In this document: one piece after another, positions 1-64,000 of the stretch
How the letters are laid out: the number at the start of each line of letters is the position of its first letter
Numbering within the stretch: the first letter of the stretch is position 1
The notes under the pieces: generated by a model
The model's database searches: none
Seen by the model: only the letters and a program-made list of their open reading frames with translations
What the model was told of the DNA's origin: nothing
Origin: an uncultured archaeon
Lineage (GTDB): Archaea; Asgardarchaeota; Lokiarchaeia; Sigyniarchaeales; SOKP01
NCBI GenBank assembly: GCA_964508365.1
Contig: CAZDTP010000002.1
Coordinates: 64,001-128,000 of the forward strand
DNA: 64,000 bases
Direction: 5' to 3'
Made by a program: the position numbers and the translations under genes

Positions 1-1
1 T

Positions 2-340
2 GAAGAATCTTGAATTTTTAATTAAATCCAAAAAACTTTTTTCTAAATCTTCTTTTTTTTCATAGATATTAATAATTTGGTTCGAATGGCATTTCGGACA
101 AGACTTTAAGAGTTGACTTTTCTGAACTATATTTCCCTCTCCACAATCTTCACATATCTTCTTATCTCCTGATTCAGAAATAGTTATATTCGTTGAGTCA
201 CAATCTTGACAAATAAATGTTTTTATTTTTTCTTCGTGTAAGCAATCGGAACAACAGCTGATCCCACATTTTTCACAATAATACGCCAGTTTCACATCTC
301 TTTGACAGAAACGGCAAATTTGGAAGTGCTGATCCGACAT
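2..340 (-). CDS. Cys-rich multi-zinc-finger protein (B-box-like N-terminus plus zinc ribbons), 3' end runs off the window
   Basis: Not in the ORF track. Manual translation from ATG at 340: MSDQHFQICRFCQRDVKLAYYCEKCGISCCSDCLHEEKIKTFICQDCDSTN...ICEDCGEG...SCPKCHSNQ..., open to the window edge, with six CxxC pairs. Confidence 0.8.
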   Translation of the reverse strand, partial: MSDQHFQICRFCQRDVKLAYYCEKCGISCCSDCLHEEKIKTFICQDCDSTNITISESGDKKICEDCGEGNIVQKSQLLKSCPKCHSNQIINIYEKKEDLEKSFLDLIKNSRFF

Positions 341-497
341 AATTAGTTTTAAACCCGAATTATTTAAATTAAAAAACACACAATTTTTGATCGCTTTATC
401 AACAGAAATAGATGAAAAAATACTACAAAAATAAGTATGTTATTGAAATATTACCTAAGCACTCTTTAAAATTTGTAGGAACAACACTTAAAAAAAG

Positions 498-791
498 TTA
501 TTTTATAATTTTCACTTTAGTTCCCAGTGCTTGACCAGGTACACCAGCTTTTTTGAAATGAGCTCTTATAGCACCATTATTACCATGGGCTCGTGTTATC
601 GTCCCTTTCAATTCTTTTCCCGTAGAACTTACCCATACTACTATCCTTCCAATTAACTTATTAGCCTCTTTTCTATTGTTAATATTTGGAAATACGATTA
701 TACAATGTTTAGGGTGAAGAGTATGGCGACCCTGCCGATAGTTGGAGATGCTACCCTCCATACCTAATATATCTAATTTATTTAAAGTCAT
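498..791 (-). CDS. rpl35ae: 50S ribosomal protein L35Ae (eL33)
   Basis: NYRQGRH, LIGRIVVW, GTITRAHGNNGAIRAHF and PGQALG match the L35Ae family. The start may be the ATG at 761. Confidence 0.93.
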   Translation of the reverse strand: MTLNKLDILGMEGSISNYRQGRHTLHPKHCIIVFPNINNRKEANKLIGRIVVWVSSTGKELKGTITRAHGNNGAIRAHFKKAGVPGQALGTKVKIIK

Positions 792-937
792 TTTAAGAAA
801 CCACCAGTAATTATTAGAATTACTTAATAGTTAGAAGAAATATTTAAAAAAATAAAAATTTTCGTAAATGTAGTTCTTTTTATCTTAGATTTTAAAAAAA
901 GAAAACTTTTTGAACAAAACCCATTTAATATAATCCA

Positions 938-2332
938 ATGAAGGTTGCGTTTAATAGGACAAAAATTACACCTAAGGATTATATAGGGAAACCCATGGCA
1001 GGGTATGCTCGCAAAGATCTCTGCTTAGGGAAACTAGATGATATTCATGCTCATGGTGTTTTAATAAACATAAATAGTGGTAATAATAAATATAATTTAC
1101 TATTAATTTCGGTTGATTTATTAAAATTACCACTTTCGATTGTGGAGTATATTAAAAAGAGATTGATTTCTAAATTTAAGTCATTAAAACCAGACGAAAT
1201 ATTTCTACATGCTACTCACACCCATTCCTCATTTGATCTTACAGGTGAGTTTTACTATCCTGGCGGAACATTAGGATTCATAAAAGGGGTGATGTTTGCT
1301 GATAACAAAAACGACAGATTTATTGTATGGATGACTAATAGAATTGTGAGAATGGTTAGTAAACTATTTGAGGATTTAGAGCAATGCAAGATAGCTTGGA
1401 AAAAAGAAAGTTTTAACCCCGATATTGTTCTTAATCGAAGATGGCCAAAGAGGAAGGTTCTACCAGATTTAGGAATAATTGCTTTTAAAAAATTAGAAGA
1501 TAGTAAATTAATCGGAATTCTAATTAATTATTCGTGTCATCCGACCACATTATCATATAAAAATAATCTACTATCGGCTGATTTCCCGGGGAGGGTAATT
1601 TCTAAAGTTGATGATTTAACAAGTGGAAGCATCAAATCTATTTATTTTAACGGTCCATCTGGAGATTTAAACCCAATAACAACCTCAGGGACTAATTTGG
1701 AGAAAATAAATGAAGATAAGACGTTATCCTATGACCAGTTAGGAACTTACAAACATACAAAAAAAATTGGGTATACAATTGGCGAAGAAGCCTTAAAATT
1801 TGCTAATTCTATTCCTGAAGAGGATTATTCTACATTTACAGAGGTTGAAATATATACAAAGAAATTATTAATTCCCCAGAAAGATGCGAAATATTATTCA
1901 AAGGTATGGTTTTCAAATAAAGTTAAGTGGTTAATAAAAAAATATTTTTTATTTAAAATAGCCAAGTTTGATTATAAGTTTGTTAATTTTCCATTTTTTA
2001 CGGTTGAGCGCAAGAATTTAAAGAATTACGGAAAAACAGTAGTTGGTTTTATTAAATTTAAAGCAAGTAATAAGAAAACTTACGGAATAATAACGATTCC
2101 TGGTGAATTATTTGAAGAAATTGGAAAAACTCTAATTTCAAATTCCCCAACTAAGATGGAAAACACTTTAATTTTTCAAAATTGTCAAGATTGGATAGGT
2201 TATTTATTCCCATTAGAAATGTATATTAAAGAAGGCGGGTATGAACCATTTATGTGTTTTAGTCCTCTGTGTGGTGCTTATATAGAAAATGCTGCTAAGA
2301 AATTTTTAAAGGAAATTAAAGATAAATCTTAG
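938..2332 (+). CDS. Neutral/alkaline ceramidase-family amidohydrolase
   Basis: ITP..GKPMAGY, HATHTHS metal motif, NYSCHPT, SADFPG, GPSGDLNP and PGELF motifs. Confidence 0.8.
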   Translation: MKVAFNRTKITPKDYIGKPMAGYARKDLCLGKLDDIHAHGVLININSGNNKYNLLLISVDLLKLPLSIVEYIKKRLISKFKSLKPDEIFLHATHTHSSFDLTGEFYYPGGTLGFIKGVMFADNKNDRFIVWMTNRIVRMVSKLFEDLEQCKIAWKKESFNPDIVLNRRWPKRKVLPDLGIIAFKKLEDSKLIGILINYSCHPTTLSYKNNLLSADFPGRVISKVDDLTSGSIKSIYFNGPSGDLNPITTSGTNLEKINEDKTLSYDQLGTYKHTKKIGYTIGEEALKFANSIPEEDYSTFTEVEIYTKKLLIPQKDAKYYSKVWFSNKVKWLIKKYFLFKIAKFDYKFVNFPFFTVERKNLKNYGKTVVGFIKFKASNKKTYGIITIPGELFEEIGKTLISNSPTKMENTLIFQNCQDWIGYLFPLEMYIKEGGYEPFMCFSPLCGAYIENAAKKFLKEIKDKS

Positions 2333-2349
2333 AAATAGGTCAAGGATAT

Positions 2350-3558
2350 CTATACAATCTGCTTTTCTGCTAATTCCCACGCCTTTTTATTTAAATTAAT
2401 GTACTTATTCAGATATTCATTTTCTGATAGAGATGATGCTTGATTTGCGATTGTTTTCTCTTCTGTTATCAACTTTTTTTCAATTTGTGCCAATTTATCA
2501 AGGTATACCTGCTTTTCTGGTTTAATAGAGCGTTTTTTGTATGGTTTAATGAATTCTTTATGTCTTGACCAAAACCACATAGGATCGAGCTCTTCATAAG
2601 GTCCTGGTTTTTTTACGGAAAATTTTTGACCTTCTGCGGGAAAAATATAAGGTTTAAATACATTTAAACATGGAAGCGAGCCTCCAGTAAACCAATGGAC
2701 AGAATTTTTTACATTTTTTTTTAGGTGAGAAATCTGAGAACCAGTTGATTGAAAAGATCCGTGCATACAAATACCTACATCGTGTTCTCTTAAAAAATCC
2801 ATCATTAAAGAAGGGTTTATTGTTTTTCTATTTTCCTTTAACATGTTAAGAGTACAACCATCTCGCGACTCTGGTGAAAAACTGTTTGGAATCTGTGGAT
2901 CTGAAAAAATTATCGCAAAGTCAAAATCCTCATCATCTTTACAATATCCACTATCGATGGCATGTTGGATAATACCTTTCCGTCTCATATCTCCTTTACC
3001 TCTTATAGATAAGTTGTTAGAAATTGATCTAATCTCTTTGACTGTTTCTACAATCCACCATTTATCAGCCGTTTCTAGAACGAATGCTTCGTTATTATCT
3101 GCAATTATATAGGAATTATGATAAATCCATCCTTGTTGGTTGTAAGCACAACTTCCTCCTTGTCCATATCTTTCTAATAAATCGGTAATTACTTCTAGAG
3201 CTTCTTTTGCAGATTTACCGCGTTCTAAACCTAACCGGAGCAAATCCATACCTAATAATCCGGTTTCGTAATATTTTTCTTTTGAATATACCGCTTCATT
3301 TCCTATTACGACACCATATTCATTTGAACCCATTTCACAACCAAACATCCAGAATGGTTGACTCATAATTAGCGCCGCTGTTTCTTTAACTTGTGGTATA
3401 GAAATATACGTACACTTTACCTGGTCTCCTTTTGAATAACCTTTTTTTGGACTGAATGTTATTAATTGAGCTTCAGCTTGAGGTCTGTCGCTATTTTTTC
3501 CGAATATTACGTTACCATCTTCCGTAGAATTTCCTAACGCTACTAAAGTATCACACAT
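2350..3558 (-). CDS. Secernin-like peptidase C69 (Ntn-hydrolase dipeptidase)
   Basis: N-terminal MCDT nucleophile, FGKNSDRP, GCEMGSNEYGVVIGNEAV and LLGMDLLRLGLER motifs. Confidence 0.9.
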   Translation of the reverse strand: MCDTLVALGNSTEDGNVIFGKNSDRPQAEAQLITFSPKKGYSKGDQVKCTYISIPQVKETAALIMSQPFWMFGCEMGSNEYGVVIGNEAVYSKEKYYETGLLGMDLLRLGLERGKSAKEALEVITDLLERYGQGGSCAYNQQGWIYHNSYIIADNNEAFVLETADKWWIVETVKEIRSISNNLSIRGKGDMRRKGIIQHAIDSGYCKDDEDFDFAIIFSDPQIPNSFSPESRDGCTLNMLKENRKTINPSLMMDFLREHDVGICMHGSFQSTGSQISHLKKNVKNSVHWFTGGSLPCLNVFKPYIFPAEGQKFSVKKPGPYEELDPMWFWSRHKEFIKPYKKRSIKPEKQVYLDKLAQIEKKLITEEKTIANQASSLSENEYLNKYINLNKKAWELAEKQIV

Positions 3559-3882
3559 TTTATTTCCTCGTACAATTCATATAATTTTCTTTATAGTTTA
3601 GAAAAAATGATTAAAAATTTTTAAAATTTGATGAAATAATGAGTTAGATTTGATAGATTTCGCGCTATAAAAGAAAGTCACCAACTTTACAAATATAAAC
3701 ATTGATCTTATTTAATCTGAATTTTAAATTGATTTTCTTAGGCATGCTATTGATTCAAACAATAATCATTTTTAATTAACCTTTTATAAAAATAACATTT
3801 TAAGTCTATGACTATATAAATACAATTACTGATTTCTTAGGCTTTTTTTCTGTAATTTAAGTTTCAAAAAAAATGAGCTAAA

Positions 3883-5679
3883 TTGATGGAAAATAAGAAT
3901 TGTGTGTGGATTTTCTCATTTGAATATGCCGGTGTGGTAAAAGTTGGAGGGCTTGGAGAAGTACCAGCAAATCAGGCGAAACATTTATCTGAACAGTTCA
4001 AAATTACCGTATTTATGCCCTCACATGGAAAGGTTGAAGACTTAAAAAGTAAATATACTATGGAAAAATTACCCTTCACCTGTGTTGGAACTATTAACCC
4101 TACTCTGTTTGGAATAATGGAGGAAGAAACGAGTTATAATATCTCGTTTTATAAATTTAAAAAAGAAAATGTTGAAATCATTCTATTTTCTGGCGATAAT
4201 TCATTTACATCAAAATTCTTGGATGACAACAATGTGTATAATCCTAATACCATAATGGGAAAAATTGCGTTATTTAGTCTAGGAATTCGTTGTTTAGTAG
4301 GCTATTTCATTGAAAGCAAAAGAAATGATTTACCTAAAATAGTACATTTACATGATTATCATGCGGTTTTGCCCTTTTTCGGGATGAAACAAGTTTTGGC
4401 AAGAAATGGATTGGAAGTTGCATCATTATTAACCATACATTTAATGACATGGCCTAGGTTCGAATATAATTTTTACAGAATTTGTGCAATTGATGACACA
4501 CCAATCAGAGTTTTGCTTAGTAGCGGATTTGAAATGTTAAACTTGAACCAAATTCTGCAAATATCTCAATTCGACGAAAATAAGTGGACAGAATTTGTAA
4601 TGCCTGCGGTTGAAAAAATTGGAGCTATTATTTCGGATATAGTGACTACTGTAAGCGAATCGTATTTAAATTCCGATATCATACCAAATTGTGGAAAGGG
4701 ATTAATAGAATTTAAAGCAGATTTTCTTTGGGATGGTTGCGATTGGGATTATTATGAAATTTTTAATCAAGTTATTGAGACTCATGGGAATGAGATTCGT
4801 AATTTTATACAAATTAACGACAATACTGAAATTAATGAACAGAATATGAAGAGATTTTTATTGGAGTATAAAATCGGGCATCTCAGCCATAGTCCACTAA
4901 TTAGTTCTCAAAACGTATTAAACACCATAAATGAAATCTCGAATGGAAACCCATTAATCAAAAACGGTAACATTAAAGCTTTTTTGGATTCAGGTCCATT
5001 AGTTTTAACAACTGGCCGAATTTCACCCCAAAAGGGATTTGATATCATTTTTGAAGCTGTTCCCGAAGTCTTGAAGGTTATACCTAATGTGAAATTTCTT
5101 TTTTTGCTACTACCTACGGATTATAGTATAAATGAAATTAAAACTTATTCACAATTCGTGAAGCAATATCCTCAGAACATCAGAATCATTTTTGGTGTAG
5201 CTTCAGACATTTTTTACTTAGCACATTTATCTGCAGATGTTTATTGTGCATTATCGAGATGGGAACCTTTTGGTATTATGGCGCTAGAAGCGATGGCATG
5301 TAAAATTCCTATTATCGCTACAAAAGTAGGAGGTTTGCAAGAAACTATTGTTGATGCTGTATTGAATCCAAAAACGGGTACGGGAATTTTAATTGATAGA
5401 GATAATCCTGATCAATTCGCTAAAGCTCTAATTTCCTTATGTAAATCGCTAGAAGTCGCTCATTTGGTTAACTCTTCTGAAAGTCACACAATCTTTGATA
5501 CAGATACACTTAAAATCGTTAATCAAATACCTGACGAAGTTATAAAATCACACGTTCTTCTAAATCACACGTTTTTTAATTCTATAAAAGAAAATTGTTA
5601 CAAAAGGGTGAAAGAAAATTTTACATGGAGTATAGTTTCTAAAAAATTAGCTCTTCTATACGAAAATTTAAATTCCTAA
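3883..5679 (+). CDS. glgA: Glycogen/starch synthase (GT5)
   Basis: KVGGLGEV ADP-glucose motif, HLHDYH, LLTIH, GRISPQKG and SRWEPFGIMALEAM motifs. Confidence 0.85.
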   Translation: MMENKNCVWIFSFEYAGVVKVGGLGEVPANQAKHLSEQFKITVFMPSHGKVEDLKSKYTMEKLPFTCVGTINPTLFGIMEEETSYNISFYKFKKENVEIILFSGDNSFTSKFLDDNNVYNPNTIMGKIALFSLGIRCLVGYFIESKRNDLPKIVHLHDYHAVLPFFGMKQVLARNGLEVASLLTIHLMTWPRFEYNFYRICAIDDTPIRVLLSSGFEMLNLNQILQISQFDENKWTEFVMPAVEKIGAIISDIVTTVSESYLNSDIIPNCGKGLIEFKADFLWDGCDWDYYEIFNQVIETHGNEIRNFIQINDNTEINEQNMKRFLLEYKIGHLSHSPLISSQNVLNTINEISNGNPLIKNGNIKAFLDSGPLVLTTGRISPQKGFDIIFEAVPEVLKVIPNVKFLFLLLPTDYSINEIKTYSQFVKQYPQNIRIIFGVASDIFYLAHLSADVYCALSRWEPFGIMALEAMACKIPIIATKVGGLQETIVDAVLNPKTGTGILIDRDNPDQFAKALISLCKSLEVAHLVNSSESHTIFDTDTLKIVNQIPDEVIKSHVLLNHTFFNSIKENCYKRVKENFTWSIVSKKLALLYENLNS

Positions 5680-5776
5680 GCTTTAACTGTTTTTAGAACA
5701 GAAAAGGTGTATAATTATAAATAATTAATAATTTTTTTCTCTCTCCAATTCTTAATCTTTTAATAATACGGATATA

Positions 5777-7975
5777 CTAATTAGAATTCCAAAAACTATT
5801 TAGATTCTGGAAGAGAATTTTAGGTTTATCTGGAATAAGTTCTAATTCATTTCTTATCCACTCAGCAATCCATTTGGATTTTTGTTTAAAGCGGGAATCC
5901 ATGAAAATTATAGCCCCCCTATCTTTTATTTTTCTTATAGGGCGTCCAGAAGCTTGATTTGCCCGTTGAATCGCGGGATAAAGATAAGCAAAATTCCATC
6001 CCTGTTTGTTAAAAACTTTATCGTAATATTCAATTTTTGCATTAACACGAGGAGTAGGTAAGTGATAAGGAAAACCAGCGATGATTACAGAATTCATATG
6101 ATCACCAGGATAATCCTCTCCTTCTGAATTTCTTCCACCACATACTCCTAACAAAATTGCTCCATTACGAGGTTTAGAAGCCATTGATTTAAAATCGTTT
6201 ATTAATTCAGCATTTTCAGAGGCAGAAAGACCAGGTTCCTCAATAAATAGCTTCTTGTTGTAATTCATAGCGATAGGTTCAATGCCGCTATTAGCTAATG
6301 CATTTAGAATTTTGTACGATGCACAAAATATACCGATATTTGCTGGGGTGCTACTTATAACTTCTTCAATTTTAGAGAGCATCTTTTTAAACATTAGAGG
6401 ATTTCGATTTTCTCTACGAGTATCCACACCTTCAGTTATAATAGCTTTAATATTTTGTTTTTGAAATGGAGAATCGGCGATTATACCCTTGTAACTTTTT
6501 CCACTTTGTTGTAAACTCATTAAATTATTATATACATATGGATTTACGGTTCCTGAAAGATGCAAGCTCGTATAACATTCTTTCAAAATAGGAATAGCGA
6601 TTTCTCTAGGATCTAATGCAACTATTTCTATAGAGATTGTAGATTTCCCTTTAACCTCTTTTTTATTATAACAGAAGAAATAGTTTTCCAGTAGATAACA
6701 CCTTATCCATTTTATCCAAAATTCTGCCAAGGACCCTAAATAATCTCTTGAGATTTCTCCATTAGCTAATTTCTCTTCGTGAACTGAAACACTAAAATCT
6801 AGTAAATCATTAACGAAATTTTTAAACTCATTCAAATTAACAATGCGTAAGATAGAATACACTTGAGCTAAGAATTTTTCCGCATCTATTTCTTTTTCAA
6901 AAACATTAAGATTTTTTTTCTTTTTATCTAAGTGACTTATAAGAGCCGTCACGAATGCTTGCATAATAGTTGGTGAACGATATATCTCAAGATCTTTTAA
7001 ACATAATCTAAGCGAATATGGAGTTATCCTATCGGAGTTAACTTCAGTTGCTATATCAATAACATTATGGCATTCATCGAGAACTAAAATGCAATTAGTT
7101 AATTCTTTATCTATAAATTGCATAAAATTTTGCCGGATAGATGGGTTAAATAACCATTGATAATTACATATTATCAGTTTCATATCTTTTAAGAGAAATT
7201 TGCTCAAAAAATAAGGACACAATTTTTGTTCGCTACAAAATTTTATTAAATCTTCAGCATCTACGGGGACATCGAAAATTTCAGGAGCGATATTAATTAA
7301 ATTATCATATTGATCTCTCTTTTTAATTAGGTTGAGAAAAAATTTACAGCTCCTATTTTTTCTTAAATCTGAGCACACAGCCATTGATTCTCGGGGATTA
7401 AGTTTTAAAGACAAAAGTACTTCATTAAGGCACATTTCGTTCCTTCCCCGAATAGAAAGTCCGTTAACCTTAATATTGATTTCATTATTTCTCAAATGAT
7501 TAGAAATTTTTGTAAGTTCCTTGATAATCCGAGTGTTTTGGGAGTGGGTGCGACATAAATATATTATCTTTAAATTCTTTTTAATTGCTAATGGTAACAT
7601 GGCGCTTAAAGCGATAATGGTCTTACCTGTTCCGTTCGGTGCTGCAAGTAAAGAATTTTTTTTTTCTTGAGAAGCTTTTTCGATTTGCTTTATGATACTC
7701 TCTTGCTCTTTTCTAAAATGAACATAGGGAAAAAAGGTTAGGTAACTGATTTTTTGAGGATTTGAATTACTGGTATCTTTATCTGATTTTTTTTTATTCT
7801 CCGCATTAGAGTTGTTATCATCAAAACTTGCATGATCAATTTCATGCAATAAGTCGTTGTCATTGTTTACTACTAATCTACCCTTTTTCAGAATATAAGA
7901 GAGAGAACAAGTTTTACAATAAAATCGATTATTACTAGGAAATAATACTTTTTCGCAGTTTGGGCAAAATTTCAT
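5777..7975 (-). CDS. xpd: XPD/Rad3 family Fe-S DNA helicase with an N-terminal zinc ribbon
   Basis: APNGTGKT Walker A, RTHSQ, four Fe-S Cys (EMC, AVC, RSC, LCPY), LDECHN, LSGT, SEGEDY and QASGRPIR motifs. Confidence 0.92.
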   Translation of the reverse strand: MKFCPNCEKVLFPSNNRFYCKTCSLSYILKKGRLVVNNDNDLLHEIDHASFDDNNSNAENKKKSDKDTSNSNPQKISYLTFFPYVHFRKEQESIIKQIEKASQEKKNSLLAAPNGTGKTIIALSAMLPLAIKKNLKIIYLCRTHSQNTRIIKELTKISNHLRNNEINIKVNGLSIRGRNEMCLNEVLLSLKLNPRESMAVCSDLRKNRSCKFFLNLIKKRDQYDNLINIAPEIFDVPVDAEDLIKFCSEQKLCPYFLSKFLLKDMKLIICNYQWLFNPSIRQNFMQFIDKELTNCILVLDECHNVIDIATEVNSDRITPYSLRLCLKDLEIYRSPTIMQAFVTALISHLDKKKKNLNVFEKEIDAEKFLAQVYSILRIVNLNEFKNFVNDLLDFSVSVHEEKLANGEISRDYLGSLAEFWIKWIRCYLLENYFFCYNKKEVKGKSTISIEIVALDPREIAIPILKECYTSLHLSGTVNPYVYNNLMSLQQSGKSYKGIIADSPFQKQNIKAIITEGVDTRRENRNPLMFKKMLSKIEEVISSTPANIGIFCASYKILNALANSGIEPIAMNYNKKLFIEEPGLSASENAELINDFKSMASKPRNGAILLGVCGGRNSEGEDYPGDHMNSVIIAGFPYHLPTPRVNAKIEYYDKVFNKQGWNFAYLYPAIQRANQASGRPIRKIKDRGAIIFMDSRFKQKSKWIAEWIRNELELIPDKPKILFQNLNSFWNSN

Positions 7976-8076
7976 GATAAAAATAGTTGTTTATCTTATA
8001 ATCTTAATATAAATTCAAAGTTAATATTTGTAAAGACCATATAAGTTTATTTATTAATGCTTAATTTTATAAGAAA

Positions 8077-8946
8077 ATGAGTGAAAAGAATAATAAACAA
8101 GAGTTTTTACTTTTAAGAGAATTACTCAATGAGTCTTTACTCCGTGATTTGATTATTTTTATTATATTTTATCTCTTTATTTTGGCTCAATCTTGGAAAA
8201 ACATTTTTTTATTGCTTTTTCCGGTAATTACTTACACTTTTTCTCTATTTTTTCGAGTAATTAATGCTAACAAATGGAGATTATCAATTTATGATAACAC
8301 GATCAAATACAGTCCTCTTGGATTAGAAAAAAAACATGCTAATAGATTGATTTTTACTGCGATATTACAATTAATATTACTTTTTTGGATTGGTGGGGAA
8401 TCATATTATCATCCCCAACTCATTCAGACTTATGATTTTTTTTTTAATATTATATTTAATTTCATTTACACATTTGGTTTTTATTGGATCTTAATTGATA
8501 TTTGGAGATATTCCAAAATAACCATTAAAACTAGAGATAATATCGAAGAAATCACAGAAATACTAGTAAATCACCTAAATCTTAAAAAATTTAAGCTACT
8601 TTACCTAATAAACCTAGGTACGTTTATCTTTTTAAATATTTTAAACCTGAGTATAGTAATTCTGACGGAAATTAATGGGCTTCTTGGAATTATGTATATA
8701 CTTCCAGGGACTGGAATAGAAAGTTCATTGCCATTGAAAATCTCAGTAAGTTCATTACTAATTATAGTAATTTCTCCACTGATAACCATCCTACTTTTTT
8801 ACCTTATTTATAAAAATATATCTAGCATAAACCCCACTGAATTAATAGAAAAGCTCCATTTATTACCAGATAGCAAGCAAAACAATATTATTGAAATATT
8901 AAAAAATATAAATCACAAATACTCTAGAGATTTCAGTAGTGAATAA
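8077..8946 (+). CDS. Hypothetical multi-pass membrane protein
   Basis: 289-aa ORF with about six hydrophobic segments and no recognised family motif. Confidence 0.7.
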   Translation: MSEKNNKQEFLLLRELLNESLLRDLIIFIIFYLFILAQSWKNIFLLLFPVITYTFSLFFRVINANKWRLSIYDNTIKYSPLGLEKKHANRLIFTAILQLILLFWIGGESYYHPQLIQTYDFFFNIIFNFIYTFGFYWILIDIWRYSKITIKTRDNIEEITEILVNHLNLKKFKLLYLINLGTFIFLNILNLSIVILTEINGLLGIMYILPGTGIESSLPLKISVSSLLIIVISPLITILLFYLIYKNISSINPTELIEKLHLLPDSKQNNIIEILKNINHKYSRDFSSE

Positions 8947-9025
8947 AATATTGAATAAAAGTTTTAAAAAAAAATATATTATTTTTACAATCTATTGCTA
9001 ACAAATTTTAGTAAATTTCTCAATA

Positions 9026-9568
9026 ATGTCGCAACAATCTGATCTAAAGCGCCAGTTTTTATTTAAAATCGTTGTAGTAGGTGATGGTGGCGTTGGAAAG
9101 AGTACTATGATACAACGGTTAATTACTGGTCATTTCGTGCCAATGAAGATTACAATTGGAACTGATCTATTGACATGGAGCACAACGAGAGGTGATACTG
9201 GAATTAAGCTTCAAATATGGGATTTTGCTGGTGAAAAAAGATTCAGATTCTTCCTGCCAAACTATTCTAGAGGGGCTCAAGGTTGTTTACTCTGCTATGA
9301 TATTTCGAGATATACTAGCTTTCAGAACCTTCAAGAATGGTATGATATCGTAAAAGAGAATACGAATGATATAATTTTCTTTATGGTTGGAGGAAAAGCC
9401 GACCTTTCAGACTCAAGAAGGACTGTTCAAAAAGATGAAGCAGAAGAATTCAAGCACGAACACAATATACCTTTTCTGATAGAAACGAGTTCGAAAACCG
9501 GAGAAAATAATATTAACGTTTTTGAAACTTTAGTAGAAGCAATGCTAAAAAAGAGAGATTTAATTTAA
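9026..9568 (+). CDS. Rab-like small GTPase (eukaryotic signature protein)
   Basis: GDGGVGKS (G1), TIG (G2), WDFAGEKRFR (G3), GGKAD (G4) and ETSSK (G5). No C-terminal prenylation cysteines. Confidence 0.93.
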   Translation: MSQQSDLKRQFLFKIVVVGDGGVGKSTMIQRLITGHFVPMKITIGTDLLTWSTTRGDTGIKLQIWDFAGEKRFRFFLPNYSRGAQGCLLCYDISRYTSFQNLQEWYDIVKENTNDIIFFMVGGKADLSDSRRTVQKDEAEEFKHEHNIPFLIETSSKTGENNINVFETLVEAMLKKRDLI

Positions 9569-9686
9569 AGATTTTACTCATTTTATACCTAAATGCATCT
9601 CTGTTCATATTAAGGCAGATTGGTGTTTATTTATCTTTTTACTAAGATAAAAACCTCTTAAAAAAATTTGTCTTATTTTTTACAAT

Positions 9687-10547
9687 CTAAAGGATTCCAA
9701 TTGCCATTTCTAAGATGAATTTATGATTTTCAGCCCACAAAAAAAAGATCTTATTTCTAATGGGAATCATTACCGTCTCTGTCATTTGTATATATTTATC
9801 TGTATTTTCAAATTTAAATTTAGGTAAATGTCCTTTAAATTTTTTACCTTTAATCTCAATTTTACTTTCAATTAACTTAACATCTACTACTCCTATACCT
9901 TTGTTTAAAATTTCCTCCTTGCCTTTTCTTGAAAGCATATCAAACATATAATTCAATGTGTTTTCATCATTTTCAACATCTCGATTATACTTAAATACCA
10001 TAAATCCAGCATCTTTTACAAATTTTGCATCAGGGATTAACAAAGTAGTATCATACGCTTCAAATTCATGTGAGATCTGAAATTTCTCGACAATATGCTC
10101 AATAACCTTCCAGCCTTTTTCATAAAGAGGATTCAAATAAGGTTTCAAAAAATCATCAATTTCATTGACAGAAAATTCAACACTCTCTAAATACATAGTT
10201 TCTAATTTATCGATAACTTCTAATTCAATTTTTTTAAGTATTTCAAATTCCTTTTTCTTCTTGTTGATTATTCTACTCATATACAATTCAGGACTTATTG
10301 CGGCATAGATTTTCGCACCTTTTGGACCCTCATATTCTGAATTTTTTCTTACACATCCCCTATCATGAAGTCTATTAAGGATAGAGTAGATGGTTGTTCT
10401 TTTTATAGGTAAATGATCTGTTAAATCTTTAATATATGTTCCCTTTTTGCCATGTTGTATCAGAGTAATATAAATTAAAGCTTCTTCCCGTGTTAATCCA
10501 GTTTTTTGTAAACCTTGTATGTATTCTTCAGTTGTATCACCTTTCAT
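9687..10547 (-). CDS. TrmB-family transcriptional regulator
   Basis: N-terminal GLTREEALIYITL...RTTIYSILNRLHDRG...YAAISP is the typical TrmB winged HTH. Confidence 0.85.
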   Translation of the reverse strand: MKGDTTEEYIQGLQKTGLTREEALIYITLIQHGKKGTYIKDLTDHLPIKRTTIYSILNRLHDRGCVRKNSEYEGPKGAKIYAAISPELYMSRIINKKKKEFEILKKIELEVIDKLETMYLESVEFSVNEIDDFLKPYLNPLYEKGWKVIEHIVEKFQISHEFEAYDTTLLIPDAKFVKDAGFMVFKYNRDVENDENTLNYMFDMLSRKGKEEILNKGIGVVDVKLIESKIEIKGKKFKGHLPKFKFENTDKYIQMTETVMIPIRNKIFFLWAENHKFILEMAIGIL

Positions 10548-10570
10548 TAATTATAATTTAGGTTTTCAAC

Positions 10571-10576
10571 TATAAA
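10571..10576 (-). promoter_or_regulatory. Candidate TATA box (TTTATA) for the TrmB gene, implying a leaderless transcript
   Basis: Minus-strand TTTATA lies 24 nt upstream of the ATG at 10547, the usual archaeal spacing. The AT-rich background weakens this call. Confidence 0.4.
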
Positions 10577-10580
10577 AAGG

Positions 10581-10637
10581 TTGTGACTATAGGTCATGAC
10601 ACAATAACATTTAAATAGTCGCGGCACTTAGTCACAA
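10581..10637. promoter_or_regulatory. Inverted repeat TTGTGACTA...TAGTCACAA, candidate operator
   Basis: Exact 9-bp inverted repeat (10581-10589 and 10629-10637) plus an ATAGTC half-site at 10615-10620, in the divergent TrmB/methyltransferase spacer. Confidence 0.45.
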
Positions 10638-10670
10638 ATATTAATCAATTAAAGTTTAAGGTTATTTAAA

Positions 10671-11441
10671 TTGAAAAAAGAAAAACCTAAGTATGGATGG
10701 TATGTAAGAGATTTGATCATCGGTTTCACTATTATTGGTCTTGTAGGATTAATTGTTTTTATTTTTGGACTATATTTACATGGTATCTTAGGAAACATTC
10801 TTATTTGTATTGGTGTAGTTCTTATGTTTTTATTTCTATGGCCGGGTGTTGGATTAACAGCTCTTAATCTTACGATTAGTGATTCTTTCTATTTAGACAA
10901 AAGCATGGAAGCTCTCTACAAAACAGAATCACTACAAATCTTAGATGTAGGATGTGGTACTGGCAGAACAGCAGTCAAGATTGCGAAGCTTTTACAAAAT
11001 GGAGGACATCTAACCGGAATAGATATCTATGAGAAGAAGGCAATAGCAGGGAATTCACTTTATACGGTACAGATGAATGCTAGAATTGAAGAGGTTGAAG
11101 ATCGAACAACATTTCAATATGGGTCTGCAATTGATATCCCATTTGATGATGGAAAATTTGATATAGTTAATTTTTCTTCAGTGTTACATGAACTTCATAT
11201 GGAGTATGGCCCTGAAAAAGCATTGGAAGAAGCGTATCGAGTTTTAAAGCCTGGAGGATATTTATATATTAGTGAATGGAATAGGAACTCCATTCTTACA
11301 ATTATATTTTTAGGAATCTTTTGTTTTGTGTTTAAACCATATAAATACTGGCGCAATCTTATTGACAAACATGGATTTCAAGAGCTTTCCTATCAGCGAT
11401 TCGGTGGTTTTGGTATCTTTTCAACCATAAAAAAGAAGTAA
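10671..11441 (+). CDS. Class I SAM-dependent methyltransferase with two N-terminal TM helices
   Basis: ILDVGCGTG motif I, IPFDDGKFD and EAYRVLKPGG motifs, hydrophobic N-terminus, TTG start. Confidence 0.88.
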   Translation: MKKEKPKYGWYVRDLIIGFTIIGLVGLIVFIFGLYLHGILGNILICIGVVLMFLFLWPGVGLTALNLTISDSFYLDKSMEALYKTESLQILDVGCGTGRTAVKIAKLLQNGGHLTGIDIYEKKAIAGNSLYTVQMNARIEEVEDRTTFQYGSAIDIPFDDGKFDIVNFSSVLHELHMEYGPEKALEEAYRVLKPGGYLYISEWNRNSILTIIFLGIFCFVFKPYKYWRNLIDKHGFQELSYQRFGGFGIFSTIKKK

Positions 11442-11547
11442 TCTCTTTTTTTTATATTCTTTCTTTTAATATTATAATAACGAAACAAATAATTTTAACA
11501 AGTTAATACTATTAAGGCTAATTAAAAGCATTCAAATGGTCAGATAA

Positions 11548-11922
11548 ATGAAAAAGAAAATTATTTTTATCCGATTTACTTATTGGTAGGGAGCTATTTT
11601 TGATATATTGGTTTTCCTTGATATGATTCTCTCTATAATATTTGAATTTTCAGTTACAATGACGAACATAAGTAAAGATGTCTCTTATAAATATCAAACA
11701 GGAACAGGAGCTTTTTTAATGTTAGGAGGGACAATTCTACTAATATGGGCTGATTGTAATCCAATTGAGCGCAAAGAGGTTCTACTTCTGAAAGTAATAC
11801 CAGTTGTAGTAGGAATAATGGTTATAAATATCTTATATATCTATTTCTGGTTTCTTTTTGTTATTAAATGGATAGTTTTTATAATCGTTTATTTATTGGT
11901 AATATCTATAGATATAAGTTAA
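11548..11922 (+). pseudogene. Small membrane protein interrupted by an in-frame TAG at 11587-11589
   Basis: ATG 11548 MKKKIIFIRFTYW-TAG-GAIFDILVFLDM continues in frame into ORF 11608-11922. The joined sequence resembles a membrane family I recall as xxRxxYWxGAIxD...GWTxLLIWADRxPxERK. Confidence 0.6.
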
Positions 11923-11943
11923 ATAAAAAATAAAATTAGAAGA

Positions 11944-12903
11944 TTAAGATTCTTCGAATAAATCTTTAAGCTCATCATAGCTTAGCTTCAAATAGGAAGC
12001 GGAAATCTTATCCTTTCCAATTAAGGTCTTGAAATTTTTTTTCCTCTTCTTATTTAGAAAATTTTTCATCTCGCTGAGGTCTGGTTCTTTAGATGTAACT
12101 TCGATTAACTTTTCTTTTATAGCGTGATTTACGACCTTTTGACCCACTTCTGTTCGGATTATTAGGAACGCTTCGCCAGAACCTTTTGGAGCCCCCCATG
12201 GACTATATGAAATGTCTGAAAATTCGCCAGAGAAATCAGTACAGTATTTACAACCAGTCATTCCACCAGATGAGCAAGCAAAGGCTATTTTTAATGAAGT
12301 TCGCTCTGCTCCTGTGTTGAAATCGCTTGTTATAATCTTGGCCAAACCTTGAAGATGGCATGGGTTTCCGATAATACCAATATCCCGTTTCCTGTCTAAG
12401 TAAGCCTGGCCAATCCCCGTAATTAATGGTCCTGCGTTATCCATCGTTTTTTTAGGAATGTAATTTTTTGCCGTTTTAGCATCATCAACGATTACAGGAA
12501 ATGCTACTGGCGGTTTTGTGCTTTTAGGTTCGGATAAAACGAAATGTTTTGTTACTCCAGACTTAAAAGCAGCCACAACTAAATTAAATAGAATATCATC
12601 TTTATTTTTAGATTTTACTTGGATGATATCTTTATAAACACCTAATCCTAAATCAACGCGTGTTTGACCAAACATTTTTAGCTCGATTTCTGAAATGGGA
12701 AGAAAACTGCGGGGACATGCATTATAACACAAACCTACAGTCTCAGCACATTCATCGACTACATAAGCTACCCCAGTTTCCTTATTGAAATCCATATGTG
12801 GACAGAATGCGTTACAGCTTCCGCAATGGATGCATAATCCTCCATAGATAACTTCATTTTCAAGATCTTGACTTGATTTTTCAATCTTCATTAATAATTT
12901 CAC
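11944..12903 (-). CDS. Coenzyme F420 hydrogenase/dehydrogenase beta-subunit (FrhB/FdhB) family protein
   Basis: N-terminal CIHCGSCNAFCP and CYNACP ferredoxin, IGNPCHLQG and GCKYCTDFSGEFSDIS motifs. Confidence 0.85.
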   Translation of the reverse strand: MKLLMKIEKSSQDLENEVIYGGLCIHCGSCNAFCPHMDFNKETGVAYVVDECAETVGLCYNACPRSFLPISEIELKMFGQTRVDLGLGVYKDIIQVKSKNKDDILFNLVVAAFKSGVTKHFVLSEPKSTKPPVAFPVIVDDAKTAKNYIPKKTMDNAGPLITGIGQAYLDRKRDIGIIGNPCHLQGLAKIITSDFNTGAERTSLKIAFACSSGGMTGCKYCTDFSGEFSDISYSPWGAPKGSGEAFLIIRTEVGQKVVNHAIKEKLIEVTSKEPDLSEMKNFLNKKRKKNFKTLIGKDKISASYLKLSYDELKDLFEES

Positions 12904-13269
12904 TTTAAAATGCTAATAATCAATCTTTTAATATTGAATAGTAAAATAAATCATGGCATATAAACTTTAAATGAAATTTCACACTCTTTATATTCTAAGG
13001 ATTCAAGAATAATATATTAAAATTTGTAAAGATTATATAAAACGGATATATTTAATCTAATGAACTCCAAAATCTGACGAATAGATACTTCCTTTTTAAA
13101 AAATTCTCCCAATACATAGTCATATATATTTTTCAGCTAACCCACCAAAACCATTTAGAAATTTTGTAAATTAATCTTTAGAAGCCTATGAGACAAAACA
13201 TATTTATTTAAATTTCACACATGCTTTTACCAGTTAAAATATTTCATTTATTTACTTATTTAATTTTCA

Positions 13270-14367
13270 ATGCCTACACTTCCTTCTTTACCTCGTAATA
13301 TAACGCTCCACTTAACGGAGAATTGCAATTTAAGATGTAAGATGTGTTATTTCTGGGGAGACACTGGTGCATATTCTACTTCTCGGACTAAACAGAAACC
13401 CAAGATTTTAAATTTTGAAATTGTTAAGAACTTAATTAGAGAACTTGCGATTGTAAAACCAATTTATTCCCTTTATGGTGGAGAACCACTACTATATCCT
13501 TATTTTGAAGAATTAATAGATGAAATTAAAAAGAATAATTCCTTTGTAGATACTCCAACAAATGGAACTCTTTTATCCGACAATGCGGAAATATTGGTAA
13601 AAAAAGAATTTGACTTTGTGAGGGTTTCTCTTGACGGTCCTCGAGATATTAACGATAAACAAAGGGGTTCTGGAAGTTACGATAAAGCAATTAAAGGAAT
13701 AAATGACCTTTTCGAGGCGAAAAAGAAGAACAAAGCAAAAAAACCTTTTATTGATATAATTTACACGATAACTCCTGATAACTTTCTAACAGTCGAAGAA
13801 TTTTTCTTGCATGATCTTGATATTTCAAAAGTAGATCATATTACAATACAAATGCAGAACTATATTACAAGAAAAATGGGAAAAGATTACGCAGAATTTC
13901 TCAGTTCAGAATTCGGAATTCAAAGTGATACCTATTGGAAAAGTATGGTCCGTTTACCTTCTGAATTCTGTGAAATAGACAGAACTGAGTTATCTAGACA
14001 AGTTAACAGAGTGCGAACTTATTATTCCAGTCAAAATAAGAATGTGATGCTTCTACCGCCTACATTTTCTTCACAGAATTTAGAAGCATATCTAACTTCG
14101 AATTGGGATCAGATGATTGATGTGTATGAAAAGTGCATTATTCCTTGGGTTTCAGCAGAAATTGTCGCTAATGGTGATGTAGCACCATGTCATGTATTCT
14201 ATGATTTAGTGCTTGGAAATCTTTATGAGAACGGTATTGCCGATATTTGGAACGGAGAGAAATATAAAAGGTTCAGAAATTATATAGAATCAAAAATTTT
14301 TATGCCAATATGTCCAGGGTGCTGTATATTATACTTAAGTGGTAAAAAGTTGAGATCTAAAAAATAA
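13270..14367 (+). CDS. Radical SAM/SPASM-domain protein
   Basis: CNLRCKMC, GGEPLL, TNGTLL and VSLDG motifs; C-terminal CIIPW...NGDVAPC...CPGCC. Confidence 0.9.
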   Translation: MPTLPSLPRNITLHLTENCNLRCKMCYFWGDTGAYSTSRTKQKPKILNFEIVKNLIRELAIVKPIYSLYGGEPLLYPYFEELIDEIKKNNSFVDTPTNGTLLSDNAEILVKKEFDFVRVSLDGPRDINDKQRGSGSYDKAIKGINDLFEAKKKNKAKKPFIDIIYTITPDNFLTVEEFFLHDLDISKVDHITIQMQNYITRKMGKDYAEFLSSEFGIQSDTYWKSMVRLPSEFCEIDRTELSRQVNRVRTYYSSQNKNVMLLPPTFSSQNLEAYLTSNWDQMIDVYEKCIIPWVSAEIVANGDVAPCHVFYDLVLGNLYENGIADIWNGEKYKRFRNYIESKIFMPICPGCCILYLSGKKLRSKK

Positions 14368-14370
14368 TTA

Positions 14371-14661
14371 TCAGTATTTATCACCATTTTCATCTAAAAA
14401 ACGTGAACATGTTTCATCTAATTTCTTAATTATATGATTTCGGTCTTTCCATATAATCCACGTACTTCCCGATTTTTCGAAGTGAAATCCATCGTAATCG
14501 TCTTTTATTTTAGACAATGTTTTTTTCACAAAGCTCCAAGAAAACCCAGTTTGCTCAACAACTTCTGCAATTGCGATGGGATGATTAACTGTTAGGTTAT
14601 TGTTAAAAAAATCTATAATTTTTTCAAATCCCGTTTTGGGGAGTAAATTTTCTTTCTTCAA
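14371..14661 (-). CDS. Small winged-helix-like protein
   Basis: IAIAEVVEQTGFSWSFVKKTL (HTH-like) followed by a beta-hairpin EKSGSTWIIW. TTG start. Confidence 0.6.
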   Translation of the reverse strand: MKKENLLPKTGFEKIIDFFNNNLTVNHPIAIAEVVEQTGFSWSFVKKTLSKIKDDYDGFHFEKSGSTWIIWKDRNHIIKKLDETCSRFLDENGDKY

Positions 14662-14826
14662 GGTAAAGAGTATCCACTTCTAAAATTCAAATTATTTAGT
14701 ATATAATTTATGTAAGGTTTAAGGATATTTAATATTCGTATCTATCTACTACTATTATCTCGATGTAATTTTTATCTTATTATAAATACTGCGCGAATTG
14801 TATCTAAAATGAGCAATTAAAACGCT

Positions 14827-16017
14827 TTATTTTTTAAAATTTAGAAATTCTCCAGATTTCATCAGGTCACACGGTTTAAAATAATTTATTTGAGTGGTTT
14901 CTGCGAGTTCGATTAATATCTGGGACCATTTTTCATAATTTCTTTTACCAGCTCCAAATGGTCCGGGCATATCCATTCCTGCTAACATTGTATCATCAAT
15001 TATTTTATACCCGTTAACAATTTTTTCCTCTAATAATCTACATCCTTCGTTTAATTGAATTGCGTAATATTGTTCTGGGCTAAATAATCCTGCTTTTTCA
15101 TTTGTTTTAATATTAGGTTTTCCTTCAACCCACTCATAAATACCTTTCCCCGTTTTTCTTCCCAGATTACCTTCTTTAAGAAGGTTTGTAAGAGTTTTAC
15201 CGGGAGCAAATTCAGGCGATATTTCTTTAACAAAATAATTCATTACATCACATACAACATCCAAACCTAAAAAATCCCATTTAGCTAAGGGGCCCAATTC
15301 AGGGGGAGATACAAAATCATTGTCGATCTTCTCGTAGGGAATCCCTTTATCAGTAGCCATATCTAAAATCCAATTAAATAAGAGGCTTGTCGCAATAGTT
15401 AAGCGATTTACGATAAATCCTGGACTTTCTTTTTCTATTTTTGCAATATATCTTTTACCTTTGAGTGCCGGTAGCTTTTGACCAATTGCTACCCCTATGT
15501 CAAATGCTTCTTGTGATGTTTTCTCCCCTTTTATTAATTCAATTAACCTAAGTAAAGGAATTGGGGTAAAAAAATGCATACCAATTACTTGTTCAGGCCT
15601 GTTTGATGTTTCGGCTATTTTAGAGATACTCATCGTTGAGGTATTTGTTGCTAGTACAGTATGTTCTAGTGCATATTCCCCTAGTTCTTTAAATAAATCT
15701 TGCTTCAATTCCATTACTTCAGGTATTGCTTCTACAACAAAATCAGCTTCTTTGATTGAAGTTATTAGGTTTTTCGTAGTAATGAGTTTTTTAATTAAAA
15801 AATCGGTTGTTAAACCTTGACCCAATTTTCCTTTTGATTCGATTTTCTCAAGACCTGTTGTAATGTATTTTTTCGCAGTGATTAAAGCATTTTCATTAAT
15901 ATCGTTCAAAATAACCTTTTCAAATAAGTTTGACATTAGAGCAACTTGTGCTATTTCCCTTCCCATTGTCCCCGCCCCAACTACAACAAATGTTTTAAAA
16001 CGACTTAAATCTACCAT
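14827..16017 (-). CDS. 3-hydroxyacyl-CoA dehydrogenase with an extra C-terminal helical domain
   Basis: VVGAGTMG, EAIPE, ATNTSTM, GMHFF, PGFIVNR and GRKTGKGIYEW motifs. ATG at 16017 follows an SD-like GAGGT; the track uses TTG 16035. Confidence 0.9.
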   Translation of the reverse strand: MVDLSRFKTFVVVGAGTMGREIAQVALMSNLFEKVILNDINENALITAKKYITTGLEKIESKGKLGQGLTTDFLIKKLITTKNLITSIKEADFVVEAIPEVMELKQDLFKELGEYALEHTVLATNTSTMSISKIAETSNRPEQVIGMHFFTPIPLLRLIELIKGEKTSQEAFDIGVAIGQKLPALKGKRYIAKIEKESPGFIVNRLTIATSLLFNWILDMATDKGIPYEKIDNDFVSPPELGPLAKWDFLGLDVVCDVMNYFVKEISPEFAPGKTLTNLLKEGNLGRKTGKGIYEWVEGKPNIKTNEKAGLFSPEQYYAIQLNEGCRLLEEKIVNGYKIIDDTMLAGMDMPGPFGAGKRNYEKWSQILIELAETTQINYFKPCDLMKSGEFLNFKK

Positions 16018-16093
16018 TTTAATATTTAACCTCAAGATTTTTTGCTAATAAAATAAATATGGAGAACAACTCCTTATATTCAAAAATTAAAAA

Positions 16094-17161
16094 TCATATA
16101 AAAAAGATTGTTACTATTAATTGGGATAGTAAAAAAGCGCCAATTCCTAAAAATATGGAAATCGGAAGTCCTGGCAAAATCTTATTTTTTTTCAATCTCG
16201 ATATAGTAATTCCTGTTCCAATTACGATTGCTAAGGTAGTCAAAGCCGTAATAATAATATTATTCGTGAATATAAGTACGCTGGAAGTAAGTAAAGCATA
16301 AAAAACTAGATCTCCAATACCAATCTCTAATTTGGATGTATCGTAAACAGCATTACCACTTTCAATTTTCTCTTCTATTTCTGATTTTGTCATTTCGTCT
16401 TCATTATCATTCTTTGAAAGTATTTCTATCATTTCCTTAATTGGTCCTTTTTTATAAAGGACAGCAAAAATATCCCAAAAAGATATACCAACCAAAATAG
16501 CAAGAGTGCTCCAAAAAGGTAAAACGATGCTCATAGAAGCGCTAATTAGAAGGCTGATATATAGGACGATAAAATTTTTAGTTTTTATTGATTTTGATGT
16601 GAAATATTTATAGATAAGAAAGAAAACAGAAATTGCAGTTCCCATTGGTAGATACAAATTCGTAAAGAGAAGATAGAGCTTAAATACAAAATTAGTTTCA
16701 GGAAATTGGATAAAAATTAAGTAAACAATTACATCTAAGAACATTATGGTAATGAAAAAACTAACAAAGCCGAAACTTATTCCAAAAAGGTATTTCAAAA
16801 CACCTATCCCCAGCTTTTTGATAAAATATACTATTGTAAATCCAGATACAACCGCAATTACCGTAAAAATCACACCATTCAATATGACAGCTAATGCCCC
16901 CAATTCATCTTCAGGAAAGTAACTTTCTTCGACTTGAACTCCCGCAACAAAGAAGGTGAGATACGCCAGTATTGAAGCTAGGATTATTACGACCACAATA
17001 GGAATTGAGTAAAATTTGAACTTTATTCTATAAGTTGGTAAAAAATGTGGAACAATATCCTTTTCGATAATTTCTTTTTGTTCGTTTTTAATTTCTGAAT
17101 AATGACGCGTATCTTCTTGGTTATCCTTTCGCAAATTTACTGAATTTGGGTTATTAGACAT
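16094..17161 (-). CDS. Presenilin-family intramembrane aspartyl protease
   Basis: About nine TM helices, ISFWDIFAV (YD-type Asp), IGIGDLVFY (GxGD) and LPGLP (PAL-type) motifs. Confidence 0.9.
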   Translation of the reverse strand: MSNNPNSVNLRKDNQEDTRHYSEIKNEQKEIIEKDIVPHFLPTYRIKFKFYSIPIVVVIILASILAYLTFFVAGVQVEESYFPEDELGALAVILNGVIFTVIAVVSGFTIVYFIKKLGIGVLKYLFGISFGFVSFFITIMFLDVIVYLIFIQFPETNFVFKLYLLFTNLYLPMGTAISVFFLIYKYFTSKSIKTKNFIVLYISLLISASMSIVLPFWSTLAILVGISFWDIFAVLYKKGPIKEMIEILSKNDNEDEMTKSEIEEKIESGNAVYDTSKLEIGIGDLVFYALLTSSVLIFTNNIIITALTTLAIVIGTGITISRLKKNKILPGLPISIFLGIGAFLLSQLIVTIFFI

Positions 17162-17280
17162 TATTTTATAGACTAAGTTTTTTGAAATACTAATTTAAAT
17201 TAATAAAATAATTAATAATTTAAATATATAATAATAAAGAATTATAAGGCTTGATAATCGTATTGTAAAATAATGAAATT

Positions 17281-17988
17281 ATGTCAAAATATCAAAATGA
17301 TAAATATATTTTGATTAATCAAGAAATTCCATTACCTTCAACTCAATTTCCCTCTAAAACACACATTTATCCTAACTATTTGGGAATAGTTTTTATCGGA
17401 AAGATTTCAACATCCATTTTAACGAAATTAGATTTTTATATTAATGAAATATTTAACTCATTTTTTTATGAAATTCTTTTTATTGGAGAATTGGAAATCC
17501 CCTCTATTTTGTATGAGAGTGGGATTAAAAAAGAGCATAATTTATTAAACCAAGCTTTTAAAAAGGTAACCCTCCAACCAACTAACAAATTATACGATAT
17601 TATTAGGAATTTAATGAGAAGCCACAATTTTAATGTAGGTTTAGGACTTACGGACCTACCTATTTATTCAAGTAACGACGAGAGCTTATTATTCCTATTT
17701 GGAGAATCTAATATTAATCACAGGTGTGCTATAGTATCTACTCATAATTTGAATCCTCAATTTAATAAAGAATCGGGATATAACTTAAAAGTTGGAAATA
17801 GGATAATTAAAGAAGTAATTCACGAAATTGGACATATAATCATTGGCCTTGAACACTGTCTTACCGCAGATTGTGCTATGCGATTTTCAAAAAATATAGA
17901 AGAGATCGATAATAAATCAGTAAATCTCTGTAAAAAATGTCAGTCAAGATTAAACGAAGTTAGATTAAAGAATAAGTTTAAAAAGTAG
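17281..17988 (+). CDS. amzA: Archaemetzincin zinc metalloprotease (M54)
   Basis: KEVIHEIGHIIIGLEHC...CAMRFS...LCKKC, the HExGHxxGxxH motif plus the Cys4 site. Confidence 0.88.
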   Translation: MSKYQNDKYILINQEIPLPSTQFPSKTHIYPNYLGIVFIGKISTSILTKLDFYINEIFNSFFYEILFIGELEIPSILYESGIKKEHNLLNQAFKKVTLQPTNKLYDIIRNLMRSHNFNVGLGLTDLPIYSSNDESLLFLFGESNINHRCAIVSTHNLNPQFNKESGYNLKVGNRIIKEVIHEIGHIIIGLEHCLTADCAMRFSKNIEEIDNKSVNLCKKCQSRLNEVRLKNKFKK

Positions 17989-19225
17989 CATTAGGTAATT
18001 GTTGTATAAACTCTTTTACTAATTCAACACGTACTTTCCTATCTGCTTTATTGTACCGTAAAGGATAAAGTTGATCAATTGTAAATTTGTAAAGTTTAAT
18101 CCATGTTTTTGCGATCTCGCTTACTCTATAATTTTGAGCAATTTCTTGGGCATTTTTTCCAAATTCAGCCCTAAGATCATCATTTTTTAACAATTCAACA
18201 ACATAATCTTTAAACTGACTAAGGTTGTTAGCTAAATAACCAGTTTTACCGTGTCGAATTATATTACTGATTCCACATGCATTAGCTCCAACATTTGGGG
18301 TTCCTTGAGCCATTGCTTCAAGCAATACAAGTCCTTCAGCTTCAATCCACGACCATAAACACGTTAAATCCGCAGTATTATATAACTTTAGTAAATCGGG
18401 AAAAGGAACGCTTCCAGCATAAGATACGAAATCTTTGTACTGTTTCTTTTTAATTATTTTTTTTACTTGGTCCTTTGAGGGTCCAGCACTTCCAACTAAT
18501 AAAAGATGAGCATCAGGGACTTCTTGATGAACTCTTTTAAAGGTTTTAATAATTTCTATGGGATGTTTTTCAGGAGATAATCGTGATGCATATAAAAGGA
18601 CTTTCTTTCCTTCTAAACCATATTTCTCACGAATTCCATTTTCTTTTAAATTTGTGTAATACGAGTCGCGAATTCCGTTGGTCATGCATACTATCGGTTC
18701 CTTGAACCTATAGTCTCGTAGTAAATCTTTTTTGGATTTTGTAGCAACATGAACAAAATCATACTTATCTACAATGTGGCGTTCATATCTCCAGATCAGG
18801 TCGCCTTTTGTTAATAACTTACCAATTATGGGAACATACTGAGCAGTATAGTATTGCATGGGGCTATTGTGAGTACCTATCATTGGAATACCTAGATACT
18901 TAGCCCAATTTATAGCCATTGATCCTACAGTTGCATGTGTATGAATATGGACTAAATCTAAATAGTCATGTTGACAGAAAAAGATTTTATGGATGGGAGC
19001 ACTTAGGACAAAACCGGTATTTTGGCCAATAATAGCTCCTCCAAGTTCGTGAAAATGTAATGTTTTCGGTATTTTATAACCATTTTGAATTCTTGGTGCA
19101 AAGACATGGACATTGTGTCCAAGATTTGCAATTGCTTCAGATAAAAATCTTACAGCGTGAGCGGTCCCGTTGATTTGGCTATACATTGTGCTGAAAAATC
19201 CGATATCTAGAACATTTTTAGCCAC
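17978..19225 (-). CDS. Glycosyltransferase family 4 (GT-B)
   Basis: INGTAH, HIHT, SRLSPEK and EAEGLVLLEAMAQG motifs. GTG start. Confidence 0.9.
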   Translation of the reverse strand: MAKNVLDIGFFSTMYSQINGTAHAVRFLSEAIANLGHNVHVFAPRIQNGYKIPKTLHFHELGGAIIGQNTGFVLSAPIHKIFFCQHDYLDLVHIHTHATVGSMAINWAKYLGIPMIGTHNSPMQYYTAQYVPIIGKLLTKGDLIWRYERHIVDKYDFVHVATKSKKDLLRDYRFKEPIVCMTNGIRDSYYTNLKENGIREKYGLEGKKVLLYASRLSPEKHPIEIIKTFKRVHQEVPDAHLLLVGSAGPSKDQVKKIIKKKQYKDFVSYAGSVPFPDLLKLYNTADLTCLWSWIEAEGLVLLEAMAQGTPNVGANACGISNIIRHGKTGYLANNLSQFKDYVVELLKNDDLRAEFGKNAQEIAQNYRVSEIAKTWIKLYKFTIDQLYPLRYNKADRKVRVELVKEFIQQLPNATF

Positions 19226-19487
19226 TACGGTAGACCCCTAAAAAATATTATTAATACTATTACTTATATATAAACATCTATCTAGGTTTTTAAACTGTTT
19301 CTTTTATTAAAAATTTTACAGTTTCTTAATAAATTCGTTAAATCCGTTAGGTTTATATACGGTATTTTTTAATTGAAATTATTTTTTTAAATATTATAGT
19401 CATATCCAGAGGAATTATTGCTATTCAGTAATTTTTAATCATGGTTAATATCGATATAAAATTTGTTTAAGTAGGTGAGTAAAAACT

Positions 19488-19970
19488 ATGCAGAAATATC
19501 ATATGCAAAAAAAGGAAAGGGAAATTTTAGATAAAATAATCTTATCGGAAATTATGAAAAACGGTAAGTTTTCAACAATTTCTATGTGTAGAAACGACGA
19601 ACCATATATAGCAACGTTAAGTTATGGTTTTGATGAGATAAATAATTGCTTGTACTTTCATAGTGCTCAAAAGGGATTAAAACTAGAATATTTAAAGGAA
19701 AATCAAAAAGTATGTGGTACAATACTAGAAGATTTAGGCTATATTAAGAGTGATTGCTCTCATAAATACCGCTCCATTGTTTTTTGGGGAGACATGACTA
19801 TTGTAGAAAACTTGGATGAAAAAAAGCATGCGTTTGATATATTGTTAAACCAATTAGAAGATAATCCAAGTAAAGTAAAGAAAAGATTCTTTAAAAGTGA
19901 AGAATCCTATAAAAACACTTGCATACTAAAATTAGATATCAATTTAATTACAGGAAAGGCTTCTGAATAG
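19488..19970 (+). CDS. Pyridoxamine 5'-phosphate oxidase-like / NimA-type flavin-binding protein
   Basis: PYIATLSYG, LYFHSAQKGLK, NQKVC and YRSIVFWG motifs. Confidence 0.85.
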   Translation: MQKYHMQKKEREILDKIILSEIMKNGKFSTISMCRNDEPYIATLSYGFDEINNCLYFHSAQKGLKLEYLKENQKVCGTILEDLGYIKSDCSHKYRSIVFWGDMTIVENLDEKKHAFDILLNQLEDNPSKVKKRFFKSEESYKNTCILKLDINLITGKASE

Positions 19971-20042
19971 TAGTAGTAAAATAAATGTAAGAAATCTTTC
20001 TAAAATCAAAAATTTTTTTTTGTTTGTTTGATAATTATAAAT

Positions 20043-20222
20043 ATGGATGCTTTAGAAGAAAAAAGAATTGTTGAAGAAATTCTAGAAAACAGAAGATTAC
20101 CATATTCGATCGAATTATTAGAAGTTGATGATAATAAATATACGGTTCGTAATAATTTTGGCTCAACAGTTGTGTATTATTTGCGAAATTCTGAATATTT
20201 TTTAGAAGAGGAATTAGATTAA
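20043..20222 (+). CDS. Small acidic hypothetical protein
   Basis: 59-aa ORF from ATG 20043 (the track extends it to TTG 20028), protein-like composition. Confidence 0.6.
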   Translation: MDALEEKRIVEEILENRRLPYSIELLEVDDNKYTVRNNFGSTVVYYLRNSEYFLEEELD

Positions 20223-20499
20223 TACTTTGTATGATTTAATACCATTTTTTAATGGCCCTTTTCTATATAAGTTGATTTTTCCTATTTATATTTTAAGTAC
20301 CACAATTTCGTCCAAAGTCTTAAAAGGCGTTTAAATATAATAGTAAATTAAGAGTCCTTATTGTTTTTAATAGAGAGAAATTAAGTAATTAATAGAGATA
20401 AAAGACCATCTTAAAGACTATTATAATTCTATATACATAAAATTATAAGATTGCTATTTTTTTACTTTAACAGAGATAGAATAAATTACTCATTATTCG

Positions 20500-21693
20500 T
20501 TGGTAATGTTTATGGCAAAAAGAAAACTTAAATCTAAAGGATCTGAAGAGAAGTCCACTGAACAATTCCGCGCGGTTATTGACAATTTGACTACTCTTTC
20601 TATGTATAACGAGAAAAGGAGAGCAGTCTGTATCGTTCGGAAGAATTTAGCGAAAGACTATGATATTGAAGTAGATGCATCTGAAGCACCAGTACTAAAC
20701 AAACTTTCGGAGAATCCCCAACCATTTGAAAGTTCTATGGCTAATCTTAATATATTGGAAGAAGAAGTATTTCCACTAATTGATGCGTTTAAAACTGTTT
20801 TTGGAGAAGAGAAAGAGTTAAAGCTACGCTCCATTAAATTGGCAGTAGGGGGAAGTAATACTGATTATGTTTCAATTAGAGAAAACGATTTAATAAAATA
20901 CGATGTTAAACCAACTTTAACCGGTTTAAAACATTTTATCATAGAAAATAATGACAGTATCTTAGGCTTTTTAGATAGTGAATATGTGAGTGAAGAAGGA
21001 AATGTGATTTACTTAAAGTGTGAAAAGAGAGATGTATCCGACGATATTTATTCTATTAAAATCAAAATTCTCGCGTCTATGCAACAACGGGGTTATTTCC
21101 TCCAACAAGAACATAAATATTACGGTTTGCAGTTATTTATAATAATAGAAGCAAGAAAACCAAACAGCAATAAATTACTTGAATTTTTAAAAGAGCTCGG
21201 AATCGATTGGGAATTGATTTTTTTTAGAAGAAGACTAGCAATTCATGATTGGACTGAAATCGAGTGTCAAGCAAACCCAGATAATTTAAAAAGTTATTTA
21301 AGAGTTAAATATGATACTCTAAATTATTTTGACATCAATAACATGTTAAGATTAATAGTGCATAATGAATTACCTTTTAATGTTGCAGATAAAATGGGAT
21401 CTTTATTATATAAAATGAAATCTGAGAGGTCATTTCAGCTAAAAGAAAAGGAAAGTTATGATAGAACGAATTTCGAGGAATCTTTTCAAAACCGAAGTAC
21501 TATTCGTCGGGCAAACTATGAGGATCAAGTGCAGTCAGTAGATGAATATTCATTGACATTAAAAAAAGCGGAAATTGCTGCTGCTGCAAAAATTGCGTGC
21601 GCATATTTGGGAGTCCCCCAACAAATAGAATTTGACAAAGATATCTCTGATGCAGAGATATTAAAATATCAAGATGAATTAACTAATTTTTAA
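20500..21693 (+). CDS. Hypothetical soluble protein
   Basis: 397-aa ORF with no recognised motif. Confidence 0.75.
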   Translation: MVMFMAKRKLKSKGSEEKSTEQFRAVIDNLTTLSMYNEKRRAVCIVRKNLAKDYDIEVDASEAPVLNKLSENPQPFESSMANLNILEEEVFPLIDAFKTVFGEEKELKLRSIKLAVGGSNTDYVSIRENDLIKYDVKPTLTGLKHFIIENNDSILGFLDSEYVSEEGNVIYLKCEKRDVSDDIYSIKIKILASMQQRGYFLQQEHKYYGLQLFIIIEARKPNSNKLLEFLKELGIDWELIFFRRRLAIHDWTEIECQANPDNLKSYLRVKYDTLNYFDINNMLRLIVHNELPFNVADKMGSLLYKMKSERSFQLKEKESYDRTNFEESFQNRSTIRRANYEDQVQSVDEYSLTLKKAEIAAAAKIACAYLGVPQQIEFDKDISDAEILKYQDELTNF

Positions 21694-21754
21694 ATTTTAG
21701 TGTGAGTCCAAATAATATTAAAAGAAATTAGAAGAAATTTTGACAAAGCAAATT

Positions 21755-22762
21755 CTATTTTAATTTATATGACTCCTTTAATAATTTATGGTTAATTTCG
21801 CCAAAAGTAGCACTCTTTCCAGTTTTTATATTTGTTATAGTGTAAGTTGCCGGAGCAAATAAACCAGGATCAATTGCGTAGAAATCGTAATTAACTGCTT
21901 TAAATGTCTCAAAAAATGGTCTTCCATAGCTATTTGAGGTATTAGCAGGAGCCTTTTTCAATAATTCGAATAACTCGTCTTGTTCTTCTTTTTCAACTTC
22001 TATAGTATAATATGTCATACCCGCAGCTATGATGGAATCATTAGTTCGTCCCATGGCTCCAAGATCGTTTTTAGCAATTGGGGCAATCGTTGTCGTTCCA
22101 AATCCATCCTTAATAACACCAAGAGGAAATTTTAATTCGTGTAATTTATGTATTCCCGTTTCGACAATTCTCGCAGCTACTTGTATAGAACCGGTTAAAC
22201 ACGCTGTTGGTGCACAAAGAGCATATGTTTTATCTGATGCAACTCTGCATTTTTCGGCTACAAAAGCCATTACTTCTTCAGTTGGTAGTTTTGGAGTTTC
22301 AAAGAAGATGATAGCACAATCAGATTTATCATCATATTCAATTTCATCAAATAATTTCTCATTTTTACTTTTTGCTCGAGCTGGTCCTGATCCTAAAGAT
22401 TCAAAGACTTTTTTTTTTTTAACTTCTCCGTCCTTTTCAACTTCTTTTTTTAATTTTACATTCCATCCAGCTAATTGTGATGCCATACAAGATATTATAG
22501 GTTGTGATGTATGAACATTAACACTAGGGATAAAATGTTCGTCTAGTTTATAAGATGCGAAATCAACCGTTCCTAATCCGCCCATACAAATTTCTCCAAC
22601 CAGTTTTCCTCCATTCCAAGATGCATTTGTCATATCTATGACGGTTGCTCCATTATCATATTGAATTATTTCTGTTTTATAATAGTCTTTATTCTCTACT
22701 ATTTGATTAACAAGTATTAAAGCTAACTCGTTTATTTTAATATGTTGTGTCATATTTTTCAC
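21755..22762 (-). CDS. mch: Methenyltetrahydromethanopterin cyclohydrolase
   Basis: EICMGGLG, MASQLAGW, LGSGPARA, APTACLTGSIQVAARIVETG, MGRTND and IDPGLFAPA motifs. Confidence 0.96.
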   Translation of the reverse strand: MKNMTQHIKINELALILVNQIVENKDYYKTEIIQYDNGATVIDMTNASWNGGKLVGEICMGGLGTVDFASYKLDEHFIPSVNVHTSQPIISCMASQLAGWNVKLKKEVEKDGEVKKKKVFESLGSGPARAKSKNEKLFDEIEYDDKSDCAIIFFETPKLPTEEVMAFVAEKCRVASDKTYALCAPTACLTGSIQVAARIVETGIHKLHELKFPLGVIKDGFGTTTIAPIAKNDLGAMGRTNDSIIAAGMTYYTIEVEKEEQDELFELLKKAPANTSNSYGRPFFETFKAVNYDFYAIDPGLFAPATYTITNIKTGKSATFGEINHKLLKESYKLK

Positions 22763-22846
22763 TTATTTTTTTTTTTGATTGAGTATTTATTATTAAAATC
22801 TTATTTCTATATATTAAATTAAGTTTATTTTAAAATTTTATAAAAA

Positions 22847-24364
22847 ATGAATAAAATAACAAAAAACCTTGAGTTATTAAATTCCGATCTTAAAAAGACT
22901 AAAGATTGGTTTATAGACCATCTAAAAAAATCAGAATCAACGGTACATATTTATACCCATCTTGATGCAGATGGGCTATCGGCTGGAGCAATTCTCGGGA
23001 AAGCTTTATACAGAGAAAAGATTCCATTTCAAATAACCGTTTTAAGGCAGTTGGAAAGAGAAGAGATAATAAAAATAGCAGAAAATTCTAAAGATAGCAA
23101 GAAATTCTTAATCTTTGCTGATTTTGGAAGTGGTCAGTATTTAGAACTCACTGAAAAACTGAATAGTCTCAATAATAATATTCCATTTATTATATTTGAT
23201 CACCATTTACCTCAAAATGTCTCGGAAAAAAACGATAGTAAAATTAAAGAAATTTACTCTAATTCAAGACCTTGGCATATCAACTCTTATTTTTACGAAG
23301 TTGACGGTAGTGGTGAAATTTCAGGGGCGGGGCTTTGTTATTTTTTTGTAAAAATTATAAATCAGAAAAATTTCGATTTATCTCCTATTGCACTTGTAGG
23401 AGCAACGGGAGATATTCAAAGTCGAGGCCCTAATAATTCCTTTACTGGATTAAATACTGTAATTTTAGAACATGCCACCAAAGCAGATTTAATTGAAGTG
23501 AACAACGATTTAAATTTTTCACCGATTAAACCCTTAAATGAAGCAATCTCATATTCAACTGAGATTAATCTTCCGGGATTAAGTGATAATACAAGTAAAA
23601 TGTTAAAATTCTTAAAATCATTAGGAATTTTAATGGAAAATTCGCAAGGAGACATAAGAACACTGAACGACCTTAATCAAGAGGAAAAACAAAAAGTTTC
23701 TTCTGCAATTATAGAGTATATGTCTCTCAAGTTAAATATTGAGCCTTCTGAAATTATAGAGAAACTTATCGTAAATAGATATATTTTAAAGAATGAAATT
23801 GTGGGATCGGAATTACATGATTTAAATGATTTCGCATATCTATTGAATTCATGTGGAAGGAGTGATAACGCATCGTTAGGAATTGCTATAGCAATGGGTG
23901 ATAGAAGAATTGCTTATAATAGAGCGAAAGATAATTTGTTAAATTATAAGAAATCTTTAGTTCAAGCGTTATCGTGGTTAAAGGATGAGAATAAGATTCA
24001 ATACAAGAACAATATCCAATATTTTTTTGGCGAAAATATTATCCCTGAAAACATTGTGGGTACAATTGCTTCCATGTTAATATTTAGTAAAAGTGGTATT
24101 ATTGACATAAACAAACCAATTTTTGGGTGTGCAAAAAGAAAGGACGAGGAAGTGTTCAAAATATCGGGGAGAGCTCACGAAAGTATTGTAAAAAAGGGTG
24201 TAAATCTTTCTGAAGCAATTAGGGAAGCTTTAGAACTTTCAAATTTAGAAGCTTTAGGCGGTGGACATCCCCCAGCAGCAGGTACGAAAGTACCAATAAA
24301 CAAAATAGAAGTTTTTTTAGAAAATTGTGACAACATAATTGAAAAACAAATGCGAGAGAATTAG
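22847..24364 (+). CDS. RecJ/Cdc45-like DHH phosphoesterase (archaeal RecJ/GAN-type)
   Basis: HLDADGLSAG, ADFGSGQ, FDHH, GATGD and C-terminal DHHA1 GGGHPPAAG motifs. Confidence 0.9.
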   Translation: MNKITKNLELLNSDLKKTKDWFIDHLKKSESTVHIYTHLDADGLSAGAILGKALYREKIPFQITVLRQLEREEIIKIAENSKDSKKFLIFADFGSGQYLELTEKLNSLNNNIPFIIFDHHLPQNVSEKNDSKIKEIYSNSRPWHINSYFYEVDGSGEISGAGLCYFFVKIINQKNFDLSPIALVGATGDIQSRGPNNSFTGLNTVILEHATKADLIEVNNDLNFSPIKPLNEAISYSTEINLPGLSDNTSKMLKFLKSLGILMENSQGDIRTLNDLNQEEKQKVSSAIIEYMSLKLNIEPSEIIEKLIVNRYILKNEIVGSELHDLNDFAYLLNSCGRSDNASLGIAIAMGDRRIAYNRAKDNLLNYKKSLVQALSWLKDENKIQYKNNIQYFFGENIIPENIVGTIASMLIFSKSGIIDINKPIFGCAKRKDEEVFKISGRAHESIVKKGVNLSEAIREALELSNLEALGGGHPPAAGTKVPINKIEVFLENCDNIIEKQMREN

Positions 24365-24388
24365 AAATTTAATTTAAAATATTACTTT

Positions 24389-25693
24389 CTATAATAAATA
24401 ACTTTCACCTATCTCTGGTGCTACAGAATTATAATTTTCTCTTGATAATTTGTGAGCAAATGAGGTAGTTGATTTCTCATCTCCATGTACGCAAAAAATA
24501 AAATTTGAATTATTGTGAAATTTAACTTCATTAATATAATCGTTTAGGTGGACTTTATCTGCGTGACTTGAGAAGTCAAAGTAATCTATTTTACACTTTG
24601 CTTTAATTAGCATATCTCGGGATTCATAAGTTTTTCTGCTTTTTTCTTTAAATTCAAAAATTTTTTCATCAACTAATTTTCTACCAGGTGTCCCCTCAAC
24701 TTGATACCCGACTAGAAAAACTGCAGAATTTGGATCCTCTAAAAAAGTTGGGATGTAATCTATAGCAGCTCCACCTTTTAACATACCTGACGGAGATATA
24801 ATCAAAGCTCGCGACTTTCCTCCCATTTTCTTTCTCTTTTCTTTAGAAACTAATTGAGCCTTTTTCGCTGCTGACTTAAGACGAGGAAAATTCCGGAAAG
24901 ATTCAGGAAATTGAGAATACTCAGTTAAAATTTTCCTAGCTAACCCGTCGACATAAATGTCATTTTTATAATTGTACTTTTCTAAAACAAGTAAAATTTC
25001 CTGTGATCGAGCAACCCCAAAAGCAGGAATTAGAACATTTCCACCATTCTCTATAGTGTTTAAAGTATCTTCAATGAATCTTTTTTCTAGTTCTTCTCTC
25101 AAGGGATGTTCTCTATCAGAATATGTGGATTCTATAATTAGAGCATCTATTTCGGGTAATTCGTGAGGGTTAGCTGGATAAACTAGGTTTGTTTCTTGGG
25201 TGTTAATGTCGCCAGTATATAGAATTTTCTTCTTATCGACTTCAACTAGTATAGAAACGCTTCCAGGGATATGTCCTGCGTTAAAAAAAGTAAGATAAAA
25301 TTCATGGTCTATTTTTTGGCGTACTCCATTTTTTAAAAATAAAGTATTTTTTCTAGTTTTTTTAAGCTCTCTGTATCCGAAAGGGTAGGGATAATTGGAA
25401 ATTTTAATCATATCTTCAAGTAAAATTTCTGAAATTCTTAGCGTTAATGGATTGGTGAAAAGCGGGATGTCGCGATCTTTAAATAAAAAGGGCAATCCTC
25501 CAGAATGGTCTACATGACAGTGAGAAAGAGCAATTGCTTTAAGATTATGAATATCAGCTTTAAATGGTAAGCGTTCTTCCCCAGTAAATCTAATACCATA
25601 ATCTAAAATGCATTGTACGCCACTTTTTGATTCAACTAATATTGCTGAGCGCCCAACTTCTCTACAGCTCCCTAAAAAAGAAATTTTTGCCAC
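24389..25693 (-). CDS. MBL-fold beta-CASP ribonuclease (aCPSF family)
   Basis: GSCREVGRS, HCHVDHSG, AGHIPGS, TGD, ESTY, GYQVEGTPGR and FSSHAD motifs. Confidence 0.92.
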   Translation of the reverse strand: MAKISFLGSCREVGRSAILVESKSGVQCILDYGIRFTGEERLPFKADIHNLKAIALSHCHVDHSGGLPFLFKDRDIPLFTNPLTLRISEILLEDMIKISNYPYPFGYRELKKTRKNTLFLKNGVRQKIDHEFYLTFFNAGHIPGSVSILVEVDKKKILYTGDINTQETNLVYPANPHELPEIDALIIESTYSDREHPLREELEKRFIEDTLNTIENGGNVLIPAFGVARSQEILLVLEKYNYKNDIYVDGLARKILTEYSQFPESFRNFPRLKSAAKKAQLVSKEKRKKMGGKSRALIISPSGMLKGGAAIDYIPTFLEDPNSAVFLVGYQVEGTPGRKLVDEKIFEFKEKSRKTYESRDMLIKAKCKIDYFDFSSHADKVHLNDYINEVKFHNNSNFIFCVHGDEKSTTSFAHKLSRENYNSVAPEIGESYLL

Positions 25694-25815
25694 GTTAAAA
25701 AAACTCTATTAATTTTAAATAAATATCAAAAAACTTTTTACTTAGTTAAAACAATCCAAAAATATCAAGTTTTTTATTTAGTTAAATTAAAACATAAAAA
25801 AATAGGATTCAAATT

Positions 25816-26679
25816 ATGAAATTTGAAGGTAAAGCTGAAATTGGAATAATTGGGGGAACAGGATCAGATATAAAACTTGAAAATGTTGAAGATCTAAAAA
25901 TATACACACCGTACGGTCACACTTCTGATTTTATTCAAGTTGGTGAGTTTAAAGGTAAAAAGGTTGCATACATCTCCCGACATGGTAAAGGTCATACAAT
26001 ACCTCCACACAATGTAAATTCTAGATCGAATATTTGGGCATTGAAAGAATTGGGAGTTAAAGGTATTATTTCACCCTCAGCTGTTGGATCTTTAAAAAAG
26101 GAACATGGTAAACGAAAATTTATCATGGTTGATCAATACATTGATAGAACAAAAAAGAGGTTAGATACTTTTTATGAGGGTGGACAAGTGTGTCATATTA
26201 ACCAAGCGGATCCATATTGTAGCTATCTTAATGATCTCTTTTTCGAAACTGGAAAAAGTATTGAAGGATTAGATATTCAAAATGGTGGTACATATGTTTG
26301 TATTGAAGGGCCTCGATTTTCGACAAGAGCCGAATCTAAAATGTTTAGACAATGGGGAGGAGATATCATAGGAATGACAACTTACCCTGAAGTAGTCCTC
26401 GCAGCTGAAAAGGAGATTTTTTACTGTTGTATTGCCATGGTAACTGACTTAGATGTGTGGGCAGGGGAATGCCAGAACTGTGGAGTTGTAGAGATTAAAG
26501 AATATTGTGAGACCTGTGGAGGGCCCGTAAAGAAACTAGCGGTGAGTATAGAAGAAATTTTAGATACAATGGAGAAAAACTCGACAAACTTAATGAAAAT
26601 GTTAGAACTAACAATTCCTAAAATAGATTTTGAAAAGGAGTGCACATGTAAGCATTCCCTATCAGGATCAATAATTTAA
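25816..26679 (+). CDS. mtnP: S-methyl-5'-thioadenosine phosphorylase with a zinc-ribbon insertion
   Basis: IGIIGGTG, TPYG, RHGKGH, EGPRFSTRAES, GMTTYPE and MVTDLD motifs. Confidence 0.93.
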   Translation: MKFEGKAEIGIIGGTGSDIKLENVEDLKIYTPYGHTSDFIQVGEFKGKKVAYISRHGKGHTIPPHNVNSRSNIWALKELGVKGIISPSAVGSLKKEHGKRKFIMVDQYIDRTKKRLDTFYEGGQVCHINQADPYCSYLNDLFFETGKSIEGLDIQNGGTYVCIEGPRFSTRAESKMFRQWGGDIIGMTTYPEVVLAAEKEIFYCCIAMVTDLDVWAGECQNCGVVEIKEYCETCGGPVKKLAVSIEEILDTMEKNSTNLMKMLELTIPKIDFEKECTCKHSLSGSII

Positions 26680-26758
26680 TAAGGCAACATCACTCAACCT
26701 ATATTTTTTTATTAATATTATTTATATTACTAATTTCGACATTGTTTTTCAATTGTAA

Positions 26759-28195
26759 TTAATCGTGTAAAATCGGATTTCTGGCAGCAATTACTGCGTC
26801 AAGGCGTCCTATAGGCGTATTAGAAGGCGCATTTTTTAGTTTTTCGGGCTCATTTAGCGCTTCGTTGTAAATTTGATACATTACTTCAACAAACTTGTCT
26901 AAAGAGTTTTTAGATTCTGTTTCTGTTGGCTCAATCATAAGGGCTCCATTTACTATTAGTGGAAAATATATTGTTGGAGCATAAAAACCATAATCTAGTA
27001 TCCGTTTTGCTATATCTTCAGTATTAATATCATTTGGTAAGTACTTATCAGATAGGACAAATTCGTGTTGACAAATCCGGTCGTATGGAAGAGCGTAATT
27101 TTTCTTAAGTAGAGTTTTCAGATAATTAGCATTTAATACCGCAATCTGTCCAACTCGTTTTAATCCATCAGCACCTAAAGAAAGGATATAAACAAAAGCC
27201 CTTAAAACTATTCCAAAATTACCCCAAAAAGCTTTAATTCTCCCTATTGAATCGTGGTTCTCATAATTACAGATTATTCCTTTATCTGTTGATACAATAC
27301 AAGGTATAGGAAGAAAAGGAATTAATTCGTTAGTAACTCCCACTGGTCCAGAACCAGGCCCACCACCCCCATGAGGCGTAGAAAATGTTTTGTGTAAGTT
27401 CAAATGAACTATGTCAAATCCCATGTCTTTAGGGCGACAAATCCCTAACATAGGATTCAAGTTTGCTCCATCATAATAACACAACCCACCGTGCTCATGA
27501 ACGATCCTCGTTATGTCTTTAATTTGCCTATCAAAAACACCTAAAGTATTCGGATTTGTAAGCATAATTCCCGCTACATCTCCTTGCTTCATCGCATATT
27601 CGAGATGATCCAGAGGAACTTCCCCATGTTCATTTGATTGTAATTCAATCATCGAAAATCCTGCCATTTTTGCAGACGCAGGATTAGTACCATGAGCCGA
27701 ATCGGGAACAATTATTTTATTTTTTACGATTCCTTTTGTCTCAAAAAATTTTTTTATAATTAATAATCCTACCAATTCTCCATGCGCTCCAGCCGCTGGT
27801 TGTAATGTAAAACCATCCATTCCTGTAATTTCACATAACATTTTTGAAATTTCATTCAATATTTCTAAAGCGCCTTCATTCTCATCTTGAAGTGGGTGTA
27901 ATTGTGAAAAACTAGTCATTCTTGCTACGACTTCATTGATTTTTGGGTTATATTTCATAGTGCATGAGCCTAATGGATAAATTCCAGAATCTACGCCATA
28001 ATTAATTTTACTCAATTTTACATAATGACGCACGATTTCCACTTCAGAAACATCAGGAATTCGTAGTTCGTCTCTAATAAGATTTTTGGGTAATATCTCA
28101 TCGATCCTTTTAGATTTAACATCTAGTTTGGGTATGAAATTTCGTTGAACAAGCCCATTCCCCTTATCAAATATTAAACACTCATCAGCATCCAT
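26759..28195 (-). CDS. gcvPB: Glycine dehydrogenase (decarboxylating) subunit 2
   Basis: YPLGSCTMKYNP, QPAAGAHGE, SAHGTNPASA and HLNLHKTFSTPHGGGGPGSG (PLP lysine) motifs. Confidence 0.96.
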   Translation of the reverse strand: MDADECLIFDKGNGLVQRNFIPKLDVKSKRIDEILPKNLIRDELRIPDVSEVEIVRHYVKLSKINYGVDSGIYPLGSCTMKYNPKINEVVARMTSFSQLHPLQDENEGALEILNEISKMLCEITGMDGFTLQPAAGAHGELVGLLIIKKFFETKGIVKNKIIVPDSAHGTNPASAKMAGFSMIELQSNEHGEVPLDHLEYAMKQGDVAGIMLTNPNTLGVFDRQIKDITRIVHEHGGLCYYDGANLNPMLGICRPKDMGFDIVHLNLHKTFSTPHGGGGPGSGPVGVTNELIPFLPIPCIVSTDKGIICNYENHDSIGRIKAFWGNFGIVLRAFVYILSLGADGLKRVGQIAVLNANYLKTLLKKNYALPYDRICQHEFVLSDKYLPNDINTEDIAKRILDYGFYAPTIYFPLIVNGALMIEPTETESKNSLDKFVEVMYQIYNEALNEPEKLKNAPSNTPIGRLDAVIAARNPILHD

Positions 28196-29547
28196 TAGTC
28201 AGCACGCTCCTCTTCGTAGTTTATGGCTAGTCTAGCTGCTTTAATGAACTTCTCGATAGAACTACGCGAATTTAGCTCAGTTACACAAACAAGAACAACA
28301 TCTGACATATCAGGATAATAGGTTGAAATTTGAAGAGGAGGAAGTAAGTTCATTTTTTTGCATTCTCGAATTAAACCATTAATGTTTGGACACCTTACAA
28401 TAAATTCGTTATAAGTAGGTTTTTTGTTTAAAATTTTGTAGCCCGGGATTGATGCTATAGCTTTCTTAACATAATGAGCTTTTTGAAAATTCTGGTTGGC
28501 AATTTCGCGTAACCCCGTTCTTCCTAATGAGACGAGATAAATAAGCGCAGACAGTGAGCATAATGCTTGGTTAGTACATATGTTCGAACTTGCTTTTTCC
28601 CTCCTAATGTGCTGTTCTCGAGCTTGTAATGTTAACAAGAAACCTTCACGGTCTCCGTTTATCTCTTTGGTTTTTCCAACTAATCTTCCCGGTATTTTCC
28701 TCAGAAATTTCTTTTTTGCTGTGAAAATTCCTAAGCCTGGACCCCCAAATGATGGACTTATTCCAAAGGACTGACCCTCTGCCACGAATATATCTACATT
28801 AGTTTTTCCAGGGGGTTTCAAGAGCCCTAGACAAGTAGGGTCAGTCATACACTGGATCAACAAACAGTTGGGATACTTTTCCTTCACTTTATTTGACATC
28901 ACTAAAACATCGGTAATGTCTCCAAAAAAATTTGGGCTTTGGAACATAACGGCGGCAATATCTTCGTTTAACACATCATTCAATTTATCTTCAGAAGTAA
29001 TTATAAGTTCGATGTTTTGTCCCCAACAATAAGTCTTCACTACATCAATATAATCGGGATGAACACCTTCTAATAAAATGACTTGATTTTTCCCCGATAT
29101 AATAGAAGCCATGATAGCTGCTTCTGCAAGGGATGTCGATCCATCGTACATACTCGCGTTAGCAACTTCCATTTCAGTGAGTCGAGAGATTACGCTCTGA
29201 TATTCGTAAATTGCCTGTAGATAACCTTGACTAGCTTCTGCTTGGTATGGTGTGTATGAAGTATAGAATTCCGATCGACTTATAACAAAATCAACTAAGG
29301 AAGGGATATAGTGATAGTAACAACCAGCTCCTAAAAATGAATGAGAATATATTTTATTTTTATTGCCATACTCTTTCATTTTATCTAGAACATCAGGTTC
29401 CGACATCCCTTCAGAGATATTTAATGTTTTAATGATTAAATCTTTAGGAATATCTTGAAACAAATCATCTACATCGGGAACATTAATAATTTTAAGCATT
29501 TCAGCTATAGTTTTCTCATCATGAGATATAAAATCCATTTTATCCAA
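28195..29547 (-). CDS. gcvPA: Glycine dehydrogenase (decarboxylating) subunit 1
   Basis: FLGAGCY, YTPYQAEASQG, NASMYDGST and LQAREQHIRREKASSNICTNQAL motifs. Confidence 0.96.
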   Translation of the reverse strand: MDKMDFISHDEKTIAEMLKIINVPDVDDLFQDIPKDLIIKTLNISEGMSEPDVLDKMKEYGNKNKIYSHSFLGAGCYYHYIPSLVDFVISRSEFYTSYTPYQAEASQGYLQAIYEYQSVISRLTEMEVANASMYDGSTSLAEAAIMASIISGKNQVILLEGVHPDYIDVVKTYCWGQNIELIITSEDKLNDVLNEDIAAVMFQSPNFFGDITDVLVMSNKVKEKYPNCLLIQCMTDPTCLGLLKPPGKTNVDIFVAEGQSFGISPSFGGPGLGIFTAKKKFLRKIPGRLVGKTKEINGDREGFLLTLQAREQHIRREKASSNICTNQALCSLSALIYLVSLGRTGLREIANQNFQKAHYVKKAIASIPGYKILNKKPTYNEFIVRCPNINGLIRECKKMNLLPPLQISTYYPDMSDVVLVCVTELNSRSSIEKFIKAARLAINYEEERAD

Positions 29548-29593
29548 CTCCTATAAATAAAAAATTTAAAATAAAAGTTTTACCATAATCTCG

Positions 29594-29986
29594 TTAATTC
29601 TCTTCTTCTGCGATTCTTTTATAATCTTCAACTGATAAAAGATCGTTGATCTCCAATTCATTTGTATATTCTAATTTAAGCATCCAACCAGAGCTAAAAG
29701 GAGAAGAATTAACTAATTCGGGATTTTCAACAAGGGTACTGTTTACTTCAATAATTCTACCAGATAATGGCATTAACAACTCACCGACTGCTTTTACAGA
29801 TTCAATTTCACCAGCGCTGCTCTGTCTTTCCAAATTTGCCCCTTTTTCTGGCAACTCGATATACACAATATCACCTAATTGATGTTGAGCAAAATCTGTT
29901 ATACCTACAGTGGCTGTTTTATCTTCGAGTCTTACCCATTCATGCGTTTTCGTATATTTTAAGTTATCAGGGAATTCATAATTCAT
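29594..29986 (-). CDS. gcvH: Glycine cleavage system H protein
   Basis: YTKTHEW, GITDFAQHQLGDIVY and IESVKA (lipoyl lysine) motifs. Confidence 0.96.
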   Translation of the reverse strand: MNYEFPDNLKYTKTHEWVRLEDKTATVGITDFAQHQLGDIVYIELPEKGANLERQSSAGEIESVKAVGELLMPLSGRIIEVNSTLVENPELVNSSPFSSGWMLKLEYTNELEINDLLSVEDYKRIAEEEN

Positions 29987-30021
29987 ATTTATCTACCTCA
30001 TACTATAAAATAAAGTGTTAT

Positions 30022-31107
30022 TCAAACATTGCGAAAGAACGGTGTAGATACGACAGTTCCTTTAAGATTTTTATTTCTCACTTGAATTTCAAGCGTAGTT
30101 CCTATCTCTTTGTATTGTTTATTAATAAGACCTAAACCAATCGTTTTTTTGAGAGTTGGAGAATATCCTCCTGAGGTGACATACCCAATTTCGACATTTT
30201 CCTTGAAAATTTTAAAATTTTCTCTAATGATACCTCGTTCCAATAAATTCAATCCTACTATTATTCTCTCAGTTCCATGTGTTTTTTGTTCCATAAGTAT
30301 TTTTTTACCAATGTACTCTATCCCCTCTTTAGGTTTAACTAACCAAAATAGTCCTGCCTCTACAGGCGTTATTGAATCGTTTATTTCATGGCCATATAAA
30401 GAATAGGTGGCCTCTAACCTTAAAGAATCTCTTGCCCCTAAACCAGCTGGAGATGCTCCAGTTTGGATCAAATCACTCCAAGTTTTCTCTGCGTAGACAT
30501 TATCGATTGATAATTCAAATCCTCTCTCACCAGTATAACCTGTTCTAGCGATAAATATCGGAGCTTTATTTAAATTACCATGAGCAAAATAGAAGCGATT
30601 AATCGAGTTTAAATCTACATCAACCAAAGGTTGTAGATATTCATCAGATTTGGGACCTTGAAAAGCTAAACGCGATCGCACTGAAGATAAGTTGGTGATT
30701 TTTACATCTCTACTACCTATATGCTCGTTTAACCACTGAAAGTCTTTTTCAACATTCCCAGCATTAACAATCATTCTAAATTTGTTTGGATTTTCTTCGT
30801 AATAAACTAAATCATCAACGACGGTACCGTTATCGAAACACATGCAAGAATATTGACCTTTCGATGGTTCGAGTAAGTTTAAATCGTTTATCATTACATA
30901 TTGAAGAAAGTCAATGACATCCTCACCCTCCAACAGAAATTCGCCCATGTGAGATACATCAAATACCCCTGCTTTAGATCGTACTGCTTCATGCTCTTTT
31001 ATGATGCTGTCGTATTGAACTGGCATACTAAAACCAGCAAAATCTACCATCTTTGCTCCTAATTCTATATGACAGTTATAGAAGGGCGTTTTTTTAAGTT
31101 CTGGAAT
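30022..31107 (-). CDS. gcvT: Glycine cleavage system aminomethyltransferase T
   Basis: FDVSHMG, TGYTGERGFE, GLGARDSLRLEA and VTSGGYSP motifs. The conserved N-terminus LKKTPFY...ELGAKMVDFAG extends upstream of the tracked ATG 31050; the proposed start is ATT at 31107. Confidence 0.93.
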   Translation of the reverse strand: MPELKKTPFYNCHIELGAKMVDFAGFSMPVQYDSIIKEHEAVRSKAGVFDVSHMGEFLLEGEDVIDFLQYVMINDLNLLEPSKGQYSCMCFDNGTVVDDLVYYEENPNKFRMIVNAGNVEKDFQWLNEHIGSRDVKITNLSSVRSRLAFQGPKSDEYLQPLVDVDLNSINRFYFAHGNLNKAPIFIARTGYTGERGFELSIDNVYAEKTWSDLIQTGASPAGLGARDSLRLEATYSLYGHEINDSITPVEAGLFWLVKPKEGIEYIGKKILMEQKTHGTERIIVGLNLLERGIIRENFKIFKENVEIGYVTSGGYSPTLKKTIGLGLINKQYKEIGTTLEIQVRNKNLKGTVVSTPFFRNV

Positions 31108-31259
31108 TAAATCTACACCTATTATTGTGTTTAATATTCTACTGTGAGTATAAAGTACAGAGAGTTATTTAAGTTTTCAGACTAAAAATAATGGAGAATT
31201 TTAAGGGAAAAAAATGGGTTGTTATATTATTATATTAATGAAAGATTCTAATCGTAAGA

Positions 31260-31787
31260 CTATTCCTCTACGGGAATCTGAACTAAACTAAGCGTATCAT
31301 ACCCTACTAGTTTATCTCTACCATGTAGGCTTCCAGTGAGTTCTATAACAAATGCTATGCCTACTACAACACCACCCGCTTTTTCTATCAGATTACAAGC
31401 TGCTTTAGCGGTACCTCCAGTCGCTAATAAATCATCAAATAAGAGAACTTTTTCTCCTTTTTCTATAGCATCTTTATGCATTTCAATTGTATCAGTTCCA
31501 TATTCTAGTTCATAAGTCTCACTTATCGTCTCAGCAGGTAATTTTCCAGGCTTTCTTATTAATACAAATCCTGCACCTAACTGGTATGCCAATACACCGC
31601 CCCAGATATATCCTCTAGCTTCAACAGCACAAATTTTATTTATCCCCTTATTATTAAAATGGTTAATTAACCTATCACAAGATTCTTTGAACGCACCATG
31701 ATTTTTACTTAAAGTTGTAATATCTTTAAACTGAATTCCTTCGATTGGAAAATCTGGGACATTTCTGATATAACTCTCTAAATCCAT
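31260..31787 (-). CDS. apt: Adenine phosphoribosyltransferase
   Basis: IRNVPDFP, FKDITTL, EARG, RKPGKLP, LEYG and DDLLATGGT motifs. ATG 31787 is preferred over TTG 31796. Confidence 0.95.
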   Translation of the reverse strand: MDLESYIRNVPDFPIEGIQFKDITTLSKNHGAFKESCDRLINHFNNKGINKICAVEARGYIWGGVLAYQLGAGFVLIRKPGKLPAETISETYELEYGTDTIEMHKDAIEKGEKVLLFDDLLATGGTAKAACNLIEKAGGVVVGIAFVIELTGSLHGRDKLVGYDTLSLVQIPVEE

Positions 31788-31967
31788 AATAAACAAAAAT
31801 CTCTTTTTATTAAAATTAAAGTTTACATAAGGTAATTTAAAATTATATTTAATTCAATCGTCATTTTAATTGAAATCTATTAATTTAACCGAAATTAGAA
31901 AAAATTAAATAAACATCCTTTTATAAAAAATATATTAGAAGTATAAATTGTTTAATGGTGAAAAGAA

Positions 31968-32924
31968 ATAAAAGTACTGTTATTTGGTCCCGGTGGTGCA
32001 GGTAAAACATCGCTAATGCGTACTACTTGTTTAGGATATAACTTCATGAAAGTGCTCAATCTAAAACCTACAAAAGGAGTTTCGAGGGAAAATTTTATCT
32101 TTCGTGGAATTATGGAATTATCCATCTGGGATCTAGGAGGACAACAACTTTACATGGACAGATACTTCTCTGAAAAACAACGAGAGCTTGTCTTTTCTGA
32201 AGTAATGACGGCAGTTTTCATGGTGGATTCAACGGCAAATGAACCTCGTTTAAAAGAAATTTTTGATAATTTTTTGAAGTACCTCTTTGAATTTAGTCCT
32301 CAAGTCGAGAAAGTATATGTTTTGCTAAATAAAATTGATCTTCAGGAATCGAAGGAAGACGAATTATATGAACTACTTATCGATAAGCTCACCGACGATT
32401 TGAAAAATAGAGTTGCTTTTACCCCTGTATCGGTGAAAGAGGGGAGTGCTCAACATAGATTAATTGAAATTTTAGATTACAAAATCCAACAAAATACTTT
32501 AGCGCTACAAAGACTAGGAAAAATAAGACACATGCTAGATCAGTTAAAGATTATTACACTCTCGGAATACTTTTTGTTTAATCAACCGGATGGGCTATTA
32601 ATAGCATCAACTTTGGGAAAAATAGATTTAAATCATAAACTTCAATTTATGAAGCTAGAAATAGGAACGCTTGAATCGAATATATATCAAATCTTCACAA
32701 GGATTATGAATCTTTCAGATTCCCCGTTGTCACCTCTGGAATTATCCACTGTCATATATGAAAGCGAATATAACTATATTTTAATGAAGGAACTTAGCAA
32801 TGGATCGGTACTGATGGTTGTTACAAAAGATAAAACTATTGGAACTTTTAATACGGTGATAACCGAATTAAATGGAGAAGATTTCCAAAATTTGAAAAAA
32901 TTCCTTAATAGGGACGACTTTTAA
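31968..32924 (+). CDS. Gtr1/RagA-like small GTPase with C-terminal roadblock domain
   Basis: P-loop KVLLFGPGGAGKTSLM lies upstream of the tracked ATG 32016. LSIWDLGGQQLYMDRYF...ELVF resembles Gtr1 LNLWDCGGQ..FMENYF...HIF. NKID (G4) and a roadblock-like C-terminus (LFNQPDGLLIAS...ILMKEL...LMVVT) follow. Confidence 0.85.
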   Translation: MKVLLFGPGGAGKTSLMRTTCLGYNFMKVLNLKPTKGVSRENFIFRGIMELSIWDLGGQQLYMDRYFSEKQRELVFSEVMTAVFMVDSTANEPRLKEIFDNFLKYLFEFSPQVEKVYVLLNKIDLQESKEDELYELLIDKLTDDLKNRVAFTPVSVKEGSAQHRLIEILDYKIQQNTLALQRLGKIRHMLDQLKIITLSEYFLFNQPDGLLIASTLGKIDLNHKLQFMKLEIGTLESNIYQIFTRIMNLSDSPLSPLELSTVIYESEYNYILMKELSNGSVLMVVTKDKTIGTFNTVITELNGEDFQNLKKFLNRDDF

Positions 32925-33945
32925 TTAATTCTAAATCAATTTTATTAGAAAATATTGTTATATTAGAATGTTCTTCAATAATAGAAAACAAATAATTGTT
33001 TGTATTTTTAATTACAGGTGTTATAAACAATAATTCTTCTTCGGGAATGCATTTTTCAACTTTTTCGTTTAATACCTCTTTTTCAAAAAATTCTTTAATA
33101 TAAGTAATTCGGACGATGAGATCGTCGAATTCTTTTTTACTGTTATTCTTTACTAAAACTTCTATTTCCTGAAAATTGTTAATACTATATATACTAGTTA
33201 TTTTAAATTGATCTTTAATTCCTAATTTTTGCTGAACAACTCTATCATAATCAAATAATCGAATTTTAGAAAACGATTTATTTTGATTGTTTATGACAAT
33301 GTGGTCAATATCGATTCCTTTAAATGTTAAATAAGAAATTGCTTTTTGCAATTTGAAAGTGGTCGTATCAGTTTGTTTAATTACAGATGAAAAATATTCC
33401 TCACAAGTAAGGTTAATTATAGCTTTTATTTCTTCTTTTATTTGATCTCCTTTTTTTATCTTATTGATTAATTTCTCTGTTTTGATAATTTCTAGTTTCG
33501 CAATTTCTGACTCGATTACATAATAAAGCGTATTTTCAAATTTGGTGATTAATTTTTCCGTTAATAAGTTTAATACATCTCCCCCAAAAACATCTAAATC
33601 TGTTGGTAACATAAGTATCAATACAATCGTTTCACCCAATTTTGGAAAAGACCCTGATCTTCTTTTAACTCTCTTAGAATCAATAATAATTTTCTTCGCA
33701 AAATACATTTGATTACAATATTCTAAATCGATTCGGTTAATTGTAGTTTCATCTTTAAGTTCTAAAAACCAAATTGGATGGTATCTTATAAGATGTAATT
33801 TTCCCGAATCATCATCTAGCGCATTTTCTGGACAAATAAGAAGTGGGATATGACCTAAAGTCTCATCAAAATAAAACAAAAGAGTCTCACACAATTCACT
33901 AAATGGACACTCTGTATTGGCGTTATTTAAGAGATTTTCTTTCAA
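32905..33945 (-). CDS. Longin/uDENN-like domain protein (NPRL2-like N-terminus) with a C-terminal beta-sandwich
   Basis: LLFYFDETLGHIPLLICPE resembles the first hairpin of uDENN/NPRL2 longins (FFSEFHPTLGPKITYQVPE). The C-terminus has alternating beta-strand patterns. Confidence 0.6.
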   Translation of the reverse strand: MKENLLNNANTECPFSELCETLLFYFDETLGHIPLLICPENALDDDSGKLHLIRYHPIWFLELKDETTINRIDLEYCNQMYFAKKIIIDSKRVKRRSGSFPKLGETIVLILMLPTDLDVFGGDVLNLLTEKLITKFENTLYYVIESEIAKLEIIKTEKLINKIKKGDQIKEEIKAIINLTCEEYFSSVIKQTDTTTFKLQKAISYLTFKGIDIDHIVINNQNKSFSKIRLFDYDRVVQQKLGIKDQFKITSIYSINNFQEIEVLVKNNSKKEFDDLIVRITYIKEFFEKEVLNEKVEKCIPEEELLFITPVIKNTNNYLFSIIEEHSNITIFSNKIDLELIKSRPY

Positions 33946-34003
33946 TTTAAATCATTATTTTCTTCATCAAATCAATTATATTTAATGAATATTATTTTTA
34001 ATG

Positions 34004-35308
34004 TTAATGAGAAGCGCACGATATGCAAGGATCAAATGCTCTTATCATTCTTTGAGTTTTTTCTTTAACAGAATCGATATCTTCTTTTTCATATAGCTTT
34101 TTAGCATATTCTGTGATCATTTTGTTAAGAATAGGCAAATTTATTTCGGTTGCAATGAAAAGTTTTACTTGATCAACGATTTTAGCTTTATTTAAATGAT
34201 AATGATGCATTAATACACCTCTTGGTGCTTCGAGAACCCCTATTCCATTTGATTTTTTTATTGAGTTTAGGTGTTCAAGTTTTGTTTTACTTTTTAGTGA
34301 AGTAGTATTTACCATTTCAACACTTTTCTGAATTTCGTAATAACTTTCAATTAATTGTAAAAAGTTTAAAAATAATAAATTGCTTTTCCATTTTTTTCCA
34401 AAATTGCTTATATATTCGGATATTTTATCAATCCCATAATTTTGAGTTATCTTATAGCGTGCTATTGGTCCTGTTAAAATGTTATTTTTCGAATTTGACT
34501 TAAACGTAATCCCATAAAGATTAGGGTTTTTATCAAAATATTTTGAATAATTTTTCGCTTGAAAATCGTCGTAAGTTGCTTCATTTTGTTCAATTCTGAG
34601 ATCTCCTTCATATCTATCAAACCCCATATTATTCTTTAAACCGAAAAATATAGGATTAGAAAGATTAAATTCTGTAGGAGGATCAAAAGCAGAAAATAAA
34701 TCTATAAAATTTTCAATTATGGTGTCTATATAGTAAATCCCCTTTTTTAGATATTTCTCTATAGAAATTAAACTCTTTCGATTAGGATTGAATATTAATC
34801 CTCCAGGAATAGGAGTAATTGGATGTAGCATCCTTCCTCCTATTAACTTATTTATTTCTGAACCAATTTTTATTAAATTAAAAACATTTGTCGTTAATTG
34901 AGGATTGTAATTAATCAAATTATAAGGATCGTTAATTGTATGATTAATATTAAATATTTTTAATAAATCTGGAAAGGACTGGAAAAAATAATGCATCATG
35001 TGCGATTTTATTAATTCTCCGGATAATAAAAGCCTTCTAAGCAAAATTGATTTATATGATGGTTCTATTCCGTATATATCTTCTATTGCTTTGCAACTTG
35101 CAATTGTTTGAGATGCGTAGCACAATCCACAAATTCTAGATACTATTTTTGGAATTTCTAATAATTTTTTCCCTACTAAAATATTTTCAAATCCTCTAAA
35201 TACTGAAAAATTTAATTCAGTTTGATAAATTTCATCATTTTTTAAATAAATGATTAAGTTTCCACTACCTTCAACTCTTGTGCATGCTGCCACAACTTTA
35301 TCTATCAA
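34004..35308 (-). CDS. [NiFe]-hydrogenase large subunit, group-3-like, without C-terminal extension
   Basis: TRVEG, L1 RICGLC, EAPRG and L2 DPCISCASH followed directly by a stop. The TTG start overlaps the upstream stop. Confidence 0.9.
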   Translation of the reverse strand: MIDKVVAACTRVEGSGNLIIYLKNDEIYQTELNFSVFRGFENILVGKKLLEIPKIVSRICGLCYASQTIASCKAIEDIYGIEPSYKSILLRRLLLSGELIKSHMMHYFFQSFPDLLKIFNINHTINDPYNLINYNPQLTTNVFNLIKIGSEINKLIGGRMLHPITPIPGGLIFNPNRKSLISIEKYLKKGIYYIDTIIENFIDLFSAFDPPTEFNLSNPIFFGLKNNMGFDRYEGDLRIEQNEATYDDFQAKNYSKYFDKNPNLYGITFKSNSKNNILTGPIARYKITQNYGIDKISEYISNFGKKWKSNLLFLNFLQLIESYYEIQKSVEMVNTTSLKSKTKLEHLNSIKKSNGIGVLEAPRGVLMHHYHLNKAKIVDQVKLFIATEINLPILNKMITEYAKKLYEKEDIDSVKEKTQRMIRAFDPCISCASH

Positions 35309-36069
35309 ACCTTCCCTCCTACAGTCGATTTTGAGAACCTATAATATATCGCTTTATATTTTCTTAAGTCTTTAGAAAGGTGAAAAAGGCTTAAAATGTT
35401 GATTAAATTCGCTGTAAAACCCTTTGAAGCCGTGCCAAGACATCCTTCACAGGGTAATCCTTGATTTATACAGAGATGATCACAACCATCTCGAGTAACA
35501 GGACCTAAACATAAAATCCCGTCGTTTAAAAAACACGATAAATTTTCTTCCGGAAAATGAATTTCATCGTTTCTTGGAACAATCTTTTCTATTGTTAATG
35601 GAAAATCAAATTTTGCGTGGTTGTTTAAAGGACAAGTAGAACACATATTTTTTAAGCTTAGCTTGATTTTTTTGTTCTCAACTAAATTCAATATACAATT
35701 TCCTAAAAGTATGGACGGAGGAGGACATCCAGGAATAATACCATCAATTTCTACGTACTTTGAAATAGGATACGATTCTTTTTTATTTGAGAGACTAAGA
35801 ATCCCCCCAAATGCAGAGCATGTACCTAATGCATATAATTTTTTTGCATTTTTTCGTATTTCTTGAAGATATTCGATTTGATTCTTTTCGGATACGCACC
35901 CCTCTACTAGCGCTATATCGCATTCTTTGATCTCTAAATTGTCAGATATAAATGGAAAATATTCGATTTTCGTTCTCTCAAGAAATTGTGGAAATACATC
36001 TAACGATATTAATGCTGATATACATCCAGTACAAGACGTTAAAGAAGTAATTAAAAATTTAAGCCTTAC
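35305..36069 (-). CDS. [NiFe]-hydrogenase small subunit (MvhG/HydD-like)
   Basis: Manual translation extends the tracked ORF 35305-35691 in frame: (M)RLKFLITSLTSCTGC...ALVEGC...ALGTCSAFGG...IPGCPP...CSTC...CLGPVTRDGC...CEGC. There is no ATG/GTG/TTG upstream; the proposed start is GTA at 36069. Confidence 0.87.
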   Translation of the reverse strand, partial: VRLKFLITSLTSCTGCISALISLDVFPQFLERTKIEYFPFISDNLEIKECDIALVEGCVSEKNQIEYLQEIRKNAKKLYALGTCSAFGGILSLSNKKESYPISKYVEIDGIIPGCPPPSILLGNCILNLVENKKIKLSLKNMCSTCPLNNHAKFDFPLTIEKIVPRNDEIHFPEENLSCFLNDGILCLGPVTRDGCDHLCINQGLPCEGCLGTASKGFTANLINILSLFHLSKDLRKYKAIYYRFSKSTVGGKV

Positions 36070-38605
36070 TTTTAATCTCCTCCTTTAATAAATAATAGAA
36101 TTTATTAGAGATTTCAGCAAATTTCTGTCCTTCTACTCCATTTAAGCTTATCACTATTATCCGTCTGCTTAACTTTGGTCCTAGAATCTTTTTTAAAAGC
36201 CCGACTCTTTTTCTTAATTTTTCAATCCCATCGATATATCTACAAGAATCCTTTCTACAACCGATAATCATAACTCCATCAAATCCCATTTCAAAAGATT
36301 TAAAAATGAATTCAGTATCAATACGTCCAGTACAAGGAACAGAGATTATAAAAACATTAGGCGGATATAACAATTTTTTTAATCCCGCATCGTCAGCGGC
36401 AGCGTAACCGCACGATTGGCAACAAAAAGCGATGATTTTTGGTTTTTTATTGAATTTTGAGAAAATTTCAATCGTTTTTAAAATCTTTTCTGATGTATTT
36501 ATATTCATTTCGATGGCATTAGTAGGACAAACACTCGCACACATACCACAAGCTTTACATTTAAACTTATCAATAGTAATTTTTTCGGAGATTATGCTTA
36601 TTGCATTGTAAGGGCAGGAATTGACGCAGAGGTTACACAATCCACATTTATCTTCATTAATCTCTATTCCAGTATATTCTGCTATTAAATAATCATTTGA
36701 AAGAAGGGATATTACTTTTAATGCTATGTTATTGGTGGATGCAATAGTTGAGTGATAATTTAATGGCCCAAATATTGTGCCAACACCATAAATACCAGAA
36801 GCTAAAGTTTCTTCACTCATAAAACCATAATCATTTAAAGTGAAGTCCATAATCTTTCTTAGAGATTTCAGATCCTTATTTGGAATTAATTTTATATTTA
36901 AAACAATCAAATCACTCTGAAACTCAATAGAATCCGCAATTACATAATTAATATTTTCTCTTGTCTCAATTAATACTTTATTAGCGTAAAGAAATCTAGG
37001 ATGAGTAGATTTTAGTATTATCTCGTCTTTTTCTTTTAATTTACTTAAATCGTAAAAAACATTAACTTCACAATCAGGGTTCTTCACTTTAATAATATCT
37101 ATATACTTTAGGGTTAAAATATCCGAATATTCACATAGATAGTTTGAAGGTCCTACTTCTTGAATAATTGATATTGTTTTCGCTATTTTCCCATCAGACA
37201 ATTTTACAATCTTTCCATCAGTTAAGCCATCTGAACATAAAATTCGTTCAAATTCTGCCGAAGTTATAACATTATTTCGTGGGTTGTAATTATATTTTTT
37301 TAAATTTGAATAAAGATCTGAACCAATAGCTATAACTTTTGCACCTACTTTAATTCTTAATTCCTTAGGCTTTTCCATTAAATTTATTGCATTATTTGCA
37401 CAAGCGCGTTCACATACTCTACATTCAAGGCAGTTATTAATATCATTATCTTCAATAACGGGGACATAAGGATAACAGTATTGAAAAGGAAAGTGAATTA
37501 TTTTTCTATTTGTTAATCCAAATTCATACATATTAACTTTCTCTCGAGCACACACATCAATACATTGGTTACAACCTGTACATTTAGTCTCATCAATATA
37601 GCGAGGTTTTTTAATTAATCCTATAGTAAAATTGCCAACTTCTCCAGATACACTTATTATTTCTGTATTTGTCAATATTTCGATTTTTTTATCTTTTACA
37701 ATTTCCCCAATTAATTCAGAGATGAAACAAGCAGAACAATCTCCCATATTAGAAATTTTTTGCCATCTTGCTACTTTTCCTCCTAATGTAGGTGACTTTT
37801 CAATTAGATAACCGTTGATACCTGCCTTTGATAAGTTTAAAGCTAGGTTCATACCCGCAATCCCACCTCCAACAATAGCGCAGCTTTTTTCAACTTCAAC
37901 TCTTTTTACTTTAATTGGTTTTTGAAGATTTACTCGATTAACTGAGGCTTCTATAAGTAATTGCGCTTTTTTCAGAGTTAAACGACTATCAATATGCTTT
38001 TTACTGGAATAATGTACCCAACAGCATTGTTCTCTTATATTTGCAATCTCAATATTTGTATTATCAATTATATTTTGAAAAAGATGTTCAAATATATGTT
38101 GATGTGTTTTAGGAGAACAAGCAGCGATAATAATTTTATTTATGAAGTTATCAGTAATCCAATTATTAATATTATCTTGATTTTTTTCTTGGCATAAATT
38201 ATCAAGGATTTTAACTGAGACTACATTGTTTATTTTACTTACATAATTTTCTAAGGAGTTAATGTTAAGCACATTTGTAATTTCTGTATTACAATTACAT
38301 ATAATAACACCTATTCTGTTTATTTCGCTCCCTTTTGATTTTAAATATTCTATTTCCTCTCCAGATAAAATTCTTTTGTTTAATCCTAATACCCTTAAAA
38401 CTCTTTTACCGTCATCAGTTAAATAATACGATTTTTTGTCTTTACTTACTAAAATATTAAGCTTTTTCAAATGAAAATTTAATTGTCCTGTTTGTTTTAT
38501 ACCTAACTTCACCATTAATTCGGTATATGGGATAAATCCCTCTTCTTCGAGAAGGTATAAGAGTTTTCTTCTCATTGGATGGGCTAAAATTGAATATATA
38601 TCCAT
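36059..38605 (-). CDS. Fusion of ArsR-like winged HTH, HdrA-like FAD/Fe-S protein and MvhD
   Basis: aa 1-75 ILAHPMRRKLL...GQLNFHLKKL...YYLTDDG (wHTH). IGVIICNC, AACSP, ANIREQCCWVH, VGGGIAG, EKSPTLGG and ferredoxin CxxCxxCxxxC motifs (HdrA). C-terminal IIAFCC...YAAAD...VPCTGRID...GFDGV...GC...CRY (MvhD). Confidence 0.9.
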   Translation of the reverse strand: MDIYSILAHPMRRKLLYLLEEEGFIPYTELMVKLGIKQTGQLNFHLKKLNILVSKDKKSYYLTDDGKRVLRVLGLNKRILSGEEIEYLKSKGSEINRIGVIICNCNTEITNVLNINSLENYVSKINNVVSVKILDNLCQEKNQDNINNWITDNFINKIIIAACSPKTHQHIFEHLFQNIIDNTNIEIANIREQCCWVHYSSKKHIDSRLTLKKAQLLIEASVNRVNLQKPIKVKRVEVEKSCAIVGGGIAGMNLALNLSKAGINGYLIEKSPTLGGKVARWQKISNMGDCSACFISELIGEIVKDKKIEILTNTEIISVSGEVGNFTIGLIKKPRYIDETKCTGCNQCIDVCAREKVNMYEFGLTNRKIIHFPFQYCYPYVPVIEDNDINNCLECRVCERACANNAINLMEKPKELRIKVGAKVIAIGSDLYSNLKKYNYNPRNNVITSAEFERILCSDGLTDGKIVKLSDGKIAKTISIIQEVGPSNYLCEYSDILTLKYIDIIKVKNPDCEVNVFYDLSKLKEKDEIILKSTHPRFLYANKVLIETRENINYVIADSIEFQSDLIVLNIKLIPNKDLKSLRKIMDFTLNDYGFMSEETLASGIYGVGTIFGPLNYHSTIASTNNIALKVISLLSNDYLIAEYTGIEINEDKCGLCNLCVNSCPYNAISIISEKITIDKFKCKACGMCASVCPTNAIEMNINTSEKILKTIEIFSKFNKKPKIIAFCCQSCGYAAADDAGLKKLLYPPNVFIISVPCTGRIDTEFIFKSFEMGFDGVMIIGCRKDSCRYIDGIEKLRKRVGLLKKILGPKLSRRIIVISLNGVEGQKFAEISNKFYYLLKEEIKSKA
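36077..36084 (-). promoter_or_regulatory. Shine-Dalgarno AGGAGGAG for the hydrogenase small subunit
   Basis: Lies 7 nt upstream of GTA 36069, inside the 3' end of the upstream gene. Confidence 0.55.
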
Positions 38606-38725
38606 TTTTGAGCTTTCCTATTGAGTTTTTATTCTAAATTTATTTTGTTAAAAACTTTTTTTTGACAAATTATTTTTTCTTCATGATAATATATGTTGTA
38701 AAAGTATATAAGTATGTTAGAAAAT

Positions 38726-38737
38726 GATCATATGATC
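38726..38737. promoter_or_regulatory. Perfect 12-bp palindrome GATCATATGATC, candidate operator
   Basis: Self-complementary sequence in the 322-bp divergent spacer upstream of the HTH-HdrA operon. Confidence 0.45.
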
Positions 38738-38801
38738 CCTGAATTCCATCAATAAAAATGACGATTTTCAATTAACTAAAAAAATTGTTATGAAAAAAAT
38801 T

Positions 38802-38821
38802 TTGATAAATTTCCTTATCAA
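38802..38821. promoter_or_regulatory. Inverted repeat TTGATAA-N6-TTATCAA, candidate operator
   Basis: Perfect 7-bp arms in the same divergent spacer. Confidence 0.45.
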
Positions 38822-38927
38822 GAAGTTAAAAAATATTCTTGTCAAATTCTTTATATTTCAAGCTTATTACAATTCAATTAGGTAAATACTTATTTAAAAA
38901 GTTGAAATAAAAGAGGTGGATTAATAT

Positions 38928-39545
38928 ATGGAAGTTTTGGATTTGAAGTCAGTAAAAAATAAAAAAATAATAGCATATATGTCCTCAAAAGAAAATGGCA
39001 GGTATTTTCAAAATAAAAATACATTAGGATTAACCGAATTTCTTAAAAAGAAAGATGTTAATTTTGTTACCGTAGATTTTCAAGTAAATATGAAGGAATT
39101 TAAGAAAACACCTTTTGCACAAACATTAGATAACCTTGGAATACCATATATTCAAGTAGATATACCAGATTATGCAATGGGATATCTTTACGAAGAAGTT
39201 GTTGAAAAACAAAAACTTCAAAATGAATTATTTGAAGAATATGAAAATATGAGTGATAAAGAATCTTTCAAAGGACAAAGTTTAAAAAACTGGATTGACA
39301 TGTTAAGCGAAGAAATTCAAGAAAAAGAGATTTTTTTAAGTTTAAAGCTAAGACCACAGTGGATCGTAAAAAAAATGTTAGATTTTGCATATCATTTTGA
39401 AAATGAAGTTGTTTCTTTTGTACATTTTGTTCAAGAGGATATTTGCGAGGATATTTGCCCTCAAGTCGTGGCAAATTTAAGAGATTTGGGTGTAAAGGTA
39501 ATTTCCTATACTAAAAAACATACAATTCAAAATATTATATTTTAA
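38928..39545 (+). CDS. Hypothetical protein, paralog of the downstream gene
   Basis: Shares EVL(D/E)LK, GI.(Y/F)...DI.....YL and (K)(L/V)R..W patterns with 39569-40300. SD GAGGTG is present. Confidence 0.75.
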   Translation: MEVLDLKSVKNKKIIAYMSSKENGRYFQNKNTLGLTEFLKKKDVNFVTVDFQVNMKEFKKTPFAQTLDNLGIPYIQVDIPDYAMGYLYEEVVEKQKLQNELFEEYENMSDKESFKGQSLKNWIDMLSEEIQEKEIFLSLKLRPQWIVKKMLDFAYHFENEVVSFVHFVQEDICEDICPQVVANLRDLGVKVISYTKKHTIQNIIF

Positions 39546-39568
39546 TTAAAAAAAAGGAGTGAGAAAAA

Positions 39569-40300
39569 ATGCCAGAAGTATTAGAATTAAAGCCATTAAA
39601 AGATAAGTATCTAAAGCTTATCATGGTAGAAAGTGAGTTTCCAATAGATTGGTGGTTCGAAGTTCCTAAAGAAAAAAAGGAAGATTTGCTATGGTCTTTA
39701 CATCTTATTAGCAAAGAATATCTTCAGCTCGTCGATAATTTAATCGACAAGTATTCACCAGATTTTGCTTTGGAAGAAAAACCCAATTTTTGGAATGACC
39801 CGTTAAATCCTAACGATCCTCTAAAAACCTTATTCCAAAAGAAAGGAATTCGATTTAAACATGCTGATATCTCTGAAAATGCGGAATTTTATCTTTCCGC
39901 CGCATTAGATGAGCATAGAAATATGCTGCAAATACTTGAAGAGCGAATCAGAGAGATAATTACAGAAAAAGGTGTTGTTCCCTCCGAGGATGAACTTTTC
40001 CAACAATTAGTTTTATGGAAGGAATATCTCAAAAATGATTATAACTCACAAGAAGATGAAATTCGATATAAAGTTAGAGAGGCTTGGATGATGATGAATA
40101 TTTTAAACATTGCCAAGGAGATTGAAGGGAAAAAATCAAAGGGGTTATTTATTTGCGATTTAAGGCACTTTGAAGGCCTTGATAAGTTAGCAAACGATTT
40201 AGGCATCGATACAGAACAGATCAAAATCAAAAGAACTATTAAAACCGCAGAAATCGAAAAAGAGTATGAAGAAGAGGTAGTTGTTGAAATATCTAAATAG
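39569..40300 (+). CDS. Hypothetical protein, possibly TraB/TIKI/EreA-like fold
   Basis: SPDFALEE, VREAWMMMNI and LFICDLRHFEGL loosely recall TraB/ChaN motifs. SD AGGAGTGA is present. Confidence 0.6.
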   Translation: MPEVLELKPLKDKYLKLIMVESEFPIDWWFEVPKEKKEDLLWSLHLISKEYLQLVDNLIDKYSPDFALEEKPNFWNDPLNPNDPLKTLFQKKGIRFKHADISENAEFYLSAALDEHRNMLQILEERIREIITEKGVVPSEDELFQQLVLWKEYLKNDYNSQEDEIRYKVREAWMMMNILNIAKEIEGKKSKGLFICDLRHFEGLDKLANDLGIDTEQIKIKRTIKTAEIEKEYEEEVVVEISK

Positions 40301-40351
40301 TTTTTTTAGTTATAATTTCATAGAATTTTATAATTTAATTAATGATGTGAG

Positions 40352-41365
40352 ATGAGAAAAATTACTCAAAATAATGAAATTGGAAATAAAATTGAAAGTA
40401 TTCTTGGTATTAAATCAATAATAGAATTGACGCCAATTAAAATAAAGAAAAAGGATACTTCAGATAAGATTTGTTATTTTTTTGATACGGATGATAACGC
40501 TTCTCCATTTGACATTAACATGGCTTACGACGCTGGTTTTGATATTGTTGTGCCAATAAGTAGAATGACGGCGGATCAAGTTCCTAAACTTGTCCAGGAT
40601 GCTATATTTTCACGTAAACCTAAAGCACCTACAACCTTTTTTATTGGGGGATCTAATGTAGAAGAAGGGGAAAAAATCTCTAAGAAAGTTATTGAATCCT
40701 TAGTACCTCCATTTGAATGTCCTGTAATAATAGATCCAAGGGGTTCTCATACTACTGCTTCTGCAGTTGTAGCTAAGACTTTATACGATGCTAGAAATAT
40801 ATATAAAATTAGTGATTTAAAAGGAGAAAAAGTCGTAATCTATGGGGCAGGCCCAGTTGCCAGAATTGCTGCCATATTAGCCGCAAAAGAAGGTTTGAAT
40901 ACATTTTTAGTTGAAACTTGGGATAAATCGAACGATGTGTTTATAAAAAATCTTGCTAAAGAACTAACCGAAGAAGCTGGTGAGAATGCAACCGAGGTTA
41001 AAGGGATTTTTGCGCCTGAGAAAGAACAAAGATATAATGTTGCTAAAGATGCGTTAATTATTTGGTCTCTAGCTGCTGCTGGTGTTGAAATTTTATCAAG
41101 CGATCTAATGGAAAGGTTAGAAGGTAAGAAAATTGTAGTAGATATCAATTTAGTTCCCCCTTATGGAATTGAAGGAATAAGACCAAAACACGATAATGAA
41201 GAAATATATCCAGGAATTTTTGGAATCGGAGCATTAGCATTAGGTCGTTTAAAAGCAAATTCGGAGGGAGAAATATTAAAGGAAGCAACAAAAACTAAAG
41301 GTACAAAGGTATTTGATTATAACTATGCGTTCGAAGTTGCTAAAAAATTGTTATCTAGAATGTAA
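40352..41365 (+). CDS. mtdB: NAD(P)-dependent methylene-H4MPT dehydrogenase (MtdA/MtdB family)
   Basis: SPFDINMAYDAG, QDAIFSR, FIGG, DPRGSHTTASA, GAGPVARIAA and DINLVPPYGIEGI motifs. Confidence 0.85.
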   Translation: MRKITQNNEIGNKIESILGIKSIIELTPIKIKKKDTSDKICYFFDTDDNASPFDINMAYDAGFDIVVPISRMTADQVPKLVQDAIFSRKPKAPTTFFIGGSNVEEGEKISKKVIESLVPPFECPVIIDPRGSHTTASAVVAKTLYDARNIYKISDLKGEKVVIYGAGPVARIAAILAAKEGLNTFLVETWDKSNDVFIKNLAKELTEEAGENATEVKGIFAPEKEQRYNVAKDALIIWSLAAAGVEILSSDLMERLEGKKIVVDINLVPPYGIEGIRPKHDNEEIYPGIFGIGALALGRLKANSEGEILKEATKTKGTKVFDYNYAFEVAKKLLSRM

Positions 41366-41423
41366 ATTTTAAATTTTTTAAATTTTTTTTATTGATTTAT
41401 TGGTTAGTTTGGAGGGGAATAAA

Positions 41424-43697
41424 ATGGTTGAGAATATTGATGGGATTGTAAGGAAGGTAAGGATTAAAGATGCATTCAAAGAAGACGCAGGGAGAGGTAT
41501 TGTAAGAATAGACCCAGAGATGGTTTCAAATTTAAATCTTAAGGTTGGTGATGTAATTAAAATCATCTATCCTGTGGTAAATAAAAAAACTGTTGCATCT
41601 TTGTCAACAGGAAAAAATGAAGATAAAGGAAAAAAGATTATTCGTATGGATCCCTCCCTAAGACGAAATTTAGGAGCCTCAATTGATGATCTTGTTGAAA
41701 TTAAAAAAATCAGTGTAGATATTGCCAATACAATAACCTTTACGGGGTTAGATAATTCATTAATCCCGCGAGACCCTCAAGCCTTAGCTAGAAAATTAGA
41801 AAATAGGGCAATAACAAAAGGAGATAGCTTAAGCTTCTACGCTATGGCACGCAGAATTGACCTTGTAGTCGTTGATTACACTCCTAATTCTGAAGCGGTT
41901 AAAATTCAACTTGATACAAAAATATTATTTAGTGAAAAATCAACTCAAGAAATTAACGAAATAAAAAAAAAAGAAATAGCATATGAAGGAATTAGTGATT
42001 TAGAACAGAGATTACAAGAAATTCAGGGAAAAATAACATACGAGGATATAGGGGGTTTAGAAGATGCTATTCAAAAGATTAGAGAAATGATTGAACTACC
42101 TATTAGACATCCTGAACTTTTTAAAAGAATTGGAATTGATCCTCCAAAAGGAGTTCTACTTCATGGGGCTCCAGGTACAGGTAAAACATTATTAGCAAAA
42201 GCAGTAGCTTATGAGACTGATGCCTATTTTATAAATATCAGTGGACCTGAAATAATGAGCAAATTTTTTGGTCAAAGTGAAGAAAATCTTAGAAAAAGAT
42301 TTGAAGAAGCAAAAAGTAAGGCCCCCTCTATTATTTTTTTTGATGAATTAGATTCAATTGCTCACAAAAGGGATGAAAATAAAGCTCAAGTAGAATCAAG
42401 AGTTGTGGCTCAACTTTTATCTCTTATGGATGGTTTAGAAGGGAGAGGTGAAGTCATAGTCATTGGTGCAACGAATAAAATAAATAATATTGATTTAGCA
42501 CTAAGAAGACCAGGGCGGTTTGACAGAGAAATTGAAATAAAAGTACCTGATACTAAAGGTCGTTATGAAGTTTTATTGATCCATACTCGAGGAATGCCTC
42601 TAAATGAGGATATTGATCTAAATCTTATCGCTGAAAAAACACATGGTTTTGTTGGTGCGGATATAAAAGCCTTATGCAAAGAGGCAGCTATGCTTGCGAT
42701 AAGGGAGATAATACCTAATATTAACTTAGATAAACCTATACCGGAAGAAATTTTAAACAAATTAATAATCAAAATGAAGCATTTTATTACAGCATTAAAT
42801 AGTATTGAACCCTCTGCATTAAGAGAAGTATTTGTTACGCAACCAACTGAGACCTGGGAAGATATTGGCGGATTAGAAGACGCAAAGCAGCAATTAAGAG
42901 AAATTGTTGAATGGCCATTTAAGTACTCGGGATTCTATAAGCATATGAAATCAAGACCCCCTAATGGAATTTTAGTTTTTGGTCTTCCTGGGACGGGTAA
43001 GACATTAATGGCTAAAGCAGTTGCCCATGAAACCGAAATAAATTTTATTTCAGTAAAGGGTCCTGAATTTCTATCAAAATGGGTTGGCGAAAGTGCTAAA
43101 GCTGTAAGAGAAATATTTCGAAAAGCAAGAACGGCTGCTCCTTGTATTATATTTTTTGACGAAATTGATGCCATCGCAGCAAGAAGATCTACATCTTCAA
43201 GTTCAAGGGTTATTGAACAAGTTGTAGCGCAATTTTTAACAGAAATGGATGGTTTAGAAGAATTAAACGATGTTATTTTAATTGCTGCTACAAATAGACC
43301 CGATATTCTCGATCCTGCCATTCTGCGTTCAGGAAGATTTGGAAGGCATATAGAAGTTCCATTGCCAAATAAACCTTCTCGAATTAAGATATTTAAAATA
43401 CACCTCGCTAATCGTCCGATAGATAATAATATTGATATTGAAAAACTAGCAGAACAGTTAGAAGGAAATACAGGAGCGGATATAGAAGCAATCTGCGAAG
43501 AAGCCACACTTTTGGCCATTCGCAGAGGTGTTTTTGACGATAATATCGATACCCAAAATCCGGATTCATATAAAAAGGTTAAAATTTCTCAACTTGATTT
43601 TGAAAAAGCAATAGAAAAAGTACAATTAGGCGTTAATAAAGCTAAATGGGCTTATAAAGAAAGTATTAAAGAAACAGTCGAAGATATTTACAGATAA
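41424..43697 (+). CDS. cdc48: CDC48/VCP-like AAA+ ATPase
   Basis: N domain, D1 GAPGTGKT / FFDELD / [10 protein letters not shown]2 GLPGTGKT / FFDEID / RSGRFG, and C-terminal IYR. ATG 41424 follows GGAGG. Confidence 0.95.
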
Positions 43698-43731
43698 GAA
43701 AAAATTTAATAAAATTTAAAAGGTGCACATA

Positions 43732-43983
43732 ATGGTGATTTGGTCGGTTAATGAAATAATCAGTTTTGGAGAAAAAATCGTTTTATCTGCTAAAAGCGAA
43801 TTTACATCTGAATTTGCTCGAGGTTGTTTTGAAACTGAGATAATTGAAAAAGAAGCACAAATAAATGAATATTTAAATGCATATAATGCAATTCGTGACA
43901 AAGACTCATTTAATAGACAATATATCGAAACTTTAATATATTTATTAAAATCTGAGATAAAGGGAATCCAAAAAATGTTTTAA
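43732..43983 (+). CDS. Small helical hypothetical protein
   Basis: AGGTG SD then ATG 43732, 34 bp after the cdc48 stop. Confidence 0.6.
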   Translation: MVIWSVNEIISFGEKIVLSAKSEFTSEFARGCFETEIIEKEAQINEYLNAYNAIRDKDSFNRQYIETLIYLLKSEIKGIQKMF

Positions 43984-44079
43984 GAGGATTACCTTAATTT
44001 TTTTAGTATTATTGTTTATTTTAAAAAATTAACTTAAAAAAATAAGAATTTTTTAAAAATTATATTTTAATAATAATAA

Positions 44080-44928
44080 TTAAGCTTCTTTTTCGTGGAG
44101 TTTTCTTTTGGTTAAAAGATGTTGGTTAATATGATGAGGCGTTCTCAATACTGTATCGTTAGATTTTTCTATTTCTCTAGCTTGTATGCATAACTCAGCA
44201 GCAGTTTTCATCATTTCGTGAGATGCAGCTAATAAAGGCATATAATCGGCTCTATCTTTTAAAACAAAGCATGCTCTTCCAGTAATCTTAGAAACTGAAG
44301 CAGCTAATTCAAAAGCTGCAATCGCTTTAGCTTGAGCGTAAGGATTTGAAAAGCCTGCTGCCGCTGTAGCGTTAGTGGCATCAATTTCAATCTGAGGTAA
44401 AGTAGGAGCCTTCCCTTCTAACATATCCATTACAACTTTATTTAATTCGTTAGTTATTATATTAAAAGCACCAGTAATCGTAAGAACTTTTAATAGATCA
44501 GAATTGAAGCAACTCATCTCGATAGGATCTAGAAATGGACGCCTTGCTCCTATCATAGAATCACAACCTACGATAATATAACCCATATTTTTTTCCTTAA
44601 ATTCTTCGATGGCCTTTTTTGCTGGAGCATCAGAGATTACAATCGTAGGAATATTTCCTGCTAATTCTCTTGCTGCTTTAGGTCCTTTTAATGCCGCATT
44701 TGGGCTGGACATCAAGATCAACTCCGGTTCAAATTCCAACAATCGTCGCATCGTTTCTACGCATTCCTCTGGGGGGTTCATCTTCGCTCCCGAAGTAACT
44801 TCTCGCACTTTAATTCGAGTAGCTTCAGCCCTTTCATCCAATAAAAATGCAAGTAATAACGAGGAACCAATTGTCCCGTTCTTTAGAATACCAATCTTTA
44901 AAAAATTTTCTTCACTCATTTTTGACAC
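44080..44928 (-). CDS. mtd: F420-dependent methylene-H4MPT dehydrogenase
   Basis: GTIGSSLLL..LLDERA, SGAKM, SPNAALKGP, MIGARRPFLDPIEMSCFNSD and FSNPYAQAKA motifs. Confidence 0.95.
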   Translation of the reverse strand: MSKMSEENFLKIGILKNGTIGSSLLLAFLLDERAEATRIKVREVTSGAKMNPPEECVETMRRLLEFEPELILMSSPNAALKGPKAARELAGNIPTIVISDAPAKKAIEEFKEKNMGYIIVGCDSMIGARRPFLDPIEMSCFNSDLLKVLTITGAFNIITNELNKVVMDMLEGKAPTLPQIEIDATNATAAAGFSNPYAQAKAIAAFELAASVSKITGRACFVLKDRADYMPLLAASHEMMKTAAELCIQAREIEKSNDTVLRTPHHINQHLLTKRKLHEKEA

Positions 44929-45094
44929 CTTTAAATTTATTGATTATTAAAAAGATTCTACAATGAATTTCTTAAATTGATAATTGATAAAAATTTTTAG
45001 TTTTTATTCTTAAAAATTTTATATATTATTGCGTTCTATTAAAATTTATAATAAATATAGGATTTAGATTACAAAATAGAGATATTGATAAATA

Positions 45095-46006
45095 ATGGAT
45101 ATAAATGGTGTGGAGATTGAAGATACTTTTTGCGAAGCTTTTGGAGCGGTTTTTACCAGAATTTTAGTAACAGCTATAAATGAGAAATGGGTAAAAATCG
45201 CTGGTCAAATCGCAACAGGTTACGGAACATCAACAATCCACTGTGATTCAGAGGCTGGAGTCGATGTATATGTCCCAGCAGACAAAACTCCCGATAATCG
45301 TCCAGGAGTTGCCTTGATGTTCTTTAAAACTAAAAAAGATAAGATGGATCAAGTTTTGCTTAACAGAATAGGGCAATGTATATTAACTTGCCCAACTACA
45401 GCTTGTTTTGACGCTTTAAATATCTCTCTCAACCCAGAAAAAGATTTTGAAATCAAGACGGGATATAAGCTAAAATTTTTTGGAGATAAATTTGAGGAAA
45501 AAATTGAAGGATTCTATCCATTCGAAGCATGGAAAATCCCTGTTATGGATGGGGAATTTAAAGTACAGAGTGTTTTCAAAGTCGGAAAAGGAATCGCTGG
45601 AGGTAATTTCTTGATATATGGTGAAACACAAAAAGCCACATTAGAAGCTGCTGAGAAAGCAATTGAAACGATTAAAGATTTAGAAAATATTATTGCTCCA
45701 TTTCCTGGTGGAATAGCGCGTTCAGGTTCTAAAGTCGGCTCAGTATACAGTTTTTTAAACGCATCAACAAATGATCCCTTATGTCCGACTCTCCGACAGA
45801 AAATTGACAACTCCCTATTAGGAGAAAAAGATAATTGTGTATATGAAATAATACTTGATGGTGCATCCGAGGAAACCATCAAAGAAGCAATGAAATTAGG
45901 TATTCACGCTGCCGTTCAAGTTCCTGGTATTAATAAGATTAGTGCAGGCAATTACGGAGGGAAACTAGGAAAGTTTCAATATCGACTTCACGATGTTTTA
46001 GCTTAA
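45095..46006 (+). CDS. ftr: Formylmethanofuran:H4MPT formyltransferase
   Basis: INGVEIEDTFCEAF, RIGQCILTCPTTA, GIAGGNF, PFPGGIARSGSKVGS and ISAGNYGGKLG motifs. Confidence 0.96.
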   Translation: MDINGVEIEDTFCEAFGAVFTRILVTAINEKWVKIAGQIATGYGTSTIHCDSEAGVDVYVPADKTPDNRPGVALMFFKTKKDKMDQVLLNRIGQCILTCPTTACFDALNISLNPEKDFEIKTGYKLKFFGDKFEEKIEGFYPFEAWKIPVMDGEFKVQSVFKVGKGIAGGNFLIYGETQKATLEAAEKAIETIKDLENIIAPFPGGIARSGSKVGSVYSFLNASTNDPLCPTLRQKIDNSLLGEKDNCVYEIILDGASEETIKEAMKLGIHAAVQVPGINKISAGNYGGKLGKFQYRLHDVLA

Positions 46007-46053
46007 ACACTAATTAAGAAAGAAATTTAAAGTTAAAGATAAGAAATTTTTTT

Positions 46054-47778
46054 CTATTTTAACTTTCTTTTTATTTTTCTTTGTGGTTCCTTAGAGGGTG
46101 GTTCAACTTCTTGTGCTTCAACTTTCTCAATTTCTTCTTCTACGTCTTTTTTTCTTGAAGGAATTGGCTTTAGTTTTTTTGCAGGTTTTTGTGGAGCTGA
46201 TTTTTTAGAAGGTGTTTCTTTCAAATCAACAGATTTAGTTTTAAATTTCTTGTATAATATACCCACTCCTGCTAACACGCCAAGTATAATTCCAATGAAA
46301 AAACTAATCCAAGGCAGAATAGGTGATAATAAATCAGGCAGTATATTGATTTCTTGGGGTGCTAAGCCAAAATCTGAATTAAGGTATGTTGTAGCGTCAT
46401 CAATATCAGTTACGGAGATGTAAGCATACCAAATACCAGTGATTAGTTCCTCAGTACGAATTGTTATACTCATACCAGGCGTATAAGCTCTTGTAATATT
46501 ATACCAATTGTATTCAGCGTCTAATAGTGCTACTGTAATATAAGCAATTGTGTCTTCAACATCGATAACATCAAACCTAAAAATTAAATCTTTACCATAA
46601 TTCACAGTTATACTTTGGTTCATGCTCAATCCGTTTACAGAATAGCTTAAAATATTGGGAGGATTATTTTTAATGGTTATAGATGTAATATAGGAGCCTA
46701 TTCCATCATATTGGTCTTCAACTTCGATATGTATCTGATATATGCCTACGGGTTTGTCAGTAGCTACCGAAAAAGTGGTTGAGAAAGTCCAGTTATCATG
46801 GTTTGTTAATTCAATTGGAGCTAACATTTCCCCAGTAGATGTTTGGATTACCATGGAAACGGTTAGATTTTCGGGAAGTGTATTTAGATCTTGGTCTGTT
46901 GCATTTAATATTACTCTGCAATCTTCTGCTCTTTTTAAGGGATCTTTAGAAAATTTAACTGAAGGCACTGAAATTTCAGGTAAAGTATTCAAAACTCTAA
47001 AAGGTAGATACGCAGCTTCTATAGTTCCGTTTGTAACATCAGTCATGTTAAGTTTAATATAATAGATTTTATTTGAGAATTCAAATCTATCATCAATGAG
47101 AATAGAGGTTTGGAAAAGGTTATTACCAATGTCAAATAGATTGTTTTGTAAAGTCTCGTTATCATTGTCAACTATCGACACATTCCAATTAAAAACATAC
47201 GGTTGAGGGCAATTACATACAACAAATTCAGCATAAAGCGTATCACCCTTATTATATTCTGATTTGTTAAGGGATATGAAATAATTAGTCGTAATTGTAA
47301 AGTTAGTTATTGGGATTGAGGAACTAAGAAGATAATTTGATACATCATATATTAGAAAGCTTACATTTTGAAACCCTAATGGAGCGTTATATTCCGGTTT
47401 AAAAGTATAAGTAAAATTTTCAGTTGCAGGAACATTTGTCATATTAAAATCTCCTATTAATCCGTTTGAATAATGAATCTGCATGATAGTATAATCAGGG
47501 TTAGCAAAATTTGAAGCGTTTATGTTAAATTTAACAGATTCGAATAATCTATAAATTATCGATGCGTTTTGTGACACAGACGAGTAATCTAAAGGAGGTT
47601 TCCCGTTTGCAGCGGTTTTCACTTCAGGATCGTTCTTAAAATCTACTAAAAATTTATCGTTGTCTAATGTTGTGATGTTGCCTACATTAAATGAAATAGC
47701 CCAGATACTCAGAATTATTGAGAATAGAGCAAGAGCAAATATTATATTTTTAAAAAATCGCTTTCGTTTAATCATCAT
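46054..47778 (-). CDS. Cell-surface protein with N-terminal signal/anchor, several Ig-like beta domains, C-terminal TM and Lys/Glu-rich tail
   Basis: Hydrophobic ends, repeated beta patterns (NTLPEI..., NNPPNI..., VTDIDDAT) and many N-x-S/T sequons. Confidence 0.7.
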   Translation of the reverse strand: MMIKRKRFFKNIIFALALFSIILSIWAISFNVGNITTLDNDKFLVDFKNDPEVKTAANGKPPLDYSSVSQNASIIYRLFESVKFNINASNFANPDYTIMQIHYSNGLIGDFNMTNVPATENFTYTFKPEYNAPLGFQNVSFLIYDVSNYLLSSSIPITNFTITTNYFISLNKSEYNKGDTLYAEFVVCNCPQPYVFNWNVSIVDNDNETLQNNLFDIGNNLFQTSILIDDRFEFSNKIYYIKLNMTDVTNGTIEAAYLPFRVLNTLPEISVPSVKFSKDPLKRAEDCRVILNATDQDLNTLPENLTVSMVIQTSTGEMLAPIELTNHDNWTFSTTFSVATDKPVGIYQIHIEVEDQYDGIGSYITSITIKNNPPNILSYSVNGLSMNQSITVNYGKDLIFRFDVIDVEDTIAYITVALLDAEYNWYNITRAYTPGMSITIRTEELITGIWYAYISVTDIDDATTYLNSDFGLAPQEINILPDLLSPILPWISFFIGIILGVLAGVGILYKKFKTKSVDLKETPSKKSAPQKPAKKLKPIPSRKKDVEEEIEKVEAQEVEPPSKEPQRKIKRKLK

Positions 47779-47781
47779 TCA

Positions 47782-50556
47782 TCATCTTCTTAACATTTTA
47801 TTCTTTATCTCTTTGTTTTTATATACTAGAATAATGCATATAGGAATTAAAACCGGAAGAATATAAAATAGTACTAAATTGAATGACGAGAGTTCCATCT
47901 GTACTTCATAATAGTATTTTACAAGAGGCTTATCCATACTATCTTTTATTTCAAAAGTATAAGATTTTTTTCCAAAGTCATAAGGATTTATGCTAGGAAT
48001 TACTTCAGCTACAATTCTATTAATACCTGGTCCTAAACCTTTTAGATTTGTCTCAACTGGAATTCCGTTTACATAAAGTATAAATGGTTCTGAAACCTCG
48101 TGGTTATTCTGTATAATTAAAATAAACTGAGCTACACTACCTTGCAAAATTGTTTCTGGAAAAGAAGCGCTTATAATTTCGAATTTCTTTATTATCTCTA
48201 CATTAAATTGTTTACTATAAAAATTTGTATCTCCCTTTGAAATATTCATAGTGACTTTCACGATATGGGTTTCTGTATCTGTATAATCTAAATCGTAATA
48301 GACAGTTTTAATTTCCTTTTCGTATAAATGTAGTTCTTCTCTGAGAATTAAGGTATCTTCTTCGTAGAAACTGATATTCACTGTTTGGGTACTATTTGGA
48401 AGGAAGTTAATCAAAGTTAACGAAGCAAAAGCGCTCATCCCGTCAACTATGGTATTTTGATAAATAAAATTAGTATAATCGAATGAATGTCCTATATTTA
48501 TCAATATTGATATTTCTAAAAAGGTGATATTACCCGCTGCAAATATAAAATTAATAACATGAGGCCCGACAGCTGCACCGAGCGTAGTTGTAAGGTTAAA
48601 TGTCACATTAGTTAAAACGAGAGTATTAAACGTAAGATCTTGAGTATCGTTAATTATGTCAATTCCCTCCATGGAAACCGTTAAATTAACATTTTGATTG
48701 CGTGTATTATTGATTGGGATTGTGATATTAACAACAGGACCTTGATATAGCACAGATGGTAAACCTAGAATTGGCGAGTCTACTAAACCGGAGATTACAT
48801 TAAATTGTTTCAATATATGAGACATTCCAAAATTTGTTGAGTTTACATATATTTGAAGGTAATAACCTTGTCCTATTTCAAACGCGTCAGTGATATTATA
48901 TAAAAAGGTCGTGGATGTGCTAGTAACTTGCTGTGATATGGTATTTAAAATCACATTTTCTGGATTTTTAAATAAATAACTAATAGAAGCGCTATCAATT
49001 TGATATTCAATCGTAAATGGTTCATACATTTTCGTAGTTATATTATAAAACTGATCAGTTTCTTTGTATGAGTAGATACTTGTAATGTTTAAAACATCCT
49101 GATTAAATATAAAATCAGGAATTTCACTGGTTACATTATACTCAGATGTTAATTGAGTATTAGTATATATTTCGAAAGCATTTAAATAAGCTTCGCATAA
49201 TTTAAGATTAGTATGGAAATTTTTATCATTATCAACGGGGTCAATTGATTCTCTATAGGAATTAACAGACGGATCATAAAAGGAACTTTCAAAAGTATTA
49301 TATAATTGCCATGCTCTATCGTAGTAAGTTCGATTTCCGGTATATTCAAAAAGTTTTAAACAAGCTGACATCATTAAGGAATTTGCTTCCAATTCTATAA
49401 ATGTGGCATTTACTATAGGAATTCCACTCCAAGATGAATCACGGTATTGTTCATAAGCTTTGAATCCTGAATCCCATAATGTATCAATTAAGTTAAATAG
49501 AATTGTAGCATTTTTGAAATAAGTAGAGTCGTTTTGCATTCCCGATTCTTTCCAATATTCTAACAATGTTATAATTCCCAAAGCATTAGTTTGTAAATAT
49601 TTATATGTGCTTGCAGATTCTGAAGACCAATCGTTTTTACCGTAATACTCAAAACCACCGTCAGTATTATCCCATAATTTATCTAAAAGTTTATTCATAG
49701 TAATATTTGCTAGTTCAAATGCCCTATTCTTTATATCAACATTTAAACTAAGTTGCTCGTAAATCCGATGAATTTCTAAGAAAGCTAAAACAGCGTACAA
49801 ATTACTCTCTGCGTATTTGTTTGTAGTTGAATTGGTATTATAGAAACCGCCGTAAACATCGTCCCAGAATTGGGAAGAGTTAATTAAATTGAAGATTTCA
49901 TCGATTGAATCTTTTGGGTAAACACTATTAATGTTTATGCTATTGATTTGGTCTCCGATATTTTCTAATAGCAAAAAAATGGGCATAAGATTATCAATCA
50001 AATATCGATCGTCGTCAAATATCTCACCAGTTGTGTTATCAACAGCTCTAACGAACCCATAACTATTTTGGTTAATACTGTCCTGATACCATAAAGGTGA
50101 CTCTCGCAATTTTAAATATGTGTCGAAGGTTTCAAAAGCATCCGTATCGTCTTTTAATAAGGTCTTATATAAAAGCAAATTATCGACTGAATATATTTTG
50201 TCAAAACTTACAACTCCGAGATTATTTCCAAATCTAAAGTAAGTATCCTTGTCCATATCCAGGTCAGATTTGTAATTTGTTCTAAAAAAATTCCAAATTT
50301 TACTAAAATTAACCGTATACGGATCCAGAAAAATTTCTGGACCTGCTGCAATATTTAGGTTAGTTTCATCCGTAATGTCAAAATCTCGAGATAAATAATC
50401 TGTACTGTCGCTATAGTAGTCTCGATTTATATTATAATCTAAATAAAAAGCATTAATTGTGAAGATAAAAATGAAAAAAATACATAAAACCAATTTAAAC
50501 AAGTTATTTGCCTTTTTTCCTTTCAACTTAGAGGAAAAAATATTAATAAAAATCAT
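47782..50556 (-). CDS. Membrane-anchored protein with an (alpha/alpha)6-barrel (GH76/AGE-like) domain plus Ig-like domains
   Basis: Repeats of LWD..GGF, KYLQTNALG and LKLFEYTGNRTYYDRAW are typical of six-hairpin glycosidases. Beta-rich C-terminal half and a terminal TM. Confidence 0.65.
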   Translation of the reverse strand: MIFINIFSSKLKGKKANNLFKLVLCIFFIFIFTINAFYLDYNINRDYYSDSTDYLSRDFDITDETNLNIAAGPEIFLDPYTVNFSKIWNFFRTNYKSDLDMDKDTYFRFGNNLGVVSFDKIYSVDNLLLYKTLLKDDTDAFETFDTYLKLRESPLWYQDSINQNSYGFVRAVDNTTGEIFDDDRYLIDNLMPIFLLLENIGDQINSININSVYPKDSIDEIFNLINSSQFWDDVYGGFYNTNSTTNKYAESNLYAVLAFLEIHRIYEQLSLNVDIKNRAFELANITMNKLLDKLWDNTDGGFEYYGKNDWSSESASTYKYLQTNALGIITLLEYWKESGMQNDSTYFKNATILFNLIDTLWDSGFKAYEQYRDSSWSGIPIVNATFIELEANSLMMSACLKLFEYTGNRTYYDRAWQLYNTFESSFYDPSVNSYRESIDPVDNDKNFHTNLKLCEAYLNAFEIYTNTQLTSEYNVTSEIPDFIFNQDVLNITSIYSYKETDQFYNITTKMYEPFTIEYQIDSASISYLFKNPENVILNTISQQVTSTSTTFLYNITDAFEIGQGYYLQIYVNSTNFGMSHILKQFNVISGLVDSPILGLPSVLYQGPVVNITIPINNTRNQNVNLTVSMEGIDIINDTQDLTFNTLVLTNVTFNLTTTLGAAVGPHVINFIFAAGNITFLEISILINIGHSFDYTNFIYQNTIVDGMSAFASLTLINFLPNSTQTVNISFYEEDTLILREELHLYEKEIKTVYYDLDYTDTETHIVKVTMNISKGDTNFYSKQFNVEIIKKFEIISASFPETILQGSVAQFILIIQNNHEVSEPFILYVNGIPVETNLKGLGPGINRIVAEVIPSINPYDFGKKSYTFEIKDSMDKPLVKYYYEVQMELSSFNLVLFYILPVLIPICIILVYKNKEIKNKMLRR

Positions 50557-50678
50557 GATAAATCTATTAGCTTAAAATTATTTTTTGATACGATATATTT
50601 TTTAGAAAAATGTTCTTCTCTTTAAAATTTTTTTCTGAAAAACTCGGTCGTTTTAAGATATATTAACTTTATTTTTTA

Positions 50679-52163
50679 TTAATTTTTATTGATATAGTCT
50701 AGTATCTCTGAAATTAGCACTCTCTTTTGTTCCATAGTATCTCTATGTCTAATAGTTACGCTATTATCATCTAATGACTCGTAATCTATTGTTACGCAAT
50801 ATGGCGTTCCTAGCTCGTCTTGTCTCCTATACCTTTTTCCAATTGATCCCGCAGAGTCAAAATAAGAAGATATTCTATTGTCCAATAAGAGGCGATGTAC
50901 TTTTTTCGCAAGATTGAAGATATTTTCCTTGTTTTTCACAAGCGGAAACACAGCAACAAGATTTGGAGCAAGATCTGGTTCAATTTTAAGATTAATCCTC
51001 TCACCCTCTATATTGAAATTAGATTCTAGGAGAGTATAAATAATTCTATCAGGTCCAAAAGCAATTTCAAGAATTTGAGGAATTTCTTTTAAATTTTGAT
51101 CTGCACCCATTGGAATATTGAAATTTTGTTTTGAGAATTGTCCATGTCTTTTTAAATCGTAATCAGTTCTATCATGTATTCCACATATTTCAACCCATCC
51201 AAATTGCCTAGTGTCTATCTCTAAATCCCAAGCATCATCTGCATAGTGAGCCATTTCTTGTGGAGAGTGTTGTCTTAATCTTATTACTTCATCTGGAAAT
51301 CCCAATTTTGATGTAAGATAATAACCTAAAAATAAGCAATAGGCGAAAGCGGGTTTCTTGAGCATCTTAATTTTTATTGCTTTTTTTAGAGAAATCCGAT
51401 TAGGAACTAACACATTTTTTTCTTGAGTTTGCCAATCCAGCAAGGGAAGTTCTTCTTGACAAATTTCATTATAATCTTCGAAATTATATTCCTGCTCCTT
51501 TCCTATGAACAATTGAATTTCAAATTGATCAAACGCTCTCATACGAAGTACCAATTGTCTTGGGGATATTTCATTTCTAAAGGCTTTCCCATATTGAAAC
51601 ACTTTAATAGGGTACTGTCTCCGTACGTCCTGGTTTAATCGATTAAACAATAAATAGGTTGTAGTTGCCGTTTCTGGGCGCAGATATGCGGTAGTTCCAT
51701 TACCAACTGTAGTTTTAAGCATTAAATTATATTTTTCAATTTTTCCTAAATGAGTGTCGCATTTTGGACATTTTAATTTATGATTTAAGGCAATCTCCTC
51801 CATTTCCTCAAGATTTAATCCATCTATAGTTGTATTGGGAAGTTGTTCACGAAGGAATTTATCAGCTCTGAGCATTGTTTCGCACTCCTGGCAACGAAAA
51901 ACGGGATCAATAAATCGCTCCAAATGTCCCGAAGCTTCCCACACAATTTCGGGCAATATTTGTGGGCATTCAACTTCACTAAAACCGAAAGCTCTGAGTT
52001 CCAATCTGAACTTTGAAATAATGTTATTTTTCAACGCTTTGCCAGCGGGTCCATAGGAATAAAATCCAGCTAAACCGCCATAAATTTCTGGAGAAGGCCC
52101 CCAAATAAAACCACGGCGCCGCAATAACGAATTAAAAGTTTCTATATTATCCTCTATCTTCAT
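50679..52163 (-). CDS. glyS: Glycyl-tRNA synthetase (archaeal/eukaryotic homodimeric type)
   Basis: RRGF, EIYGGLAGFYSYGPAG, LRPETA, GKAFRNEISPR, R.FDQFE and SIGKRYRRQDELGTP motifs. Confidence 0.95.
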   Translation of the reverse strand: MKIEDNIETFNSLLRRRGFIWGPSPEIYGGLAGFYSYGPAGKALKNNIISKFRLELRAFGFSEVECPQILPEIVWEASGHLERFIDPVFRCQECETMLRADKFLREQLPNTTIDGLNLEEMEEIALNHKLKCPKCDTHLGKIEKYNLMLKTTVGNGTTAYLRPETATTTYLLFNRLNQDVRRQYPIKVFQYGKAFRNEISPRQLVLRMRAFDQFEIQLFIGKEQEYNFEDYNEICQEELPLLDWQTQEKNVLVPNRISLKKAIKIKMLKKPAFAYCLFLGYYLTSKLGFPDEVIRLRQHSPQEMAHYADDAWDLEIDTRQFGWVEICGIHDRTDYDLKRHGQFSKQNFNIPMGADQNLKEIPQILEIAFGPDRIIYTLLESNFNIEGERINLKIEPDLAPNLVAVFPLVKNKENIFNLAKKVHRLLLDNRISSYFDSAGSIGKRYRRQDELGTPYCVTIDYESLDDNSVTIRHRDTMEQKRVLISEILDYINKN

Positions 52164-52373
52164 TTATAATCAAACCCGTATTCTAATAGATATTAGAATA
52201 ATTGATAATATTTGTATTTTAAGATTATTCCTCAAATTAATGAAATTATTCATTAATTAGTTTCAAATTTTATAAAATAAATTTTTATATAACTAAAAGA
52301 TAGATAATATAATTATAATTTTTAGTTTTAAATTCAAAATGATCACCCTATTAAAATTGGTGTTTTATAAATC

Positions 52374-53207
52374 ATGATTTTTCAAGATTATTTTCAATAT
52401 TTTGACATATGGGATGCGATTGAGTCGGGTCTATATTACGCGATAGTGGGCTTTTATTTTCTTATATTTGCATATTTCCTATTAATGAGATTTAGAACAT
52501 CAAAGAAATACTATTGGCTTTATTTTTCGTTATTATTCCTGTTCTTAGCGGCAGGAAGAGTATTTTTTATTGTGTACTATTTCTATGCACCTGAATTAGA
52601 AGGAACTATGTCTGGTTTAGAGTTAGTTGGATTAATGATGACGCTATATCGATTCGCTACATTTTTTACTTGGATGGGTATCGCGTGCTTGATGGGAGTT
52701 TTTGTAACGCTTATTCTTCCCCCGCACGCTGAAAATGGAACTTCAGAAACGGGGTTAAAGAAGTTCTTAAGAAAAAAAAATGTTAAAATAACGCTCAAAA
52801 TTTGCTTAATTGTAATCCCGATAATTGTTGGAATTTTGGCTTTAGTGTTATCAGATGCGCTATTTATGGATCCCGATTTAAAGGACAATTATGGTCTATC
52901 GATTCAATTAATTACAGTTTTTGGCTATCCTGCAGGTAGATTTGTTCTCAATATCATTTTGTTGCCTTTAATGGTGTTAGTTATTCCATTTCTCTTTGTT
53001 TATTTAGCATTAAAAACATTTGGTGTTTTGAGGCGATCTTACGCACTAAACGCTATAGGATTTTTCATATATTTTTCGGGTAGAGCTGCTCAAGGTCTGC
53101 TCGAAACCTTTGGATTTCCTCATGTTAGGGCAATTCTACCACCGCTCTTAATATTACTATCTTTACTCATTATAGTAATTGCGAACAATTACGAACAGTT
53201 AAGGTAA
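52374..53207 (+). CDS. Hypothetical protein with about seven TM helices
   Basis: About seven hydrophobic segments and no soluble catalytic domain. Confidence 0.7.
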   Translation: MIFQDYFQYFDIWDAIESGLYYAIVGFYFLIFAYFLLMRFRTSKKYYWLYFSLLFLFLAAGRVFFIVYYFYAPELEGTMSGLELVGLMMTLYRFATFFTWMGIACLMGVFVTLILPPHAENGTSETGLKKFLRKKNVKITLKICLIVIPIIVGILALVLSDALFMDPDLKDNYGLSIQLITVFGYPAGRFVLNIILLPLMVLVIPFLFVYLALKTFGVLRRSYALNAIGFFIYFSGRAAQGLLETFGFPHVRAILPPLLILLSLLIIVIANNYEQLR

Positions 53208-53329
53208 AACTTTTACATTTCTTTTTGTTTTTAAACATAATAAAAATATAAATAGAATTTTTAGTAATAATTAATTTGTTATTTTTAATAAGCACTAATT
53301 ATCGAAATTAAATTTTAAAGGGCTGTTTT

Positions 53330-54967
53330 ATGTCAATCCATGGAAATCAATATATATTACCCTTATTTTACACCCATAGTTCTTTACCTCCTATTAAAGA
53401 TTACGACGAATTAGCGTTATCTTTTTATTTATTAACGAAAAATTTGAAACAAAAAGAAAAAATTTTGTCATTCTCAAGGTTACTCTGGCCATTTCTTTGC
53501 GTTCAAGGAGTTATTAGCACACATATCATATTAGATGGATTGAATATTTTTTCGAAAAAAGGTAAACTATCTAATCCTCCAAGACAACCTTTAATTGGAC
53601 ATCTATTAAGAAACGTAGAAAATCGAACGAAAACAGAACAGTTAAAAAAGATTATAGAAGTTTTACAGTATAAGGATAAGGAGGCAGAAGCAATAGGTGA
53701 AAGTGAAGAATCTGAATTTCAGAAACTAAAAATTAATTCATTAACCAATCCAGAGTTCCTTCAAACCTTAGTTAAGTTGCTACCCCATATAGAATTTAAA
53801 TCCATTGCAGAATATATGCCTTTAGAAACTAATTTTACAACTGAACAAGCCTTAGAAATTGCAGATACTTATCGAAATACAATTGAGTATATGAAAGGGA
53901 ATGCTTTAAGATGGGACACTCAGATTGAATTAATAGGGAAGGAAGTAGATAAATGGTTAATTGACATAAATGTTCAATTAAAAGATATTACATCGCGTTT
54001 CTCATCCCAGATATCAAAAACATCGCAAACAATTGACTCGAGTCAAATAAAAGAAAAAAATGCATTGGAGAGGGATCGGATTGATCAGTGGAAAGTTAAT
54101 GAGAAAAGGAATGTAATAGAAAATATTTCAGTTTTATTTAAAACAGCAGAGAGAAATCTTGAAGAAATTATAAAAAAAAACAAAGCATTCACTCAAACTG
54201 ATGTATTGAAGGGTAGGGTATTTAATGATCTAATTGCTCCCTTCGAAAATCATTTCAAGTATTTGATAGAAGAGGGGAATAATTTTATACATTCAACCAC
54301 ATCACTTACAGAGAAATATATGGCGTTAAAGGAAAGAGCTCTGGAAATAGATGTTGAAGCAAAGAAAAAACTCGATGATTTTAGTTCTTCATTAGATTTG
54401 AAACTGCAAGACCGAGATAAAAATCTTTCTGCTTTTGAAGAAGAGAAAGAAATAAAGATTTCAGAAATAAAAACTTCACAAGAATCAATTGAAGCCCAAT
54501 ATTCACAGATAAAAAACATCATAAAAACTAAAAATGGAACTTGTTTACAGGAGGCAAAAGATTTAATAACTTGGTCGTTAACTGATAACGAATCCGAACT
54601 ATTTTCTCGACCAATTGTCTGGATCTACATGCCATTATATGTAATGTTCATTGAAAACGAAGAAATACTTGAAGAAAAAATGGTTGCTGTATACCCAGGA
54701 TTTATAACTGATGACCCAGATAACAGGTATAAAGAAATTTCTGGGGCAATGCTTAATTTAAAAGAAACGGTTAACGAGCGAATTGAAGAAAACATGGTTC
54801 TAAGATCTAATTTTGAGTTTTCAAGTGAAAATAGAAATTTACTTAAAGATAAAAGCCTCGCAAAAAAAATCCAACAAGGAATTTCAACCCTAAGAAGAAC
54901 TATGGTATTGAGCGAACAAATGGAAAACGATTTAAGAAGTAAATTAGGTTTAATATTCACTCAATAG
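53330..54967 (+). CDS. Hypothetical long coiled-coil protein
   Basis: Central region of about 280 aa with a heptad/charged pattern flanked by globular ends. Confidence 0.7.
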   Translation: MSIHGNQYILPLFYTHSSLPPIKDYDELALSFYLLTKNLKQKEKILSFSRLLWPFLCVQGVISTHIILDGLNIFSKKGKLSNPPRQPLIGHLLRNVENRTKTEQLKKIIEVLQYKDKEAEAIGESEESEFQKLKINSLTNPEFLQTLVKLLPHIEFKSIAEYMPLETNFTTEQALEIADTYRNTIEYMKGNALRWDTQIELIGKEVDKWLIDINVQLKDITSRFSSQISKTSQTIDSSQIKEKNALERDRIDQWKVNEKRNVIENISVLFKTAERNLEEIIKKNKAFTQTDVLKGRVFNDLIAPFENHFKYLIEEGNNFIHSTTSLTEKYMALKERALEIDVEAKKKLDDFSSSLDLKLQDRDKNLSAFEEEKEIKISEIKTSQESIEAQYSQIKNIIKTKNGTCLQEAKDLITWSLTDNESELFSRPIVWIYMPLYVMFIENEEILEEKMVAVYPGFITDDPDNRYKEISGAMLNLKETVNERIEENMVLRSNFEFSSENRNLLKDKSLAKKIQQGISTLRRTMVLSEQMENDLRSKLGLIFTQ

Positions 54968-54984
54968 TATTCCTCCTAAAGAAA

Positions 54985-55653
54985 ATGCGTGGAAAAAAAA
55001 TAGACATCAAGAAGAAATTTAACTTAAAAAAAAGAGCTTTAAGATCTTATTTTTTACACATTGAAAAGGATAGTGGAAAGGGCAAAATAACCGATCTACA
55101 AAAACAGATTCTTAATAATGGGATGGTTTATCTCCAGATGAGGTTACCTATAGAAAAAATTACTAAGGAATTTGAAAATACTTTAAAGGAGAAGATCGAG
55201 AAAAAAATTTATCGTTCGAATATTCGCGAAGCTGAACTCAAAGATCTCTCAATCATTACTGACATCTATAACAAATCATGGCTAACAAGTTCTACACCGT
55301 TTAGACCAATTCAAAGTGGAACCCTTAAAAAAATTTTCACCGACCAAAATACCGTGTTTCTTATTGCAAATGTATATGGTACTGACGGAGGTTTTGTAAT
55401 TTTAGATTTTGAAGGAGAAAATAATGAATACGGAGTAATTGCGGGTTTAGGGGTTTTACCAAGGTTTCAAGGGAAAGGTTTAGGGACTATTTTGGGAATG
55501 GCGGCGTGGAATTACTTTAAAGAGAAGGGTTTAAAAGAATTAAGATGTGAAGTATATAAAGATAATCAAAAATCCTTTAACTTCATTAAAGGATTAAATT
55601 TTGAAGAATTTGGACACATTGTCTACCGTAAAGAAGATTTTGTATTAGATTAA
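54985..55653 (+). CDS. GNAT-family N-acetyltransferase
   Basis: LGVLPRFQGKGLG acetyl-CoA motif A and CEVYKDN..S..F motifs. Confidence 0.88.
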   Translation: MRGKKIDIKKKFNLKKRALRSYFLHIEKDSGKGKITDLQKQILNNGMVYLQMRLPIEKITKEFENTLKEKIEKKIYRSNIREAELKDLSIITDIYNKSWLTSSTPFRPIQSGTLKKIFTDQNTVFLIANVYGTDGGFVILDFEGENNEYGVIAGLGVLPRFQGKGLGTILGMAAWNYFKEKGLKELRCEVYKDNQKSFNFIKGLNFEEFGHIVYRKEDFVLD

Positions 55654-55687
55654 AATCTTGTTATTTACTTAATCACAATAAAATTAG

Positions 55688-56329
55688 TTGAACAATTCAA
55701 TGTCAAACTCAAGATTAAGCTTAAAAAAAAGAAAAATACGCAGTTATTTCTTAAGTATTGATAAGAAGGATCAAAAAGAGGAAGAAGTCGGAGCACTAGA
55801 ATATATCCAAATGAAATTACTAGTTTCAGATATAACTCCTGAATTTGAGGAAAACCTTACAAAAAAAGTAAAAAACAATATGCTTAGAGCAAAGATCAGA
55901 GAAGCAAATGAAGAAGACCTCCCAAGTGTGAAATACCTTTATGATCGATCTTGGTTAACTTCACAAACGCCGTTTTCGGCAATTTCAGTGAGTTCGTTGA
56001 AAACTATTTGGGAATATCCCGAATCGATAATATTAATCGCAAAAGTCTATGGCTCTGATGCTGGGTTCGCTATACTCGATTTAGAAGGCGAAAATCGAGA
56101 ATTTGGCGCAATTGCAGGCATGGGAATATTACCCCGTTTTCAAAGAAAGGGACTTGGAACCGTTATAGGTATGGCAGCATGGAACTATTTTAAAAGCAAA
56201 GGAGTACAGGAATTACGATGTGAAGTATATAAAGGAAATACAGTATCGTATCAGTTCATTAAATCTATTGGTTTCAAAGAATATGATATAAAAACATATA
56301 AGAGTGAAGATTTTTTCTCAGAATCATAA
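55688..56329 (+). CDS. GNAT-family N-acetyltransferase, tandem paralog
   Basis: MGILPRFQRKGLG motif, collinear with the previous gene. Confidence 0.88.
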   Translation: MNNSMSNSRLSLKKRKIRSYFLSIDKKDQKEEEVGALEYIQMKLLVSDITPEFEENLTKKVKNNMLRAKIREANEEDLPSVKYLYDRSWLTSQTPFSAISVSSLKTIWEYPESIILIAKVYGSDAGFAILDLEGENREFGAIAGMGILPRFQRKGLGTVIGMAAWNYFKSKGVQELRCEVYKGNTVSYQFIKSIGFKEYDIKTYKSEDFFSES

Positions 56330-56389
56330 AAAATAAATGATTCTACAATAAAAAGGCAATTTAAAACATTTTGAATAGGTGGGACTGTT

Positions 56390-57541
56390 ACGGTAAAACT
56401 GAAAAGTATTGAACTAATTAAAGGACTTTCTATTCTGATAATACTAATCTCGAATGCAATTAATTATTGGTTAGTGTTTGATAGTGAATCGATCTATATT
56501 CTCACCTTAATGCTTGCCTTTTTAAACATATTTGGTCCTACTTTGTATATATTTATCGTTTCATTCTCCATTTCTTTCACTCTCAATAAAAAAATGGGAA
56601 GGATTCCTGAAAGATTTAATAGAAATACAGTATTTATTCAAGGTTTATTCACGATTTTATTAGGAATTTTATTCAATTTAATAACAAATCCAAGTTCCCA
56701 TTTTCCTCAGAACCTTTGGGGATGGAACATTCTTGTCTTTTTAGGTTTCTCACATTTTATTAGTTATTTCATCTTCAAATTAGTCAGATGGGCTAGACTT
56801 GTTATTGGCTTGATTATTATATTTTTTACACCTGGCATTAGAGAATTACTTTTCTTAGGAAAAGATCTAAATCCTATAATTAACATTATATATTTCGTCG
56901 TTGTATCGCCTATACCGAATTTTCCTTTATTACCATATGCCTCGATTTCTGTTTTCTCTACAGTATTTGGAGAATTAATATATGAATCAATCCATTTAAA
57001 CTCAAACAAGGCTAATCTACATTCTACGAACTCAATACTGAAATACGGTACAGTTTTACTAATTTGTGGACTTCTGCTTCCATTTTTTGATATTGGATTC
57101 ATTATAACGGAGGACAATTTTGATCCGTTAATGTATCCATTTATTGACGCTATTCCCATTTTAAAAGCGTATCCTACTACATTTATCTCGGGAATACCAA
57201 CATTTCTATATGCAGGAACTCCATCGAACCTTTTTATTTCAATGGGAGTTGCATTGCTTCTTATTGGTAGAAAATATTACAGAAAAGATATCTTACATAA
57301 AAAAAAATTAAAGTTAAATATATTGTCTCTTTTTGGGAAGAATTCGATAACTTTATTCTTTCTCCAATTCATATTCTTACCTATTTTTTATCAAAAATTA
57401 CCTTTGCTAATGTTTGTTACATTTTTAATAACTTACATTGTTTTATTAGGATTTATATTGTATTTATGGCAAAATTACGGAAATTCTATACCTTCTTTTG
57501 ATTGGATGCTAAATAAAATAGATGAGCGCATTAATAAGTAG
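56390..57541 (+). CDS. Membrane acyltransferase, DUF1624 / heparan-alpha-glucosaminide N-acetyltransferase-like
   Basis: In-frame N-terminus (M)VKLKSIELIKGLSIL...NAINYW upstream of the tracked GTG 56474 resembles the family's SID..RG motif. NFPLLPY and LGKNS motifs, many TMs. The proposed start is ACG 56390. Confidence 0.7.
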   Translation, partial: TVKLKSIELIKGLSILIILISNAINYWLVFDSESIYILTLMLAFLNIFGPTLYIFIVSFSISFTLNKKMGRIPERFNRNTVFIQGLFTILLGILFNLITNPSSHFPQNLWGWNILVFLGFSHFISYFIFKLVRWARLVIGLIIIFFTPGIRELLFLGKDLNPIINIIYFVVVSPIPNFPLLPYASISVFSTVFGELIYESIHLNSNKANLHSTNSILKYGTVLLICGLLLPFFDIGFIITEDNFDPLMYPFIDAIPILKAYPTTFISGIPTFLYAGTPSNLFISMGVALLLIGRKYYRKDILHKKKLKLNILSLFGKNSITLFFLQFIFLPIFYQKLPLLMFVTFLITYIVLLGFILYLWQNYGNSIPSFDWMLNKIDERINK

Positions 57542-58976
57542 CGTTATGATTCTCTATATCTTTTAATGAGTTAATTTTTCCATCTATTATGGCCATGTTA
57601 TATTCATCTTCTAACTCAGCGTAAAGTTTTTTTGCATTTTCAAAATTACTTAGCGCAAGATCATACTGCTGTTTTTTAACATAAATATCTCCTAACTGAT
57701 TACGAATTTCTGCAGCCATCTTTGGATTGTTTAAATTTTCAAATATTTCTAAAGCTTCTTCATACAACTGAATAGCTTTTTGGTCGTTTTGTATATATTC
57801 TTGAAATATTTTTGCAACTTGATACTTCATTTCAGCAATTTTTACCTTATCTCCAAACTTCTGGTAAATGTCTTTAGAATAGCTAAAATAATCAATAGCT
57901 TTTCTATCCTCACCTTTTAGTGAATAATACTTAGCTATAGCTTCCAAAACAATCCCTTCTTTTACATTTTCTTGAATTTCAAATGTTCTTACAGCGTCTA
58001 AACTTTTCAACAGGTGATCCTCCGCCTCTAAATCGTTATCCCATAAAGTATGTAAATAACCCAAATACAGATAACACTCCCATTCTAATTTTTTTCTTAT
58101 AAAAATTGATATGTGGTTTTTAATCCCATCGACAAGCTCTAATGCACCTGTTAAGCAGTTGAAAGATTGATCGTAGTATTCTTCTCCAAGATGATAATAC
58201 ATTTTTCCATACTTAGTACGTGTTTGGATCACTCCATATATATCATCGTTCTGAATAAAAAAGTCGAGATTTCGTTTCAGGATTCTCTTTACACGGTCGT
58301 AGTCTTCTAAGGATAGCAATATCTCTACCAGATTACTAGCCGTTTTTATAGCTTCTAATTCAAGGCTTTCTTTTTCAGCAAGGTTTAAAGCCTTTTGATA
58401 ATATTTATTAGCGTTCTCTAAATCATTTATTAAGTGATAAACATTCCCTAAATTATTCAATACTTGGATTTCTTTAATATAATCGTCAATTTCTTCTATA
58501 AAACTTAGAGCTCTATCAAAATGATAAATTGCCTGGTCAAAGAATCCGGTATCTTCATGAATAAGTCCAATTTCGTTATGAGTTATGATAAGATTCATTG
58601 TGTCTTCCTCTTCTTTGAAATTCTCTAATGCTAATTCTAAATTTTTCAATGCGTTTGAGAAATCTCTCTTCTTATAAAAAAGGCTTGCTTTCTTGAGAAG
58701 TAAATTACCCATGTTTTTTCCTAATCTCTCACTATCAGTAAGTTGACTTTCGAGTTGAGATAACTCGGATTCAATAGTCTCATCATCGATTATGTTGAAA
58801 TCGAAAAATTCCTCTTCTTCTTCAAATTGGTTTCCGTAAATTGAAGTTCCGTTAGGAATCGGTCTTACTCGATTATTGTTAAGAATATTGATATTTGTGA
58901 TTAAAGGTTTATTACAATTAGGACAATAACTCCAACTAATTTCTATTGGGCTCCTACAAAAGGGACATTTATTCAT
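57531..58976 (-). CDS. Double zinc ribbon plus TPR-repeat protein
   Basis: CPFC...CPNC N-terminus, an acidic linker, and repeated A..Y..AL TPR units. Confidence 0.85.
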   Translation of the reverse strand: MNKCPFCRSPIEISWSYCPNCNKPLITNINILNNNRVRPIPNGTSIYGNQFEEEEEFFDFNIIDDETIESELSQLESQLTDSERLGKNMGNLLLKKASLFYKKRDFSNALKNLELALENFKEEEDTMNLIITHNEIGLIHEDTGFFDQAIYHFDRALSFIEEIDDYIKEIQVLNNLGNVYHLINDLENANKYYQKALNLAEKESLELEAIKTASNLVEILLSLEDYDRVKRILKRNLDFFIQNDDIYGVIQTRTKYGKMYYHLGEEYYDQSFNCLTGALELVDGIKNHISIFIRKKLEWECYLYLGYLHTLWDNDLEAEDHLLKSLDAVRTFEIQENVKEGIVLEAIAKYYSLKGEDRKAIDYFSYSKDIYQKFGDKVKIAEMKYQVAKIFQEYIQNDQKAIQLYEEALEIFENLNNPKMAAEIRNQLGDIYVKKQQYDLALSNFENAKKLYAELEDEYNMAIIDGKINSLKDIENHNATY

Positions 58977-59075
58977 TAGGAAGTGTTTATTTATTATTTA
59001 GTTTAATTTAAAATGATAATTCATTCATATATAATTTTTTAAATTAAATGTAAAACAAAAAAACTGAATATTGGA

Positions 59076-60005
59076 TTAATTATGTGAGTTTTTAGCCGTA
59101 TTGAGGTAATCATTTAACTCTTTATTAATCTCATCTTCGCTTAATCCTAGCGAATTTAAAAGGATTCTAATCTGCAAAATTGAATTTTTTGCTCTTATTT
59201 TATTGGCAATACTCAGAGCTTTTATATACACCTCTTTTGCTTCGTTCATCCTAAACTGATATACCATTACCTCTCCAATGTAGCCTAATCCTTTAAGAAT
59301 TAATTCTGTATAGCTTGATTCGATTGCTTTATTTGTTCCCTTCTTAAAATAGATAATGGCTTGATTGAAATCGCTATCTTTTTTTTTTATAATGCCTAGA
59401 TTAAAATAAGAAATTATGATGCCCTTTATATCATCTAATTCTTTAAATGCCCTAAGAGATTTTTTATAAAGTTCATATACAACATCCCAATTTTCTTGAT
59501 TTTCATAGATAGTAATTAAATTACCAAAACAATCTAATAAATTATAAATATCTTTGTTATCAGAACATATAGCACTACACTCAAGGAAAATTTCGCAAGC
59601 TTCATCATATTGGTTTAATTTGATGAGACTATTACCAATTCCTTTTAAACTAGTGATTTGCTCTTGAATCTGTTTTAATTCATCATATATATCGAAAGCG
59701 TTTTCATAGAATTCAATTGATTTCTGATAGTCACCCTTTTTATAATAGAGCGTACCTAGTACACCATAAACATCTGCTTGACCTAACCTATCTTTCTGCT
59801 TTTGAAAGTGTTTTAAACATAGCCGATAATTTTTTTCGGATTCCTTAAATAGTTCTAATTGTAGCTGAATTAAGGCGATATCACTTAATTCGTGGATATA
59901 GTTGGAATCCTTACCAATTTGCTCCAATTCCTTCAAGATAATTAATTTTTCTTGTAGTAGGGCCTCTAATTCTTCTTGGGTATACTCATCTTTGTTTTCA
60001 ACCAT
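59076..60005 (-). CDS. TPR-repeat protein
   Basis: Repeated LG..Y...G.Y..A units. Confidence 0.85.
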   Translation of the reverse strand: MVENKDEYTQEELEALLQEKLIILKELEQIGKDSNYIHELSDIALIQLQLELFKESEKNYRLCLKHFQKQKDRLGQADVYGVLGTLYYKKGDYQKSIEFYENAFDIYDELKQIQEQITSLKGIGNSLIKLNQYDEACEIFLECSAICSDNKDIYNLLDCFGNLITIYENQENWDVVYELYKKSLRAFKELDDIKGIIISYFNLGIIKKKDSDFNQAIIYFKKGTNKAIESSYTELILKGLGYIGEVMVYQFRMNEAKEVYIKALSIANKIRAKNSILQIRILLNSLGLSEDEINKELNDYLNTAKNSHN

Positions 60006-60049
60006 AAATAAGAAGGAAAACTAATTAATTTTAATTAAATTACCATGTG

Positions 60050-60484
60050 CTATAACATCCCTTCCAAAATCTCTGCTGCGTTCTTCACACATTGAATGCA
60101 TTTTTTTTCTAATAATTCATTTTGGTTGAAATAATCCTTACCTTCAGAAGTGTTTATATCGCAACCAAGTAATTCCTTACAAATCAATGAACCGTTATTT
60201 TCTTGAAATAGGGTAGAGAATTCGCTGATAAGCTGATATGTCTTTTCTTTGGCTTCCGTATCCTTTGATACGCCCATACCATCTTTTAATCCAATAACCA
60301 TATAAGCTCCAGTCACAGCACCGCAAGTTCTACCACTACGTGCTATTCCTCCCCCAAAACCAGTAGATATTTTCAAAGCTTTATCCCGATCTAATCCATA
60401 ATGAGGAGCATAAGTACTGAAGATTGATTGAGCACAGCTGAAATCTTCTTTAAAACTTGAAAGAGTTTCTTCTATTCTCGACAT
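60050..60484 (-). CDS. C_GCAxxG_C_C family putative redox-active protein
   Basis: SCAQS, GFGGG, TCGAVTGA, ICKELLG and CIQCV motifs. Confidence 0.9.
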   Translation of the reverse strand: MSRIEETLSSFKEDFSCAQSIFSTYAPHYGLDRDKALKISTGFGGGIARSGRTCGAVTGAYMVIGLKDGMGVSKDTEAKEKTYQLISEFSTLFQENNGSLICKELLGCDINTSEGKDYFNQNELLEKKCIQCVKNAAEILEGML

Positions 60485-60606
60485 TTTTAATAACTGTGTT
60501 TTATTAGAAATAATACATTTTAAACCTATAAGAAATATAAAATTTCTTATCTATTATATATTTAGAGATAGATTAAGCAAACAATTTCTGAATAAAGGTA
60601 ATTTGT

Positions 60607-61719
60607 ATGAAGGTCAAAGCAAGATTATTTGATAAACTTGATGAAAATAAGGTTAAATGTCATGTATGTGCTAATGAATGCACTATCCTACCAGATAAGG
60701 TAGGGATCTGTAGAACTAGAAAAAACTACAACGGGGAATTATTTACTTTAATTTATGGATCAATGATTTCCAAGGGAAGTTTAGATCCTATAGAAAAGAA
60801 ACCACTCTATAATTTTTGGCCGGGAGCCACAGCTTATTCTATTGCTTCTATAGGATGCTCCTTCAAGTGCCAAAACTGTCAAAATTGGAATATAAGCCAA
60901 GCAAATCCATCTGATAATGGAAAAAGTGGATTTTACACCTTAGAAGGAATGCAAAATCGAAGAATGAGTTTAGTGGAAACAACGCCTAGTAAGCTTGTTG
61001 AGATGGTTAAAAAGAGCGGAGCAAAAACACTTGCTTATACATATAACGAACCTTTAATTTGGCACGAATGGATTATAGATACCGCATCGTTACTAAAACA
61101 AGAAGGTATTAAGACTATTCTGGTAACAAACGGGTATTCTACAGCAGAAGCTAGAAAAGAATTAATAGAAGTTGGAATCGATGCTGCTAATATAGATATT
61201 AAATCAATGTCTGATGAGTTTTATAAAACAATTTGTGGTGTTACATCAGTGCAACCCGTGCTCAGCACGGCTAAAGAGTTTAAATCTAACGGAATTCACA
61301 TAGAAATAACAAATCTAATAATACCAGATTTAAACGATAGTGACGAGGATATTAAAATCCTCGCAAAATGGATTGTTAATAATTTAGGTTCTGACACACC
61401 CACTCACTTCTCTGCATATCATCCAGATTTTAAAGAACCCTCTAAGGAACGAACTCCATTCGAAACTTTAGACAAGGCTTATAACATTGCCACAAAGGAA
61501 GGTCTCAGTTTTGTGTATATAGGGAATATACATCATGAAAAAGGGGGAAATACCTATTGTCCTAACTGTGGTCATCTCATTATCGGAAGAAGCGGTTATT
61601 CTTTTACTAAGATTGACATAACTGAAAATAAAACATGTCCAAATTGCCAATACGATTTAAGTAACGATATAAAGGGCGAAATTAATAGAAAATCTTCTCA
61701 ACGGTTTAGCTTCTTTTAG
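60607..61719 (+). CDS. amrS: AmmeMemoRadiSam system radical SAM enzyme
   Basis: KCHVCANEC, DPIEKKPLY, GCSFKCQNCQNWNISQ, YTYNEP and TYCPNCG motifs. Confidence 0.92.
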   Translation: MKVKARLFDKLDENKVKCHVCANECTILPDKVGICRTRKNYNGELFTLIYGSMISKGSLDPIEKKPLYNFWPGATAYSIASIGCSFKCQNCQNWNISQANPSDNGKSGFYTLEGMQNRRMSLVETTPSKLVEMVKKSGAKTLAYTYNEPLIWHEWIIDTASLLKQEGIKTILVTNGYSTAEARKELIEVGIDAANIDIKSMSDEFYKTICGVTSVQPVLSTAKEFKSNGIHIEITNLIIPDLNDSDEDIKILAKWIVNNLGSDTPTHFSAYHPDFKEPSKERTPFETLDKAYNIATKEGLSFVYIGNIHHEKGGNTYCPNCGHLIIGRSGYSFTKIDITENKTCPNCQYDLSNDIKGEINRKSSQRFSFF

Positions 61720-61758
61720 GTATAGAGAAATAATAATAAAAAAGTTTTGAAAATTAGA

Positions 61759-62433
61759 TTAAAAAAATCCCGTTATTGATACTCCTATTACGAGGAGTAA
61801 AAACCCTTGAATTAATGAGAATATTGCTAGTATAAATGCAAAAACTGGCCACGATATCATTTTCGAAATTCCCATTAAAGCTCCAATATAAAATTTAACA
61901 GTCAGTGCGACTAATGCAAATACTATAATGAATATGATTATTAAGAGTAGTTTTGGATCAATAAATACTGCAATAACTTGGACTACTTGATCTGGAATCG
62001 CGGAAGCTGCTACAACAACTACGATTGATGCTAAAAGTATTCCAATTACGCTGGATATAGGAAGGTCGTTTAACGGTTTTAATAAAGTAAAGACACCTAC
62101 AATAATTAAAAAGATTGAAACGAATAAACTTTTAGCATCTTGAGTATTAGAAGCGTACGCAACGCTTGGAGCTTGATCTAAAATTAAACCCCCAACTCCA
62201 CTAAGTAGGCTCAAAATACCAACGATTATTCCAAAATAGGTTAGAACTTTCAAAAGTTTAGTAACATCGTAATTCCAGTCTTCTACTTTTCTTTTTTTAA
62301 CCGATCCTCTTCTTTTAGCTTCGTATATTGCGTAAACTAACCACATAACACCAAGTAGCAAAGTAAAAAATCCAGCGAATTCTGCCAAAGGTCTTAAAAA
62401 GGCTTCTGTAAAATCAAATTGATATATCAACAA
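61759..62433 (-). CDS. Hypothetical multi-pass membrane protein
   Basis: About six hydrophobic segments, TTG start. Confidence 0.7.
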   Translation of the reverse strand: MLIYQFDFTEAFLRPLAEFAGFFTLLLGVMWLVYAIYEAKRRGSVKKRKVEDWNYDVTKLLKVLTYFGIIVGILSLLSGVGGLILDQAPSVAYASNTQDAKSLFVSIFLIIVGVFTLLKPLNDLPISSVIGILLASIVVVVAASAIPDQVVQVIAVFIDPKLLLIIIFIIVFALVALTVKFYIGALMGISKMISWPVFAFILAIFSLIQGFLLLVIGVSITGFF

Positions 62434-62568
62434 ATATCACTTCTTTAAGTTAATTTAAAATTGTTATTATGTTCTATATCACTTCTTAAGTATTTATATT
62501 ATATCTAGTCCAATTTTTAAATTGTATCAGATTTGTAGGAATAATAGAGAATTACAATACTTTTTATT

Positions 62569-63999
62569 TTAAGTAATAAATGAAACACATTTTTTTACAT
62601 AATCCAAGTATCTATGAATTTCTTCATTTTTTGTTTCATTATCCCAAGAATATTCCTTTTGCATTATTCTTGCTATAGTTTCTGCCGCTTCAGATGCTCT
62701 TCGGTGATGTATCCATAGTGACATTTCTGTTCGTCGACAAAACACATCAATCAAATGAGGGGACATTTCATATCTTAATACATAAAGGATTTCAGCGTAA
62801 ATGAAATCATTCTCATCGATAACCCTTTCTTTTAAAGATTCATCTTTCTTTATCAAATTGACGATTTGAATAGCGCCTTTTCCATATTGTTGATATAAAT
62901 GATCTGATATATCCTCATCTAAATGAATACCTGAATTTCGTAGAACATCTAACCACTCTTCTATTTCTAGAGAAATTATAAAAGGTTGTCGCGACCAATT
63001 TTTCTCTTTTTTTATCTCTGGGAAAATATTCTTTTCTTCAATGTGCTCAAATAAATCTTCTGCCATTTCACGCCATTCTGTTAGTTTACCCCCTGTGATT
63101 GTTAGTAGATTGTCGTTAGAAAAAAAGATTATATGTTTTCGTGAAACTTCACTTTCTGATTTTCCTTTTTGCATTACTAGTGGTCTGATTCCAGCATATG
63201 TTGAAAGAATGTTTTCATAATCAAATCTTGCGTTCGGGTAGAATAACTTAGCAGATTCAATTAAGTAATCTGCATCTTCCTTATCACAAAATGGATTTGC
63301 TAAATCACCTCGATAATCAGTATCAGTTGTTCCTAAAAGGGTGTACTTTTTATTCCTCGGAATGACAAAAAAATATCTGTTATCAATATTTGAATAAAGA
63401 CCAGCTGCCACATTATTCCCTATATTTTCACGCTTGTATAAGAGATGAACTCCCTTGGTTGGTCTAATTAATGGATTTGGAATAGTATCGGGGTAACTTT
63501 CTATTAAATTATCAGCCCATATACCCGTCGCATTTATCACTAAGCTAGCCCTAATCTCAAAATCTGAGTTTTTTTCTAATTCTTTACATTTTATCCCAAC
63601 AATTTTCCCATCGTTTTTGATATAATCGATAACCTTACAATAATTTATTGAATCAGCTCCTCTAAATATTGCTTCTTTAAGTATTTCAATAGTTAAACGC
63701 GCGTCGTCGATGTTTGTATCGTAATAAATTACGCCACCCTGAAGACCTTCTTTATTAAATTCGGGTTCAAGCTCATAAACCTCTTCAGCGGTATATGTTT
63801 TGCTCTCTTTATAATTTTTAAATTCAGATTGATCATCGCTTAGAAAATCATAAATTTTAGTAGCTCCTTGTAAATCACGTTTTTTATACTTAGTACCTTT
63901 AATAATTGGTAAAAAGAATGGTACTGGTCTAACTAAATGGGGTATTTGAACCCTCATCCAATTTCTTTCACGAGTAGCACTTTTAACTAAATCCATATC
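62569..63999 (-). CDS. glpD: FAD-dependent glycerol-3-phosphate dehydrogenase, N-terminus outside the window
   Basis: PHLVRP, DDARL, INATGIWAD, TKGVHL, GTTD, YAGIRPL, TGGKLT and DVFCRRT motifs. The frame stays open to the window edge. Confidence 0.9.
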   Translation of the reverse strand, partial: DMDLVKSATRERNWMRVQIPHLVRPVPFFLPIIKGTKYKKRDLQGATKIYDFLSDDQSEFKNYKESKTYTAEEVYELEPEFNKEGLQGGVIYYDTNIDDARLTIEILKEAIFRGADSINYCKVIDYIKNDGKIVGIKCKELEKNSDFEIRASLVINATGIWADNLIESYPDTIPNPLIRPTKGVHLLYKRENIGNNVAAGLYSNIDNRYFFVIPRNKKYTLLGTTDTDYRGDLANPFCDKEDADYLIESAKLFYPNARFDYENILSTYAGIRPLVMQKGKSESEVSRKHIIFFSNDNLLTITGGKLTEWREMAEDLFEHIEEKNIFPEIKKEKNWSRQPFIISLEIEEWLDVLRNSGIHLDEDISDHLYQQYGKGAIQIVNLIKKDESLKERVIDENDFIYAEILYVLRYEMSPHLIDVFCRRTEMSLWIHHRRASEAAETIARIMQKEYSWDNETKNEEIHRYLDYVKKCVSFIT

Positions 64000-64000
64000 G

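Follow-up and report, generated by a model that had tools for sequence, protein, structure and literature searches.

A Rag/Gtr-type GTPase gene and a longin-domain gene probably brought into convergent overlap by a lineage-specific rearrangement in Lokiarchaeia

INTRODUCTION

The described systems closest to the locus analysed here are the yeast Gtr1 and human RagA GTPases and the longin-bearing GAPs NPRL2/Npr2 (GATOR1/SEACIT) and FLCN/Lst7, whose arginine finger residues are Arg78 in NPRL2 and Arg164 in FLCN. Asgard archaea have their share of such proteins. ‘NPRL2-like’ longins have already been described in these organisms (accessible part of Liu et al., bioRxiv 10.1101/2020.10.19.343400), as have ‘FLCN/SMCR8-type’ longins carrying the GP motif (accessible part of PMC12290439).

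Pairing the Asgard small GTPases with their regulators is an open problem. Genome layout rarely helps in this matching, according to the available portion of Tran et al. 2024 (PMC10933270), and PMC12290439, in the sections at hand, asks for the client GTPases of the GAP-like Asgard longins. A conserved Rag–longin pair would offer a direct handle on both questions. Here we describe a locus in a 64,000-nt stretch of a Lokiarchaeial genome (the window, below, means this whole stretch) in which a Rag-like GTPase gene and a longin gene overlap. The locus gives no such handle, because the adjacency appears to be a recent junction between two synteny blocks; each of the two genes is nevertheless informative in its own right.

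RESULTS

Genes at the junction

The features of the locus, read along the window, are as follows.

26759..31796, − strand: gcvP (two halves), gcvH, gcvT and apt, which flank ORF-A upstream and are conserved there (Pfam)
31968..32924, + strand: ORF-A, 318 aa, Gtr1/RagA-like GTPase whose C-terminal half is putatively roadblock-like (Pfam, Gtr1 alignment)
32905..32924, both strands: 20-nt overlap of the 3′ ends of ORF-A and ORF-B (stop positions)
32905..33945, − strand: ORF-B, 346 aa, TTG start, member of a Lokiarchaeial family without Pfam assignment
34004..35308, − strand: [NiFe]-hydrogenase large subunit, MvhA-like (Pfam NiFeSe_Hases, 1.4e-25)
35305..36069, − strand: hydrogenase small subunit, MvhG-like, with GTA where the ortholog in L004 has a GTG start
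36059..38605, − strand: wHTH(DUF7347)–HdrA-like–ferredoxin–MvhD fusion, 848 aa (Pfam)
32925..44079, no strand: 11.2-kb stretch between ORF-A and mtd, missing at this place in 8/8 relatives examined
44080..44928, − strand: mtd, methylene-H4MPT dehydrogenase (Pfam MTD, 3.5e-105), the convergent neighbour of ORF-A in most relatives
45095..46006, + strand: ftr, after mtd (Pfam FTR, 3.7e-52)

An earlier reading of this DNA, made from the sequence only, had reported the 20-nt overlap and an adjoining glycine cleavage operon, and both are borne out. The overlap is bounded by the ORF-B stop (TTA on the + strand, 32905-32907) and the ORF-A stop (TAA, 32922-32924), and the glycine cleavage genes occupy 26759-31050, with apt at 31260-31796. 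ORF-A and ORF-B lie on opposite strands; since they converge, they share no operon.

ORF-B is the final gene of the wHTH-HdrA/MvhD-MvhG-MvhA hydrogenase block, with mvhA 58 nt upstream on the same strand. The MvhA-like protein terminates in ...DPCISCASH, without a tail, and the fusion protein at the other end of the block matches Pfam FlpD (9.9e-34), Fer4 and DUF7347 (1.8e-9 at aa 2-72). The 11.2-kb stretch consists of ORF-B, this block, two unknown ORFs, an Mpt_N-domain protein and CDC48. An AT-rich, TATA-like stretch lies ahead of ORF-B, from which the gene may have a promoter of its own.

ORF-A, a Rag/Gtr-type GTPase

The stop-to-stop frame of ORF-A (31962..32924, +) encodes the P-loop GPGGAGKTS, DLGGQ and NKID, so that motifs G1, G3 and G4 of the G domain are present, and the cut-off of Pfam Gtr1_RagA (22 bits) is exceeded by a wide range (83.5 bits, 1.9e-23, ahead of Arf with 49.2). 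This G domain is shared with yeast Gtr1 and human RagA, and the protein aligns with Gtr1 at full length (phmmer against 3r7w_A, residues 4-293, E 3.6e-20), the C-terminal half only weakly. Two Lokiarchaeal structures are matched as well, ‘LokiRagM’ (8zla/9m28; 1.5e-11 to 8zla) and ‘LokiRagO’ (8yl2; 4.3e-10); a literature search for LokiRag (‘LokiRagO’, ‘LokiRagM’) or ‘Asgard Rag’ did not find the paper on these structures. Homologs number 613 at E<=1e-10, and the ortholog is a single-copy gene in 68 of the 80 genomes of the class. We conclude from the sequence that ORF-A is a genuine gene encoding a Rag/Gtr-type GTPase, as had been proposed.

In ORF-A no ATG occurs in frame upstream of the P-loop; codon 31968 is ATA and aligns with Met1 of orthologs starting with MKVLLFGP. 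It is preceded by one further feature.

31956..31960, + strand: GGTGA, Shine–Dalgarno-like motif, 7 nt ahead of the ATA start

This motif is found in the window and at 10/10 aligned ortholog loci, and its TGA ends the upstream frame. As the ATA matches the ortholog Met1 and lies 7 nt past GGTGA, the start at 31968, already chosen in the earlier reading, is correct. The ATA start is specific to the lineage of ORF-A and distinguishes it from Gtr1/RagA and the LokiRag proteins.

Short contigs from three RNA libraries, belonging to three studies, match parts of ORF-A at 98-99% identity (31963-32226, 32343-32493, 32432-32668 and 32640-32790), which does not in itself prove transcription. For ORF-B, the same search gave as sole cover a 90-95% identical relative from a run that is probably DNA, and the missing RNA-contig cover of this gene carries no meaning.

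ORF-B, a longin-domain protein

ORF-B, with 176 homologs at E<=1e-3, is also a genuine gene. Searches of Pfam, NCBIfam and PDB, with the single sequence and with a profile, gave nothing meaningful. In particular, Pfam NPR2 (PF06218) and Folliculin (PF11704) matched neither ORF-B, nor 28 homologs, nor the 46 members of alignment A2. NPR2 is unmatched throughout the organism's own genome too, but equally so in control genomes, hence this result is uninformative. The JGI label ‘nitrogen regulatory protein PII-like’ on one homolog was likewise found uninformative and was set aside.

In the AlphaFold model a longin domain comes first, and a linker of helices then leads to an Ig-like beta-sandwich. 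The following features were placed on it.

33493..33906, − strand: longin domain, aa 14-151 (models, pLDDT 82.9, pTM 0.79)
33850..33855, − strand: G31-H32, where strand 2 begins, structurally the site of the published ‘GP motif’ (46-homolog alignment)
33652..33672, − strand: R92-x-K94-x-R96-S-G98 in the strand 4-5 loop, candidate arginine-finger loop (conservation)
32926..33207, − strand: C-terminal beta-sandwich, aa 247-340 (AlphaFold model)

With the full-length model, the Foldseek list was swamped by the sandwich domain (a beta-arrestin row has TM 0.19), and the N-terminal domain was therefore folded separately. Its predicted topology, beta-beta-alpha-beta-beta-beta-alpha-alpha (E20-27, E31-38, H47-60, E71-76, E79-88, E105-114, H115-136, H140-151), is that of a longin fold. 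Foldseek placed GATOR1/SEACIT chains at all of ranks 1-10 (best E 4.1e-4), followed by FLCN-complex chains, a Lokiarchaeal roadblock-longin and DENND10, with Sec22 at rank 19. The top matches include 9h4q_T, 8adl_S, 9v0j_A, 9o5a_H and 7t3b_B (E 4e-4 to 2e-3), which we take to be NPRL2 or FLCN chains, the tool showing entry titles only. VIA-align was less selective: ORF-B matches many solved longin families at Z 8-10.7; values of 8.9-10.7 were obtained for the longin domain, the NPRL2/FLCN-type chains 6nzd_H (Z 10.7, rmsd 3.4, 143 aligned) and 8fw5_B (Z 10.6, rmsd 3.1, 135 aligned) being at the upper end, and the GATOR1/SEACIT chains are within one Z unit of Sec22, AP sigma, Gse1 and MglC. A Promethearchaeota cluster, 19% of whose members carry Pfam NPR2, scored 0.91 in a feature search, which is a lead only.

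ORF-B had been read as an NPRL2/uDENN-like longin. The longin part of that claim stands, with GATOR1/SEACIT and FLCN-complex chains as the nearest by Foldseek and tied with other longins by VIA-align; the DENN part does not, and NPRL2 and FLCN are not matched at the level of the NPR2 or Folliculin sequence profiles. Where a DENN or an NPRL2-type C-terminal domain would be, the model has the helical linker and a single sandwich resembling generic Ig/FnIII-like sandwiches (glycosidases, Kir channels, DUF3244).

Two motifs may bring ORF-B nearer to the GAP longins. The ‘GP motif’ position is defined in section 2.4 of PMC12290439, and in ORF-B the Gly with which strand 2 opens and Arg in the strand 4-5 loop are conserved where, going by that section, the ‘GAP-longin’ signature lies, a putative likeness to NPRL2/FLCN. 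Gly31 is Gly in 45/46 homologs; the Pro of the motif is replaced by His in 35/46 and kept in 3/46. The loop, of low pLDDT in both models, has the motif SxRxKxR[AS]G, with R92 conserved in 40/46, R96 in 39/46 and G98 in 40/46 homologs. These three residues are invariant in the CBS-fused forms, in which, in some Lokiarchaeia, a family member is joined to four CBS (adenosyl-ligand-binding) domains.

The published Asgard GAP-like longins, as far as the accessible parts of the sources describe them, are similar in structure and in the conserved Gly and Arg, and some are fused to sensor-type domains, for which the CBS fusions are a parallel. Short motifs of ORF-B do not occur in two supplementary files of PMC12290439, although Data S1, with the Asgard sequences, possibly lies outside those files. 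The ORF-B family has no detectable profile relation to the GP-motif longin family of its own genome: hhalign against the Folliculin-like longin (26-27-member alignment) gave a probability of 0.1%, and all runs with alignments A1 and A2, single sequences included, stayed at <=0.7% with the longin region unaligned.

Gene order in relatives

Among the 80 genomes of the class, ORF-B stands beside the ORF-A ortholog in six of the 68 that hold the GTPase, all from one genus. Counted by loci, the downstream neighbour of ORF-B is the GTPase in 10 and a GNAT gene in 54 of the 73 with >=1 kb of downstream sequence, while MvhA lies directly upstream in 21 of the 70 with upstream sequence; seen from the other side, ORF-B adjoins MvhA in 21 of 55 MvhA-holding genomes. 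In a quick search tree of 77 ORF-B rows, those adjacent to the GTPase group into a single clade of 12 (SH-aLRT 99) nested in a hydrogenase-linked subfamily of 22, and the 55 rows of the GNAT-linked subfamily stand apart (support 100).

The gene order was inspected in eight of the 62 genomes that have the GTPase without the ORF-B adjacency. In 8/8 the apt-GTPase pair converges on mtd, the order being gcvT-apt-GTPase / mtd-ftr; in one of them (L114) 84 nt separate the stops of GTPase and mtd. In relatives, apt adjoins the GTPase in 9/9 cases, with gcvT next in 7/8 evaluable ones. Hence mtd, not ORF-B, is the ancestral neighbour of the GTPase. The sequence-only reading had seen in the overlapping genes a physically linked ancestral Rag–GAP pair; with an adjacency that is not conserved across the 80 genomes, an outcome which that reading had itself named as refuting, and is confined to one nested clade, this part of it is unsupported.

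The two components also part company in individual genomes. The HdrA-MvhG-MvhA-ORF-B block has another location in G051 and in G021. Three genomes (G022, G034, G068) have a GTPase 83-88% identical to ORF-A and no MvhA, and their ORF-B relative, on another contig, is only 41-42% identical; in G072 ORF-B is broken next to an intact GTPase. Within the clade, the adjacency has outlasted a divergence of ORF-B down to 55% identity (L011, G066), and given this persistence it may be under some selection. Relatives of ORF-B occur in 60/66 genomes, the GNAT-linked paralog being nearly universal within the family; this paralog could work in trans for the universal GTPase.

How many such neighbours would arise by chance can be estimated. 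The genome itself matches Pfam Gtr1_RagA in 40 places, of which 16 reach E<=2.1e-13, and for Lokiarchaeota ∼40 longin and 38 roadblock domains are given in the part of PMC10933270 available. With ∼4000 genes, about one chance GTPase–longin adjacency would be expected per genome. A single adjacency is within the chance level.

DISCUSSION

The reading we consider probable is that ORF-A and ORF-B are two independent functional genes that abut through a lineage-specific rearrangement; having become neighbours by a recent local event, they are probably not an ancestral switch–regulator pair. ORF-A is a conserved, single-copy Lokiarchaeial Rag/Gtr-type GTPase whose ancestral site would be between gcvT-apt and mtd-ftr. 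ORF-B represents a family that is spread across the Lokiarchaeia and split into two paralog lines, with a longin that, going by Foldseek, would be structurally closest to NPRL2/Npr2 and FLCN; its own line would travel as the end gene of the wHTH-HdrA/MvhD-MvhG-MvhA block. Within a single clade of one genus, the 11.2-kb stretch with this block would have been placed between the GTPase and mtd, giving rise to the convergent overlap. From fold and motifs, ORF-B most likely serves one or several of the organism's many small GTPases as a GAP or as a platform of longin type, and the conserved Gly31 and the Arg92/Arg96 loop would be its working face. What ties it to the neighbouring GTPase as a client is adjacency and nothing else.

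A closer tie would be implied if ORF-B were a GAP, or the subunit of one, devoted to the adjacent GTPase, the two making a minimal prokaryotic Rag–GATOR1/FLCN module with a functional adjacency. The Foldseek ranking, the Gly31 and Arg92/Arg96 positions (at GAP-longin places by section 2.4 of PMC12290439), the Rag type of the neighbour and the retention of the adjacency down to 55% ORF-B identity all fit such a module. Longin–Rag coupling, moreover, does exist in this organism, since elsewhere in the genome one Folliculin-like longin with the GP motif precedes a GTPase gene by 21 nt and a second forms a fusion with a GTPase and a C-terminal extension. We nevertheless regard the module as unlikely: the adjacency is derived and limited to 6/68 GTPase genomes, the genes are convergent, the GTPase is near-universal while the ORF-B line is patchy and, as the four genomes G022, G034, G068 and G072 indicate, dispensable, the 16 strong Rag-like paralogs are alternative clients, and the hhalign probability of 0.1% sets ORF-B apart from the genome's own Folliculin-like longins.

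ORF-B is co-directional with mvhA, follows it in 21/21 subfamily-A loci with upstream sequence, and relocates and vanishes along with the block, so one may picture it as serving the hydrogenase module in an accessory, scaffold or output role, in which longin and sandwich are purely protein-binding platforms without a part in GTPase regulation. This, too, seems quite unlikely to us. MvhA is without an adjacent ORF-B in 34/55 genomes, the larger paralog line (55/77 tree rows) is linked to GNAT and not to hydrogenase, and ORF-B may have its own promoter; the invariant Gly and Arg loops are shared by both lines and the CBS fusions, which argues for a function independent of hydrogenase.

A wider view would make the family a GAP-type longin coupled to metabolic state, in keeping with the CBS fusions of some Lokiarchaeia and, in others, with its place as fourth gene of a possible H2/redox-sensing module, which in this lineage has come to lie against the universal Rag-like GTPase, whose own surroundings are glycine-cleavage and H4MPT C1 genes. 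We hold this to be decidedly improbable; if ORF-B or the GNAT-linked paralog did turn the GTPase off according to energy or redox state, it would be a prokaryotic counterpart of Rag–GATOR1/FLCN nutrient sensing.

That ORF-B is a trafficking-type longin (adaptor sigma/mu, SNARE longin, SRP receptor SRX, TRAPP) and not a GAP-type one is highly improbable, for although the VIA Z values of Sec22 (10.3), VAMP7 (9.8), AP-3 sigma (8.8-9.4), synbindin (9.6) and SRX (9.3) differ by less than one unit from those for GATOR1 and FLCN chains, and AP-2 mu, a longin plus beta-sandwich, aligns over 17-336 (yet at rmsd 15.4), Foldseek puts ten GATOR1/SEACIT chains ahead of Sec22, ORF-B has no SNARE motif and no membrane anchor, and a conserved Arg-rich loop is, to our knowledge, not a feature of trafficking longin families.

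Under the reading of two independent genes, the gain from this locus is a well-defined longin family, found across the Lokiarchaeia and marked by an invariant Gly, an Arg-rich loop and CBS-fused forms, whose two paralog lines have different fixed neighbours (the hydrogenase block or GNAT), together with a single-copy Rag-like GTPase in a stable metabolic neighbourhood. The longin family and the GTPase supply concrete proteins on which GAP and binding assays could be run.

At two GNAT-linked loci (L026, L067) an unrelated small GTPase lies ∼1.2-1.9 kb downstream of the ORF-B relative; as GTPases are so common in these genomes, we treated these cases as chance.

Linkage of the GTPase and longin genes

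The genome that contains the window comprises 4.07 Mb in 149 contigs (G+C ~30%), and relatives of both ORF-A, the GTPase gene, and ORF-B, the longin-fold gene, are labelled Promethearchaeota or Lokiarchaeota. The two genes are convergent, and their 3′ overlap of 20 nt, already seen in the sequence-only reading, is confirmed by the positions of the two stop codons that set it.

Features of the window
31968-32924 (+), ORF-A, Gtr1/RagA-like GTPase gene
32905-33945 (-), ORF-B, 346 aa, TTG start
36059-38605 (-), HdrA-like/MvhD fusion gene, 848 aa
44080-44928, mtd, methylene-H4MPT dehydrogenase gene
45095-46006, ftr

ORF-A (open frame 31962-32924, + strand; motifs GPGGAGKTS, DLGGQ and NKID) scores 83.5 bits against Pfam Gtr1_RagA (cut-off 22), above Arf at 49.2. 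Yeast Gtr1 (3r7w_A) aligns to it over residues 4-293 (E 3.6e-20), and it also matches the solved Lokiarchaeal Rag-like GTPases 8zla (1.5e-11) and 8yl2 (4.3e-10).

The sequence-only reading had regarded the two genes as a linked ancestral pair. The adjacency is not ancestral, as follows from four lines of evidence: the ORF-B loci, the ORF-B tree, the genome sample and the ancestral neighbour of the GTPase gene. Among 80 ORF-B loci fetched from species-representative genomes, 73 have at least 1 kb of downstream sequence; a convergent GTPase gene is the neighbour at 10 of these and a co-directional GNAT gene takes its place at 54, while locus L002 has a cut copy of the GTPase gene beside ORF-B. 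On the other side (70 loci with upstream sequence), an enolase-superfamily gene is found at 37 loci and a same-strand hydrogenase large subunit gene directly upstream at 21. A quick IQ-TREE run separates the hydrogenase-linked subfamily (22 rows) from the GNAT-linked one (55 rows) with support 100, and every GTPase-adjacent row belongs to a single 12-row clade (support 99) inside the hydrogenase-linked subfamily.

Eighty genomes were sampled evenly from the class. Of these, 68 have a single copy of the GTPase ortholog (within the family of the window, 64 of 66), 67 have a member of the ORF-B family and 55 have MvhA. ORF-B is next to MvhA in 21 genomes and next to the GTPase in 6 (G000, G025, G037, G060, G066 and G072), all of one genus; G070, where both genes are at contig ends, is not counted among the 6. 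Several patterns of gain and loss agree with a non-ancestral adjacency. The HdrA-MvhG-MvhA-ORF-B block is located on other contigs than the GTPase gene in G051, G021 and G061. G022, G034 and G068 have a GTPase 83-88% identical to that of the window, no MvhA, and a 41-42% identical paralog as the sole relative of ORF-B. In G072 the ORF-B beside an intact GTPase gene is broken by a stop and its middle part is missing.

Of the 62 genomes with the GTPase but no adjacency, eight were examined around the GTPase gene. In all eight, apt-GTPase is convergent on two consecutive genes of 283-285 and 303-307 aa, in that order, identified by Pfam on L114 as mtd and ftr, and gcvT precedes apt in seven. In the window, mtd and ftr lie 11.2 kb past the GTPase gene, and the intervening stretch contains ORF-B, mvhA and mvhG, the gene of a wHTH-HdrA-MvhD fusion, cdc48, a gene with an Mpt_N domain and two ORFs of unknown function. 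Given the GTPase-mtd junction in relatives and the gain and loss of the block, the ORF-A/ORF-B overlap is the seam of two synteny blocks. With adjacency in 6 of the 68 genomes that have the GTPase, one nested clade and mtd at this place in the eight relatives examined, the proposed ancestral linkage is not supported.

The single-copy Rag-like GTPase gene has a stable metabolic neighbourhood in two genera (window 26759-32924 and 44080-46006; L114, L115, L118-L120, L122, L124 and L125). It is head-to-head with apt and adjoins glycine-cleavage genes; outside this clade its convergent neighbours are mtd-ftr, genes that belong to the H4MPT C1 pathway.

Fold and family of ORF-B

No match to ORF-B was found in Pfam, NCBIfam or PDB sequences with the single sequence, with a profile, or via 28 and 46 homologs. 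Homologs at E<=1e-3 number 176, and the named ones are nearly all Lokiarchaeial or Asgard. A few stand under bacterial bin labels; two such loci, L001 and L053 (Nanopelagicaceae, Deferrimicrobium), have clear Lokiarchaeial gene content and are probably MAG contigs that were binned or labelled wrongly. The GNAT-linked paralog occurs in tandem duplicate at L080 (2958-3866 and 4001-4990), and also in G069 (C12), G031 (C16) and G029 (C113).

The full-length AlphaFold model, built from a 52-sequence alignment (pLDDT 76.7), consists of a beta-beta-alpha-beta-beta-beta-alpha-alpha domain (residues 20-151), helices (157-208) and a beta-sandwich (247-337); the N-terminal 156 residues modelled alone gave pLDDT 82.9 and pTM 0.79. 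Foldseek with the N-terminal domain placed GATOR1/SEACIT chains at all ranks from 1 to 10: 9h4q_T (4.1e-4), 8adl_S (8e-4), 9v0j_A, 9o5a_H, 7t3b_B, 9o5d_D, 8adl_U, 8fw5_C, 9o5d_C and 9o5a_C. An FLCN-complex chain, a Lokiarchaeal roadblock-longin protein and DENND10 came after these, with Sec22 no higher than rank 19. In VIA-align the full model matched 6nzd_H (Z 10.7, rmsd 3.4, 143 aligned) and 8fw5_B (Z 10.6, rmsd 3.1, 135 aligned), with Sec22 (10.3), VAMP7 (9.8), BLOC-3 (9.7) and others within one Z unit; the longin domain alone gave the same picture (8fw5_B 8.9, AP-3 sigma 8.8). The predicted topology together with the matches from both programs establishes the longin fold. A specific NPRL2/FLCN affinity rests on the Foldseek ranking and on a feature search, a lead only, in which ORF-B scored 0.91 to a Promethearchaeota cluster with Pfam NPR2 in 19% of members. 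The sandwich matched generic Ig/FnIII-like domains solely, and neither the model nor the structure matches revealed a DENN or NPRL2-type C-terminal domain. Thus, of the earlier description of ORF-B as an NPRL2/uDENN-like longin, the longin part holds and the GATOR1/SEACIT chains lead in Foldseek, but other longins tie with them in VIA-align and the DENN part is dropped.

Conservation was counted over 46 homologs with identity down to 19%. The conserved residues are G31 (45/46) and H32 (35/46, Pro in 3) at the start of strand 2, P39 (44/46), H56 and W59 (45/46 each), and R92 (40/46), K94 (41/46), R96 (39/46) and G98 (40/46) in the loop that joins strands 4 and 5. The VIA alignment with 8fw5_B begins at model residue 17 and chain residue 6; if ungapped from there, it would place G31 on chain residue 20, probably the Gly of NPRL2's GP motif. 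As described in PMC12290439, the GP motif of FLCN, NPRL2, SMCR8 and C9orf72 is at the loop-to-strand-2 position, adjoining the arginine finger, and motif and finger occur together in 15 Asgard longins; G31-H32 of ORF-B occupies exactly this position. The conserved Gly at the GP-motif position and the Arg loop thus suggest a GAP-longin-like signature for the family, with His replacing Pro, and we infer that R92 or R96 is the equivalent of the catalytic arginine. All signature residues are kept in homologs with four C-terminal CBS domains (E 1e-43 to 1e-48), found in three other genomes from other families of the class.

CBS-fused homologs of ORF-B
L126, 780-2672 (-)
L127, 509-2395 (+)
L128, 496-2412 (+)
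P0149, a further homolog

As far as our searches show, the ORF-B family has no name; by type it belongs to a class that is already known. Asgard GAP-type longins with GP motif and arginine finger are known (PMC12290439), and NPRL2-like longins are described as abundant in Asgard archaea by Liu et al. (bioRxiv 10.1101/2020.10.19.343400).

Longin-GTPase links elsewhere in the genome

Two loci elsewhere in the genome link a longin with a GTPase.

Longin-GTPase loci of the genome
L084, 1297-1971 (+), Folliculin-like GP-motif longin gene
L084, 1993-2508 (+), Rag-like GTPase gene
L085, 505-1953 (-), 482-aa protein with longin, GTPase domain and C-terminal extension

The L084 longin (224 aa, 'LGP' motif) has a weak Folliculin match (E 5.3e-4); its gene is 21 nt upstream of the same-strand GTPase gene, and a second GTPase gene is divergent from it. 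Its family and that of ORF-B have no profile similarity. The L084 pair and the L085 fusion are better candidates for a regulator-GTPase pair than ORF-A/ORF-B, and exemplify a genuine longin-GTPase link in the same genome. According to Tran et al. (PMC10933270), GTPase genes are generally outside operons with longin or roadblock genes.

Start codons and hydrogenase genes

No ATG, GTG or TTG occurs in frame upstream of the P-loop of ORF-A. The codon at 31968 is ATA, 7 nt 3′ of GGTGA, within which TGA is the stop closing the frame on the upstream side. More distant orthologs (70-88% identity) begin with MKVLLFGP or MKILLFGP at a canonical Met codon. At the Met1 position, nine of ten aligned ortholog loci (L001, L003-L011) have ATA; L011 has ATT, with ATA one codon before. 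Only two of the ten, L003 (TTG, codon 4) and L010 (GTG, codon 3), have a canonical start codon in frame ahead of the P-loop. Since the ATA aligns with Met1 of the distant orthologs, the start at 31968 proposed from sequence was correct; the ATA/ATT, conserved in the clade, may act as a weak start. Because callers choose an internal Met, the clade's GTPase is 291-302 aa long in many public gene calls.

In the hydrogenase block, MvhA ends in ...CASH with no tail, and the HdrA-like/MvhD fusion has an N-terminal match to the winged-helix-type DUF7347 (aa 2-72, E 1.8e-9). The small-subunit gene has GTA (36067-36069, - strand) where its ortholog at L004 has a GTG start. This GTA directly follows an AGGAGG-like motif and opens a frame of 255 codons, for which ORF callers give 128 aa; it is the second NTG-to-NTA start of the window, after the ATA of ORF-A.

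Follow-up and report, generated by a model that had tools for sequence, protein, structure and literature searches.

In this Asgard archaeon, the gene at positions 36059 to 38605 joins an ArsR-type winged helix-turn-helix (wHTH) domain to an HdrA-MvhD flavoprotein, and it leads into the small and large subunit genes of a [NiFe]-hydrogenase. The presence of a repressor-type domain together with a rare matching palindrome on its own promoter suggests that this enzyme probably controls its own genes, possibly according to hydrogen or redox state. We lean towards a trigger enzyme, a group-3 [NiFe]-hydrogenase whose HdrA-MvhD flavoprotein doubles as the operon's own transcription factor. Positions below are those of the window, the whole 64,000-nt stretch of DNA that was analysed.

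Architecture and distribution of the fusion

36059 to 38605, minus strand: wHTH-HdrA-MvhD fusion gene, 848 aa (frame open from ATG; Pfam and NCBIfam)
38366 to 38605, minus strand: ArsR-type winged HTH, aa 1-80, with recognition helix aa 39-49 (TGQLNFHLKKL) and wing aa 53-62 (PF24038, profile search, AF2, Foldseek)
38318 to 38386, minus strand: linker, aa 74-96, from the wHTH to the HdrA N-terminal domain (ortholog conservation; predicted structure)
36461 to 38317, minus strand: HdrA body with N-terminal Fe-S, FAD (GGGIAG), inserted and C-terminal 2x[4Fe-4S] ferredoxin domains (alignment to solved HdrA)
36062 to 36445, minus strand: MvhD ([2Fe-2S]) domain, aa 721-848 (PF02662, E 1e-33)

The sequence-only reading had described one open reading frame carrying an ArsR-like winged HTH, an HdrA-like FAD/Fe-S body and a C-terminal MvhD, and the 848-aa frame and the Pfam and NCBIfam matches agree with it. 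The HdrA2-like body (aa 97-841) matched NF040770 of NCBIfam at E 1e-166, yet its 556 bits fell short of the cut-off of 1100, as all NCBIfam scores at the locus were far below the family cut-offs. The FlpD/MvhD match in Pfam covered aa 724-839 (E 1e-33), and PDB matches of the fusion were to HdrA (8rvu/5odc, E 1e-104) and MvhD (E 1e-23). The linker is conserved among close orthologs (mean column identity 0.83 in 58 orthologs, G82 invariant), yet it was modelled as disordered in the full-length model (pLDDT <50).

The joint occurrence of HTH, HdrA and MvhD beside hydrogenase genes, a point that the earlier reading had left to a survey of archaeal genomes, is widespread: the fusion was found in about 118 of 399 Asgard genomes from many families, and databases contain over 120 proteins with this architecture, each about 848 aa long. 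The gene order fusion-small-large was kept in all 39 fetched loci (19 + 20) where the sequence allows, down to 35% identity. That a chimeric assembly or a gene-calling error joined a small regulator gene to hdrA is next to impossible in our estimate; support for it was sought in vain, the frame is uninterrupted in about 118 genomes obtained from many samples and assemblers, and residues 1-30 are conserved upstream of Met31. For chimeric assembly, the proteins, loci and genomes counted above rule it out. Some database entries (816-819 aa) start at the internal Met31, which shows only variable start calls. Collectively, the comparative sequences indicate a genuine architecture, ancient within Asgard archaea and maintained by strong selection. 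Two bacterial loci with a tblastn match seemingly from residue 44-46 were considered as HTH fusions outside Asgard and rejected; they carry no HTH because their ORFs begin after the matched point.

The winged HTH domain

DUF7347 (PF24038) matched aa 2-72 of the fusion at 38-43 bits, above the curated cut-off of 27.6, and HTH_20 matched weakly (E 0.004). Profile searches of the PDB gave modest matches to the ArsR-like 1y0u (E 1e-5) and PagR 2zkz (E 0.006). The AF2 model of the domain (pLDDT 89) contains helices at residues 10-22, 27-34, 39-52 and 64-80 and strands at 53-56 and 59-62, and its top Foldseek neighbours were all wHTH regulators, such as YodB, CadC, NolR-DNA and Rv0081, at modest scores (TM 0.6-0.7, E about 1e-3). 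The predicted structure thus indicates a bona fide ArsR-type fold, the nearest structural neighbours of which are all DNA-binding regulators.

Loss of the HTH or decay of its recognition helix in homologs would have weighed against the sequence-only reading; the domain is instead at least as conserved as the enzyme core (mean column identity 0.83), and the recognition helix is nearly invariant. The positions conserved phylum-wide, TG.LN[FY]HLKKL, R12, K55, Y60 and G66, are those with which ArsR domains read DNA, namely the recognition helix, the wing lysine and the helix 1 arginine. The domain is basic, with a typical pI of about 9.6. At least four DUF7347 proteins other than the fusion are encoded in this genome.

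Cofactor chain and hydrogenase subunits

37115 to 37168, minus strand: degenerate thioredoxin-reductase-domain [4Fe-4S] site, aa 480-497 (alignment to solved HdrA, orthologs)
35305 to 36069, minus strand: [NiFe]-hydrogenase small subunit, VhuG-like (PF01058; start placed by homology at GTA 36067-36069)
34004 to 35308, minus strand: group-3-type [NiFe]-hydrogenase large subunit, 434 aa, ending at the L2 histidine (PF00374)

The GGGIAG motif, all corresponding cluster cysteines and the DCSxC pair were invariant among orthologs (58 + 20), as were MvhD cysteines 729, 732, 758, 783 and 788 in the orthologs examined. The FAD, six [4Fe-4S] sites, the [2Fe-2S] site and the surface-facing ferredoxin domains have been kept over phylum-level divergence. 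At the degenerate site, IIQEVGPSN..YLCEYSDI stands in place of the canonical CxGSRD..CSxxCC, with three of four cysteines replaced. This thioredoxin-reductase-domain cluster is the electron exit of HdrA to HdrBC (PMC9012536, PMC13580544). None of the 58 Lokiarchaeial orthologs has its complete four-cysteine set; deep-branching family members retain the motif and the full cluster set. Alignments therefore identify the loss of the HdrBC-facing cluster as a derived trait of the Lokiarchaeial clade, not of the whole family. Since the cluster feeding HdrBC has been lost in the clade of the window, the enzyme here is not a heterodisulfide reductase. The hdrBC partners are absent from the operon, and the earlier statement that hdrB is missing from operon and window was borne out by a search that returned no CCG (HdrB) domain in the 64,000 nt; 44 CCG matches lie elsewhere in the genome.

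The ligand motifs of the large subunit (RICGLC and DPCISCASH) are intact, L1 RxCGxC and L2 DPCxxCxxH occur in nearly all orthologous loci, and PF01058 and PF02662 match in this window. The TTG start of the large subunit overlaps the TGA stop of the small subunit (TTGA). The small-subunit open frame spans 35305-36084; in relatives its start is a GTG, TTG or ATG 8 nt before the HdrA stop, and here that position reads GTA (36067-36069). Judging by these comparisons, the HdrA/small-subunit overlap is real and the small-subunit start is non-canonical in this genome, so that the translational overlap claimed by the sequence-only reading stands. The GTA implies that the operon may be impaired in this genome or that the base is an assembly error.

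The best PDB matches of the large subunit were NiFe-HydABCSL (7t2r_D, E 1e-51) and MvhA (5odc_F, E 3e-43). Its NCBIfam subgroup scores were 161 bits for VhuA, against a cut-off of 800, and a higher 181 for ShyA (3b). Best matches in both collections were thus to group 3, and a group 2b large subunit is not indicated. A preprint (bioRxiv 10.1101/2024.07.04.601786) proposes subgroups 3e-3l that are specific to Asgard archaea. The large subunit of most orthologs stops at, or a few residues past, the L2 histidine, without the MvhA C-terminal extension of about 25 residues. Sensory hydrogenases likewise lack a C-terminal extension of the large subunit. With identities of 25-55%, compared with 35-72% for the fusion protein, the large subunit evolves faster. 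The genome contains a second hydrogenase cluster. No histidine kinase or response regulator was conserved across the compared loci. One relative has a kinase nearby, which does not travel with the operon.

A candidate operator palindrome

38685 to 38700, minus strand: operator-like palindrome O1 (TACAA-CATATA-TTATC), directly downstream of a TATA-like box at 38704-38712
38664 to 38679, minus strand: operator-like site O2 (GAAAA-AATAAT-TTGTC), 21 bp downstream from O1
38804 to 38819, no strand assigned: palindrome O3 (GATAA-GGAAAT-TTATC), about 110 nt upstream of gene X

A 16-bp palindrome, GAYAA-N6-TTRTC, recurs at the locus. O1 has one mismatch to this consensus (TACAA); it follows the TATA box and precedes the likely transcription start, the latter as deduced from the TATA position only. 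A position weight matrix (PWM) derived exclusively from loci with 66-73% protein identity ranked the 40-nt motif at 38657-38696 first among 8.1 M genome positions (29.9 bits; next, 20.3). With leave-one-out PWMs, the top match of the whole locus was on the strand of the fusion and upstream of it in 15-16 of 18 loci. Of 38 loci, 24 (from 8 of 12 clades) had the relaxed palindrome within the upstream 350 nt, against a background in this genome of 0.0025 per 350 nt outside ORFs; the other 14 (4 of 12 clades) lacked it upstream.

Outside ORFs, the relaxed pattern occurs just five times in the 4.07-Mb genome, and O3 is among these copies. A wider regulon in this genome was considered and rejected, as the other four copies are near unrelated genes and look like chance occurrences; a Cys-tRNA synthetase, an AsnC-type regulator and an ATC-hydrolase-like protein are among the neighbours. 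Five higher-GC genomes contain 4-9 strict copies each, with 1-2 flanking this operon; four further strict copies checked in one of them, G376 (one also in G371), lie inside ORFs, and another in G377 may be intergenic. Apart from the fusion's own operon, the putative regulon seems to include only the co-inherited X-Y-MtdB-like operon. No Rfam family matched the leader (38500-39000) at E up to 1.

The conserved palindrome, rare in the genome and located on the fusion's own promoter, is a plausible operator for the wHTH. Its near restriction to this locus within the genome points to a dedicated factor as the binder, and among HTH-encoding genes the fusion alone accompanies the locus from clade to clade. 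We infer that the wHTH of the fusion is the protein that binds it.

The divergent X-Y-MtdB-like operon

38928 to 39545, plus strand: gene X, 205 aa, Asgard-only, paralog of Y
39569 to 40300, plus strand: gene Y, 243 aa, Asgard-only, co-inherited with the fusion
40352 to 41365, plus strand: MtdB-like dehydrogenase (PF09176, E 4e-25)

Gene X matched no Pfam family. The MtdB-like protein consists of a methylene-tetrahydromethanopterin dehydrogenase N-terminal domain and a nucleotide-binding region with a weak match. Among 19 near loci, 11 have X-Y-Mtd in divergent orientation; in 9 far loci it is fused downstream, and in these distant clades Y and the MtdB-like protein form one fusion that follows the hydrogenase, with a palindrome ahead of it. 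Within the genus, Y was present in all 30 genomes with the fusion and absent from 11 of 12 without it; the remaining genome encodes a Y-Mtd paralog, and the fetched stretch of 3.7 kb contains no palindrome. These patterns indicate that the X-Y-MtdB-like operon has been gained, lost and rearranged together with the hydrogenase. A complex prediction of Y with the HdrA body (aa 97-720) scored 0.00, which gives no verdict and is evidence neither way.

Proposed mechanism and alternative explanations

The complex would be a cytosolic group-3 [NiFe]-hydrogenase consisting of the large subunit, the small subunit and the HdrA-MvhD flavo-iron-sulfur subunit. HdrA is dimeric in solved complexes (PMC9012536), and this obligate dimerization implies that two N-terminal wHTHs would bind the 16-bp palindrome; the invariant C290 is also consistent with dimerization. 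The wHTH pair would sit on O1 and O2 at its own promoter and on O3 before the divergent operon, with repression as the simplest outcome of occupancy. DNA binding may answer to redox or H2: either H2, via the hydrogenase, or ferredoxin would set the redox state of the chain of FAD and Fe-S clusters, and this state would govern binding. For the enzyme in the clade of the window, a role in connecting H2 to ferredoxin and to the co-inherited C1-carrier dehydrogenase module is more likely. In methanogen complexes, the HdrA N-terminal domain is part of a mobile arm, which swings as the enzyme turns over. A plausible route would run through such an arm, with the wHTH hung on this domain. In its fullest form, which we offer only tentatively, the hydrogenase complex is itself the transcription factor: H2 or reduced ferredoxin would set the HdrA redox state, and arm movement would reposition the wHTHs on the palindrome, allowing kinase-free H2 sensing and direct switching of the hydrogenase operon and the MtdB-like module.

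Winged helices often serve protein contacts, and the wHTH could accordingly be a structural or docking domain, for example for partner subunits, on a protein that is an enzyme only, with a separate transcription factor on the palindrome. A linker conserved yet modelled as disordered could mean packing on a partner, and the genome encodes other DUF7347 proteins. We consider this explanation unlikely: the conserved wHTH positions are those of a DNA-reading domain, the structural neighbours all bind DNA, a nearly locus-confined palindrome predicts a dedicated binder, and no other HTH gene accompanies the locus.

A dedicated H2 or redox sensor appears less probable still. The hydrogenase-HdrA-MvhD unit would then carry no metabolic flux and would report H2 to a wHTH controlling the X-Y-MtdB-like operon and itself, as a kinase-free counterpart of HupUV/HoxBC. 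The invariant FAD, six [4Fe-4S], [2Fe-2S] and ferredoxin domains are much for such a sensor to keep, deep-branching members have the full cluster set, the large subunit best matches catalytic group-3 enzymes instead of group 2b, and the module is gained and lost with an enzyme-encoding operon, like a metabolic unit. In its favour are the missing C-terminal extension in most orthologs, as in sensory hydrogenases, the faster evolution of the large subunit, the Lokiarchaeial loss of the cluster leading to HdrBC, a second hydrogenase cluster for catalysis and the inclusion of a second operon in the candidate regulon. With all cofactor sites but one cluster invariant, a self-regulating enzyme fits better than a dedicated sensor. 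The sequence-only reading of a kinase-free H2 sensor and transcription factor therefore gains from the ArsR-type fold and the candidate operator, and its sensor part probably gives way to the trigger enzyme.

Relation to known systems

The electron-bifurcating MvhAGD-HdrABC of methanogens (PDB 5ODC, 8RVU, 9SW2) and HdrA2-type HdrA-MvhD fusions share with our locus the group-3 [NiFe] pair, the MvhD [2Fe-2S] site, and the HdrA FAD, N-terminal cluster, DCSxC pair, and inserted and C-terminal ferredoxin domains. In contrast to these systems, only the present protein has an N-terminal ArsR-type wHTH with a conserved linker, its operon lacks hdrBC, its large subunit lacks the C-terminal extension and, in the clade of the window, the HdrBC-feeding cluster is lost. 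The HdrA-MvhD fusion as such was already known (NF040770; PMC11237513). RbkR, an archaeal riboflavin kinase/regulator, is a precedent for an enzyme plus wHTH (PMC5397151), and, like PutA, it has an N-terminal DNA-binding domain on an enzyme and operators at its own and pathway genes. The enzyme part here differs from both in being a multi-cluster flavoprotein wired to a hydrogenase, and the ArsR-type wHTH differs from the ribbon-helix-helix of PutA. In enterobacteria, PutA is a trigger enzyme whose FAD redox state takes the protein off DNA.

HupUV/HoxBC (group 2b) share a coupling of hydrogenase to gene control, as we propose it here, and a large subunit without C-terminal extension; however, they signal via the histidine kinase HupT/HoxJ, whereas our group 3 locus has no conserved kinase or response regulator and carries the output domain on the electron-transfer subunit itself. 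The ArsR/SmtB repressors (A. fulgidus 1Y0U, PagR 2ZKZ, CadC, NolR) have the same fold, the helix pattern ..HLK.L and a palindromic promoter operator. Unlike these stand-alone proteins of about 100 aa, the wHTH is fused here, the HdrA body would supply dimerization, and metal-sensing cysteines are not evident. In agreement with the sequence-only reading, which knew of no account of the architecture, the literature searched (DUF7347, HdrA with HTH, trigger-enzyme hydrogenases) yielded no published description of a wHTH-HdrA-MvhD fusion, and Asgard hydrogenase papers mention NiFe-FrhG-HdrA clusters with no DNA-binding domain.

Significance

H2 exchange is central to ideas on the Asgard lifestyle and to syntrophy models of eukaryote origin, and we know of no mechanism by which Asgard archaea sense H2 or redox state. 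The operator sequences and the 96-residue domain are defined, which makes the idea testable at once in vitro. Through this locus, X and Y, both uncharacterised and found only in Asgard archaea, become linked to a hydrogenase, as does an MtdB-like dehydrogenase. If the proposal is true, a DNA-reading electron-transfer subunit would be a new coupling of H2 or redox state to transcription, and a multi-cofactor redox complex would join the short list of trigger enzymes.

Architecture and age of the fusion

Domain searches and alignments agreed with the sequence-only reading that a winged HTH (wHTH), an HdrA body and an MvhD module are joined in one 848-aa ORF. The genes and elements of the locus are as follows.

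38605 to 36059, minus strand: fusion ORF (P0001), ATG start, 848 aa
aa 2-72 of the fusion: DUF7347 winged HTH (Pfam, above cut-off)
aa 243-283 of the fusion: dinucleotide-binding fold (Pfam)
aa 724-839 of the fusion: FlpD/MvhD (Pfam)
35305-36084, minus strand: small-subunit frame (PF01058), downstream of the fusion
34004-35308, minus strand: large subunit, 434 aa (PF00374), with RICGLC, EAPRG and DPCISCASH present
38685-38700: operator-like palindrome O1, with one mismatch, 3' of a TATA-like box at 38704-38712
38664-38679: operator-like palindrome O2, 21 bp beyond O1
38804-38819: operator-like palindrome O3, before X
38928-39545, plus strand: X, 205 aa, divergent from the hydrogenase operon
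39569-40300, plus strand: Y, 243 aa, divergent likewise
40352-41365, plus strand: MtdB-like dehydrogenase (PF09176), divergent likewise

Several 4Fe-4S ferredoxin domains were also detected in the fusion by Pfam. Residues 97-841 aligned end to end with the NCBIfam model of HdrA2, the known HdrA-MvhD fusion, at a score half of the family cut-off; aa 92-713 aligned with solved HdrA chains (8RVU, 5ODC) and aa 721-841 with MvhD chains. The fusion is present as a single copy in its genome, in which about 15 HdrA paralogs match it only from residue 88-97 onward. As for the reported lack of hdrB and hdrC in the operon and window, the hdrB part held, as the CCG (HdrB) domain was absent from the 64-kb window; 44 CCG matches occur elsewhere in the genome.

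In the databases, over 120 proteins some 848 aa long (63-92% identity) have the full architecture. A scan of species-representative genomes yielded 19 full-length loci, all in Promethearchaeota, and its next-best matches (at most 34% identity) started at residue 88-97 and had no HTH. Two bacterial loci that seemed to extend into the HTH were checked and were not real HTH fusions. An ORF of about 845-900 aa covering query residues 1-135 was found in about 118 of 399 genomes of the phylum, spread over many families, with N-terminal identity as low as 34%. In all 20 of the most distant loci fetched, the fusion is followed by the small subunit and then the large subunit, even at 35% (fusion) and 25% (large subunit) identity. 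The co-occurrence and synteny that the sequence-only reading proposed to look for were found, and the chimeric assembly that it had considered is contradicted by this recurrence; judged from its distribution, the fusion is real and old. In L100, the stretch between X/Y and the fusion gene holds an insertion (2509-8494) with genes for an HdrCB-like protein, a 1047-aa double-HdrA fusion, MvhD and an FrhB-like protein, and genes for a histidine kinase and a response-regulator-AsnC protein (13685-15659) follow the hydrogenase; both the insertion and the kinase/regulator genes belong to one lineage and are not conserved elsewhere.

Conservation of the winged HTH

Mean column identity in 58 orthologs was 0.83 for the wHTH and 0.83 for the linker between it and the HdrA N-terminal domain, compared with 0.76-0.82 for the catalytic parts. 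Y4, H9, R12, L16, G40, H45, K55, Y60, L62, G66 and G82 were invariant in near and far clades, with near-invariance at T39, L42, N43, L46, K47 and K48. The pattern TG.LN[FY]HLKKL thus describes the recognition helix in all of them, and the degenerate helix that would have counted against the sequence-only reading is not seen in these clades. The domain is basic (typical pI 9.6), and a search with its profile retrieved PagR (E 0.006) and, more strongly, the ArsR-like protein 1Y0U of A. fulgidus (E 1e-5). The AF2 model of aa 1-96 was confident (pLDDT 89), and its Foldseek neighbours were all wHTH regulators (TM 0.6-0.7), including YodB, CadC, NolR on DNA, Rv0081, CggR on DNA and QsrR on DNA. In the full-length model, the wHTH formed a separate confident domain joined to HdrA by the low-confidence aa 74-94. 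The HTH is evidently under strong selection across the orthologs, and in both sequence and model it looks like a DNA reader.

An operator-like palindrome at the operon

The upstream regions of orthologous operons share a motif directly 3' of the TATA-like box, with the palindrome GAYAA-N6-TTRTC as its core. A 40-nt weight matrix, derived solely from loci with a fusion protein at 66-73% identity to that of the window, placed 38657-38696 first among 8.1 million positions of the whole 4.07-Mb genome (29.9 bits; runner-up, 20.3). For 15-16 of 18 loci (9-14 kb each), leave-one-out matrices gave a best match upstream of the fusion and in its orientation. The palindrome occurred within the upstream 350 nt in 24 of 38 loci, representing 8 of 12 clades, and reads GACAACATTTATTGTC in distant, higher-GC lineages. 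The genome of the window holds 38 copies, five of them outside long ORFs, including O3. Five higher-GC genomes carry 4-9 strict copies each, of which one or two flank the fusion-hydrogenase operon; among the other strict copies checked, four in G376 (one also in G371) were inside ORFs, and the fifth one, from G377, is possibly intergenic. A position just after the TATA box is the usual place for an archaeal repressor site, and we infer the position of the operon's transcription start. No Rfam family matched the leader. Immediately before the TATA-like box, at 38726-38737, the sequence GATCATATGATC forms a perfect 12-bp palindrome, and ATCAT-type repeats spaced by roughly 10 nt are also seen in the promoters of some relatives (L025, L032).

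The hydrogenase subunits

The translational overlap described for these genes holds at the small-subunit stop, which is overlapped by the TTG of the large subunit; the small-subunit start fits less well. No ATG, GTG or TTG was found at the expected position in the window, which reads GTA (36067-36069, minus strand), whereas 16 of 18 related loci have GTG, TTG or ATG 8 nt before the HdrA stop. The three closest relatives use GTG, others TTG or ATG, and another relative, L029, has ATC. The GTA may be a weak but genuine start codon, a lesion, or an error at this base.

Nearly all orthologous loci retain the [NiFe] ligand motifs, and in most of them the large subunit terminates with the L2 histidine or runs past it by a few residues; at the level of the group, the large subunit is closest to catalytic group-3 enzymes. 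The large subunit of the window has RVEGS, in contrast to R[VI]EGH in most orthologs; close relatives have C or H there. A 346-aa protein without a Pfam family (32905-33945, minus strand) is encoded next, 58 nt beyond the large-subunit gene and in its orientation, and is kept at this position in Lokiarchaeial relatives only (40-88% identity). The sole other [NiFe] hydrogenase cluster of the genome (G000:C8:44356-48681; L132 2857-7182) encodes a small subunit (438 aa), a large subunit (434 aa), an HdrC-like ferredoxin and an HdrB-like CCG protein without HdrA, a mirror image of the window operon.

A partner operon

X and Y are Asgard-only paralogs without a Pfam family, for which a language-model search gave only a weak TraB/GumN lead. 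Of 19 near loci, 11 have X, Y and the MtdB-like gene as divergent neighbours of the hydrogenase operon. Nine distant loci encode one 564-567-aa protein in which a Y-like domain is fused to MtdB-like domains; it comes directly after the large subunit, and in seven of these loci a palindrome stands in the gap before it. Within the genus, Y was present in all 30 genomes with the fusion and absent from 11 of 12 without it, a count that overstates the strength of the link since the genomes are related and non-independent. The exception carries only the fused paralog, set among other genes, and the 3.7 kb retrieved there contain no palindrome. Co-inherited, and divergent or fused downstream in relatives, the two operons behave as one module.

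The redox chain

Across 58 + 20 orthologs, no change was seen in the FAD motif or in any cluster cysteine of MvhD, the two ferredoxin domains, the DCSxC pair or the N-terminal cluster. In the thioredoxin-reductase domain, the [4Fe-4S] site serves as the exit to HdrBC (PMC9012536) and is named HA4 in PMC13580544. Three of its four cysteines are lost in the fusion of the window, and no complete set survives among the 58 Lokiarchaeial orthologs; deep-branching members retain the canonical motif, which indicates that the HTH fusion is older than the cluster loss. Extra cysteines absent from canonical HdrA occur at P0001 aa 194/195, 242 and 512 (window about 38021-38026, 37880-37882 and 37070-37072) and are conserved at 83-98% in the Lokiarchaeial clade. 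Outside it, C242 is absent, C195 occurs in some lineages only and C194 in nearly all; C512 is missing from the nine most distant loci. These residues may provide a substitute metal site or serve as a thiol switch. Several HdrA/MvhD paralogs of this genome (contigs C92, C72, C46, C53, C82 and C99) contain an in-frame TGA inside otherwise good matches, which may be selenocysteine sites.

An enzyme that may regulate its own operon

Because the palindrome is nearly confined to the fusion locus, a dedicated factor would be expected to bind it, and no HTH-encoding gene other than the fusion accompanies the locus across clades. Together, these observations make it the most economical reading that the fusion regulates its own operon, after the pattern of RbkR (PMC5397151) and PutA. 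In the literature searched, we came across no account of HdrA carrying an HTH. The hydrogenase-HdrA-MvhD complex might instead be a pure sensor, a reading that we favour less, since the module travels with the enzyme operon and keeps a full cofactor chain that reaches the surface; both features lead us to favour an enzyme that also regulates. In methanogen complexes, turnover involves movement of a mobile arm that includes the HdrA N-terminal domain (PMC13580544). As the wHTH is attached to this domain, we infer by analogy that H2 or the redox state may control any DNA binding by the fusion.
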